Positions 1-64,000 are shown, counted from the first letter of the stretch. The stretch: 64,000 nt of DNA from Tubiluchus corallicola (GCA_030141605.1 JAQGDQ010000165.1:62001-126000); one strand, 5' to 3'. Notes: generated from the sequence alone by a model not told the origin. Numbers and translations are program-made.

Positions 1-113
1 ATCTACTGTATAGGCACTCTACATGCCACGATCTCTTTCCGCCATCTGCTGGTAAATTTAGAAAACAAAAGTTGGGTTTAAATTGAAGTTGTTCAAAGGA
101 ATAACTTCTGGTT

Positions 114-500
114 CATTAAAGGAGAACCAAACGATTTTTCGTCTTAGCTCTATTTTGAAGTACGCTAAAAAGTATATATTTTAATACTTACATTAAAACC
201 AAAGTGTTTCTGTTAATTAAATATTAGCTTAAAAATTTAATTAACAGCCAGCAAATGTAGCAAACTTGACGTCAGAAATAAAGATATTCGTTGCAAGCGT
301 TGCAAAGTGTTTGGAATTGCGAAAGTGAAAATTGAAATACAATGTTACTGTAAAACATTTACTATAATACACAAAAACTTGGCAAATTTATGTTTAAAAA
401 CAAAGGTTATCACTGTGTCACTGTGCTATTTCACAAGTGTGTGAGACGTCAGAAACGAACTGTGAGGTACAGCACCTATTTTTTGTGCAACACTGTTCTG
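114..500. mobile_element. Diverged partial copy of Kolobok-like family C
   Basis: Starts ttaaAGGAGAACC and shares internal blocks (aaattgaaatac...actg, gaggtacagcacct) with 57388-57960; right end not found. Confidence 0.45.
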
Positions 501-2833
501 AGATGTAGGAACTGTGAAAAGGCTGATTGGTAAGTTATCATTGTAACAAAAATATGCAAGACTTCTCGTTGATTTTATATTCTTAGTGCACTGCAGCATA
601 TATACAACAATTTCTTATTTAAACAAGTCAACAATTTTTAAATACATATTTCTACATCAACTGCTTACTCCCACTTAAAAAGCACGTGACAAGTATTCTA
701 CAGTATAAAATTTCATAAATAATAAAACTGTTAGTTTGGATACACTTATTTTATGCCACAATTTAAATAGAAATTTTGTACAAAAATTTTGAAATAAATC
801 ATATTCAGTTTAGGTTTAAATAAAACCAAGAATACAATGTTACAGAAAAATCTATTGAGGTACACACAGTGGCTTCTTTTGTTGTTATAAAAACCATAGT
901 CATGCAAAATTGCCTAAAGACACTAATAGCTCCTATTACTTTTGCAGTCAATAATTTAGCAATAGCAAAAAACGTCCACTTACAACTGACAAATACTAAA
1001 AGCCATATTTGGTACACTTTACTTTGAACTCTTGCAAAAAATAATTATACCTTACATCTTATATCAAAAAATATTCGTAGATAATCTAAAGAGAAACATA
1101 TTGACATACAGAAAGCGCGGGGAAAATTTGCCAAAAAATTCAAATGACCTTATGGTCTTAAATCAAACAAAAAAGTGGATTATAATGAATTACTATCAGC
1201 CTAGGCCAGGAATCAAGAAGCTTAACTGTATTTTAGTTGTTAATGCTTATGGTCCTGAAGGAGCTAAACATGATATCCAAATGGAAATAATTTTACCATT
1301 CCAAGTGGATTGTTTATTCATTTGCCTGTATTTTACAACCAGTACTAATATTTTATAATTTTGTATTTTTGGCTTTCTTCTTTTAATGTCTGATGGGATA
1401 AGTAGCTTAAAAGTATGTGCACAGAGATTTCCAAATCAACTTTCTGGCTCGGTAAGTATAAAGTTTGAATTATGTCCTAAATATTTGTAAAAATTTGTAC
1501 CTAAATTTAAATTTTGACTCTAGAATTTATTAGTTTAATACGTCCTTTTGCTGTTCATATCTGAGCATTTTCAGTCACTTGTTTTAGTTTAGTTTATTTA
1601 TTTCCAAAATGCTGTTATATAATGCATTGTTACAGAAATTACAATACAGGCTATTGCTGCTAGAAACAAAATAAAAATTAAAGTGTCACCAGATATTGAG
1701 ATAATTTTATTGGCTCAGGCCAAAAAGATAAACTTGTAGAGGCTTAAACAGAAGGCAAAATGTAAAGACAAGAAGTAGAATGTGCGAAATAAAATAAACA
1801 AGGAGAATGAAGTATCAGGTTGATAATGAGGGTAAGAAATTGACAATGAAAAGTGAATGAGATGATGATGAAAATGAAGATTATTAGATTCACATGAGAA
1901 TCCAAAATAAAGCAGATCAATCAGCTGAGATTAATCAATGACTGCAGAAATTAGTACAGAGTTATGCCAGGAGTGTACTTTCTATGCTCTTTGGTTAATA
2001 TTTCTTAATCCTCTTCATTCTTGTACGACATGTGACTAATAAAGACTATCTTACATTATATCAAAATGTGTTCATTCAAAGTATCTTACATTATATTAGA
2101 ATGTGTTCAAAGTGCACAGTTTAAAACACAGGGGCTACCTTGCATTATCTTGCTATATAAACTTTTTTCAAAACAATCTGATGTACAGTAAACTATATAT
2201 AACTCGAATTCTTGAGTATCTCGAACAGACCTCGTGAACAGACTTTCCCTTTCATTTTTCTCTTCAACAAACATCGTGTAACTCGAATTACTGCATAACA
2301 CTGAATTCCCGGTAGAATTCTTAAGAATCTGATTCAAATTACCCGCCTATCTGGAACAGCCTCTGAAGCAAGAAGTCCTACATGAAAGTGTGCACCACAT
2401 TATGATTTTAACTGCTAGTTTTAGCAAAAATGCTAAGATTTCTTGTATTACCTTAGCAGAACGATGCACACAACATGGTTTAATAACTAGATATGTGGTG
2501 TGGCGCTCACCTGGTCTAGCTAGAGGTATGACTTGGAGTCAAAACAAGATTTAGGAAACGAGCCCAAACTTAGGCAACTATTCTGCCTACATTTTGCACA
2601 TTTTGTGAAAGATGGCAAACTAGCCGAATATCACTTCACTGCTTCAGTTTAAGATTAAACACCTGATTGGTAAAAATTTAGCACGTTAACCTCAAATAAA
2701 CAAGACAATTCAGACTGTACTAATTACTCCTAATCACTTGTGAATGACTTATAGGTGCCTGCTAGACAAAAGACCTGTAATTAACATTAATCATTACATT
2801 TGAAATACACTGAAGTTACACGTGTGATTACTG

Positions 2834-5800
2834 TTAGCTTCGAGGAAAACTGAATCCTTTTGAACCATCGGGGGAGTGAGGTTCCCGAATTGTGTCTACA
2901 GGACTCTGCGGAGGCTGTGCTATAGTTACTGATCTGAAAATGTAGAAAATGCAGGATTAGAATGTAATATAATTATCTGCTTAATTATTAGTTCATAACA
3001 TATTTATTTATATATCGGGTGGTACAGAAAAACTGCACCTGTTTCGGTTACAATAATATTAGAAGTAAGTACCCCAAGAGGTTGAATTTTCATGACTTTG
3101 TATCACAATCCATTAGCTTCTGGCTGTGGAAACTACAAGTTTAAGGCAGCACTGGTTCTTAAAAATTATGGCTGAAAAGCTTTTGCATGTTAAAAATTAA
3201 ATACTGGAACAATGTCAGCAATAATCGTCAACTGAAAAAGAAGTTGCGTTGATGTATAAAGGTACGACTCCATGTGTACATAATGCGTAATCTGTAATAG
3301 TGATGCATGTTCTGTATTCACTCACACGTGATCACCATCGTCGGAATACGGCGAAATACATATAACAGTGAGGAATAGTGGCGCGAACACAAAATTGGGT
3401 TTGTGTGGTAATAATTCTTTTACATAAGTTATACTTGAAAAAATAGCATATTTCCTTTCAATATTTTAAAGAGCAGATTGTTTTGACCTACACTTAAGAT
3501 TGGGTCCAGTTTTGCTTTAAGCTTTCCTGTCTGATACTTATGTAATTAGAAAAGAAAATTCTTAGTAATTTAAATATTTGTTCTACCTGATAAAATGTCA
3601 CCGACTCACCTTCCCATTGTGCACCACTGACTCACCAAAAAAAACACATTATTGATCTTATTGAGTAATTTTCATTTTTGCTTAGTTAGTGAAGTATACA
3701 CTAGGATTTCTACGTTTCTTGTGTAAAGTCTGAAAAAAATGTTAGCCAAACTTGTTTCAAACAACTTACTATTAAAATGACCGTACCTAACGGTCATCAC
3801 GGGAGTCAAAATTTACAAGTTTTATACAGCATTGCTGCTAACACCAGTTCTGTATACAATAAGGCTGTATGTAAGTGATAGAAAAGTTCAAGAGGAAGTT
3901 TCCTAGCTTAATTTAAGTAAAGGATTTTCTTGTTCTTTAAAGGCTGACGAGCAGAGCTCGCCCGAAATCAGTTTCAAGATGGAATATCCTCCTCCATCAT
4001 TTTTCTGCTACGGAAATTTTGAAACTCAGAATTATCCATAATAATTAATTATAATTAAGGCCGGAACTTAAATGAATCACAAATGAATTTCCTTGGTTAA
4101 TATCAGTACTGATTGTTTACTGAGGAATGATTTGCTTCACCAAAAATCTCAACAAATTGTTTGAATTTGATGTCGACTTTGAGCAATTTCCATAACAGTG
4201 AATTGTTTATGGCAACTTCGGAGTTATCTGGTGGACACACCTTATGAAGGCAGTAAAAATCTTCTTACTTATGGCCTGCAGCATCTTTTTTGTTAATAGA
4301 TACTCATAGCAGTTATTATAAAGGCCCATAAATGTGCAGTATTTTCAAAATTTGTAATACTGTTATGAACTGTACGAGTGAAACTCTGGTTACTTTTCTT
4401 GTAGTTTACTGTTACTCCTTAAAGGAAAACCGGACAATTGATTAGACTCGATTTGATTTTAATTTACTGTGCAAAATATACATTTTCTTGCCTATAAGAG
4501 TTAGCAATTGTTTCTAATATTTGAATAATTACCTTGGAAAGTTAATGGCAACCAAACACAGTTGTCGCTTACGTGACAAACTAACGACAGTTTGTGCAAT
4601 GGTAGGTATCTTTCTCAAGCACATTTACGTAAGCAAAGATTGCTATAAAACGCTGATGTGATGTCATCAAAATGAGCTCTATGTCACAGACGAACACTCC
4701 AGTCCACGATTATGCTTATCATGGTATTGTGCCTATTTGGCAAATGTGACAAAAAGGCACCTTTGCCAGTCTTAGTGAATTCGTTAAGCTGCCCGTAGCT
4801 TTGAAAGTTTAACAAAATTTAAATATCAGAGGTTACTATTATTTAATGTAAGCTTTGATTTAAAAAAAGCTATTGTAGTTTTCAATATTTTAGAACATAT
4901 TTTATTTTGAACTAATGTTTACACAATAGTCCGGTTTTCCTTTAAGAGTAGACTTGAAGCCAAAGTCTATCAGAGTGTTGTCGCTGGACAATTGAAATAT
5001 TCTGCATTAGCTGATTTCACATAAGTGCTACTGTACATTGTTACAGTGCAAACACCGCAGTTACTGGAAGCATTTTTTAAATCATTTTGCCAAAAGCAAT
5101 TTTTAATTTGTCCAAGATAAGCAAATGTGTTTCATATATACTTTACACGAAAGCACATTGTGTGAGGAGTACAAACCTACATAAAAATTGTCAAATATAA
5201 CATAATCGCTGCTTAGTAAGAGCAGGTTTTGATGAACATATGCAATATGCAAGCAAATTCTTACGGTCCCGAAAGAAGTTAATGACGTGGAAGTGAAAAA
5301 ATTTATATAAACAAAACAAAACTATTTACCTTACGGGCGCCTGGATTTCTGCTTCTCTGGAAGGTGCTCCCATGATCCGCAAACGTGCTTCTGCATACTC
5401 TGCCTCTCTCTGTTGCAGACTCTTCACCGGTTGTGTTCCCTTTTCGTCGGCATTGTCAGATAGTTTTGAAGCGCTAGACGGTCGCTTAAGAATCTTCAAC
5501 TGTGGCTGATACTGAGTTCGGAAAGTGTCTTCCGTTAGCAAGTGAGGCTCAGTACTGCAAAAAAAAACTAACATCAATTTTTTTATCCTTATCCCCCAGT
5601 TCATTGAAAACATAATAGTTGTCAGTGCTGGGAATGTGTGCACTTATGCATTACAGAAAGTCCTCGCTTAACAACTCCCCGCTTAGCATCATTTTGTTTT
5701 AACGACGCTGAACATTTGACACCTTTTTCTCACTTAACGACCCACTTTTTCCTTTAACAATGATTTTTTTACTTTGCTTAAAACCTATTTTTATTTTGTC

Positions 5801-8800
5801 AACAACTTTTTTACCTAATTCTAAGCATTAGAAATGGTTATATTGCATTATCCAGTTCTAAAAACGTACTACTAACATAAAGCACTACAATTATTATATG
5901 TTTTTGCTTCCTGACTGACTGCGCACTAAATGCTAGCTGTTTGTATCAAGCGAGATCTATTTATACGCCTCCAGATACCTGAGTTCCAACTTTATGCCAA
6001 GGAAATTTGTCTGTAACATGTCGCTATAGCAACCTGCTAGCACTATATTCATGAAACTATCCCAAGGTTGCTCCAAAGCTTGGCTTTCACTAGGCAGGGT
6101 TGAACCGCTAACTGCCCATATATAGAGCTTCAACATTAACAAGAAAGAACCCACCAGCAAGTCTATCTAAGTATTGGTAAAAAAGATAGGTGGTTTCAAG
6201 TAAACAGAAAGAAATTAATCGGTAGAAATATGAATAAAACTCACGAAACATTTAATTTATATAATTTAAGCAGTATCAATTTTTGCCTGTGGAACATCTC
6301 TCAATTCTTTTACATTATTTTCTATGGAAATCTTAGTTTCAAAATCGGAACAAACCTGTTACTCGTGTTTTGCGACTTAATACTGACATCATTCACTTCT
6401 TGTTCCTTTGTAGCGAGTTTCTCCAATTTTTTGTCAAAAGCCTGGAATGTTATCGGAGTCTTATTATAAATAATTTTGTTATAAATCATGTCAGTTAAGC
6501 AAAAAAGTTAAAAAGAAAATGTAGAAAATTAACTGTATACATGAAGCTTCTACATATTTAGAAAGCACAACAAGTTCTTATACATGAATGTGGTACCGGT
6601 AACTACCAAATTTCAATGTGCCAGGTTTGTGTGCCGAGTGGTGCAGAAAAATGGCTGATTCGTTAACCTCGTCAGTCTTTGTCATTTGATTTTTGCCATT
6701 ACGCATTTCTATTATTTCAGAAAATTTTATGTAATTACATCATAGATAAAACAATAAAGCCAAAATACACAAACTGGCCGACGTCGGCCATGTTAAAACG
6801 ATCGCCCAAATTAGACTACGTTAATTTCAAATCAAAGGTGATACACGGAATCTATCAAAGTGGCCGTGAAGACATTAGCCACCCTAAAATGGGAATGAGT
6901 TTTATTTTGCACGGCGTATCACGGCCGGCCAAGTGCTTAAGTGCTTTATCCAATCAGGGATCAGTATTCCAGCATTGGTTTTTGCTTTTCCCACAACTCG
7001 TACTGGGATGCGATATGCATAATTATACACACTGTATTAGACCAGTAGAAAAACAATCAGTTTAGTCATAGTACGGAGTGGTAAATGAATATATCAGTCT
7101 TAGTAGAGCAAGAATCAACTTTCAAGTTTATAGAACTGGCTAAACAAGCAACTTGTTTATGGGATTATACAGGTCCTGCATATAAAGCTTGCAATGCCAA
7201 AAGTCGTACTTGGGAGTACATTGCCAAAACAATGTGCATATCCAATTTTTTAATTTAACTGCAATATTTATGTATGTCACGCACTAGTGACACAAAATTG
7301 AGCTTAAAAAACAAGATAATTTCCTAAATAATTGATGATAGATCTAAATAATGTGAAGTCGGAGTCAGCAGTAAATTGACTGCTAAAAAAGTCGGAGTCG
7401 GCAGTAAATTTACTGCTAAAAAAGTCGGAGTTCTTCAAACTTGGGGTTTCGGAGTTGGGACTCGGGAGTACACTTATTGTTAGAGGAGTCGGTAAAAAAT
7501 AGACAAACTCAAACTCCAGTTACCTTAACTTTTAACGTATTTATGCATAGCGTCCCATTTTGGGATGCTTTTGTATTGGTGTCTATGCAGCTAGACTGTT
7601 TTTTGAGCATAAGGAGCAGTGATGGAATGCCACTGTAGCTAAATGTTGAGTATATTACAAACTTTTACTTAAAGGAATCAGAGTAGTAGTCTGAGGTTGG
7701 GTTCCTAAAATTCTAGGAGTCGGAGCCAGAGTCAGTAGTTTCATGTACCAACTCCACAGCCCTGGATAGATCTAATTTTCAACATTAAAATTTAACTCCA
7801 CAAGTACTAAAACTAAATGATGGAGAAATGTTTAGTTGTACAATCATCATTACTGTCACACTCTCTCTTACGCAAACGGCTGTTTATCAGCTCTTTCGAC
7901 ATCCGCTGAACGGTAACTGTCAGACGGCATTTGACGTACGACCATTTTTAGGCGACCGTGTATCACTAACTTAAAGGATTTAAAGGTCAGTGGGCATTCA
8001 ATGTGAAAGTTGTTGGAAAAAACAGGAATACAGGCCTGTCTAATAGATTGGTAGGCATTTATAAATATTTCATGATTACTCTTACTCGTATTTCTAGCAA
8101 TTAAAAATTTTTTATTTTTTAGAATTCTGTAAAACCTTAACAGAGATTATAAGTCATGTAATAGTTGCCAGTTTATCAAGACTGCAAATCTATTGGAATT
8201 GGTCATCAATAATGTTTATCAATCGATTTATTGATGTTTTTTGCAAGGCCAATACAACCACTTTTCTTTACAATGATCAAACTTCAGACAGCCTCAAAAA
8301 CATTTGTAAAAAATTGAAAGCAAATCAGCAGCACAAGTTCATGGTAAAAAATAGTTTAACCCTTTCAAGAAGATTTGGAAAGAAAAGATAATGCATTAGT
8401 AAAATTTTCGTGTTTAATCAGATGACAAAGACGTTGCTATAAATTTCAGTTTTCCCAAAATCCACCACATTGCTGGATATGATGCATCTTTAAATCGTAG
8501 CTTTGAACTGGAAACATAAATTAGAACTAACTTTGCCTATTTTTTTGTGTCTAAGTTTTGTCAGCAGTGGTCATGTAGTCAGACAACGTTTACGGTAAGA
8601 TCGGTTTTCATCACGTCTGAAAAGAGGCAGTGTAACAGATGCCCACAAGTAGCTGTTGGTAGCAGGATTTATATATATAAACCAGTCTAAAACAACAACA
8701 CAAAACAAAAAGTTTACTATCGAATTTGTAGTAGCTGTGGCTGTGTAATAGGCCATCACAATGTTTAGTCACATAGGATAATTACACCCTTTTGCTGGGT

Positions 8801-9341
8801 TTAAATTGTTCAGCACCAGTTACCAGTCGTCACACGTTTTTTTCCAATACGTTATTGCCTGTTGAGGATGCTGACGTCAAAATTTTTACATTTAACATAT
8901 TTCTCTGAACATAGACTTGTTTACAGTTCCGATAAAAACGTATCCATAATCTACGACTTTATAATTATAATTTATAGCTGTGTGTTAAACTTAAGGTATT
9001 TACTGAGGACAATGCGAGTGTATCCCGTCAGACAAGTGGAAATGGAGAGACGGAGGGATTGCCAGAAAGGCAGAGGTAACTCAATGCAAATATATGATCC
9101 GCCTGAAATACGGTACAGGAACTATTGTTATACATCACCCACAGCCCTAACTGTCCCATCAAAACAAACTTTGCAAAAATAAGCCTTTTATCTTTATAAG
9201 CTATTACTTAGTTTAGAATACACTTAGCATTTTTTCATTTTACTAGAACATGCAGACCTATATTCGTACAAAAAATACCTCACTATCAGCTAAATCTTCC
9301 CAGTTATCAAAATCTTCATCGTCACTTATGTGAGAAGCCAT
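2834..9341 (-). CDS. SZRD1: SUZ RNA-binding domain-containing protein 1, 4 coding exons, 157 aa
   Basis: Exons on minus: 9341-9279 (MASHISDDEDFDNWEDLADSE), 6441-6356 (AFDKKLEKL...), 5554-5330 (TEDTFRTQYQPQLKILKRP...VKSLQQREAEYAEARLRIMG, SUZ domain), 2933-2834 (IREPHSPDGSKGFSFPRS*, SUZ-C motif). All introns GT-AG, phases 0/2/2 match, total 474 nt. Confidence 0.93.
3340..3520. mobile_element. Kolobok-like family C terminal fragment
   Basis: Ends ttaagattgggtccagttttgctttaa, nearly identical to the termini at 38388 and 47980. Confidence 0.7.
4419..4945. mobile_element. Non-autonomous Kolobok-like DNA transposon, family A
   Basis: ttaaAGGAAAACCGGAC ... GTCCGGTTTTCCTttaa (TIR plus TTAA TSD); homologous throughout to 17344-17898 and 63460-64000. 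Confidence 0.85.
5654..5800. mobile_element. Partial TA-flanked MITE, family B (pogo/Tc1-like TIR)
   Basis: taCAGAAAGTCCTCGCTTAAC matches the termini at 15682 and 17330/17953. Confidence 0.55.
7355..7765. mobile_element. GGAGTC-repeat-bearing non-autonomous element fragment
   Basis: Repeated gtcggagtc units, a 31-bp tandem duplication at 7358-7430 and the terminus actccacagccctgg. Confidence 0.45.
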
Positions 9342-9408
9342 TTTAGAAACGTGTGCTGCCACATCGCGATAGTTTCTGTAAACGTTATGCAGAGGACAAA
9401 ATCGGAAA
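9342..9408. promoter_or_regulatory. 67-bp interval between divergent SZRD1 and TTC36 start codons; probable bidirectional promoter or overlapping 5' UTRs
   Basis: SZRD1 ATG at 9341-9339 (minus) and TTC36 ATG at 9409-9411 (plus); the interval is CpG-richer than flanking DNA. Confidence 0.6.
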
Positions 9409-11301
9409 ATGTCGCGTCCTTCACTTTGTGCAAATGATCGCGCTGTCCTGAATAGTATATTCAACCCATTATTGCCAACCGGAGACGTGTTAGATGAAAA
9501 AGATATACCGGAAGAGTTAAAAGGTAAGAATTGGTAAAGAGTTAATTATAACTATTTGAGAAACAATTATTAGAAAATGAAGCCATTTCAGCTAATAAAC
9601 TAATAAGTAATATTAGTAATACTAATAGTAATACATAGACCTTGAACCAGTTAACAACAAACGAATTTATTTTTCAGAAGCAGAAGTTGAAACCGATGAA
9701 GTGTTAAAGGCCAGAGAGTTAGAGTTGGACGCTGTTAACAAAGCAGAAGCAGGAAAGTTTGAGGAAGCTTTAACATTATTCAATGAAGCCATTGAAGTAG
9801 CACCACAAAGGGCTTCCGGATATAATAACCGTGGCCAATTGTTACGGCTTAAAGGAGATATACATGGTAATACATTCAAAATCTATGAGATCATCAAAGT
9901 TTATAAAAATCATTAAATGAATATTATAGTAGCTGCACAGGGGTATACCTGCTATAGTTTAAAATTATCTTCCAATGTCATTAATTTTTTTCATGATGAT
10001 AATAACTAATACACCTAACTAATAAAACAGAACCCTAATAATAGTATAAGTTTTTTAATTCCAAAAATAAAGCTCTATTGTCAGTTAAGTTTTCTCTTGT
10101 ATGATTGGCTTAATTATTTTTTTTAAAATTTTGATGTGATAATTAATAAGAGGATCTAGGTGTAACTGAAATTCGTGATTACTAGTGATTAGCTTTTAAT
10201 TAAAAATATTGATGTGGAATATATTGATGGGACCCATAATGGGGGATGAAAATGCTGAGAAAATAGTGATATGTCTTTTTCATTATAATTTTTAAACCTT
10301 GGCCTGTCACATTTACAGGCCTGTCCACATGTCATAATTTTTATGGTGCTACGTTAGTTTTAATTATTAGTGTATTGTTATACATTTTGCCATTGTACAA
10401 GCTGGGACTCAGCACTAGGAGGGCTTTCTTAATGATTGATATAAGACCACAGTGTAGTCATTTATGGTTGACAAGGTTAATTCTTTGAGATGAGGCACTG
10501 AACTAGACGAGGTCTATAGTTGTCAGATATGTGTATGAATTACCTTTCAGCAGGAGAAGGAGCTATCAGTACGTATAAATGAAATTGCCCAGTAGCAGTA
10601 TATTCACTGCTCTCCCTATCCATTTGCTATGCAGCTCTAGTGCTTCCTTACTTGTGAAATCAAGCAAACACCGTTTGTGGAGCTGCCTTTCCTCCATAGT
10701 AATTAGGACTGAGCATCGAAAGTTCAAATTCGATTTGAACCTAGAATTATATTCAAAGCTTTAACTACATGCATTCTTTATCATGAAAACATTTGAGACA
10801 CTATTTTTAAATATATTATTAGTGTTTTTACTGCACAACAAAATCAGGTAATATGCATGATCTTTGTGAGACCACTTTTTGTTACTGATTAGAAATGCCG
10901 AAAAATTCAGTTTGATTCGAATTCGAAAGTCACAACTTTGATTCGATTCAAATTTTCTTTCTTGTAGACAGTGCTTTCCTCGGTAGTAATCCTTTTATAT
11001 TTTGTCATCATTTAATTCTTAATTGACAGGTGCAGTTAAGGATCTGGACAAAGCCATTGAACTGAGTGGTGGTAAAGGCAAGTCAGCATGTCAGGCGTAC
11101 ACACAGCGAGGACTTATTCATCGATTTGAAGGAAATGTTGATGCCGCCCGTCATGACTTCACACAAGCAGCAGAGCTTGGATCAGAGTTTGCAAAAAGCC
11201 AGTTAATACAGCTTAACCCGTATGCTGCTCTGTGCAACAAGATGCTTGCTCAAGCTTTTGGCAAATTACAAAGAGGAGAAAGAGACGAAGGAGAAAATTA
11301 G
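9409..11301 (+). CDS. TTC36: Tetratricopeptide repeat protein 36, 3 coding exons, 191 aa
   Basis: Exons 9409-9523 (MSRPSLCANDRAVLNSIFNP), 9678-9866 (ELELDAVNKAEAG...RASGYNNRGQLLRLKGD), 11030-11301 (DLDKAIELSGGKG...QRGLIHR...LNPYAALCNKML). GT-AG introns, both phase 1, total 576 nt. NDxAVLxxIFNP and LNPYAALCN are TTC36 hallmarks. Confidence 0.95.
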
Positions 11302-13020
11302 CGATGATTTTGATGCTTGTAATTTTTTATTTTACCACAGTTATATTAACTAATCTATGTGCTTAGATTTTATGTTAAAAACAGTGATAACACTTAATTA
11401 GTACTTGCCCTTCCTGTTACTTTTTCTAATTGTTTTTATTAACTTTTGTATTTTTTCTAGTGCTACATATGCTAATATTTTCAGAAGTATTTATTTTACT
11501 ATATTTTTATAAGACCATCATCACTTAGTTGAAAATTAGTGCCAAATTTGCATTTTAAATTTAAACTTGAAAAAACTAACGATGATGTTGTGCAACTGTT
11601 TCTATTATGGTTCAAGAAAATACCAGTATTCGGTTGTCAAAAATTATTGAACGTTTCTTTAATTTTACTACTATATTTACCATCATTGTTGACTGTTATT
11701 ATGTTGAAATACATTCGTGTAATCACTATAATGAATGCACTATGTAGATTTGCTCTGTACTATAAATATCATTGTCACAATTAATTCTGGTATGCACATC
11801 ACTGGATAACCTGACGTAGTCTGTTACCTGCATTGTAGCATGCCGAATATGCACAAAGCAGACCTGTTTTGAATTTGATGACAGTGAGTTGTGAAATATG
11901 AGTGCAGCTGCATTCCAGTGTAGCTAGGTTAAACAGAGACGTGATGTGCATCAAGTAGTCAAATAAGATCTTATGTCAGAAAACCATTAATGAGCTAAGC
12001 AGAAGAGGTGGCTTATTTGTAAAGACATTATGTATTTTATATTTCAGAAAACTGGCAGGAGGGGTGCCATTGAAATCTGGGATAGTTAGAGACAGAAGTT
12101 ACTATATACGTGAGGTTGCAGTGTCATGTCAACATGTGCATGATCGATTAATTTGTTCTACTAGAAAAACTAGATAATGATGATAATGTTGATGAAAATG
12201 TGATGTTTTTGTACATTTTTTGTAGTTGCCTGTTATAATACTGTGTTTTATATGAAAATGTTCGAGAGAAAAATGTTTCTTGAAAACAACAATGACTTCA
12301 CGCGCTGACAACACCATTCTCTGAGCGAATCTTCAAACTTTTGTTTAGGCCCGTGAAAGTGATGTTAAACATGACGTCACCGCTGCAGCTTCTGAGTGGG
12401 TGAGGACCTGGCACGTGATTAAACATCTTCGGCCAGGCCCAGAGGTGTGTCTTCTTTAGTAACGCTTGTAGCTTGACATTTTGCTCCATCTTACGGGTGC
12501 AAACACTAAGAAAACGTTATTCCCTTATTTTAAGAGAAGGATCAAAGAATTTGGATTGTAAAGATGTGTTACTCGCACAGGTCACAAAACTTAATGATTT
12601 GCAAACAATTCGTAAAGCATTAATCCGCCGAGTTAAACTCAGTTTTTATTCGACTATAATTTTCCAGAACCAGTATATGATAATATAGTATCTAAGGTAC
12701 AATCGCGGCGTTGTGTGCGAATAGAAATCAATTATTAATAGGGTTTTCTAAAATGACGAAGGTTTCGTGTCTTGCAGAATGGCGTTACAGAGGTAGCGGT
12801 GCTGCAAGCTTGCAACTGAATTATAAATGAAAATTTGCAGAATTAGATAAAACATGAATACGAATATAATCTTTATGAATGTATATAATGTTTCTTTAAA
12901 GTAGTAGGTCTACCAGGTAGTTTGCGTATGCTATTTAGTTTAAACAGTATTTTATAAACAAATTGTAATACTGTAACTATAACAGTATAAGCTACATGCA
13001 TTTACTTATGTTGTCTTCAG

Positions 13021-13600
13021 ACATAGACATAGACATTTTTATTTATCTCCTCATTTACACCATTATATACAGATTCACTATTATTTTTATAGTTATTGAT
13101 TAAAAAGGATAAATTAAACATAAAGGAAAGAGTTAGGGGGTGTAGGAGAAAGGGTAGCGAAAGACCAATTGGTCATCGAGTCAGCTACCCTTTAGGGATC
13201 GTTGTTATATCGTGTACAAAAACCTCATTAGCAGCATCCTCTCTGATCCCCAGGGATGAAGAAAGCGGTATTACTGCAACAGACTTTTGCCCTTCAGAAA
13301 GCGTTTAAGATTTCCGTTTTTAAGACGGTGGCTTAAATTAAAACACTGTTAGGGTTGGCACCGATAGTATGATAAAACGGCACAGGTAGTTCCAAACTGG
13401 CACTATTCTCAATGAAGCACAACCTTGGTGAATATTGAGTCTGGCACGTTCGTTGAAAAGTTTGAAGTTTCCTCCTCGTGTATGACTTATGTTTAACCCC
13501 TCCACGTGTATGCCATTTTTAGTTGTAAACCGGAGCAGTGGCAATGCCTTCCATTTCTATCTCCTTGCCGTGGATATGCTCAATCCTCTTCACCAAAATC
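13021..13600 (-). mobile_element. Degenerate 3' end of a CR1/L2-type LINE
   Basis: Minus frame HTRGGNFKLFNERARLNIHQGCASLRIVPVWNYL resembles the TRGHxxKL...RVVxxWNxL C-terminus of CR1/L2 ORF2; it is followed by a GC-rich stem-loop (13152-13190), AATAAA and a short (ATGTCT)n tail. Confidence 0.65.
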
Positions 13601-14149
13601 GCCAAGCAAACAGACAGCAACAAAAAGTGTCTGTTTGCGAATCAATTGCACAAATTTACTTTACTTGCGAATCACACTATATAGATCATTCACTTTGCCT
13701 ATGCCGTGTGCATGCAGTTTGCCACAGTGCTGAGTACTGCACCACTGTGTAATGCATTGCTTTGCACCGCCATACCATGTGCCACGTCGTGGCACATAGT
13801 GTCCTGGTACGTGTCCTTTCTGTACGCGACCAAGGTACCACAGTACTCCGCACCGTTTTCTACACTATATTGTGAAGTAGTACTAGTTATGGCAGATGCA
13901 AAGGCGATGTCGGAGTGTAGTGTTTTAGTTAATGTAATTGCCTAATGTAATGCAATTTGCCATCTCATTTTCAAGGTCTATTTCTGAAAAATAAATTTTA
14001 TCTAGCTCAAGTTGCCTGTTTTAATTTTCAACTGATTTATAATAATGTGTTGATAAAAATTATTTGCAATTTTGAAACACAAGCATTGCAAACAACCACA
14101 ATCTTGATTTATTTACCAAAATCTATTGTACAGTTTCGCTTTCAGGCTT

Positions 14150-14577
14150 AACTAATAAGTTAAAAACTTAATTAACGACCGGTGAGCCCAGTTCCTGATG
14201 GTGTCATAACTGAACATAATTTTCAACAGCATAAACATTCCATGAGCGTGTTGCACGTGTTTGGGAAAGCAAAGATTGAAGTACAGTGCTACTATACAAT
14301 ATTCAGTGTGATATACAAAAACTTGGCAAATACAAATTTCAAGTTGTTCACACATGAGCTCTTACAGTGCACGTTTTTTGTTTTTTGAGTTCAGCTAACT
14401 GTAGCGAATGGCCAAATGCATGTCACAGTGGAAAACTGCGAAATTATGTTTCTGTGGTAATAATTCTTTCGCGTAAGTAATTTTTGAAAAAAACAGTAAG
14501 TTCACTTTCAATATTTTGTTTTGTTGTTTGTTGACTGTTTTGAGGTATAGTTTAGATTGGGTCTGGTTTTCCTGTAA
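14150..14577. mobile_element. Kolobok-like family C, internally deleted copy just upstream of the first SLC30A9 coding exon
   Basis: Shares aacataattttcaacag, aagattgaagtacagtgctact and the attgggtctggttttcct terminus with other copies. Confidence 0.7.
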
Positions 14578-14734
14578 GTGAATTTTTTGTGAAATAACAA
14601 CCACAATTTTTTCTGTTTTGCAGCTTTTCACACAGTGCACTTCACATGTTCACACTGCTCAAGACATTTCACACAGTGATGTGAGCCTGCGATGCTGTAC
14701 TTTAGCTTAAGTTCAGCTTTAAGTCATCAGAACA

Positions 14735-16605
14735 ATGCTGAAGTTATACAAGACTTTGTTAACAGTATCATCACGTGCAAGTCATGGTGCTTGTACGCAG
14801 AGCATAGTGCTACCTGCTGGGAAGTTGTACAGCCATAGAACTTGCTTGTATTGTTTGGGATTTCACCGAACTTTCTCTTCTGCTCTTGGTGATGATAAAA
14901 GTTCTGCAGATTTCAAGACTAAGGTGTATGATTTTTCACTACTTATATTATTAATATTTACAGTACAGTAATGTCCTCACGTAGCAATGCTAATGCTCCA
15001 GCAAAATGTGTCATTAAGCAAAACTTCGTTAAATGAAACCAAATTTTCCATAATGCAAAAGCATTGAGATATGCTCCAGAGTCAAAAGTCAATAATGCTT
15101 AGTTCATATGAATGTATTTTTTGAATATTCTTTAATTTTTAAATGAAAGAGCCAGATTCTAGGAACTGCCATGTTTATTGAGCGGCGATCGCTTTGGCTA
15201 CTCTAGCCATTATCAAACTATAAATCAAGCCAAAAAAGAATAAATAACACATTAATGATATGAAGGCACAAACTGAAACTACAATACAATAGATTAGAAT
15301 TAACCTAATAAAATAAACGAGGTTGTAACGGAAAAAATTGCAGAGAAATGTAAAAATTATTATTTACCTAACACGTGAGAACCAGAAAAGAACACAAAAC
15401 TGTAAACAAAAAAATCAACATAATGAAGAACCACAGCAGTAAGGATAGGATTATACTGTGGGCTATGTCATTTTGTTATGCTACTAGCAGCTCTTTTGAA
15501 CAGGAAAACATGGCAAGTAGTATGAAAAAAGTCAGTGTGTAAGTGGTATAAAATTTCAAGACGAATTTTTCAAGCTTTATGTAAGTGGAGGGTTTTTTCT
15601 TGTGATTTAAGTGAACTGTCAAATATTTAGCATCGTTAAAACGATCACTAAAGCGAGGGCATCGTTAAGCGAGGACTTACTGTTTTAATAAGTGTCTACT
15701 TTTTAAATACTCCAATTCTGATATTATACGTACTTGAAGCTTTTGTTGCTTGTTCAGGATGAAACAAATTTTGGCAGTTCTTCTGCACCATCTTATGATA
15801 AAAATTTGCTGACAAAAATATGATCTTATTAAAAGAATTTTGCTCAAGTCGTAACTTCTTGCCGTGATGCTTGACATATTGTGCAATACAGTAGGCGCTG
15901 CTTAATGCACTCACTTTGGGATGGAAGTCTTTTTGACCCAATTAAGCAACTGATTCAGTTAGCCGACTGGTGTAGCCTATTACTACTACAGAAGTATGAG
16001 TCATGATTCACTACATTAGTATGCATTGCAAAGACTTTAAATGATTTTAGAAACAAATTAATTTCAAAATTACTTAGTGTAATTATTTAAGAATACTGAT
16101 TTATATGTGATTAAATAAAAAAAGAAAATAAAAAAACGCACAAATCTGTTTATTACCACTAAAAATTACTAAAATTCGTGCAAGTCGGTTGCTTCATTTT
16201 TTCACGAATGAAAGCGTTATTCATTAATTGGTTTATGAAATTCTCATAATGATAAAAACATTGACAATCTGTTACTGTACATATTGATGCAAAACATCTA
16301 GTCACCTAGTGCTTGAGCTGCAGTTTGTGAGCTTGTTTCACATTACTAAGTGCCACTATTTGTTTCTTTTTTTATTTATATTTATGTTTTTGTACTTGAT
16401 TCTAGCACTAGACCTTCTGCTTTGTTATAGAATCAAACCAAAGATGCTACTGAAAATGAAGCAACTTCTCGAACGTTCGCTAAAACGGCAAACGATGTAC
16501 CACCTATTGAAACAATAGTCAAAGGTAGCTTCATGCATCGGTGCTTATGTGGTTTTTAAATTATAGAAATAGGGGGAGGGAGGAGAGAGAGAGAAAGGGA
16601 GAGAA

Positions 16606-16703
<98 letters not shown>

Positions 16704-19700
16704 CGGGGAGGGGGGAAGAAGTCTTTGCTCTTGTAGGCCGCATGTTTATTTGCTGAATTGTTGTTGCAACCACTTGACAACAGCTAGCAATAATTTAACT
16801 ACTTAATCATCACCCAGTTTAAGTCGAGTACATTCGAAACAACCTGCTGGTGGTGCCAGCACTTAAGCTCACAAAGAGAGTTTCACTTATTAATGTTAGT
16901 GAAGTGATAGTGAAAAAAACACTTGATCATAACGCTTTGTAAACTGAGGATTTAGTTTTATATTTACGTAGATTTCTGTGTGCACCATAACTAGGATTCC
17001 ACCCGGATTTGGTCCCTATAGTTTCTGGGTTTTTTCCATCACATTGTAGTCTAAATAGGGTGTGAGAATTTCTTTGTTAAAATTGTTGCATCTTGTCTAG
17101 TTGTTCCAAAGAGCTCTCATCAGCATGAACATCCTCATCAACGCATCGAGCGTCATCGTAAAAAAATTGACTACAGTAAAAAGTCATTAGCCAATAACTA
17201 CGTTACTCCATTGAGAGCCATGTATGAGTACCTGTTGAAACCAAGGTGAATGGATTCGTGACCGTGATCATTGTATTGCAGCAGACACAACCAACGATCA
17301 GAGAAAAGCTAAATTCTTGCATATGTGTACAGTAAGTCCTCTCTTAAAGGAAAACCAGACGATTGGTTAGACTCATTTTAATGTACTGTCCAAAATATAC
17401 ATTTTCTTGCTTATAAAAGCTAACACTTGTTTCTAATATCTGAATAATTACCTTAAACAGTTAACTAACAGTAACCGAACACGGCTACCACTTAACTTGT
17501 GTCACAAACTAACCACGTTTTGTGCAATGGTAGGCATTTTCCCTGCACGTCAACCACATTTGCGTAATCGAAGATTGCTATAGAACGTTGATGTGATGTC
17601 ACAAAAATGAATTATACATCACACTGACGTTATTGACGAATACTGCAGCTCATGATCATGCTTATCACAGTACCGCGCCTATTTGTTGGCCACGTGAATG
17701 TGACAAAAAGGTGCCATTGCCAGTCTTAATGGATTCACTGAGCTGTGCATAGCTTTGAAAGTTTGATAAAATTTAACTATCCAATATAATTATTATTTAA
17801 TCTAAGCTTTGATTTAAAAAAGCTGTTGCAGTTTTCAATATTTTAGAGCATACTTTATTTTGAAATAACATCTACACATTTGTCCGGTTTTCCTTTAACG
17901 TGTCGTTAAGTAAAACGTCGTTGAACGAGACGTCATTAAGCGAGGACTCACTGTATTTTAGGAGCTGCAGCTTCATTTTACAATGCGAATAGTATTGATA
18001 GAGTCATTGCCTTTATTCCTGTTCAAAGATTTAATAGAAAACAAACATGAGTTTTTTCTAAATGAAATTTCTCAGAGCTTTTGGATGGATGTGTCTGCTA
18101 TCTCATCCCAATTGTATAACAACACCACATGAATCAAGTGAAGCAGTATTTTGCTTGTGAGAACATTTTTGTTCTGTGCTGTGAGATTGCTTCATGTGGT
18201 CGAAGTGAGCATATTTCCTTTATGCTTTCTTCCATGAAGGTTTTTTTAGGCTTCGATCACTTTTGGTTTTGTTATGTGAGTTCGTACACGATGCTCGATG
18301 CGCTCGTTAAAGTGTGTTTGCTACCAAAGCCATAATTTAATATAATTCTTCTAATGCCGCGTTTGGACTAGTGAGTCTTCTGTCGCAAATTTTCTCTCTG
18401 GCAGCAAATTTGCAAGTGTGAACTGCTTGCGAGCGAGTCATTGTAAACTATCCGACAGTTGCGGCGAGTTGGTTTCCTGCTAGTTACTGTTTAGTGTGAA
18501 TGCCTCGACGAGTTACTTGGCGAGTTTCTTGCGGTAAATAAAGAATTGAGTGTCAGCTCACCCTAACTGTTGGAGAGTAACTCGCAGTAAGTTTTGCTGT
18601 CTAGTTTGAACTCGCTTGCGAGTTACTTAGCGAGCTAACTTGGCAAGAAAACTTGCTGCTCTGAATGTGCCGCAAGGTATATGTGTGCCCAAAGAAGTAT
18701 TTAGAAATTGCTTTAAGCCAAAAGTGTTCCAAGCTTGAAAAAACAGCGAAGGGATCATAAAAATGTATTTGTCCACTAAAATAAGCCATTGTTTTATTTT
18801 CATAGTAATACCCCGAATAAGCCGGATTGATTACAGGAAAACCTACACAGCAAACAATACCTTAACAGCGTATCGAGCAATGAACGAATATTTGCTGAAA
18901 GCCAGGTGAATGTACTTTTTGAGTCGCACAGTAAAAACGTAGAAAAATTTTATAAAGCTTTTAATTTCACAAGCATTACATACTTGGTATTTGTAATTAC
19001 ATTCATATCTCGATTTGCCAGACTACTAAGCGAATACAGTAGGCGCCATACATGTATTCGACTCACAGTAATGGTAGGATCAATCTCCTTATTGCCTCAA
19101 AAACGTCTAGTATGGGTTGCTCCTATGTAACAGTATATAAAAACAGTCGACACTTCACTCAAATAACTCATTTTCTGCGCATCCTTAAATAAGATACTCA
19201 CATATAAGCTACACACTACTACGCACTGCTTGGTTACACTGATGTAATGAAGTGACGGCCCACCAACTAGAAGTCAGCTCGCAAAACAGCGGTCTGTGTC
19301 CGCAGTATGCGGGACTTTTTAACGGTACAGATTTGGTTCGATTTTTCCGATATCCGTAAAAGAGGGGTCTGGCAAACCGAGATATGGGTGTGCTGTGTTA
19401 TAGTCGTTGCATATTCATATATGTTTTATGATACCATAAATTTAACTTTTTCTTGCTTATATATTAGTTTAATTTAACTTATTAATTTATTAGTTGTGGC
19501 ATAATTTGAGTAACATGTTATTTGTCATAATGCCAGTAAATGTTGACTGAAAGTTCTACCTCATACGTCTTGTTAACCTTTTCCTTGTGTTTCCAAAAGC
19601 GATCTTGAAGGACTGAGGAAAACACTTCGTCGAAGCCCTTATGATGATAAGCCCATGACTGTCCACCTCCGATCCGATGTCGAAGCCAAGTAAGTATTGT

Positions 19701-22700
19701 AAGAGTGAGTTAATAGACCAGAACCCAGCACTGACAGGAAAGACGGATCACAGTGGAATGATGACAAGCAGAAGCTGAACTTAATGTTTTGTTTGTAATT
19801 GTATTTATTAGCTAAGATATCATAATCTGGTACGCTGTTTTACACGAAAGAATTGATGAGATTTTGGGAGGTTGATTAAAATTTTTATTTAATGATTACT
19901 TAATTATTCTTAATTGCAAGATTATTGTTATTATTGAACGAACTTAGAGTTACAGAATTATTAAACCAAATCTTACTGAAAGAAAGTAATTTTCTAAAAT
20001 GTTTTTAAGCTTGCATCCTAAAATTTCTATTTCAAATTCAGTTCAGTTCTAGCTTTTTTATAATGTCTTTCTTTATGCGAAGTTTTCTCAAAAATCTCAT
20101 GATTACAGGTTCGTTCGATCGTGTGTATGTCTATTATTGATTAACTATAGCTTCTATTCATTCCTACTTACTCTGTAGTCGATGTCTTTACAAGTTGTAG
20201 ATAAATTTTGATGAAATTTGGCAGAAGGATGGGGGCTAAGGGTAATAGAAAAACTGGTTAGACTCTAATGATGATTGATTAAGAAACAGGTGAGAAAATC
20301 ATTTTTATTAGACAAGTTCAAGTTTCGTTGCAGGTGAAATTCCAGGATGTTGCAGTAATCAGTAGTATAAAAAAGGGCAATGGTGTGCCGTGCATCATAA
20401 ATGGAATGGTGTCTGAAAATATTTTTGCAAAACATTTGCGATGGGTTCAACCAAAGACAAGCAATCCAAATAAACCATGTATACTTAAATTAGTGACTAT
20501 GTGATTTATCGAATTACGTTAAACAAAGGAAGTTCTATCAGTCAGGAACTACCATCCTTAAAAATAGAAATAAAAAATACTGCTGGTCTGCAAAAACAAC
20601 AACGTTGTTTTTTGATGGGTATTTCATGGCTGAGTGGATAGGCGTTCACACTTTAAGTAAGCATTGTATAGGTGACGTGGTTTGATGCTTGCTTTGGATG
20701 GTATCATCCGTAAACCTTGGCTGTTTGCCTCTTAGGTGGAGGGTGTGTATGCAAAGAGGAGGTTGATTTGCTCTTCTTAGAGAAACTTCCTTAATGATGA
20801 GCAAGATTCCTGTCACGTCATATACATCTCGTTGAGTACTGGCTTTGACGGGATGGCTCTGACTTCAAATGCAGGATTTCGGCTTGCAGTGTGTCTAAAT
20901 GTATAAAAAGTGGCCCCAGTGACCAAAAGTTACGATAACTTCCTTTGTTTAACATAATTCAATAAATCAGTTAATCACTAATTTAAGAATATATGGTTTA
21001 TTTGGAGTGCTTGTCTTTGGTTGAATCTATTGCAGATGTTTTGCAAAAATAATTTTTCCATTTATGATGTACATTCTTGACAATTTTTTATACTGATTAC
21101 GACGACATCTGGAAGTTTACCTGCAACGAAGTCTGAACTTGTCTGATAACATCGATTTTCTCACTTATTTCTTAATCAATCATCATTGGAATGTAGCAAG
21201 TTCTTCCTTTACCCTTAGCCCCCATCCTTCCACCAAATTTCACCAAAATGTATCCACAACTTGTAAAGACATCAACTACAGAGTAAGTAGGAATGAATAG
21301 AAACTATAGTTAATCAATAACAGACACATACATGATCGAATGAACCTGTAATCAGGAGATTTTTGAGAAAACTTGACCTAAGGAAAGACATTACAAAAAA
21401 GTTGGAACTGAATTGAATTTGAAGCAGAGATTTCAGGATGCAGGATGCAGACATTTTAGAAAATTTGTTGGTGACGAATGTGCTTGGTCATTAACATTTA
21501 TTTCGTTAAGAAAATGTTTCTACTTTTTTGATATTTGACGATATTTGACGAATGACATGGACATTTTGTTGATCATAAACACTGAGCTGCCATACAAAGC
21601 AACTTTGGTTTGTTATTTAACGGTGGTTATGCCAGTTCTTACTGTAGAAACCAGTGATGCTAAATAATGGTAAAGTATGTATGATTTAATGTTATTTAGT
21701 GTTATTATTAATGTTATTAAGTCACGGAGTTGCTGCTTAAAATGTTTGCTTGTGATATGTAGGGCAATAGAAGTCTGGGGTAGTTTGGAGAACCTTCAAA
21801 AGGAACTGAAGAGTAGAAGAGATCCTCGCCATACGTCTGGTCAAGGTAAACAGTTGCTGAGTGGCTAAATTAAAGTCTATGAACTTCCTGTCATCTTTGT
21901 ATTTTGCATTTCACGTATTTTATGTGAAGTGTGTACCACAAATGGGCGACTTTATCGAGTTGCTGTGAATGCTGCAGAATGTTTAATCGTTTTAGGCTGA
22001 AAAATAGTTTGTTTCCCGTATTTTCTTGTAAAAAGTTTGAAGGTAGGAATGATTTTCTTTTACTGTATAAATTATCCTAAAAAATATAACCCAAGAAGTT
22101 GTTAATTTTTAATTTCCACTGATACGAGTACATATATTTTATAGCAAGGTAACACCAACAGTTGAGAAACGCACTGCTGTTGCTGTAATTTACTACAAAC
22201 AGTTGAGAAATGCACCACTATTGCTGTAACACACCACAAACAGTTGAAAAATGCGCCACTGTTGCTGTAACACACCACAAGCAGTTTAGAAATGCATCGC
22301 TGTTGCTCTAACTTATCACAAACAGTTGAAAAATGCACCAACATGGCTGTATTTAAACCACAAACATTTGAGGAATGCACTGCTGTTGCTGTGTGTAACT
22401 CACCACAAACAGTTAAGAATTTTGCTATTATGTGAAAAGTGAAAAATGTGGAATAAGGCATAACTGGCCAGTAATACTTTTCTATTAAGTAATAGTGTGT
22501 GTCAGCCCAGCAGGGTATTATGCAGGTAATGTTTGTGAGTAATAATTACTTTAACTTCTAGTGACCTTTGTGTTTCTTAGGGAAAAAATCTATTTAATCG
22601 ATTTTTCAACTTTCGTTGCAGAATACAGCATAATCAAAAGAGCCATAAGAGAGTATAGAAATCTACTGCGATCTTCCGGCCAAAATGAAACTCCATTCAT

Positions 22701-25700
22701 TTTTCAACCGTATGGACGCAAACCTGATGTAAGATTTTTTTACTGTCAATTCTTGATTTACGACATTATATATTTATGACAAAGTATATAAAAACTATTG
22801 GCAGTTGACTCAAATAACCCCGCATAATTCCACATACAAATGCTAATTAAACCACTTAAACGCGCTGCTGATTAAACCTGTTAAACACACTGATTAAACC
22901 ACTTAAACACACTGAAATACAAGTTAGACACGTGTCAATACACCCTGCTTGGTTACACTGACTAGCAGCTCAGCTCGCAAAACAACAGAGTGTGTCCGTA
23001 TTATGCGGGACTTTTTAACGGTCCAGATTTTGTGCGATTCTTCCGATATCCATAGAAGCGACGTCTGGCAAACCGAGATATTAATGTACTTTGTTAAAGA
23101 GAGAAAATAATCAACGATTAAGAAATATCTGGTGAATTCTGAGATTTCTTGGGTTTGTACATTTGACCATGTCTGGTTTCCATCTGTTGATTGTGCTGTA
23201 CTCAAACATAGCTGCATTGTTTAAAAATGTTGTTCGTGCGTATTGATACACATGGATTCAGTGGATTAGCAAGTGCTTGTGATGCCTGGGGGTAAACGTT
23301 TGGTACCTTAGCTACCCTTTTAATCTACCCTTTGAAGCATTTAAAAAGAGTCGCAGTGACCAACTTATAAATAGTCATTAGCTATATTGTATTGCATTTT
23401 CTTTTCAATTCTAATCAAGCTTTTACCATCATGATTTTATCTAATATTAATTATGGTATTTCTTTAGCTAATTACGTTGTAGAATCAGCGTGTGGCTGTA
23501 CTTGCCAAATGCGTTCATATTGAGTATATTTACATACATTGCAGAATCAACATAGCTGTGCTTTCCAAATGTGTTCATATTGAGTACATTTACATACATT
23601 ACAGAATCAACATAGCTGTGCTTGCCAAATGTGTTCATATTGAGTACATTTACATACATTGCAGAATCAACATAGCTGTGCTTGCCAAATGTGTTCATAT
23701 TGAGTACATTTACACACGTTGCAGAATCAGCATAGCTACATACATTGCAGAATCAACGTAATGGTGCTTACTAAATGTGTTCGTATTGAGCACATTTACA
23801 TACATTGCAGAATATACATAGCTGTGCTTACTAAATGTGTCCCTATTGAGTACATTTACATGCATTGCAGAATCAACATAGCTGTGCTTACCAAATGTTT
23901 TCATATTGAGTACTTTTAGATATGTTGTAGAAACAACATAGTTGTGCTCACTAAATGTGTATTACAGGAAAAGCAGACAATGATGAAGACAGGCACAGGG
24001 AGAGTTGTTCTTCTTGCAGTTGCTATGTAAGAATTTTTTGCAAACATTTTTTTCTCTTGTGAAATTTTCTTAGACAGTCAATGTATTTACTTGGCGTGTA
24101 ATATCCAGGTCTACTTTAGTCTGTGTATAAAATCTAACTCAAAAATGACTTACATAAAAGAATTATTACCACACAAACACAAGTTCACGTTTGCTCCACT
24201 AGTTCTTCGTGGTACATGCATTTTGCCATTCGTTAGTTAGACGGACACTAGCGCCTGCATTTTGGAAACGCATTGCACAAAAAAACAGGTGCTGTACCTC
24301 TCAGTTCAGATGTGTTAGTTTATGATGTACTGCACACGTTGGACAGCTTATGCACAGGTACTTTTTACCATACTTGAAAATGGGGTATTATATAAAAAGT
24401 CATCCTGTCTCCCTTTAAGCTTTAACAATTTCAAAGTAAACAACAATTTTTACTTAGTCCAGGTAGATGCTGTGCATTTGCATGTAAATTATTTATGTAC
24501 TTATAAATTTTAAATATCAAATTTTGCTCTTTGTTTGTTGTTTCAGCTTGAAATTAATTGTTTCAGAAACTCTGCAAATTTCTTGTTTAAAGCAGCAGCA
24601 TGGCTGTACACAGGTTCACATAGCATGTTTTCTGAAATGATACATTCTCTTGCCGACACCTGCAACCAGGTAAGATAATTGATTAGTTGAGGGCGTGAAA
24701 GATGGAACTGCTTGTAGTTGAAATGAGGCATTAGGAGTGTTTGTTTTGCAATGCCAAGGCCGAAAATGAGCTTGCCTGAGCCAGATTATTTTAGCAAAAA
24801 TGTAAAATGTCATGCCATGTGCAAATTTTTCACTTTTTGTACTGCAAAAATGGAAACTCTTCATGAAATTGTTAGAAGATTTGTTTTCAATATTCCTAAT
24901 GAGTTAATTATTATAAGGTATTTTAGTTTAGTACTGTTTATAAACTGTTTACTCCTTCACGATGGTGAACATTTGTGTAGTTTTGACAACCCCCTACAAA
25001 AATGCCCATAATGGCTTAATTGCATGAACTACTAGTACAAAACTATATACATTTTCTGAAAGAGAATTAAATTTTCTTTCTAGCTTATTTAGTTAAGCAA
25101 TTAACAGGATGATACGAAAAGTCTGTAAAACTTTCACAAAATTTTTGTTTCAAAGCCTTTTAGTTTCCAAATGATAGCCTGTATTTAAAACTGTTCAGCA
25201 CAAAAATTGTAGAGCGGTCTTTTCTGTACAATAATTTGCAGAAAGTATTCAAATCACTCTAAGCTTATCAATTTGACCGAGCTCAGTTCAAATGCCTAAA
25301 GGTGTTATGAAACTTGTACAGGAGTGTAACAGCTCCCTGCAGGTGGGTGTGCCCTTCGCTGGATGCAGCTACTTATAATGACGGTCCAGTGCACTGTTGA
25401 AGTAACAGCCAATTCAATTCAATTCAGTTTTATTTGCACAAATACACACAATGTATATTGGCAATGTACAATATAGTGTACATGTCAAATACTACATAAA
25501 CCGAAAAAAATAATTCATAATAGGCTTTATGCAAAGTTGTTTTTATATGCAAATTTTAGTATACTGATACAAAAATCACAGTTTAATATTGTATAATTCA
25601 GCAATGGAAAAAGAAATATGAACCCAGCATTCCCAGTAAGTAGCTGTGTACATAATTATAGTGCACAATTATTTACTTGCTGGTTTATTCAGGCACTGAA

Positions 25701-28700
25701 TTTTACACTGATTGAAAGAAAAAGTCTGATAGCATAGTGATTGCTAATAAGTGAAAAGTACAGAAATTGCTGTACTACACACATCTAACAGGTTACTATC
25801 CCATTCTGCCCAATAACTGTAACTGCTAGTCTGATCAAACTGTGAAATCATTCCAAATTAAAAGAACACATAGAATGCTAGCGATTTGTTCACATAGTAA
25901 CATACCCCAAATATATTGCATACTAATTATGATGAAATAGACTTATATTTCCCAGGCCAAATACCAGAGCTTGCATTTCAATCTCTGATAATGTTTTAGA
26001 AGTGGACATTAGTTTGTTACGTAGGTGAAACACAAGTCTGCGTACAACACTGTTCAACGCAGGCTGCTGTTATATTCTGTGAATACACTTCCAGGTGCAA
26101 CAAAAATTACCTTGGTGTGCTAATAATAGCCTGAGCTAATGAGCGGCAGGGCAGATCAATGTTGCTGCTACCGTGAGTTGCTGTACAGGTGCAACTCAAA
26201 ATTTTTATCCATTAGTTTGCAAAAAACTTGTTCAAATACTGAAAATGAAGAAAGCAACAGAATTTTTTTGTTATTATATGATTTAGTTTTACGTTACCTG
26301 TTTCTTTTTTCCAAATTTCATTGAAATTGGAGGTTTGAAAGTTTAGTTAATAAGGCCTTATTTTTACCCATCACAGATGGCGGGTAAACGTATATGTACC
26401 CATCGGCAAGGAGTTAGGGAATGGATGATTATTAAAACTGCAGCATTTGTTACTGTCTTCGAATGACTGTCTTCACGATCTATTCTAACATCAGGTAATG
26501 ATATACCTGCATCCACGACTACTGTAATGATACATATGGCAGCTGTGACGCATGTTCACAACTTGAACGTGGATGTTACACGTTTTTCATTTGCAAAGCT
26601 GTCGATTTTGCATGACATTGATTCAGCTTATTGAAAAATGATGGTCTATTGAAACTACAAAGAAGCTTTGGTAACACAAGCAGCCGCTTCGCTACCAAAT
26701 GAATTGATTGCAAAACGATTGTTCAAAAACTGCAAGACAAAATTAAGTTTAATAAATTTAAATCTGCCTCCTAGAAGTACTAAACACATGATTTGAAAGG
26801 AATCAATGGATAACATATGTACCGCTATATCTGTGCCATTTTTTCACATACAAATGGATGGTTTGAATCTATAAAGTGATCGCCATATGTTGTAGATGAC
26901 ATGACAAAGAGGTAATTTTCCCCAGACCTTGCTTGTGGTTCATCATCATGCCACGGCAGAGGTGCAAACGCATTTACAGCTATACCAGTAGCTGCCCAGA
27001 TCCATTCTTGATTTCCTTCAGGATCTGTCCCACTTGTGAGGAAGTCCACAGGCAGGTGGGAATGAATGTACGCCAGTTCCGAAGGTGACTCGAAACTGAC
27101 AAGGTCTCCACCCTTGTCGATGCACACCTGACGTGTGTTATCCCAAGTGCCTGCTCCCGTTGAACTGAGATAGTAACAAGATCCACGAAATTCCAGGAAA
27201 TCTGTTCCGCACTTTCCAGAATTACCTGCAACATAATGCAGGCATATAATCATCAAGACTTTTCTCAATTTCCTACTTTAACCATCTACAATAACCAGAT
27301 AATCTGAAGGACATGTTACACCTTCTATTCTACTGACGAGCTTGTTGTCTGCTTCATAGATGTTTCACACTGTTCTGACTGTTTTGCACTGGTTAAATAT
27401 TGCACTCTGTTAATTTTAATTTGTTAAATTTATTAACGAACTTCTCTAATTTTGTATTGTTGCTGCAGAGTTCTGTAATTCCAATAATTATCCGACCAAA
27501 ATTGATTGTCTTTGTCCATTTTGAATCGTTCTCTGTTAGAAGTGTACCACTTGTTCCCCTTTTCCATACGATTTCACTGAAATCCTGAATTTTTTAATGA
27601 CCCTAAGTTCAGAGGCATATGTAGGTGTTTGCCTTCTTAAAGTGCGTACTTATTAAAGTTCGTGATTTTCCTTTATACGACAATCCATCTTCACAAAATC
27701 TAGATGGAGACACAAGTTGCTTTTTCACCTATTTTCACTAAAATATCTTGATTGTGTTGTATTGTCTGGTGCAGATACAGACATGGATAAAACTTAATTA
27801 CTTTGGCAGAGATGATGAGCCCACTTAACCTGGCATTCATTTTGTAAAGAAAAAAAAGCATTAAAACATGCAAAGATTATGAAAAATATAGAACATTACA
27901 TAATTTCACAATCATACAATCGGCACTTAGAGAAATGCCACTGCTTCTCCCAATCGATCTGCTAAGCCACACGACACCCTACACACGCCATTAAGTAACA
28001 ACATTAGCCTTTTTTCTTGTCTGTGTGTTGTAATTAAGTCAGCTATGATGATCCCCGACTAGGCAATTTTTTGTTTCAGGTTGAAAACTTTTGTTAATTG
28101 TTTCGTTAATGTCGCATTGATAATTAATAATTAAGAAGAATTTTGTGCTCTCTCACCCTTGCGCTCTAGGGCGATTGTCCCCTGCACCTCCACCTTGCTG
28201 CCCCCTTGTTGTTGATTTAAGTTTTCATTCTAATTTGCATTAAAATGACATGATACATCATACCAGAGTGTTGTAATGCTTGGTTTTGTTGAATATTATG
28301 TGTTCGTATCTCTGTGATACCAAATGTAAGATTGTGTTCAACTGGTATTGTTAGTGTTACATGTGCAAATCAAAGGCTTTTTCTTGAAGAACTAGTTTCA
28401 AGAGTTAATTAAAATTGCAGTGAAAATGTCCTTACCTCTTTCATAAAACTCAAAAGTAGGCATTGCAGTTTGGACAGAATCATTTGCAGCGTAAGCACTC
28501 AGGTCGCATTGGAACTGACCACCGCTGGGACCTGTATTGAAACCAATACATCCTGGCCGAGCATCACAGTGATGTGCACAAGCAAGCTGACTGACGAGGT
28601 ACCTCGTTTCTATAATACCTTCTGTCACCGCTTTGCCTGTCAGCTTTCTGCGGTAATAAGAACAGCTTGTTACACTTAACCAAGCAAAGCAATTGATCAT

Positions 28701-31700
28701 AGAAAGAACAACAACGTTTTCGTTTTTTGTCCAGCGCATTATATGAAAGAGATCAAGTTCCCAGAAGTACGAAAGACTCGAAGAGTTTTCTACTGGCCGA
28801 GTTGCACAATGGGAGCAGTTTTGCCGCGTGACAAAGCACTCACAGATGCTGACTATCAATACGACATGCTTAAGAACACTTATCTACACCTCTGCTCATG
28901 AAAGGCAACCATGGAGATGATGACGCTCTTTGTAAATTTTGTATAAGGCAACAAAAGACTCCATTATCCAACACTAAGGCTTTGTACAGACGTCACTAGA
29001 TAAGCAGACAATAAGACAACAAACGTCTGCAATACTTCATGCTTTATTGATCGATTGATTGACTGATGTCTGCACAGACAGAACTGATTATTAGCTGCTT
29101 CTTTCCATGTTAGTTGCTTTCCCTCATTAATGATAGACTAGTAAGAGTTCCTGTTTTCCATTCAATGCTAGACGTTGCTTCCTTTTCATGTACCTTCCTG
29201 ACTGTCTTTGTGTCTTTTTGTCCTTTTTGACACAAGATGGTATTTTATTACATTTTTGACACAATGTGTGTATTATTTACGTTACTTTGTTGTGTTTCGA
29301 ATGTTATCAACAGTTTTTCCAAATTATCACAAATCATTGGTTTGGTTTTCAAATTTTTTTTATAATGCCCACCTCTCTGAAACACGTAAGTCGAAGAATC
29401 TTTAATGGATTTATTTGTCAACATTAAATGGCTGTACAAGCAAAACAAAATTGAGTAAGAGGAGAAAGGAATGGGGCTCAAGATGCTTGATTAATAGACG
29501 TGATTAATCACATGTTAGTCACTTAGACAGTTCAAAAAATTCATGTGTGGGTTTTTGCTGTGCTTAGTAAATGGCAACTCAAAGGTCACTGCTTTCTTCG
29601 GTAACTTTTAAGTTTAATTTCCTGTGAGTAAGTTTGTGAGCCTGTGAGTTAGGTACACCTAAATTTGTGAGTCTATGAGTAAGGTACGTCTAAGTCTGTG
29701 AGTCTGTGAGTTAGATACACCTAAGTTTGGGAGTAAGGTACATCTAAGTTTGCGAGTCTGTTAGTAAGTTATGCCTAAATTTGCAAGTCTGTGGGTTAGG
29801 TACACCTATGTTTGTGAGTCTGTGAGTTTTGTATGCCTAAGTTTGTGAGTCTGCAAGTAAGGTACACCTTAATCTGTGAGTTAGGTACACCTAAGTTTGT
29901 GAGTCCGTGAGTTAGGTACACCTAAGTTTGTGGGTCCGTGAGTTAGGTACACCTAAGTTTGTGGGTCCTTGAGTTAAGTACACCTATGTTTGAGAGACTG
30001 TGAGTTGCTACACCGAAGTTTGTGTGTGTACGAGTAAGGTACACATAAGTTTGTGAGTTTGTGAGTTAGTTACACTAGTTAGTACACCTAATTTTATGAG
30101 TTTATGAGTAAGGCACACCTAAGTTTGTGAGTTAGATATACCTAAGTTTGCAAGTCTGTGAGCTAGGACCACCTAAGTTTGTGAGTTTCTGCTTGCTTCA
30201 AATAAGAGAGATTCATCGGCAGTTACAATTTGAGGTGTTTAAGCTTCAACGATACTAACATTGACGAAGTGTCTCCCTATACTAATACATTATTATGTAA
30301 ACTAACAACATAAATTGTTTTCAGCTTAGATAGCCTGATGTAAATTTGCTATTTCCACTATATAACCTTCTCACATTACCATTGCAGCTACTGTGAATCC
30401 TGTATGAGGACGATATTGTTAAATTGCAAACTATTTCTTGATTCATGTTTTATTTCGCTTGTTGTTTTTTGCAGTTAATCTTAGCATGGGGTGTCCATAC
30501 ATCAATAAAGAGACCAGACCCAGGCCACCCGTAAGTAAATTTCGTTGAAAGTACAAGTTTGCCAAACTCTTTTGAATATGCTCATAAAAATTCAGGTAGA
30601 GATTATTTATATATCATCTTCACGTCGTCAGTCTGTAGAGTATCTTATGAGAAGCACTGTATGTGGTTACAATTTAAGCAAACGTGCTGATGTTAAAATG
30701 CATATGCTTAATGGTTAGTTATTTGTTTAGATAACTTATAAATAACAAATATATTATTAATAATAAATTAATAATTTATACGTATTAATTAATAATAGAT
30801 AAATAATTTACTGAAGAAAGGGTTAAAGTTTACAATTCCCTCACACAAGAAAATTATTTTGTGAAGTGGATTAGGATAAGGGTTAGGGTTAGTATTAGTG
30901 TTAGGGATAAGTTAGGGTTAGAGTTGGGTTAGGATTAGGATTGTGATACGGTTAGGGCTAGTGTTAGGAGTAGGGTTAGGATGAGAGTAGGGGTTTGAAT
31001 TAGAGTTAAGTGTGTGGTTAGGTTTAGGGTTGTGTTAGCGGTATGGCTAGGGTTAGGGTTAGGATTAGGGTATTTAAATTGTGTGGGGAATTGTAAACTC
31101 TTTCCGATGAAAGTTCTGTTTTAATTTGTTGGGTTGTACATTATCAAATATACAAATGTTAGTGTTATAGAGCAAATCACTCATGTTATTAAAAATGAAT
31201 TACTTTACCCGAGTTAGTGAATAAGCCTATTAAATATTATTAAAGAAATTATTGCAGCTGTCTCGGAATTGCTTAGATTTTAAATTTTCACAGTTCCAGC
31301 GATTGATGATGATAGTGAAAAAGTCAAAGGTTAAGTTTAGCAGACAGCGCATTTGTGTACACATGATAACGCCTCACATCGCCTGCTGCAGTAGTAACAG
31401 TTTTAAAAGCTACCTTACCTAGTTCATTTTTTCTTTTTCCCAAGCAAGATCCTGCTAGTAAAGTACTCCAAGCATAGACTAATATATAATTAAGTAAAGT
31501 CCACATAAAACAACTGACATTACTGAACTAATGTGGCAGACGGCTTTGCTATACCCACATGTTACCTGACGGTTGTAGTTAAGATGCATTGCTGTGGTAT
31601 ACTTAACCTTTGACCTACAGCAACTGTGCGTGCACACAACGAAACTGTGAAAAAGCTTATTAGTACTGTGTTATTATTTTAATTGTGAAATGAACTTTCT

Positions 31701-34700
31701 ATTTTTTTAGCTACGGTTATTCTAATATGCGCTATGTCTCTTCATTAATAAGCGGAGTTGGTATCTTCTGTTTTGGAACCGGACTGTCAGTATACCATGG
31801 AATCAAAGGCTTGATTAGTCCCACTGAGATAGAGTCAATGTACTGGGCTTTCTTCATACTTGGAGGTGCCGCAGTTTCCGAAGGAGGTGCGTGTTATGAA
31901 AACTGTGGTTGTTTTTCACCCATTGTTTATTTTATAGTAGTGATGATGTTGTTATAAAAAGTTATTTAGGTTTCAACTCAGTCTGCATAAGGGAGTAAAC
32001 ATTTTTGCAATCTTTATATGCATTTTTGTTACACTGGTAAAAAAGAGAAAAGATAAACGAAATTAAGATAAGAAGTTTAAACTTTTGGCAGACATTTTTT
32101 TTGTTGACAGGTTTTCGCTTGACAAAGATGATTTGTTTTTAAGGTTTAGTAAGTTTTAGACATTGTGTAAATGTTTGGATCACATACATACTATCATATC
32201 TGTAACAGTAAAATAGTTTCAAGGTAAATTAGTAAGTGAGTGAAGGGTGTCTTGCAGAATACTTTACTCAGCATTTGCAGTTTGTTTTGCTGACCATAAT
32301 GTCTTAAGTTCAATTCAATGGTGGTAATAGCTAAAATTAGTGGGGCTGCTGCTTCAGAAAATTTTTAGCCATTGTTTTAATACTATACAAAACGAAACAG
32401 ACACATGTAATTTTAATGTTGTAATTGTAACTGTAGTTTTAAACAAACAAACACACAAAAATTTATACATAAACAAGATAAAATCCTAAACAAAAAAAAT
32501 ATTGTTTGCTTACGAATAGCCTAAATTGACGCAATTCAAGAATATGCCGGTATAAGGTTTTTAAGCATGTGAGCAACACTGTGTGAGCGACAGTACTTTC
32601 TCTAGTTAGAGTGCAGTTTCTTATCTCAGATATGTGCCCACGGCTGCATGCGTACAACAGCCAACCACCGCATTGTTGAAACTATGAAGTGCGCAGTTCC
32701 GTCACGTGCTCTGGTTCTGTACAAAGATTTACAAGTATAGCGAAAGAATTAAAGAAGAAAGACTCATATTGAATATTATCGATAATATCGATGTGAAAAG
32801 TGTGCTCAGTTACGGTTAAGACAAACTTGCACAGACAGATTAAAAATATTTGCAGTTCCATCACTTGCCGTGGTTTCGTGCAAGTATAAAGAAAGATTTA
32901 AAGAAAAAAAGACCAATTATATTAAATATCATCGATAATATCGAGTGAAAATAGGGGGTGCTGGAGTTCCACAGTACCTGTACATGAGCCGCTACTGGTT
33001 CAATGTGCAGTAAAGGTGCCTTCAAATAGGTATTTTGATTAACCTTGTAGCTTTATAAGGAAAGATACCTGCAGTGGAGGAGAAAGATATTAGTAGGAAG
33101 TTTGACCTATAGTACTGTTCTTGGACTAGAAAATTGATCCTGTCAAAAAGTAAGTATTAAATTGAATTAGTAAAAGTCACTATTGTAAACTGTTGTAAAG
33201 TATCCAGATATCTCAACAAGATTATATTTATATGGTAATTTAAAATACATATTGTAAACTACAAAAGTTTGTCTACATAGTCTGGCGAGTATATATAGAT
33301 TAAAAGAGAATGTTTAACTCTAATTGGCAAGAATAACAAGTCTTTAATTAATTAGCTACATACTCACTGGTATAGGGAGGTAGTATTTGCTGTACATGCC
33401 AAGAGATGGTCTCTACCAGGTTTTGATTTACAAAGCTTACATATACAGGTTTGCATTTGATTAAAAAACTAGGTGGAGCAAAACTATTAGCCAATTTACA
33501 GGCGCGGCTATCATGGTCTGCAGCCCCATCTTGTCAGCCAAACTTGACAAACTTATTTTTAATGCTAAAATATTCGATTGTTCATTTATATAAATTCATT
33601 TTGTAAAATACATTCGTAGTTCATTAGAAGAAGCAGAATCAGAACCTTAATTATCACCATGTTATCACCTATAGTTGCAGTTACTGACAACATGATTATT
33701 TATTTGTTGTTTAGGAACGTTACTAGTGGCATTTGAGGAGATTAAACGCAAGGCTAATTTAACTGGTGTCTCTTTTATGACTTATGGTATGTTTAGTTAT
33801 TTACTCATCTTCTGTTTGCATCAGGTTTTCAACTTTTTCAATTTTGCTTAATTTATACTTTTATCAAATTGACAGTTTCATAGCTTTTGTATAGGCCTGA
33901 TGTGACAAAGTGACACAATTTCAAAAGTTACTGCAAAATTTAAGGTGAAAATTATATTCCTGGGTTAGTTTAGCTAGTTAAGAGTACATCTATGGAAAAG
34001 AATTTTCTTAAGTTAATTTGAAAATCACTTATCAGAAAACAATATCATGAAACAACTGAAAGTGATACCATTATGGAATTTTTGCCAGGGTTACAGAGCT
34101 AATATTGCACTTTTTTATAAACTTTTATTGATAGTTTGGGCAATTGAGAATTTCAGAAATCTTTACCAAAACTTTAATTTGATAATTTTCTTCAAACCAA
34201 CATAGAAAATTGCAGTTTTGTAGAACCAATCTGGTATCTGTTTAAAGGTTTTTACGAAACAGAAATTGAGAATTTTTGTGAAACCGAATCAAATTTTTAG
34301 CAAAGAAAAAGAAAAACAAAAATTAATAGATCATTTTTAACCATCTTTTGAAATGAGAAGTGCATGGCTGTCACATCTTTTGTGACCTACACTGAATCTT
34401 CTATATTTGTCATTGATTTTTTTTTCAGTTTGGCGAGGAGAAGACCCCAATGTGAATGTCGTCCTGCTAGAAGATTTTGCCGCTGTCATTGGTGTTGGGA
34501 TTGCTGCCATGTGCATGGGAATCACTGCCTACACCGGTAACCCCACTGCAGATGCTGTAGGCTCTCTGATGATTGGAGGGTTGCTAGGTGCTGTGGCCTC
34601 ATTCATCATTTATACTAATGTAACAGCTCTGGTTGGAAGGTAAGCATTTTTTTCAGAGAAATTCATATTAATCTGCCATTCAGTTTGTTGAAATAGTTCT

Positions 34701-37700
34701 AATTAGTATTTTCTTTGATATGTCAATGATGATAATTTTTCTAGCCATTAAAATGCATTAGTGAATGATTTCTCCTGGTAGGTCAATATTTGTGAATGGA
34801 ATTTTGTGTGACTATTGCTAGAAAGCTACGTCTTTTGCCATTAACTGCTTCACAGGTTGCTTTGGCTTATTTCCTGGCAGTTTTATCCTGTGCCTTCTCT
34901 GTGTATTTGTACTGATGTGGTTAAGACGCATTGCTGTGATACACTTAACATTTGACTTACAGTAACTGCGCGTGTGCACAACGCAAGTGTGAAAAGGTTT
35001 ATTCCGTTGTGATCTGTTTTACAATAAGTGGAGTCTTCATCTTCTTACCCATGAAGAACAACGATATGAGCAGATGTGTCACATTCCCATCATTCCCAAA
35101 TTTTGTTCATCTGACATCAAGTGTTTTTTTTTTTGTTTAGGTCGATACCACCTGGAAGGCAGGACAGCATCTGCAAAGAGCTGGAAAATGATGTTGTGAT
35201 AAGGTATCTATTTCAAATTTATATCGTGTGTTTCAAAAGTTGTGTTACACTTTGCATGGATGTAGCGGATGGTCTGTTAGTTTGCTAAATCCTGCAGGTT
35301 CTTATTTGGCAACATATTTTACATTTAAAATTTAAGCATTGTCCTTATTTACTACAACTACTAAGTGCAGTTCTTGTCTGATTTTCCCTCCTGTATACTA
35401 TTGCTTTAGTCTGACAGTTTGTAACACTCAGATGTTTTAATTTGTTTGTGTATCAATTAGCTTGGCTATTATTTGTGAAATTAATGTACTTGAACAAGAT
35501 GGGCTATCGTCAAAGTACAGCTACAATTTTCCTTATTTGGGCAAAGAAACAAAAACGTTTGCATTCATGTATTTATGACATTTGTAAAAAACTTACCCTT
35601 TTCACTGTGTATGTTTCCATTTTATTATTGTAACACTTATCTTGTTAAATACTCACAGAGCCGATGCTAGGAAGTGCGTGTCTTAATAAGAAAATTATTA
35701 GTGGGGCCCTCTACCCTCAGAAGCTGAAGATTGATATTTTATGCTTCAAGCAATATGCCATTCTCAGCCAAAAAATGTTGAGAGCTTGAGGCTCCACCAT
35801 TAGCCACAATGATGTACTAAAAATTGAAAGCCCACTTATATGAAAGTTTTAATGTTTTATTACAAGCAAAAATTTTTACTACACGCTGTTTATGCATAGG
35901 CCTTCTAAAATGGACTTTTCTGGCGTTTTATCGGAGAAATCTTTCAAGAGTATTTCAATGTCAATGGTTTTCGTGATGCCATTTTGTATAACTATCATCG
36001 CCAAATTATTTAGTCCATCCTGTGAAATTGTTGGCAGGAGGAATGCTTTAATCTGTGTTGGGGGTTTGAATATCGTCCTCAATTTAGCAAGATTAAAATT
36101 CATTGATGATTTAACTAATTCTGTGTTTTTTTTTAAAAAAGGGTAAATAGGGACGATAAACTGAATTTACAAAACAAATAAACAAACGACGAACAAAAAA
36201 CATTGAAACATAAAGATATAAGAGGACAGATTGAATGAATAGTTTCACTGCCTTCACAGTACCAAGAAACTTCATGATCCTTTGCGGGGTCCCGTCTTGA
36301 CGCGGGCCCAATTTGAACAAATCTGTCTAATAAGCCTTTTCACAGTCTCATTGTGCACTTGCACAGTTGCTGCAGGTCAATGGTTAAGTGTACCACAACA
36401 ACACGTCTTAACTACAACCGTCACATGACATTGTTGTAAAGTAAACCTGTCTGTCGCATCAGTTCAGTAACTTCAGTTGTTTTACATGCACTTTACTTAA
36501 TTATGCATTATTCTGTGCGTAGAGTGATTTACTACCAGGATCTTGCTTGGGTACGAGAAAAAATGAACTAGGTAAGGTTCTGGCTAGCTGTTAACACCGT
36601 TACTGTTACAATACCATGGGCTGCGAAGCATTGTCAAGTGTACACAAATGCGCTATCTGGTACACTTAACCTTTGACCTTATGATCATCATCAATCGTTG
36701 GAACTGTGAAAAGGCATATTGGCTTAAAACCGGCCCTGCTACCATGTTATTTGTATATGTGAATCATTCTAGAATCTGTAAGGATTGTGTTTCGCATAAC
36801 AAACATCTATTGCTTCTTATTCGTGTCTATAGGGCTATTCATGATGTGAAAGCAACTGATCTTGGAGGCTCGATGGTTAGGTTTAAAGCTGAAGTGGACT
36901 TCGATGGCAGAGCTATAACTCAGTCGTATCTTGACTTGATTGATTTAGAGACTGTTTTGAAGGTATGAATGTAGAGTCTGAGTTATTGTTTGCTGACCCG
37001 TTCATAAAGATCCAATCTTAGGTTGACGAGGTGGAAACAACAACTTCCTGTACAGTGTACACTCATATCTCGGTTTGCTGGACCTCGCTTTTACGGATAT
37101 TGGAAAAATCGGACAATATTTGGACCGTATAAAGTCCCGTATGCTACGGACACAGTTCGTTGTTTCGCAAGCGGACCACTAGTTGGTGGGCCGTCACTTT
37201 GTTTACATCATTATATCAGTGTAATCGAGCAGTGTGTAACGTCACTTGTGGAGTGTGTATGTCAGGAGCGGACCCTACTAGACGGTTTTTGAGACAATTA
37301 GGCAATTATATTATTGTCATCACAGCGCACAAGCTTGATTTGAAAAGCGAAGCTTGGATTTAATAAACGACAGATTTTACTAGGTTAAAGCGTTGTAGAG
37401 CTCTGTTCTAGCAATAGTGGCCATAGTGTAACTGATTTATTATTCGTGGGTTTATTAAGCGATTTGATTGTATTTGTTGAAATCAAAGCTACAGATGAAC
37501 CATTTATTTTCTAGATCTAGCTTATTAAACTGCTCTATGTGCATCTAAGACAAATGCATTGTACAATTGAATGATAACCTTGGGCTTAGCTTTAGTGAAA
37601 CCTCTAAACTTTGTGGAATACCTTTCTTTTTCGCATGAGCGTTTTCCAGATGCTGCCGTATCACCATGGTTGCTTTATCTAGCTTACATAAATTAATTGG

Positions 37701-39707
37701 ACTTGTTAATTGCTCACATTAATTGCATTTCCACCACGGTTCTATTTATTTAAGTCTTGAACATTAATATGATAATACTCAGGAAGCATACATACATACA
37801 TACATACATACATACATACATACATACATACATACATACATACATACATACATACATACATACATACATACATACATACATACATACATACATACATACA
37901 TACATACATACATACATACATCACAAATTAACATAATTTTCAACAGCAAAAATATTCCATAAGCATGTTGCATGTGTTTACGAAAGCAGAAATTGAAGTA
38001 CGCTGCTACTGTAAGATATTCAGTGTGTTGTACTAAAACTAGGCATGTTTTAAGCTAAAAGTTCAAATTTCAAATTTACCGCTGAGCTCACGCAGAAACT
38101 GTCGAACGTTTGCAGTTCGTCAGAAACGAATATGTCTGAACTAAGAGATACACCACCCATTTTTTTTGCAAAATGTTGCCAAAATGCAGGCGTTAGTACC
38201 CATTTAACTAGCGAATGATGAAATGCATGTAACAGCGGGAAACTAGTGGCGCGAACATGGAATTTTGTCTGCGTGATAATAACTCTTTTGCAAAAGTCGT
38301 TTTTGAAAAGTAGTATGTTTCCTTTCAATATTTTAAAGAATAGATTGTTTTTACATACAGTTTAAGATTTGGTCCAGTTTTGCTTTAAGCTTGTAATGAA
38401 GTCAGTTTACATCTTATAGGAGTTAAAAAATATCCAAACTCTAGAAGAGCTTGAAGCATTTATGGTGAAACATGGAGAAAATACCATAGACAGGCTTGGA
38501 ATCGAAATAGACCGGATAGAAGCAGAAATGAAGGTGAGGTAGATTATTTTAGCATGCAAATAAAACAAGCTTATTGATCATTTCCAATGATTGTTAATTT
38601 CTCTTTTGGGCTTTGAATTTGATTGTTTGTGTGGTCTAATAAGCCTTTGCACAGTTTTGTGTGCAAGTGCAGTTGCAGGAGGCCAAAGGGTAGGTTCTAG
38701 CTAGCTGTTAAAACTGTTACTATTACAACAGCATGGGCTGTGAGGCGTTGTCAAGCGTACACAAATGTGTTGTCTGGTTTACTTAACCTTTGACCTTTTC
38801 AAGATCATCATCAATCGCTGGAACTGTGAAAAGGCTTTTTGTAATGAAACCTTTTTAAATGTTATACACTGCAATTAGGTTTCATTACATTAAGCCTATA
38901 TTATTATATAGGCTTAATGTAATGAAACCTAATTGCAGTGTATAACATTTAAAAAGCAGTGTATAACATTTTAAACATATTATACATTATAATATAAGCC
39001 TATACAATAATATATATTTATAATACCATATATATATAATATATATTTATACAATATGTAAATGTGTACATTTGCTATTCTCGGCTAAACAAGAACTCTG
39101 TGTTAGACATGTAAGGTATCAAACTGTTTGTCTTGGTTGTGTGTTTAATTTCGAATCACACGACAAGAAAAACTTAAAGCAAAAAATCCTTTTTTTTCTA
39201 AAATTTTCAAAATGTTCTCTTACTAATAGTCTAGTGCTAACATATTTCTTTTCATTAACGATTACATTACAATTTTTAGAGGCGTTTACAAAAATTATAA
39301 AGAATTATGGGAAAACATCAGGGATATGTATCTAGTCTGTGTCAGACATGTACAGTTGATCAGTGGATGGTAGATTACCTGTAAAACAGCTTTTTTACAG
39401 TTTCATGTGCTTTTTGTGACCGTTTGCCTTTTTGAGAAAGAATGCTATCAGACTGGAACGTATTTCTGCTGTTGCAGTCTCACATTTTGTAAGACTACTC
39501 CATGATAAGTACCCATGTTCTGGTTCTGCTACAACTATCTACATTACTAAGCAGTGCCTGCCAATGAGCCTCATAGCTTACAGAACACCAAACTATAAAA
39601 AAAACCATGCTTACGTAACACCTTGCGAATGCCATAGTAACACGGTGCTTGTATAATTTCAGAAACGACATCCGGAAATTCGCCACGTTGACCTCGAAGT
39701 GTTGTGA
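14735..39707 (+). CDS. SLC30A9: Zinc transporter 9 (mitochondrial CDF family), 16 coding exons, 578 aa with exon 3a or 563 aa with exon 3b
   Basis: Exons 14735-14923, 16431-16524, 17101-17245 (3a) or 18806-18905 (3b), 19600-19689, 21763-21845, 22622-22728, 23968-24026, 24567-24669, 30475-30530, 31711-31886, 33715-33786, 34429-34639, 35141-35203, 36833-36962, 38420-38533, 39663-39707. All phases join. Motifs: RRSPYDD..TVHLRSDVEAK, WLYTGSHSMFSEMIHSLADTCNQ, PDPGHPYGYSNMRYVSSLISGVGIF, LLEDFAAV, RAIHDVKATDLG...RFKAEVDFDG, RHVDLEVL*. The basic, hydroxylated N-terminus fits a mitochondrial presequence. The first two exons are less conserved and less certain. Confidence 0.95.
14966..15682. mobile_element. 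TA-flanked MITE, family B
   Basis: taCAGTAATGTCCTCAC ... TTAAGCGAGGACTTACTG imperfect TIRs. Confidence 0.6.
16573..16704. repeat. (GA)n microsatellite
   Basis: Directly visible. Confidence 0.97.
17101..17245 (+). CDS. SLC30A9: SLC30A9 alternative exon 3a (His-rich)
   Basis: tcttgtctag| ... |gtgaat; phase 1 in, phase 2 out; encodes VVPKSSHQHEHPHQRIERHRKKIDYSKKSLANNYVTPLRAMYEYLLKP. Confidence 0.85.
17330..17953. mobile_element. Family B MITE interrupted by a family A Kolobok-like element (17344-17898)
   Basis: taCAGTAAGTCCTCTC[ttaaAGGAAAACCAGAC...GTCCGGTTTTCCTttaa]CG...TTAAGCGAGGACTCACTGta. Confidence 0.85.
18356..18672. mobile_element. MITE, possibly PIF/Harbinger-like (family G)
   Basis: Imperfect TIRs gccgcgtttggactag ... 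ctgctctgaatgtgccgc; the reverse complement of 18560-18670 matches 56328-56460. Confidence 0.55.
18806..18905 (+). CDS. SLC30A9: SLC30A9 alternative exon 3b (paralogous to exon 3a)
   Basis: ttttattttcatag| ... |gtgaat; phase 1 in, phase 2 out; encodes VIPRISRIDYRKTYTANNTLTAYRAMNEYLLKA; open frame. Confidence 0.85.
19000..19398. mobile_element. MITE, family F (Tc1/mariner-like TIR CAGTGTACACTCATATCTCGG)
   Basis: acattcatatctcgatttgccagac ... gtctggcaaaccgagatatgggtgt; homologous ends at 22940-23092 and (reverse) 37052-37210. Confidence 0.65.
19990..21465. mobile_element. Foldback-type element with about 550-bp inverted arms
   Basis: About 19990-20540 is the reverse complement, with mismatches, of about 20935-21465 (e.g. 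ctattcattcctacttactctgtagt vs actacagagtaagtaggaatgaatag). Confidence 0.85.
22150..22415. repeat. About 40-bp minisatellite, 6-7 diverged units
   Basis: Unit caccacaaacagttgaaaaatgcaccactgttgctgtaa. Confidence 0.85.
22940..23092. mobile_element. Family F MITE terminal fragment
   Basis: Matches 19224-19398. Confidence 0.65.
23470..23960. repeat. 60-bp minisatellite, about 8 units
   Basis: Unit tgagtacatttacatacattgcagaatcaacatagctgtgcttgccaaatgtgttcatat aligns vertically across 60-nt lines. Confidence 0.95.
24140..24418. mobile_element. Kolobok-like family C, deleted copy in reverse orientation
   Basis: aaaatgacttacataaaagaattattaccacacaaacac ... catcctgtctccctttaa. Confidence 0.7.
26825..28739 (-). 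CDS. Nested, probably secreted PAN/Apple-domain plus C-type lectin-like domain protein, 2 exons, about 234 aa
   Basis: Exon 28739-28436 (hydrophobic leader VVVLSMINCFAWLSVTSC; SQLACAHHCDARPGCIGFN...CDL, PAN/Apple cysteine spacing) with donor G|gtaagg phase 1; exon 27225-26825 with acceptor ttgcag|GT phase 1 (CGTDFLEFRGSCYYL...TWDNTRQVC...GGDLVSFES..E...WIW...WHDDEPQ...FVCEK). An alternative start ATG lies at 28700. Confidence 0.82.
29623..30186. repeat. 31-bp minisatellite, about 18 units, with an internal palindrome
   Basis: Unit gtgagttaggtacacctaagtttgtgagtcc containing TTAGGT-AC-ACCTAA. Confidence 0.92.
30828..31098 (+). mobile_element. TIR element enclosing a degenerate (TTAGGG)n array
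   Basis: gtttacaattccctcacaca ... about 200 bp of TTAGGG variants ... tgtgtggggaattgtaaac. Confidence 0.75.
31285..31661. mobile_element. MITE family D (TIR AATAAGCCTTTTCACAGTT), superfamily unassigned
   Basis: ttttcacagttccagcgattgatgatgat ... aactgtgaaaaagcttatt; homologous to six other copies in the window. Confidence 0.8.
34914..35003. mobile_element. MITE family D terminal fragment
   Basis: ttaagacgcattgctgtg...tgtgaaaaggtttatt matches 31579-31661. Confidence 0.7.
36329..36720. mobile_element. MITE family D, full-length, reverse orientation
   Basis: aataagcctttttcacag ... ctgtgaaaaggcatatt. Confidence 0.82.
37052..37210. mobile_element. Family F MITE terminal fragment
   Basis: taCAGTGTACACTCATATCTCGGTTTGCTGGAC, reverse complement of 19260-19398. 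Confidence 0.6.
37788..37920. repeat. (CATA)n microsatellite
   Basis: Directly visible. Confidence 0.97.
37921..38388. mobile_element. Kolobok-like family C, truncated copy
   Basis: Homologous to 57546-57960; ends ggtccagttttgctttaa. Confidence 0.8.
38638..38840. mobile_element. MITE family D, internally deleted
   Basis: aataagcctttgcacag ... ctgtgaaaaggcttttt. Confidence 0.78.
38851..38956. repeat. Perfect 51-bp inverted repeat with a 4-nt loop
   Basis: 38851-38901 is the exact reverse complement of 38906-38956; loop TATT. Confidence 0.93.
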
Positions 39708-39920
39708 TCGCTATGTCTTTTCCGGATAAAAGAGCCTGTGATCGTTTCCTGCAGGAAGGTACATGACCGATGCACCTAAACTTCAGTTTTTATCGTTGTA
39801 TGTACTCTGTACTCCAGCACAGATGTGAGATTTCTTTATGTACACTTAATTATGATTCACGAAAATTTGTACTCAGGAGAATTATAGGAGACCAAGTCAT
39901 AATCGAATTTTTTATAACTA

Positions 39921-40437
39921 TACTGTTTATAGTAATTAGTCTGTGTGAGACTAATTTTGAAATCGACTTTTCAATGTGCACTGTCAAAATTAGTCTGTGT
40001 GAGTAATTTTCCACACAGACTAATTTTATAGAATTTTTTCAGTGAAATTTTGCTTTTCAATCAGAATTTTCTTCAGTTGGGTTCGTAGTCAGAGCTAGAA
40101 GTTTCTTCATCAGTTGGCTTGCCATTGAACTCTTCTTGGTATTTTGCTATGATTTCCTACAACACCGGGCACAGTTGAGGTGTATTCCATTTACTGTCCA
40201 CATCCAGTGCCAGACCATCCCAGTTCCTGGCAAAATTCAGACACTTTTCATCCTGCTGAGCATTTGCTGTATGTGCAGAGTCAGCTGCCAGGTTCCATAA
40301 TCCTTTGTTTCACATGTGGAAGACATGCACAGCCCAGTGCAACACAGACTAATTAAATACTGGAAAAATATGCAAAAAGTGAGACTATTCTTCCACACAG
40401 ACTAATATTTCATACAGACTAATTATACCAAACAGTG
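39921..40437. mobile_element. TA-flanked MITE with AATTAGTCTGTGTG subterminal repeats, just downstream of the SLC30A9 stop codon
   Basis: tactgtttatagtaattagtctgtgtg ... catacagactaattataccaaacagtgta. Confidence 0.7.
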
Positions 40438-40949
40438 TAGTTAACTTATGCAGTGTAAAGGGAGTGTTTTCAACTAGTGTTCCTTCCTTGAGTTGTGAGT
40501 TTCTGTCAATTTGATCTACACTTTTTATTATTTAATGTACAGGTGTATATAGTCTTGTATAATATCATGTAGGTGTTTGTAGGGAATGTATTTACTTAGG
40601 TTAGTCCTTTTTTACAATTCTTAAAGTACAAACTTAGTTTTAGTTCTTGATGTTTTTCCTGATGGGAGTCAGTATTTTGAGCAAACAGTTTTATTTTGTA
40701 CATTTTGCAAACGATCAGTTTTGACAGCAACTGTCATTTTCAATGCTGCAAATCAAGCCAAAACAAATTAGTACAATTATGACACTACTTCTCAAGGCAT
40801 AGAATAAATTACATCAATACACAGTCACAAGAATGAAATTCAAATTGTCAGAATATGAGGAAATAACTTAGGAAGAGGTTCTCATGTATAGAATACTGTA
40901 AAGAAAACATGTACTACCTTACATATCAGACTCAGGCAAAGAACACAAC

Positions 40950-41625
40950 AACCAGCAAACAATTGCTTTAGTACCACATTGGTGTATGCCAGGCATCTTA
41001 CATCGGTCAGGCGAAAGGTCATCTGTGTACTAGAATTGGAGAGCATCATAAGGGCCAGCTTGGCTCTCACCATACTCCATGCGAGGGTGATTTGAACAGC
41101 TTTGGCTTTGACTCTGCATTTCACATCTTACATAGTGCCAGAAACATTCAGGACCTCAGGATAGCAGAGGCCTTTTATTATATTATGAGGCACCACCCAA
41201 TTTTTAGTACCCAACTATCATCAGTGGCACCATGCTGCACTCTGTCAATTTCTGTGTTCTAAATTAGCTCGACTCTGGGCTCATTGGGTCCTGTAGTGGT
41301 TCTTGTGAATTACTGAGTCTTTGTGTTGTTTGGAGAGTTCTTAGGTTTTTCATATTGTTTCCCTGTTGTGGTTGTGGAAAATGCAAACTGGTATAGACGG
41401 TACTATTTTATGTTTTCTTTACAGTTTTCTTTACATGAGAACCTGTTTCTAAGTTATTTCCACGTATTCTGACAATTTGAATTTCACTCTTATGATTGTG
41501 TAGTGATATAATTCTATTCCTTGATTAGTAGTGTTACAATTGTACTAATTATTATTTGTTTTGGCTTGACTTGTAGCATTGGAAATGACAGTTGCTGCCG
41601 AAACCGATTGTCCGCTCTAATAAAC
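40950..41625 (+). mobile_element. Penelope-like retroelement 3' remnant (GIY-YIG endonuclease)
   Basis: The frame from 40981 reads VCQASYIGQAKGHLCTRIGEH...FHILHSARNIQDLRIAEAFYYIMRHHP; a hammerhead-like segment (41579-41612) and AATAAA (41619) follow. Confidence 0.72.
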
Positions 41626-43789
41626 AACATGTTTGTTTTGTTTTGTTTGTTTTTTATCTGTTTTCCATGTACCTGTTACTTTACTGCATTTGGAGACAAA
41701 AGTAAAGTATAAAAAATTTTTATGTTCCCTGTGGTTTGAACTTGAGACTTCTCACATACAAGACTGGATTAGGACAATTAGCTGTCCCTTTCAGGCATTT
41801 TGACCTACATTGCTAACATTTTAAAAACCCCGCTCACTATAGACATATACAGCAGTTTATTTATGTGTAAATAATGTTTTTTATTTAATATACAGCTTGT
41901 GATATATCTGACTTTAGAGTATATTTCTGCAGTTTAATTACAAAACATGAACGACATAAAGACCATTGTTAATATACAGATGAGAAATGAAAAATTTGTG
42001 ATCATGCCCGTAAAATGGAAAGGCACGTACATCGGTATGTCATGGGGTGCATATTGCATTTAATTATGTATAGTAAGTGCATTTATTGGTGTAGAATACA
42101 CCAAAGAACGTTTATTTGCTTTATTGTACATTAATTTGCAATGTGAATGGTGTTTGAAACATTGATAGTTGTTATGTCAACACGAATGTTGGAATTAATA
42201 ATAAAACTTGGGGGAAATACCATTTGATCAATGTGAAATTTATTTCTCTTATGAATGCCATAATTAATATTTCAAATGTAAATCTTTTGAGCAGACATGT
42301 GCATTTAGTTCCTAAAAATGACAATAGGGCGACAACAGGGGAATTATTAGGTGGTCACTGTGTGCTTAGCGGACAAAGTTTAACAACATTAGGATTGGTT
42401 AGTAAATTGATAGGTGGTATTAGTAAAACTGCTGCTGGACAGTTTTAACTACCTTCAACTATTTCCTTCAATGAAGAAGCATGTCTATGTGTCAAAATGT
42501 GGCTGAAACACCTGTACCAATTCTGTGTTTCTTCTTAGGGAATTGTCCTTGATAAGTGACTGGTCCTGCTACAACTATTAGCGTGATAAAGAATTTCTGT
42601 TTGCTGAGCTTTGGCTTAAAACTGACAACAATTATAGGAAAAATAAAAATCTTCAAAAAATGAAATGCCTCATTTCTGTTTTTGATATAATAATAATAAT
42701 CGTAATCATAATTATGTTTATCAAAGCAGTTAGTTATTAGCAATTTCACCATTCACAGCACTCACGTCACTGTTTCTGGTCTTGTATACATTTGATAAAA
42801 TCTTATCTTTATAATAATGGTTTAAAACTGAAATTGGATCAAATCTACTTTTGAAGCATTTTACACTATACTAGCGTAGTATAAATAGACCTGCAGAATA
42901 AATGGCTTGACTACTCTTATTAATTTAAACATATTGTGTGATATATAATTATTGTTACAATATGACAGAAGAAATTTGTAAAATTATTCACATGTTCGAG
43001 GAAGTCATTTCTATGGCAAGATTTTTTAAAAAATTTTGTAGGAGCCATTATTTCAGTAATAATTCTCACAGGCGACAGGTGGTAGCACTTTGTTAACTGT
43101 GGTCTGTAGCTACGCAGATCCTTTTGAACTGTACATTAAGAGTTATGAGAAATACTTATGCCGCTGCCGCGCAATATTTGACCTTCTAAATTTAAGAAGA
43201 AGAGCTTAGTTTTTGTTGCGAACTGACTTGACCTTATGCAGATGAATATGAAACACGCACGTGTTTTTAGCGCACTATTTTCACGCATTTGCACACATCT
43301 GCAGAAATGTATTATGAAAGCTGCGACCACACAGTCAGGAAGTTAATGTACTCAAAGAGGTTTATTTAATAATTACTACTGTGTTTGCGCAGACAAGGTG
43401 TCTTCCTCTACATCCGGGTTCTATGGGTATAGCAACTTTTTGACGGGAGCTGATGGAATAACGGAAGATGGATTTAATAACTTTCAGCTTGTGGTGTCTG
43501 AAGAGTGCATGTGAAGATTTTATTTTGACTAGAACGTAGATTTTTTTATTAACGAAAGCCTCAACAAATCGACGCCAATCACATTTTCCCGTATTATTTT
43601 AAATAACGTCCGACTTTATCTTATATTAATATCTTCTTCTAAAATTTTGATATAAAATCTAAATTTTTTAAATATAGGTTGGCAGAAAGACTGTTGATTT
43701 TATTATTTTTTCATGCAGGTGCAATTTTGCTCTTCTCCATGATCATCAGTATATGGGAATACGTAGGACGTTTACTCGTTTGTCAATTT

Positions 43790-44110
43790 CATTCATTCAT
43801 TCCTTTATTTATTCATTTATCCATCCATCCGTCCATCCATCCATCAATCCATCTATCATTCATTCATCCATCCGTCCGTCCGTCCATCCATCCATCCATT
43901 CATCCTTCCATCCACCCATCAATCCATCTATCATTAATTCATTCATTCATCCATCCATCCATCCATCCATCCATCCATCTATTCACCCATCCATCCATCT
44001 ATTCACCCATCCATCCATCTACCATTCACTCATCCATCCATCCATCCATCCATCCATCCATCCATCCATCCATTCATTCATCCATCCATCCATCCATTCA
44101 TCCATCTATC
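43790..44110. repeat. (CCAT)n/(TCAT)n microsatellite
   Basis: Directly visible. Confidence 0.96.
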
Positions 44111-46386
44111 CAAAAGTCAAGAAAACAAAAAGTCCTTATCTACTATCCCCACCTACTTTCTAGTAGTACAAAAAAAAACAGATGTTGAATTAGAAAAGTA
44201 TTATTTTATTAAGATTTTATGAAACTTTCTCATGCACGACACAAAGTGAAGCAATGTAATCATTTGTCGAAAACCAAGAAAAATCCTAATATACAAGTTT
44301 AAAGTCAACGAACTGTCATACCTTTACATTGACTACAGTGATTATGAAGCGAATTATTTCCCCCCTGTAAGCGAAAGTCAGTGAGCTGTCAATTACCAAA
44401 AGAGGGCGTGACCGCTGCAGCCTTACACACGAAAGTTCCTGAAGCCAAAACCTCAAGCAGCAAGGTACGAGCGAGCAGTATCAGACAGGCTTCCGCGCTG
44501 ATGATGATGATGGTCGTGGAAAGACTGTAACGATTTTCTTTGCTCTGAATTGCTTGAGATTGCAATCTTGATGCGCTGAAATTGCAATCTTGATGCGACG
44601 AAGAGCTGCTAACGTTGATAACATGATGATGTTTTAGCGTTAATTTGTTATGACGTGACTGGAATGGCGCTAAGAGATGTGAGAAAATTAGACAGGTTGT
44701 AATCAGGTGAGTTCTAATTCTTACTGAACTTAGTTAAAAAGTCGTATTACACTTTGTATTATCGATGTATGAGATTTTAGAAATGCACGAGAATTCGCTT
44801 CCATCTGAATTCAAACCCCGACTAGTCCACAATTTTTCAGTGTCACCTTTCTCCAACTCATTACCCGCAATGGTAAAATAAACTGCAATGATTTATAAAA
44901 TTCTGGCAGTCACAGCGATAATTAATTATGATTAACACTGAATTTATAATGAATTTAATTAAAATTAGTTTCGATTGAGTGCAGTGTTATATTGAACTCA
45001 TTATGAATGACTAGTTACGGTAGTGGAATAGTCATCATGTTGACTACCAATCATTAGAAGCCGGGTTCAGTTCCCGAGTTTCAAATTTTATTGATGATTT
45101 ATTATTTATGTATTAATTATTTATTACATATTTGTTTGTTCATTTTATATATTTATTAATTTTACTTATCAAGTTATAAAAAGTGAAATTCATTCACTGC
45201 TTCACAGTAAGACTATTTTACTTTCCTTTATTTCTAGATATTTTTCGATTTGAAAGTTGCTTAATATGTGTAATTAAAATCAAAAATAGCAAACTTTAAA
45301 TTACGCTCGCTACCATTCTGTATCTTATAACTTTGACGTCAGAAATTAAAAGCGAAAAAATAATTGTATTTCAGTCAAAGAAAGTAGACGAGATTAAATG
45401 CTGGAATAGGTCGAAATGTAATAGGAATCTTACTTGCTTATAATGCAGTTTCAACAGTATAGCTTCATGTAGGGTTTCCGCCCCGTCATGAACCGCGGAA
45501 ACTAAAACCAACAAGTTTAACTTTAAACTACAAAGTAGTACAAATTTCTTGATTTTCGAATCCAAAAAGCCCTAAAAGTCTAAAACTTACAAAAGTTTCA
45601 GCAGTGTATATCAATTTTTTGGAGTTTCTTTCCAGTCACATTTCTCTCGTTTTCTGAGGTTTCTGGGATCGGTTTAGCAATCGAATTATTAAGCACTTTA
45701 TGTTACGTGAATTAAAGCTAAAGCGGAACATTACTTGTCTTGCAGCACTTGCCGCTGGCAAGTAAAAATTCGTGAAAAATATAGACCGGATAAGTTTGCT
45801 GTTACCTTAATTAGCAGAGACTTAGCTGTTTTTGGCTTAATCTTTTGCAAAGTTTCAATAACATGCAAGTTGTGGTTTTGCTTTTTTCCACTTAAGCTTC
45901 AATGTGATGGTCGAACTCAGGATATTTCAGAATGTTTCAAAAATCCGACCGAACTACGAATCTATGACCGAATTTCAGGAGACGTCGGGCCAAATCAGGA
46001 GTGCTGGCAATCCTTGCTTCACGTGGTGCAATTGCTACTAACATTAAGCTGTTTATAGTAGAAAAAACTCCAACAACTTGTAGTTTACAGTGATTAGTTT
46101 GTAGCTAGAAATGTAAATAAGAAACTTAAACCACAACAAGATGTTAGGCGGCGGCAGGCGGCAAGGATAACAGGGTATATTATGACTCTGGCGGCGGACA
46201 AGAACACTTCTAAAACTGATTGCTAATAAAAGACTTTCAGTTTTGTGCCTTTAAGAATGTTGTGATTTTACTTCGCGTATTTTACTAGCTTTTTACTGGC
46301 GACAAGCGAGTCTAGGAACACGTGTGTCATTGAGTACGTATTCTAGAGCCATTTATAGTGTCGTGGTCGGTGTTTGATATTGCTTG

Positions 46387-46691
46387 AATAAGCCTTTTCA
46401 CGGTTCCAGCGATTGATGATGATCGTGAAAAGGTCAAAGATTAAGTGTACCAGCTACGCATTTGTGTACACTTGACAGCGCCTCGCAGTCCATGCTATTG
46501 TAAATTTAACAGTTTAAGCAGCTAGCTAGAATCTTACCTAGTCCGCTATTAAATCAGTCGACGTATACATTAATGCATAGTTAAGTAAAGCCCACGTAGA
46601 ACAACTGAAATTACTGAACTGGTGCGGCAGACGGCTTTGCTTTACACACACGTCACGCGACGGGTGTAATTAAGACGCATTGCTGTGGTAT
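46387..46691. mobile_element. MITE family D, truncated
   Basis: aataagccttttcacggttccagcgattgatgatgatc. Confidence 0.8.
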
Positions 46692-47019
46692 CTTGCAGGA
46701 TACCGAATTGTAAAAAATGACAAACGCTTGTAGGTGGTAAGCAGTAATACGAACTTTTATAAGTGCTCGCTGTTTATATTTAAAATATCTTCTATGTATA
46801 ATTTTCTGCGTGACTCGTAGTCCAGTTGTAGGTGTAAGTAACTTATTGTATACAACAAGTAGTGTCTTATCAATGCAGTCAGCTGTGTAAGGTTAAAACA
46901 CAGTTACCCCAAATAAGAAGCTACTTGTACACGTGGGAATTGAAATGTTCCTAACTTCTGGGGAGAACTAAATCATCTCAGATATGGCTTCATAAATAAG
47001 ATTTCTCAGTCATTATACA

Positions 47020-47330
47020 TATTTATAAATCCAGTTTTTCCCTCAGGTTGCTTCTCTGTAGTATTCACTACCAAAAAAATTCTTCGCCTGAAACCTGTCA
47101 TATCACTCGACTCAAGAAAAACGTCTATGGATACATACAAATCCATTTTCCCTCGGGTTGCTTCTCTGAGGTATTCACTACCAAAAATGCTTTCCTGAAA
47201 CCTGTAACGTCATTCGATTCCAGAAAAAGCTTGTATGGATACTTACAGATCCATTTTCCCTTAGGCTGATCCCTTAGCCAGTAAAAATGTTTCCCTGAAC
47301 GCCCTGTGTACCTTTACTCGATTCAAGAAG
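47020..47330. repeat. About 110-bp tandem repeat, about 3 diverged units
   Basis: atcca.tttt.cct..gg.tg recurs at about 47029, 47141 and 47249. Confidence 0.75.
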
Positions 47331-47499
47331 CGCATCAACAGGCATTTCCTCTCACTGTAAAATTAGTTACACGAGATTTCATGTTACTTGACGTGTATAG
47401 GTACGTGTATCTTTAGTTTTCTGCCTTTGCTATTTACATTGAGTATCACTAGTTTGGCTTATTTGGGACGATTTGTAGGGGGAGTCCTGCTAGTGATTA

Positions 47500-47980
47500 C
47501 GTCACAACTGAACATAATTTTCAACATTCTAAGAGCAGGCTGAAAGTTGTTTGCAAAAGCGAAAATTGAAGTACAGTATTACTGTACAACATTCTGTGTA
47601 ATATACAAAAAGTCGGCAAGCTTTAAGACAAAAACTCAAATTTCAAATTAACCGCATGAGCTGTCGAACGTGTGTACACACGTAATCGAAATTGTGTACT
47701 ACGCCAGAAACTAACACCTCTGAACTGAGAGGTACAGCACCTGTTTTTCATGCAACGCGTTTACGGAATGCAGGCGCTAGTGCCCGTCTAACTAACGTGG
47801 AACGAATAGCGAAATGCATGTAAAAGCGAAGAACTGGCCGGGGGAACATGAAATTATTTTTGCGTGATAATAATTCTTTCACATAAGTCATTTTTTAAAA
47901 AATAGCATGTTTCGTTTCAATATTTTGAATTGTTGATTGTTTTGACCAACAGTTTAAGATTGGGTCCAGTTTTCCTTTAA
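47500..47980. mobile_element. Kolobok-like family C copy
   Basis: Homologous to 57546-57960; ends tgggtccagttttcctttaa. Confidence 0.8.
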
Positions 47981-48644
47981 ATAACCCGAAGATCTCAACA
48001 ATTGTCAACGCCTTGCTTTAGTCAATAAGTCAATAATGCTTTCAGTAACAGATTGAGTGCCTGTCTTACAAGATTTAAGCCTGTATATTAAACGCCTTGG
48101 CGTTTGTCTCGTACCAAATGAGCAACCCAATTAGGACGCCAGATTTCATGCCTGTGCTCCAGTTATTTCTGCCTAAATGGCTTCATTATTATTGTGCACA
48201 GGAGGCGTTTCAGTCTGCTGTTTCAAATCAAGGCTCGTGTGGTTATTATAATAATGCCATGCGGGTAGTTAATTCACGAATAAATTGCTTTGTCGATTTA
48301 GTGGATTGTTCTCAGAATAGGCAGCCAGAAAAGCTTTAAAAATGTTGATACATGGAGGGATAACTTGGCTTCGGGGGTGGAAACAAATTAAAAATTGCAC
48401 CTATAATTTCACAATATTTTTTTAAATGAAGTAAGATTTTGGTCATTAATAGATAATAATGTCATTACAGTTGTAAACATGATGAAATAATTACAATAAT
48501 TAAGAAGAATCTGATTTTTCTGGTTACAAGATTTAATTCCGAGTTTGTAATCCATTGGCTTATAATTCCTTCCAAGTAAATGTGACATTGAACTGCAGGA
48601 ATTATAATTACTGTCGGTCTTACCACGTATTACAATTCTGGCGA

Positions 48645-48980
48645 CATCATTACGATCATCATCATCATCATCGTTATCATCTTTGTCATCGTCATTATCA
48701 TCGTCATCATCATTATCATTTTGATCACCACATTTGTCACCACCATTGCCATCATCATGATCACCGTCACCACCGCCAGTACTACCAAAATTATTATCAT
48801 CATCGTCATCATCATCATCATCTTCTTCATTATCATCGTCGTCATTGTCGTCATCGTCATCGTCATCACTTCCGTCACCACATTCGCCATCATCATTGCC
48901 ATCATCATCATCACCACCACCACCTCCGCCACTGCCACTACTACCAAAATTATCATCATCGTCGTCACCATCATTACCAT
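48645..48980. repeat. Degenerate (CAT/CAC/CGT)n trinucleotide tract with an internal duplication of about 160 bp
   Basis: actaccaaaatta recurs at about 48781 and 48940. Confidence 0.9.
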
Positions 48981-49769
48981 GATGGACAGAAGGGAATATT
49001 GTACTCTTTCTTTGTCTCTATAGTGAAAGAATGCATGAAAAATCAATAAAAATATAACCACGAATCGCTTTATTTCAACCAATCAAATTCCTACGTAGCG
49101 TGCTCACGTTTTGTTAAAGTAATTGTACCGCGTCGCATTGAAATCTCTTAACAAACTCTTTTGCATTCAGCTCGTGGTGTTCAAATTACGTTGTCCAACG
49201 AGATACATAAATTATGTAAGATTGACTTGCGATGCGTGCAGCCCTCTGGTGGCAGATCAGAGTTAATGGAGAAGCTTATCAATATGAGAATAAAATTGTA
49301 GCACAGAACTGGTTACCCTTCATAGTGGAAACGTTTAAAATGAAACTGTAGGTAGTAAGATTTAAATACTAGTAAAGTAAAGTTTTAGACAACGCATTTC
49401 TTAAGAAACTTACACCTAATTTTTGAGTTGTAAAAATTTAATATGTTATTGATTCAGTGCACGGCAAAATTTATCTGTGTGCTCGCTAACAATTAGGGCC
49501 TATTTTGTGTATATTGTTGTGATGAGACAGGAATGTAAACGAAAACGAAGATTATAACTCTAACATGAGTCACTGAACCAGTAAGGGTGTCTCATACAAG
49601 TCTGATGCGTATAGTTCTCCCTTCAGTGAGATAAATAATTTGTGCACTTATGCAGACAAAATCGCCTAAACGCATCTGCAGTCAGCTGTCCGATGCATCA
49701 CATTGATTTTAAATGCTTATAATGTAACTGTATTTTTATAATTTTCTTCTTTTTTAGTTCATTTATTTC

Positions 49770-50170
49770 TTAAAGCAAAACCGGACCCAATGTTAAACTG
49801 TAGGTCAAAACAATTTACTTTTTAAAATATTGAAATTAAACAGACTATTTTTCAAAAATGACTTACGTGAAAGAATTATTACCACACAAACACAATTTCA
49901 CGTTCGCGCCACTAGTTTTTGGCTATTACATGCATCTCGCTGTTCGCTAGTTAGACGAGCACTAGCATTTCGGATCGTGGAATATTTCTGCTATTGAAAA
50001 TTATGTTAGTTTGTGATGTCATTAATAGCTGGGCTCGCCTGCCGTTAATTAAGTTTTAAATATATAATTTAATTATCAGAAACGCTTTTGCAGTATTAAA
50101 TGTGTTAAAATGTATATTGTTTTCGGATTTGAAAATTGGGTAGTATATGAAAAATCCTGTCTTCCTTTAA
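49770..50170. mobile_element. Kolobok-like family C, both termini present, internally deleted
   Basis: ttaaAGCAAAACCGGACCC ... TCCTGTCTTCCTttaa. Confidence 0.82.
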
Positions 50171-50604
50171 TTTATTCACATTGTACATTTTTAGCACTTG
50201 TTTATTTGTATATATTTTTATAATATTACACTATAATTTTACGGTGAAACAAAAACAAAATTGTAAAAAAACGAAAAAAGTTTTCCAGCCGCTTGCTTAT
50301 CATTTACAGACGGAGTTGGATTTTGAATGCACAGTTGCTGCTGTCTGAATTATTCATATAAAATGCAGCTTTTGCGTGCAGTAAGCTTACGTAATTTTTC
50401 TTCTAATGTGTGAAAATTAGCAGAGTTTGTGTAAATTCTCTACGTGCTCACTGTGTGGAAAAACAACCTGCAAATTACATCGTACTAATCGACTAAAGGC
50501 TTTCTAACGGCTATAATTCTTCAAAATGTTGTAGAGCTTGCACTGCTATTCATTAAGGTTTTAATTACAAAAGAAAACAGTGGAAAATGCGACGTATTGA
50601 CAAG

Positions 50605-50860
50605 ACAGTATAGTCCAGTGGTAACGCGTCTGCTTTCCGTCTGGTAGGTCGTTAGTTCGATACTGCGGCTGGGTAATGCTAAAGACTTTAAAAATGGTAC
50701 CTGTTTTTACCCTGCCTGGCGCGTGGTATTTAGGTCAAAAGTGGGGTAATAATAATCTCTGTTATGTAGTTAAGTTTTATAATTTACAGTCGGCGTTTAA
50801 AGGCTCTTGGCAGGCTTGTGTTGTGTGTTGAATTTAAAGACGACTTTAAATAAAAGTTAT
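50605..50860 (+). mobile_element. tRNA-derived SINE, probably of Meta/MESC core type
   Basis: A-box TAGTCCAGTGG, B-box AGTTCGATAC, then aaagactttaaaaatggtacctg...ccctgcctggcgc, resembling the conserved Meta-SINE core as recalled; (TTA)-like tail near 50856. Confidence 0.62.
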
Positions 50861-50879
50861 TATTTATAGTTAAAACACC

Positions 50880-51430
50880 ACAACTTTATTAAAACATTTA
50901 ATCTATATAGTTAAAAAATCATGTCACACGTGTCGACAGTGCTCGCTGTCATCGTCAGTGATAAATTTTTGCTAACATACAACCAGTTTATATAGGCAGA
51001 GCCTACAGTATAGAACATTATGCACTAATTATGTATTTAACAGAAGCCAAATAAGGTAATGAATAAGCAGACCAGTAGAAAAGAAATTAATACAGTAACA
51101 AATAACTAAGTGTTTTAGAATAAAGTTAAAGGAACTAAACTGCTTTGCGCATTAAGAGAAGGCTTATTAGGGTACATAGATAAACTTTCTTTGATTAACA
51201 AGTCCCAGTTATATGTAGCTCTGTTCACAATGCTGAAATTATTAAAATCAGCTTTGTGACCAGAGGCACAAATATGGTCATTAATGCTAGATTGAGGAGA
51301 ATTTTTTAATTTCTTGCCAGTTTTAGACGAAATACCCAAATGTTCACAAATTCTTACTTTAAAGTGTCTGGATATTTTGCCATGGTAAGCAACATTGCAG
51401 CTGCTGCACTAAAATTTATAAATAATAAAT
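50880..51430 (-). mobile_element. Penelope-like retroelement 3' remnant (disrupted GIY-YIG endonuclease)
   Basis: Minus frame IIYKF*CSSCNVAYHGKISRHFKVRICEHLGISSKTGK...SSINDHICASGH...FSIV...LLIKESL...PSLN, with an in-frame TAG; a hammerhead-like core (50958-50925) and AATAAA (50890-50885) lie downstream. Confidence 0.85.
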
Positions 51431-51441
51431 CTATAAATAAG

Positions 51442-51442
<1 letters not shown>

Positions 51443-51539
<97 letters not shown>
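51443..51539. repeat. (ATT)n microsatellite
   Basis: Directly visible. Confidence 0.97.
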
Positions 51540-52015
51540 GTATAGTCCTAAAAGCTTTTCAGTTACTGTAAAAGTACAATGTGTTTTCATCTAAGGTGAT
51601 TTCTGTACGTCTGAGTCTGTGTGTCCTCCAAAGTTATGGACACTCATCTCTGGCGGCTGGCTTCTACTAAATCAATATTCGTGATATTTGCAAGAAGTAG
51701 AAGTGATTCAAAGTGCTGTTACTTTTCAAGCGTGATATGATCGTCAGAATCCAATGAAATTTTCATGAGCATAAGTGGGAGGCTAGGATGGATTTTACTG
51801 CAAGAACGTCTTGAGAATATCGTAGCGGCATATTGTCACATGTATAAAACTGACATGATGAGGAAAAGATTCAAAAAGATCTTTATTAGAGAGGATATGT
51901 TGGAATTATTTCCTTAGAAAAGCTCAAAGCTCCCGGAAGACGTGTGATTGTAATTACGTAATCAGTTGAGTGATCAAAGTGCCTTAAAAACCTAAGAGTC
52001 TTACTCTAAGTAATA

Positions 52016-52578
52016 CAGGGTGTCTCAAAAGTCACTATATATTTTGATTTCTATTTTTTTAAATTTTTTTTTCAATCTCAGCAAATTCTTACATGAATCA
52101 AAAGGGGCTTTTGGCAGTTTTTTATTTATTTTTGACTGGAACGTGGTTGCTATGGTGATGACAGTAACTTTAGAAATGAGGTGCAATATCAGCCTGGCAT
52201 GAAAGAGTTCGATCACCAACTGAAGTTCAGTGGGAATTCAGAGTTCCATCTAGACCACACTATTCTCTCACTATTAACAATGTAGTTTTTCAATTTTTCA
52301 ATAAGGTACAGCCCTTCTTCACCATCATGGACTGTGTGAGACTTTTTCAACGCAAGATGTCTGACTTGCTATTGTTTTGGTCTCTGTAGCTCTCGTCTCT
52401 GTACCTCGAAGAAGGTGATGAAAACAGCAAAGCCTACTAGTGCAGCAGTTCTTTTCAGATTTTTGTCTAATTTGACAAAGGAATTGCTCAAGGTTTTAGT
52501 TCATCTGAATCAATTTTCAAACTATTTACTTCGTTTGCTAAAAAATATAAAAGTGTATAATGTTTTTGAGACAACCTA
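52016..52578. mobile_element. Tc1/mariner-like non-autonomous element
   Basis: taCAGGGTGTCTCAAAA ... TTTTGAGACAACCTAta (TIR plus TA TSD). Confidence 0.68.
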
Positions 52579-52760
52579 TATAAGTTCAAGCTTTAGCAAA
52601 TTTTTCTAAAGAGTGTTGGAATGACTCTCTACCACTCTCACCATTCAACTACAGTTGAAAATAAAAGAAAATGGTTTATATTCGCATCAAAAGCTGAATG
52701 TTTGTGTAAAAGCTGTCGAATAGTTTACGAGGTGTAACTCCTGGTGGGGCAAAAACTCTG

Positions 52761-52993
52761 AATAAGCTTTTTCATAGTTCCAGCGATTAATGATGATCAT
52801 GAAAAGGTCAAAGGTTAAGTGTACCAGACATTTGTGTACACTTGACAACGCCTTGCAGCCCAAGCTATTGTAATAGTGCCAGTTTTAAAAGCTAGCTAGA
52901 ACCTTGCCTGATTCAAGTTTTTCTCTTCCCAAGCAAGATATTGCTAGTAAATCACTCTACGCACAGACTAATGGTAATTAAATAAAGTTACGT
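52761..52993. mobile_element. MITE family D, truncated
   Basis: aataagctttttcatagttccagcgattaatgatgatc. Confidence 0.78.
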
Positions 52994-54329
52994 GTTTTTA
53001 ATGTATGTCATTTATGTACTTTTTAACTACTTTCTCTCTTTAATTTTCGAAAATGGTAAGTTTATGCCTTCATAATTTGTTTTATTAGTAATTGTATTTT
53101 TATGTAATGCCTATGAGCTGAAATGAAGAGTGAAATTAAAAGTTACTGGAGTTTGCTGAAGTTTGCCATGATCAGTTTGCAAATTAGATTCGTAACTTTT
53201 CGCAGGGATAAAATTTTAAAGTGCACAGTTATACTTCTTCCTGTGGTGACACTGCAATTGTTCATGTGTACCTGATATCGCAATCAAAGAAGATCCTTCC
53301 TTGAATTTTTCGCAAGCATTTTAAACTAAAAGTTGGCCCAACTCTAGTTGATATGGCTGAAATTTTGGAAGCTATTCTGAAAATTTGGCGTTAATACAAA
53401 AAGCCAACGATTTCTTTATTTCGATACATTCCCTGATGGATTGCTAAAAATAATGTAATCAGAGGTCAACGTAACCAGACATGTCGCAGTAAGATATCAT
53501 CGCTGTGGCTTCTTGTATAACATTTCCAGTGAATAACATCTATATTTCCAACGTTATTTCGTGTTTGATTATATAGTGTAATACTTGTCCAAAATGTTCA
53601 AAACGTAATTATCTACAAATTCCAACCTACCCAAAGCAATACAGTGGCTTCTGGCTGTGGAAATATGGCTTCTCTAGTCTAGACATTTGGTCCTTGCTTC
53701 CGTAGGTCAAACTTGTAATTTATTAGCCTTGAATGTACAAGCAGCAGAACCGATATAAAGGAAAGCCATGTTGTTCAATTGCAGCAAGAACAACACCTCC
53801 AAGGAAGTATGGTCGGCGATAAAATCCATCCGCCGACACGATCTGTTATAGAGATCATGTCATGAGTTCCCGCGTATAACCGTGTTTATGATCTAAATAT
53901 TTACAAACACCGAGGGAATTTCGCTGTGCATAAGTCGGGCCGTTATAACCCAGCTGTCGACACGTGCGGGTGGTACGAGTGATGGTCAGTCAGTGTCTCA
54001 GTGGGTGTACTGAAGATGATTAATAGTAGTCAGGTGTCTATGTCATTGGGCTTGTAAAACACTATAAAACTGTCAGTAAAGAAGTAGCTGTCAGTACTTT
54101 TATGAGTTAGAATTGTTACGTGACGTCTCTATGAGAAAGGAGTGCAGCAAGGTGGTCAAGAGCCAGGAGTGGCGGAGGAGGTCAGATATGTCGGAAATGC
54201 ATTTCCGAGTAGCAAATTAAGTATTTGCCTCATGTAAATAACTGTAGGAAGTGTCTACGAAAGTTTGTACATAATTACTTCTGTTGTTCTTTTGTGCAAG
54301 TATGTAAATAGAAAACTTGACTTAGTGCC

Positions 54330-54780
54330 TCATTAACTAATTAATGTGTTGAATGAATTAGGCCTGGTATAAAGTCCGTGGCAGAAATTAAGAGATTTAG
54401 AGAAACCTGATCTGCCATAAAGTAGATGGTACAGGTTTCTCCCCACACCAAATGCAATAGGGAATATAGTTTTTCCCACAAATAAGTGCACTGTAGGAAA
54501 GTGGTTCAGTTTGACCCCGTTATAGGAAATATAAGTTTTCCCAAAATGATAACTTTGAAATTGTAAACTGTTATTGTTGTGACGGCTACAGATATCTTTA
54601 CTTTGTATCACAGGATTGTTATTATGAATTGTATGTTTTGTTGAATTCTTAAGTACATCATGATGTTTTAATTCACTGTTTATTCCCTTCATTCACTTAT
54701 ATACAGGCATCAACTAATTGGACAACAGGTATTAATAATAAACCCTTTCGTACATTTATTTGATACGTCTCTCCCTTCTT
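54330..54780 (-). mobile_element. Highly degenerate L2/CR1-like LINE 3' remnant
   Basis: Minus frame SRHNNNSL...FGKTYISYNGVKLNHFP resembles the GKxSxxYxGxKLWNxLP tail of LINE ORF2. Confidence 0.4.
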
Positions 54781-55195
54781 ATCTGAGCAGAAAACAAACA
54801 AACGAACCAAAACCTAAATTTAAGTTTTCGACATGATAGCAAACTTTAGTCTTGTTCTCGACATTATGTCGAAAGCACTCTGCAGAATTTAGTTGATTGA
54901 GACCTCAAGAGGGCGAAATGATCTTATATCTCAACAGTTTAGCAAGACCAGATTGCTAGGCAATACAGTGATTAATCTGAAAACAAGATGGAAGTTTTGG
55001 TCCTGCCATAACCCTCTGCATTGACTAAGCTTTGTCAATAAGTGTTAGATCTCATTTTGTAGGGTGCTAAAAAGTTCGATTTACGTACTTGTGAGCCCTG
55101 GGTGAAATTCATGATTAGAAATGTTGTCATGTTTCAGTATCCAATATATATTTTTTATTTGCCCAATATGTTTAGGCCACTGTACGCCACTGTGG

Positions 55196-55293
55196 ACCTA
55201 CACTTATTGTACAGGAGCCCCATACTCCGGGCCCTATACTTATTGTACAGGAGCCCAATATTCCGGGCCCTATACTTATAGTTCAGGGACCCT
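55196..55293. repeat. 36-bp tandem repeat, about 3 units
   Basis: Unit gccctatacttattgtacaggagcccaatattccgg. Confidence 0.85.
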
Positions 55294-56327
55294 TATGATT
55301 TTGAAAATATTATATAATGAAATACCCGGTGTACACTTGAAACAAGGATATACGCTGACACGTTGCGCGACAAATTATTTTTAGTGTGTCGTCGGTACTC
55401 GTGGGCCCTAGGCCAATGGCCTACTTGACCTATTGGTAAATTCAGTCCTGTCTGTGGTATAAAATAAAATATTTCCGATGAGACAGAATTTAAAGCTTTG
55501 GACAATTGTTTTCAACTTTGTTGTTTCTGTTTTGATAACATGTTTGCAGATTTCACAAAAAAGCTCGATCATGTGATTACACGTCGTTCACAAAGGAGAC
55601 GTTGCTACTGGTGTTTCTTGTCCTGGTATTTGTCTTGTAACCAGAACCCTCCCTGACTGGTTGTAAAAGCACAGTGGCTTTTCGCAGTACATCTCTTTAT
55701 GAGCTCATTCCCAACCTTAAAGCGCCAGATCAGCAGAGACCAAACAGAAAGAATGTTCGCAGTTTCATGAAAGAAAAGAAATTCTATTAAGACATAGGGT
55801 AGATACAATAATGACTTCTAAAACACCACAAACAGTTATCTCTACTGATTTGTTTCTGACAGTACACCACAAGTTGTTGGTTAGTCAAAAGGTTTATAAG
55901 GCAAACAGGCAGTTTTGTTCTTTTTAAGACCTACGCAATACAAGTAGTTTCAAGTATGCTTGTCAATAGTTTCATTTTGATTACTTCTTAATTAGCAATT
56001 GCAATGTTTTTCCAGTTTAGTTTTTAATACCGCTTCTTAATGAATTTTGTATCCTTTATTTTAATATCATACTATACTTATAATTTACATGTAGTTTTAT
56101 CTGTAATTTTTATTATTGTAACTCTACCTTTACAGCTGACGAATGACGAAAGTTTCTGAAAAAATAAGTTTTTGAGATTTAATTTTATTTTTAATCTTAA
56201 GAAAAAGAATGTTTAGAATCAGACTTGTTCTTCTGCATAAAACTCCTCAAAAAGAGATGAATGAATTTCAGCATCTCTCTGGTAGAATTACGTAGTTCTT
56301 ATAATCAATTCAAAGTCCATGACTAAC

Positions 56328-56460
56328 GGCGCGCGTTCAGACTAGCAACTTTTCTAGCCAAATAAACTCGATAAGTAACTCGCTAAACAAGTAAGTACGT
56401 ATAAGCGTATTCAGACTAGAAAGGCAAACTAGCTAAGAGTTACTCTCCGACAGTAAGGGC
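56328..56460. mobile_element. Family G MITE fragment
   Basis: Reverse-complement match to 18560-18670. Confidence 0.55.
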
Positions 56461-56475
56461 GACGATAAAGACATA

Positions 56476-57025
56476 CTATTTTTTTAAAAATTGCTTAACG
56501 TGAATGAATTATTACCAACAAACACAATTTCACGTTCGCGCCACTAGTTCTTCGTTGTTACATGCAATTCACCATTTGCTAGTTAGACGGGCACTAGTGC
56601 CTGCAGTTCGGAACAGCTTTGCTTAAAAAACAGGTGCTGTACCTCTCAGTTCAGATGTGTTAGTTTGTGACGAACTTCAAACGTTCGACAGTTTATGCGT
56701 GAACTCAGCGGTAAATTTGAAATTTGAACTTTCAGCTTAAAACTTGCCTAGTTTTAGTGCAACACACTGAATACCTTACAGTAGCACTTTACTTAAATTT
56801 TCGTTTTCGTAAACACGTGCAAAACGCTCGTGGAATATTTTTGCTGTTAAAAATTATGTTAGTTTGTGATGTTATCAATAATTGGGGTCGCTTGCCGTTA
56901 ATTAAGATTTTAATTTATCATTTAATTATCAGAAACGCTTTTGCAGTATTAATTGTTTAAAATGTATATTTTTATCGGACTTGAAAATGGGGCAGTATGT
57001 GAAAAATTATCCTGTCTTCCTTTAA
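56476..57025. mobile_element. Kolobok-like family C, near full-length, reverse orientation
   Basis: Ends tcctgtcttcctttaa; reverse complement of 57388-57895. Confidence 0.83.
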
Positions 57026-57387
57026 ATTCTTTTGCATTTGGGAAGAACTACTTCTCGCTTATGCCTCCAGCTCTTTTATGAATACATTAACAGTCCTGTG
57101 TGTATGCACACAGTGAAGCAGAGCGTGAAAAGGAGAATGGCCGATAATTTCTGAATCAATAAACGACAAATAACTCCTATGGAAACACGGGTTTACATGG
57201 CTTCAATGTGGATTTTCTGGCTTCCCTCGCTCGTACGTGTACGCACCTCTCCTCACTGTTGTAGGGAGATGTAGGTCAAGCCTTTGTTGAAACAGCAATA
57301 ACTATGAAGCACATTCTGAACATAAACAAATGTTATTAAATACATGTGGGGCCGAGTGGCACTCAGAATATGAGATTGGTAAAAATT

Positions 57388-57960
57388 TTAAAGGAAGACA
57401 GGATGATTTTTCATATACTACCCCATCTTCAAGTCTGATAAAAAGTATACATTTTAACACAATTAGTACTGCAAACGCGTTTCTGATAGTTAAATAATAG
57501 ATTAAAAACATAGTTAACGGCGGTCGATCCTAACTATTGATGACTTCACAAACTAACATAATTTTCAACAGAAAAAATATTCCACGAGCGTGTTGTGTTA
57601 CACGTGTTTGCGAAAGCGAAAATTGAAGTATGGTGCTACTGTAAGATATTCAGTGTGTTGTACTAAAATTCTAATTTCAAATTTACTGCTGTGCTCACGC
57701 ATGAGCTGTCGAACATGCACAGTTCATCACAAACTAACACACCTGAACTGAGAGGTACAACACCTGTTTTTTGCAACGCTTTTCGAAATGCAGGCGCCTA
57801 GTGCCCGTCGAACTAGTGGCGCGAACGCGAAATTGTGTATGTGTGGTAATAATTCTTTCACGAAAGTCATTTTTGAAAAAAAATGTATGTTTCCTTTCAA
57901 TATTTTAAAGAATAGATTGTTTTGACCTACAGTTTATGACTGGGTGCGGTTTTGATTTAA
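57388..57960. mobile_element. Kolobok-like family C, both termini present
   Basis: ttaaAGGAAGACAGGA ... GCGGTTTTGATttaa. Confidence 0.85.
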
Positions 57961-58094
57961 AGCATTTTTTGTTTTTTTGTTTTACGTTACTTGTGCTACA
58001 TACATATCGCTTGATAAACTAGATTCTTATTGTTAAAATTTAGGAAAGTTCACAGAAATGCTCGACTTCAGTAGTCCATGACAGTGCCCTATGG

Positions 58095-58226
58095 GATTGC
58101 GACTTTAAAAGTGATTTTACTAATTATACGAGGCGCTTATTGCAGTTTTATTACTAAATCTTTCTAACATTTTTCGCGAACATTGAAATAAGTCTAACCT
58201 CCTGGAAAACTCGGCCTTTCCTTTAA
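58095..58226. mobile_element. Kolobok-like family H, deleted end
   Basis: Ends ggaaaactcggcctttcctttaa; 58099-58180 is the reverse complement of 60946-61017. Confidence 0.6.
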
Positions 58227-58658
58227 CGCAGACTACCAAGACTATAGTTCTCTCAGACGTGCATTTTCTCATTTATTTTCTATGGGCGCAGTGGGAGAAT
58301 ATTTCACTTAATTTACACTTCCAGACCGAGTCTGGTGGCAGCTTGTTTTAAGACTCATTATTAGGGCTTCAGTATTTCGTTGCCACTTTACGACTATTGC
58401 TATTATGAATCATTTTTTCCTGAGGGGAGAAAGTGGGTGTTTCTACAGGCTTGTATGGGTAGCTGTGCTTCGACCTGACACCATCTGCTGCTGCTGCTAG
58501 TGAATTCTAAAGGAGCGTATTTGTAAGAAGATTCTAGACTGTAGCGCTGGTTTGTTGAAACTAAGCTATTATGTCCGGATGTTATGGGGGTATGGAAAAA
58601 TTCATTTAAAATATACAAATGTGCTTTAAAATTGCACTGTACATCTGGCTTGCATGTG

Positions 58659-58890
<232 letters not shown>

Positions 58891-59830
58891 AGCAGGATGA
58901 CGTTGGGAACATAGATAAGAATACAAGTTGCAAAATTTAATGTGGTGTAAAAATTCCAGTTGAAATCCTAGTTGCGAACTTGAAATGTTGAAATTTGTTA
59001 TTCTAATCTAACCTGTATTTCCGTAAAGACTTTACTGCACGCAAAATTGGAGTACGAACTCTGCACCTCACAGTGCTTCATAAGTTAACTTATCATAAAG
59101 CCAGAAATTACTAATGAGCTCCTATCAGGTACTACCCCTCTACTCCTAGCAGATACCCCAATCCAGGTGTGCAGGATAAAACTGATGCTTTGTTGTAGCA
59201 AATAATAGACTGTTAACCACCAACCAAACCACTTTTCCTATGTTAAATAACATCCATGACAGACTGATTGTAAAATCACTTACTCTAATTGCGCAGAGCT
59301 GCTTCTGCTTTTATTGTTGACAATAAACTTCTCTTCATCAACTCTTCAAACGCTTTTATTAATCTGGGGAATGAGAGAAGAGGGGATCAATCGAGCGATG
59401 AAATGACTGAAGTTAGTTCTAAAATGTATGGGTGACCATGTGGTTCCATACTCGCTTTAAAAGGTTTCATTTGCTGTGCTGATTGTGGCTGTTTACTTCG
59501 CCCAGGAAGGAGTGCTTCTGAACGAAGTCAACAGCTTGGCGTAGTATGAATTGAAATTATCTTAAGCGTATCCATTTTAGCAGGCCTGGTGTTGCTTAAG
59601 TTCACAACAAGCATGAACTATGAACACTTTATTCCACTCGTCCTGGCATTATTAATTTAGTTGCTAAAGCAAAACTGGTAATTTACAGCTCAGGATTTGA
59701 AAAACGGGGTTTTTGAAATGTGCCTAGTTAAAACAGGCTTGTGAAAATTTGCTGGTTTAATGAAATTCCCATGCAGTTTGATTTCCTGGAGTAATTGTAT
59801 GATGTCCTCTCGCAAAAAGTTAGGGAAGGA

Positions 59831-60447
59831 GTTTACAACTCCCCACAAAATTTAAATACCATAACTCTAACCCTAATCCAAACCTAACCCTAACCCAGCC
59901 ATAACCTAATTCTAACCCAACCTGATCCTAACCCGACCCTAACCTTAACCTTAACCCAACCATAACCCTAATCCTAACTCAACCCTACCACAACAATAAC
60001 CCTCGTTCTAACCCAACCCTAACGCTAAGCCCAAGCCTAACCTTAACCTTAACCTTAACCTTAACCTTAACCCTAACGCAACCGTAACCCTAATCCTAAT
60101 TCAACCCTAACCCTAACTCAACCGTAACCCTAATCCTAACCCAACCCTATCACTAACCCTAACCTAATCCTAACACAACCATAACCCTCATCGTAACCCT
60201 AACATTAAGCCCAAGCCTAACCCTAACCTTAACCCTAACGCAACCGTAACCCTAATCCTAATCCAACCCTAACCCTAACTCAACCGTAACCCTAATCCTA
60301 ACCCAACCCTGTCATTAACCCTAACGCAATCATAGCCTTTATCCTAACACAACCATAACCCCCATCCTAACCCTAACACTGAGCCCAAGCCTAACCCTAA
60401 CCCTAATTCGCTTCACGAACTAATTTCTTGTGTTTGGGGAATTTAAA
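59831..60447 (-). mobile_element. Second TIR element with a degenerate telomeric array (CCCTAA on plus), about 550 bp
   Basis: gtttacaactccccacaaaatttaaatacc ... cttcacgaactaatttcttgtgtttggggaattt; both unique flanks are the reverse complement of those at 30828-31098. Confidence 0.78.
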
Positions 60448-60649
60448 GTTGAGCCAAAGTTTAGTTACTATGCTGTCTTGAGGACTTCAATACTTTCGAA
60501 ATTTACAGTTGAACCTTTTGTCAAACTTAACAGCAAACACCAAGTTTATCAAGAAAGAATAATGCATTGATTATTTAAGAAGAGATTTTAATTGATGAAG
60601 TCTTCTGTTTGGAAATTGCGACGACCATGGTAATAAAAGTGATTGAAAC

Positions 60650-61020
60650 TTAAAGGAAAGCTCAAGTTTTCTGGAAAATTAGGCTTGTTTCGGGGTGTTT
60701 TTGTGGACGCCAAAAAGGATTTGTTGACATCTTTTTTCAGGGATCACTTTCTTTGTGGATTTTTGTGTACAAGTAAAATAAACGTGTCCACAAGTTTACA
60801 GGTCTCTGTGTCCACAAATACCTGCGCGATAAGGAACGAGATGTGATCCCCAAGCTCCCTACCGACTTTGATTTATGCCTGAATTGGTAAAACTTGACTG
60901 AATGCTCAATAAAGCAATACTTACGCAAGATATTTCACGATGATATCGCGAATAATGTTAGAAGGACTTAGTAATAAAACTGTAATAAGCGCCTCGTGTA
61001 ATTAGTAAAGTCGCGATCAC
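60650..61020. mobile_element. Kolobok-like family H, partial
   Basis: Starts ttaaAGGAAAGCTCAAGTTTTC; shares terminal and internal sequence with 58095-58226. Confidence 0.6.
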
Positions 61021-61752
61021 TACACACTTGGACGCTCCCATTTTCAATCTGCATTCTTGTTCCAATGATGTCATTCGTCTTGAAGAAAAGTAGTGCACTG
61101 CCAATCTTCATCAAAAGTATAATAAATTTAAAAAAATAGATAGCTAATTTTGTAATATTTTTGCGTGAATATTAGATACGCTACGTAAGTTGTAATTAGT
61201 TTGAGCAGCGCGCTTACGAAAAGTCACGAAGTCTCCCAATTACGTCATGATTTTCAAGTGAATGGCGACAACCACCTCACCTGAAAATTTCTACTCAGAG
61301 GTAGTATATTTTAAATTTACGCTTTATAGATATTTTTTTGGTAAATTTCTTTGTTATATTTAAGTTTCAAATATACATTAAAATAAACCCAACATACTGA
61401 GAGACTTGTTACTTCTTTTAAGCGCAATATTAGGCGTTTGTGTAGCCGCTTTCACAGTCGACGAGTTTATTGCAATATGACAGTAATAGTAATAATAATA
61501 TGCCTGCAGCCATTGTAAAAAGTCGATAGTATGGAAATGCCCTGAACTGTTTCGTTAGTTATCCAAGCATGTATGCAGCATTAACACCCTAAAAGCTTTT
61601 CTTGGGAAATGTCACCTCGGGTCCACGCATCAGATGGATTGAAAATATTGACATGTGTGGGGCATAACGCATGGATTCAATTCCAGCATTTTATTAACAT
61701 GCTGTAGCGTAGACCACAGACTTTTAATGAAGATCTTGAAGATTGATAGAGG

Positions 61753-61968
61753 AATTAGCCTTTTCACAGTTTCGTTGTGCGCAGGCGCAGTTGCTTTCGT
61801 TCAACGGTTAAGTGTACCACAGCAACACGTCTTAGCTACAACCGTCACGTCTCTCACGTGACATGTGTGTAAAGCCAAGCCGTCTGGCGCATTAGTTCAG
61901 TAACTTCAGTTGTTTTACGCGGACTTTGCTCAATTATGCATTAGTCTGTGCTTAGAGTGATTTACTCG
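61753..61968. mobile_element. MITE family D, truncated, reverse orientation
   Basis: aattagccttttcacagtttcgttgtgc; matches 36329-36535. Confidence 0.78.
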
Positions 61969-62744
61969 CAGTTTCTCTTAGATATAATGTAATAAAAGTC
62001 TTTGTTTGGTGTTTAAGTTAATTCTTTTTTCATAATAGTACCTTGTACACTCAGTCCCTGACGATAGTATTTCATTCTTTAAGCAGACATAGACGGGCAG
62101 ACAAAGACAGAAAGATAGATAGAGAAAGAGAGGGTGAGAGAAAGAAAGAGAAAGAGAGAGAGAGAGAGGGAGGGAAGGAGAGAGAGACGAACTAAGGCCT
62201 TCCTTTTTTGCCATGGCTGAGCAAGCTTGATTTTTCAAGTTTAGCGTAATTTTTATTGTTTCTTTGCCGTGGCATCCATTCAGGCAGGCCCATAGACATA
62301 ATTATTAGAAACAGCCCACATGGATAAACGAGGGAACCTGACGCCTAGCAAAGGTGATTTATCTTCTAAAATAGTCCGCCTCATTATTAATCATATTCAA
62401 AAAGGATGAGATGACGATGAACAGCCCACTTCTTGTCATATTTACTGTCAAAGCCCAACATGTCTACTAGCTTGATCACAATTGAGATGATTGGTAATAG
62501 CCTGTTATATGGCTTCATTTAGACTTCGATCTGGGTTTATTCAAACTCCCTGGCGCCGCTGAACATATCAAATTAGCATCTAAGCACATTTCCTAAGCTG
62601 ACTCCTTAGCCTTCAGGACTAACTGGGTGTATATTTAGTCGGGCTTCTTTCAGATTAGTTCTAAAAGCGCAAAAAGTTCAGAAGTAGCTTTTCCAGTATG
62701 GTCAACTTCTGTGATATTATCTTTTTTTGTTGTCATCGTATTGC

Positions 62745-62830
62745 CATTGTTGTTGTTGTTGTCGTTGCTGTAGCTGTTGCTGTTGTCGTTGTCGTTGTGG
62801 CTGTGGCTGTCGTTGTCGTTGTCGTTGTTA
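62745..62830. repeat. Mixed (GTT/GTC/GCT)n trinucleotide tract
   Basis: Directly visible. Confidence 0.9.
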
Positions 62831-63459
62831 TCGTTCCTGTTTTTGATAACTTAAGACGATGAACGATAAAATTACGATGATGACGACAGTCACGAGACGT
62901 AGAAAACTGAACAAAACTGTCAAAACAATTAATGAATGGTTGATGGGAAAGGACGTCTGCAACATTTACCATATGAGAAGATATGTCACGTTTATTAGCC
63001 ACTATTTATTCTCGAAATATAATAAATTGTCAGAAGACGAAACTGCAACTTCAAACTGACTTTGATGAATTCAAGTATAAAATTTTTGACGTTTATTGCA
63101 AATGTCGAGTGTGCAAAGCTACAGCATAATGACTGGCTGGGGAATTCACAAGTGAAACTCACATCAAAGAGCCATTGAAACATTCAACAGTTTGAGAAAC
63201 TCAAGTGCAAACGGGCACCTTGGAGCAGACGAAAACGCCATAAAGGGCAAAAGTATAGAATTTCTGTGTAAACTTTAAGGAGGAAGCTTTGTTTTTAATT
63301 AGCTGAGGTAAAGAGTTGATTGATCTTCAATTGAGCATGTTTTTGGTGAATAGAACGTGCTGTTATGTCTAGATTAATGACAACGCTGAGTTAACTTTCT
63401 TTCTGTTATTAAAAACAAAGTTTTAAAGAAACTGTTTTGCAGTGAAAAATAGCCAGTGT

Positions 63460-64000
63460 TTAAAGGAAAACCGGATGATTGTGTAAACATTAATTCAGAA
63501 TAAAGCATGCTCTAAAATATTGAAAATTACAATAGCTTTTTTTAAATCGAAGCTTAGGTTAAATAATAATTACCTCGGATACTCAAATTTTGTTAAACTT
63601 TCAAAGCTACGGGCGGCTCAGTGAATGTACTAAGACTGGCATTGGCGCACTTTTGTCCCATGCGCGTGGCCGACAAATAGAAGGCGGTACCGTGATAACC
63701 ATGATCATGAACTGCAGTATCAGTTTCTGACGTCATATGACGTAGAGCCCTTTTTCGTGATATTACGCGTTTAAGCAGTACTGTAACAATGACGCAAACG
63801 TGCTTGACGCGCAACGGAGATGCCTGCCATTGCACAAACTGTGGTTAGTTTCTGAACTTAGCGATAGCTGTGTTCGGTTGCCGTTAATTAACTTTCTAAG
63901 CTAATTATTCAAATATAAGAAACAATTGCTAACTTTTATAGTCAAGAAAATGTATATTTTGGACAGTAAATTAAAATGAGATTGAGTCTAAACAATCGTC
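63460..64000. mobile_element. Kolobok-like family A, reverse orientation, cut by the window edge
   Basis: ttaaAGGAAAACCGGAT start; body is the reverse complement of 4419-4945 and 17344-17898. Confidence 0.83.

Follow-up and report, generated by a model that had tools for sequence, protein, structure and literature searches.

A duplicated exon pair in the zinc transporter gene SLC30A9 of Tubiluchus corallicola, probably mutually exclusive, with an intronic element predicted to pair with one copy

The DNA analysed here, referred to as the window, is a stretch of 64,000 nucleotides from Tubiluchus corallicola. It contains a zinc transporter gene whose model, assembled from homology and splice dinucleotides, has 16 exons between positions 14735 and 39707. 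Database matches of the encoded protein are named SLC30A9 and carry PF01545, and the translations display the family motifs H-S-L-A-D (exon 8) and V-L-L-E-D (exon 12). The published signature of cation-efflux proteins is HXXXD in transmembrane segment II and V/IXXXD in segment V (PMC11335279). Two homologues (P0026 and P0123) have the solved human domain 2ENK among their matches (E 1.5e-24 and 1.3e-18), along with XPA chains, and exons 3–6 of the window align with the part of P0123 that matches 2ENK. The conserved N-terminal block of human ZnT9, which the initial annotation had pointed to, is real, and 2ENK aligns at the exons considered below; homology to XPA is cited in PMC9231024. Judged by its sequence, the gene is an SLC30A9/ZnT9 orthologue with both the cation-efflux domain and the XPA-like N-terminal domain. 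SLC30A9 is essential in fly and mouse and is mutated in a human cerebro-renal syndrome, and the functions of its conserved blocks outside the membrane are unknown; the mitochondrial presequence and location are taken from orthologues (PMC11335279).

Several other features are found in the window. A minus-strand gene with a SUZ domain (5329–5643, with a probable first exon near 9261–9545) appears to lie head to head with plus-strand TPR exons at 9632–9913 and 11023–11298; these genes may be SZRD1 and TTC36, respectively. Intron 8 of SLC30A9 contains, on the antisense strand, a C-type lectin frame at 26828–27277 (Pfam Lectin_C, E 4e-6). A Cys-patterned minus-strand frame in the same intron (28401–28883) has no Pfam match and may be another exon of a nested gene. 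Two short frames, at 40972–41259 (plus strand) and 51118–51408 (minus strand), have no Pfam match either, and resemble decayed GIY-YIG endonuclease ends of Penelope-type elements.

Between exons 2 and 4 of SLC30A9 there are two homologous exons, 3a and 3b (Table 1). Each is preceded by an AG acceptor, has an open frame and ends at the same donor, AG/GTGAATG, a type that the other 14 donors of the gene do not have. The positions, lengths, splice sites and common donor reported in the initial annotation are all as it gave them; exon 2 ends in phase 1 and exon 4 starts in phase 2, likewise as given. Both exon lengths are of the form 3n+1, and in the 16-exon model inclusion of a single copy gives a full-length protein of 578 aa with 3a or 563 aa with 3b. 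With both copies present a stop occurs at codon 151, 1,339 nt ahead of the last junction, and with both skipped a stop occurs at codon 100, 1,247 nt ahead of that junction. The arithmetic behind what had been termed frame-enforced exclusivity is therefore correct. It should be pointed out, however, that a frame shift merely clears wrong products after splicing, and the intron element described below suggests active control.

Table 1. Coordinates of SLC30A9 exons and of the sequence features associated with exons 3a and 3b
Feature	Position	Strand	Remarks
SLC30A9 coding exon 1	14735..14923	+	Inferred start; ATG and donor in frame with the remaining model
SLC30A9 exon 2, phase-1 end	16431..16524	+	Last residues agree with the P. 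caudatus protein
Alternative exon 3a, 145 nt	17101..17245	+	Family-typical aromatic-aliphatic-T-P motif kept; acceptor weak
In-frame surplus of 3a over 3b, 45 nt	17113..17157	+	Approximate, edges alignment-dependent; five His within first 20 residues
13-nt site in 3a insertion complementary to element core	17142..17154	+	Significance marginal
Unique intronic element complementary to 3b	18264..18322	+	Core 18280-18322; 5' extension to 18257 reaches the 3b donor in some folds
Arm complementary to 18240-18269 (28 bp)	18715..18744	+	Possible third competitor; resembles many inverted repeats of the window
Alternative exon 3b, 100 nt	18806..18905	+	Orthologue of exon in P. caudatus model, by sequence comparison
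3b portion predicted to pair with element	18849..18904	+	37-bp core 18849-18889
SLC30A9 exon 4, phase-2 start	19600..19689	+	
SLC30A9 exons 5-16 (12 exons)	21763..39707	+	Cation-efflux and C-terminal domains

A family profile made from 107 homologous segments gives 77.9 bits to 3a and 60.1 bits to 3b. None of the remaining positions, of 127,834 frame positions in the window, scores above -5.6, which indicates that the window has no third copy. When the protein of Priapulus caudatus is compared with the window, no other SLC30A9 exon has a second match. Reading frames in the DNA of other animals stop at the same residue as 3a and 3b, and the exon boundary is thus old. The splice sites of the two exons were scored, the acceptors with a crude 14-site matrix. 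The donors are similar (8.1 for 3a and 7.5 for 3b), and the acceptors score -3.3 for 3a, which is below all 14 other acceptors of the gene, and 5.9 for 3b, which is ordinary.

Two simple causes of exclusivity were considered and set aside. Incompatibility between U2- and U12-type sites, assessed with the U12 splice-site consensus, is ruled out by the identical GT donors and AG acceptors at both exons. Steric hindrance applies where less than about 50 nt separate the upstream donor from the downstream branch point (PMC5740500); the intron between 3a and 3b is 1,560 nt long.

Comparison of the two copies over their 27 shared codons reveals 16 identical residues, and differences that fall 10/6/17 on the first, second and third codon positions. 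The proportion of synonymous differences is saturated (pS ~1.0) and that of nonsynonymous differences is low (pN 0.24; Fisher p 4e-9), and 11 of the 15 identical degenerate residues are encoded by different codons. The suggestion, made initially from such codon differences, that both copies are under purifying selection is borne out. Simulations with substitutions only (3,000 runs per setting) point the same way. At 0.4–1.0 changes per site a free copy keeps its frame, AG and GT in 0.4–8% of runs, and in no run is the observed profile score retained; at 0.2 changes per site the frame is kept in 17–25%. The profile score of 3a is close to the family median (leave-one-out median 77.2), and the family consensus is nearer to 3a than to 3b. 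That 3a and 3b are a homologous duplicated pair held by purifying selection is well supported by these comparisons.

A sequencing run, X1, adds limited information. Its reads are DNA-like, without splice joints, and at 96% likeness they leave the 3' half of 3a and the element core uncovered. X1 contigs over the two exons have no differences in 342 nt, compared with 22 in 2,051 mostly intronic nt (P ~0.03), a weak contrast that is not independent; for exon bases alone (179 nt) P is ~0.15. Over the 3a acceptor and the first 79 nt of the exon, the contig is free of differences for 151 nt; it is possible that X1 comes from the source sample. In exon 4, one X1 contig has three differences, at 19621, 19624 and 19627, all at third codon positions and synonymous. 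Two runs are listed for 17040–19720, neither of them as RNA; the other one, X2, which is RNA by guess, covers 6 of 30 bins, all of them repeats, and no exon. Neither run bears on the expression of 3a or 3b.

A search with a profile of 3a and 3b yielded one named protein among 19 candidates, the zinc transporter 9-like protein XP_014663106.1 of P. caudatus; a protein search with 3a alone (4 candidates) found no protein. From exon 4 onward the window protein is sister to that of P. caudatus in a quick tree of 26 rows (SH-aLRT 99), with 70% identity over 356 columns; P. caudatus is the nearest relative detected, and the placement points to a priapulid or close kin. This supersedes an earlier quick tree of 41 rows, which had no priapulid and placed the gene beside lophotrochozoans. 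In the exon itself, 3b matches 22 of 27 P. caudatus residues and 3a matches 16 of 27. Residues common to 3b and P. caudatus include a Tyr present in 0 of 106 other unique segments and a Thr present in 2 of 106. In an analysis of 23 rows and 27 columns, 3b and Priapulus group at 96/92, a clade of 3a with 3b is rejected (p-AU 0.015), and a clade of 3a, 3b and Priapulus is neither rejected nor supported (p-AU 0.236). On these alignments 3b is orthologous to the P. caudatus exon. Since the clade of 3a with 3b is rejected, the duplication is likely older than the split of the two species, and 3a has likely been retained ever since; with 30% protein divergence since the split, for which the literature searched gave no date, a dead 3a would be erased. 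The single P. caudatus model found (a cluster of 1) has a 3b-type exon only.

The first residues of 3a, V-V-P, are the same as those of the Priapulus exon. The acceptor of 3a is therefore the ancestral one, and its 45 extra nt are an internal, in-frame insertion. The overall reading in the initial annotation holds as far as a duplicated homologous pair under purifying selection is concerned, to which we add a duplication that likely predates the P. caudatus split; the use of each exon in mRNA and a difference in zinc handling are points that we infer.

Other animals provide some further observations. No swap of exon 3 was seen by eye among the members of isoform clusters that were compared (look-ups of 30 proteins, with few multi-member clusters), and a metagenome scan for the exon gave 281 pattern matches, none confirmed. 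A rotifer-like query of metagenomes detected one locus of 1,005 nt with one exon copy, a locus too short to show a second. In the 184-aa protein P0131, from another animal, the 3' part of this exon occurs as three partial copies in tandem, likely a local tandem repeat across the donor. In P0140 (Diadema), P0133 (Saccoglossus) and P0161 the conserved aromatic that 3b lost is also replaced, and in Diadema it is replaced by the same Thr-Leu, which represents either convergence or deeper common history.

Neither 3a nor 3b has a Pfam match when taken singly. The place of the exon in the protein can be seen in a structure of the Priapulus protein predicted by AlphaFold from a 42-row alignment (mean pLDDT 70.7, pTM 0.52; residues 1–124 unresolved). 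The exon corresponds to residues 135–169, which include a strand (155–157) and a helix (158–164) with pLDDT ~90. The strongest differences between 3a and 3b fall on that strand and on the start of the helix. Exchange of the exons would thus alter the XPA-like N-terminal domain in its first strand and its first helix, if the model is correct. The insertion of 3a appears to form a His-rich linker just ahead of the ordered domain. By comparison, the same 21 residues in homologues have 0 or 1 His in 130 of 130 segments, duplicates included. Zinc-binding His-rich loops occur in other CDF transporters, and one may speculate that the linker of 3a binds zinc. The gene likely yields two versions of the transporter, one with an extra His-rich piece. 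Two natural versions of the domain's first strand and helix, kept for a long time, point to residues worth testing and imply that properties of the domain are tunable.

The intron between the two exons contains a sequence element that was detected in a repeat search as an inverted match of 18292–18322 to exon 3b. With G-U pairs allowed, the pairing of the element with 3b has a z of 5.9 and was equalled in 0 of 300 shuffles; within 1.5 kb, none of the other 16 exons has a comparable partner (highest z 1.1). The core forms 37 bp with its target in 3b at -47.1 kcal/mol, the best of 6,379 plus-strand windows, the next being at -33.9. Among 1,000 synonymous recodings of 3b none reached the pairing energy of the element. 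The duplex is present in all three folds that contain 3b. Masking of the 3b donor is seen solely in the fold starting at 18200; once the fold includes more sequence upstream, the segment is drawn into a local hairpin. Sequencing depth in X1 is low at the element, which indicates that it is not a repeat.

High-copy MITE-like repeats with inverted ends are found around 3b, at 17344–17898, ~18350–18700 and 18999–19391, with X1 depths of hundreds to ten thousands. The repeat at ~18350–18700, which is situated between the element and 3b, folds on itself, and the element and 3b may thus be close in the folded RNA.

The element core also has a predicted 13-bp pairing with the insertion of 3a, which ranks 7 among the best sites of the window. 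When the whole core is used, 40 of 1,000 recodings are as good, and for a shorter piece picked afterwards the number is 3 of 1,000. Dimer folding gives 14 of 300 as good, and 3a has the second-best dimer energy among 16 exons. A third candidate partner is the arm listed in Table 1, which pairs with 18240–18269 and occupies the element when the fold ends at 18790. This pairing is not unusual among the inverted repeats of the window, which number 39 pairs of at least 26 nt, and no clear target-site duplication was seen by eye. Folds of the growing transcript predict an order of events: the element pairs with 3a before 3b is made, with the arm at 18790, and then with 3b.

The best explanation, to which we assign a probability of about 0.7, is that 3a and 3b are old, intact copies, each giving a full protein when used one at a time, that they are likely mutually exclusive, and that the element is predicted to bias the choice between them. 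It is very probable that both exons are in use today. Left to splice-site strength 3b would win, having the stronger acceptor. Pairing of the element with 3b would hide the 3' half of that exon, and the weak-acceptor exon 3a would then be chosen; whether the duplex forms in the pre-mRNA and acts in this way is to our minds an even bet. The weaker pairing with the 3a insertion would have the reverse effect and hold 3a back early in transcription, and products with double inclusion or double skipping would be cleared by nonsense-mediated decay. The predicted duplex makes the mechanism directly testable. A more elaborate proposal, which we consider a long shot, is that one antisense element toggles two exon bodies, and that the 3a insertion serves both as an RNA selector and as a His-rich zinc-binding loop. 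If this were so, folding of the RNA would let the worm alternate between two forms of its mitochondrial zinc exporter, one zinc-sensing and one plain, and there would be a natural pair of variants for a ZnT9 domain of unknown function.

A serious competitor, which we rate at somewhat under even odds, accepts the use of both exons and denies the element a part in splicing. The element would be a decayed inverted copy of 3b, or else an editing-complementary sequence for ADAR, of which a 37-bp duplex is a typical substrate, and exclusivity would come from competition between the exons, from splicing factors and from the decay of products with a shifted frame. The element does track the present-day letters of 3b, third positions included (12 of 14 are Watson-Crick pairs), which would be expected of an inverted copy of fairly recent origin. 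Of the sites that distinguish 3a from 3b, the element agrees with 3b at 15, with 3a at 6 and with neither copy at 7, a pattern that a decayed inverted copy could also yield; the richness of the window in inverted repeats and the marginal pairing with 3a fit as well. On the other hand, mismatches of the duplex in 3b show no excess at third positions (2 of 14, vs 5 of 27 first and second positions, numbers too few to decide), and the only GCG among the 45 Ala codons of the 3b-form coding sequence falls in the helix core. The element is also placed between the exons, as is R3 of ATE1 (see below), and it aims at the exon with the stronger acceptor. With respect to ADAR, no exonic A is found opposite C in the duplex by eye. 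On a different view 3b is constitutive, and 3a, although long functional, is by now dead or hardly ever used. The presence of an element damping 3b would be easiest to understand with 3a in use. The weak acceptor of 3a, the 3b type of the P. caudatus model and the low-complexity look of the insertion, which is absent from homologues, speak for a dead 3a. It is intact nevertheless, with its insertion in frame and its residues nearer to the family consensus than those of 3b, and the X1 contig over its acceptor has no difference, a weak point. We regard a dead 3a as unlikely.

Regulated double inclusion or skipping might instead serve as an on/off switch, with mRNA decay tuning the level of the transporter, e.g. 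by zinc. In both out-of-frame products the stop does precede the last junction by more than 1,200 nt. A poison exon need not keep its amino acids, however, and both copies keep them, so that such a switch seems highly improbable. A somewhat less improbable idea, though still one that we doubt strongly, concerns the age of the pair: the bilaterian ancestor would have had both exons, and the 3b type would have been kept by most deuterostomes, the 3a type by most protostomes. In a free tree of the 27 columns, 3b and Priapulus do come out beside Saccoglossus and Diadema (85/90, 81/82), and 3a lies among rows from spiralians (81/73). Diadema also has the rare T and the L of 3b before the conserved T, the former being the Thr of two unique segments mentioned above. 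Against this, the test does not reject a grouping of 3a and 3b with Priapulus, 27 columns resolve little, and the donor common to 3a and 3b is peculiar to them within the gene. In addition, the isoform pairs of Limulus and Parasteatoda have the same exon, as seen by eye. Finally, the pair could be an artefact of assembly in which two alleles or paralogues were joined, and the chance of this is negligible: the synonymous saturation is far above allelic distance, X1 has both exons with their own intron flanks, and the Priapulus protein finds a second match in the window for no other exon.

Exon pairs of this class are common. In human mutually exclusive clusters, 377 of 629 (60%) have lengths not divisible by three (PMC5740500). 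The SLC30A9 pair shares with homologous tandem mutually exclusive exons its homology, adjacency, frame, phases, GT-AG sites and non-3n length (PMC5740500, PMC3228551). It differs from the usual tandem pairs in that its exons are 45 nt apart in length, the surplus being an in-frame insertion ahead of the folded domain.

The human ATE1 exons 7a and 7b are alike in having two duplicated exons and one element in between, with pairing that hides an exon (PMC7797038). The ATE1 element R3, located between 7a and 7b, hides a 3' splice site by pairing with either R1 or R4. R1 and R4 are similar to each other, intronic and conserved, they cover 3' splice sites, and the mechanism was proven by compensatory mutants (PMC7797038). 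In SLC30A9, by contrast, the targets are exon bodies, the best site in 3a is not homologous to the site in 3b, the two pairings are very unequal, and the duplex is a predicted one. The ATE1 pair is also listed without a frame shift in a supplement row of PMC5740500, whereas the SLC30A9 pair is frame-shifting. Of the features that define an ATE1-type arrangement, the inter-exon element is present (18264–18322) and the 3' splice sites are not targets. The SLC30A9 pair works like ATE1 at most, and we do not class it as an ATE1-type member.

In the docking and selector systems of Dscam1, Mhc, 14-3-3 and srp there is likewise one site with several competing partners (PMC6071210, PMC10790352, PMC8791459), and duplication of one stem arm can create pairing competition (PMC6071210). 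A docking site of the Dscam1 type flanks the cluster, and intronic selector pairing activates an exon (PMC6071210, PMC10790352, PMC8791459). The SLC30A9 element, unlike these, is between the exons and would mask exon sequence. In SCN genes nonsense-mediated decay is not the main cause of exclusivity, and for exons 5a and 5b RNA structure and Rbfox2 matter more (PMC12772994). If the duplex is real, SLC30A9 would be a compact example of an intron element that masks exon bodies, in a little-studied phylum.

The initial annotation knew of no such pair in SLC30A9, and literature searches on SLC30A9/ZnT9/ZnT49B splicing found no exon swap. SLC30A9 is absent from the supplements of PMC5740500 and PMC7954323 as far as their gene lists were visible, which was possibly not in full: the control gene, ATE1, turned up in a single file of PMC5740500 and nowhere in PMC7954323. 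The exon swap in SLC30A9 is new as far as these searches reach. The one splicing event of the gene that these searches found in print is the skipping of exon 3 in mouse germ cells, which is not a swap (PMC12847546).

Two minor features of the introns may be added. The sequence at 18709–18726 looks by eye like the 3' end of 3b (its final 20 nt plus the donor); the end of a third exon could survive there as a relic, or the stretch could simply mirror the arm that it pairs with. Also, a GA microsatellite of ~60 units (16583–16703) is present 58 nt 3' of the exon 2 donor, and purine runs are able to bind splicing factors.
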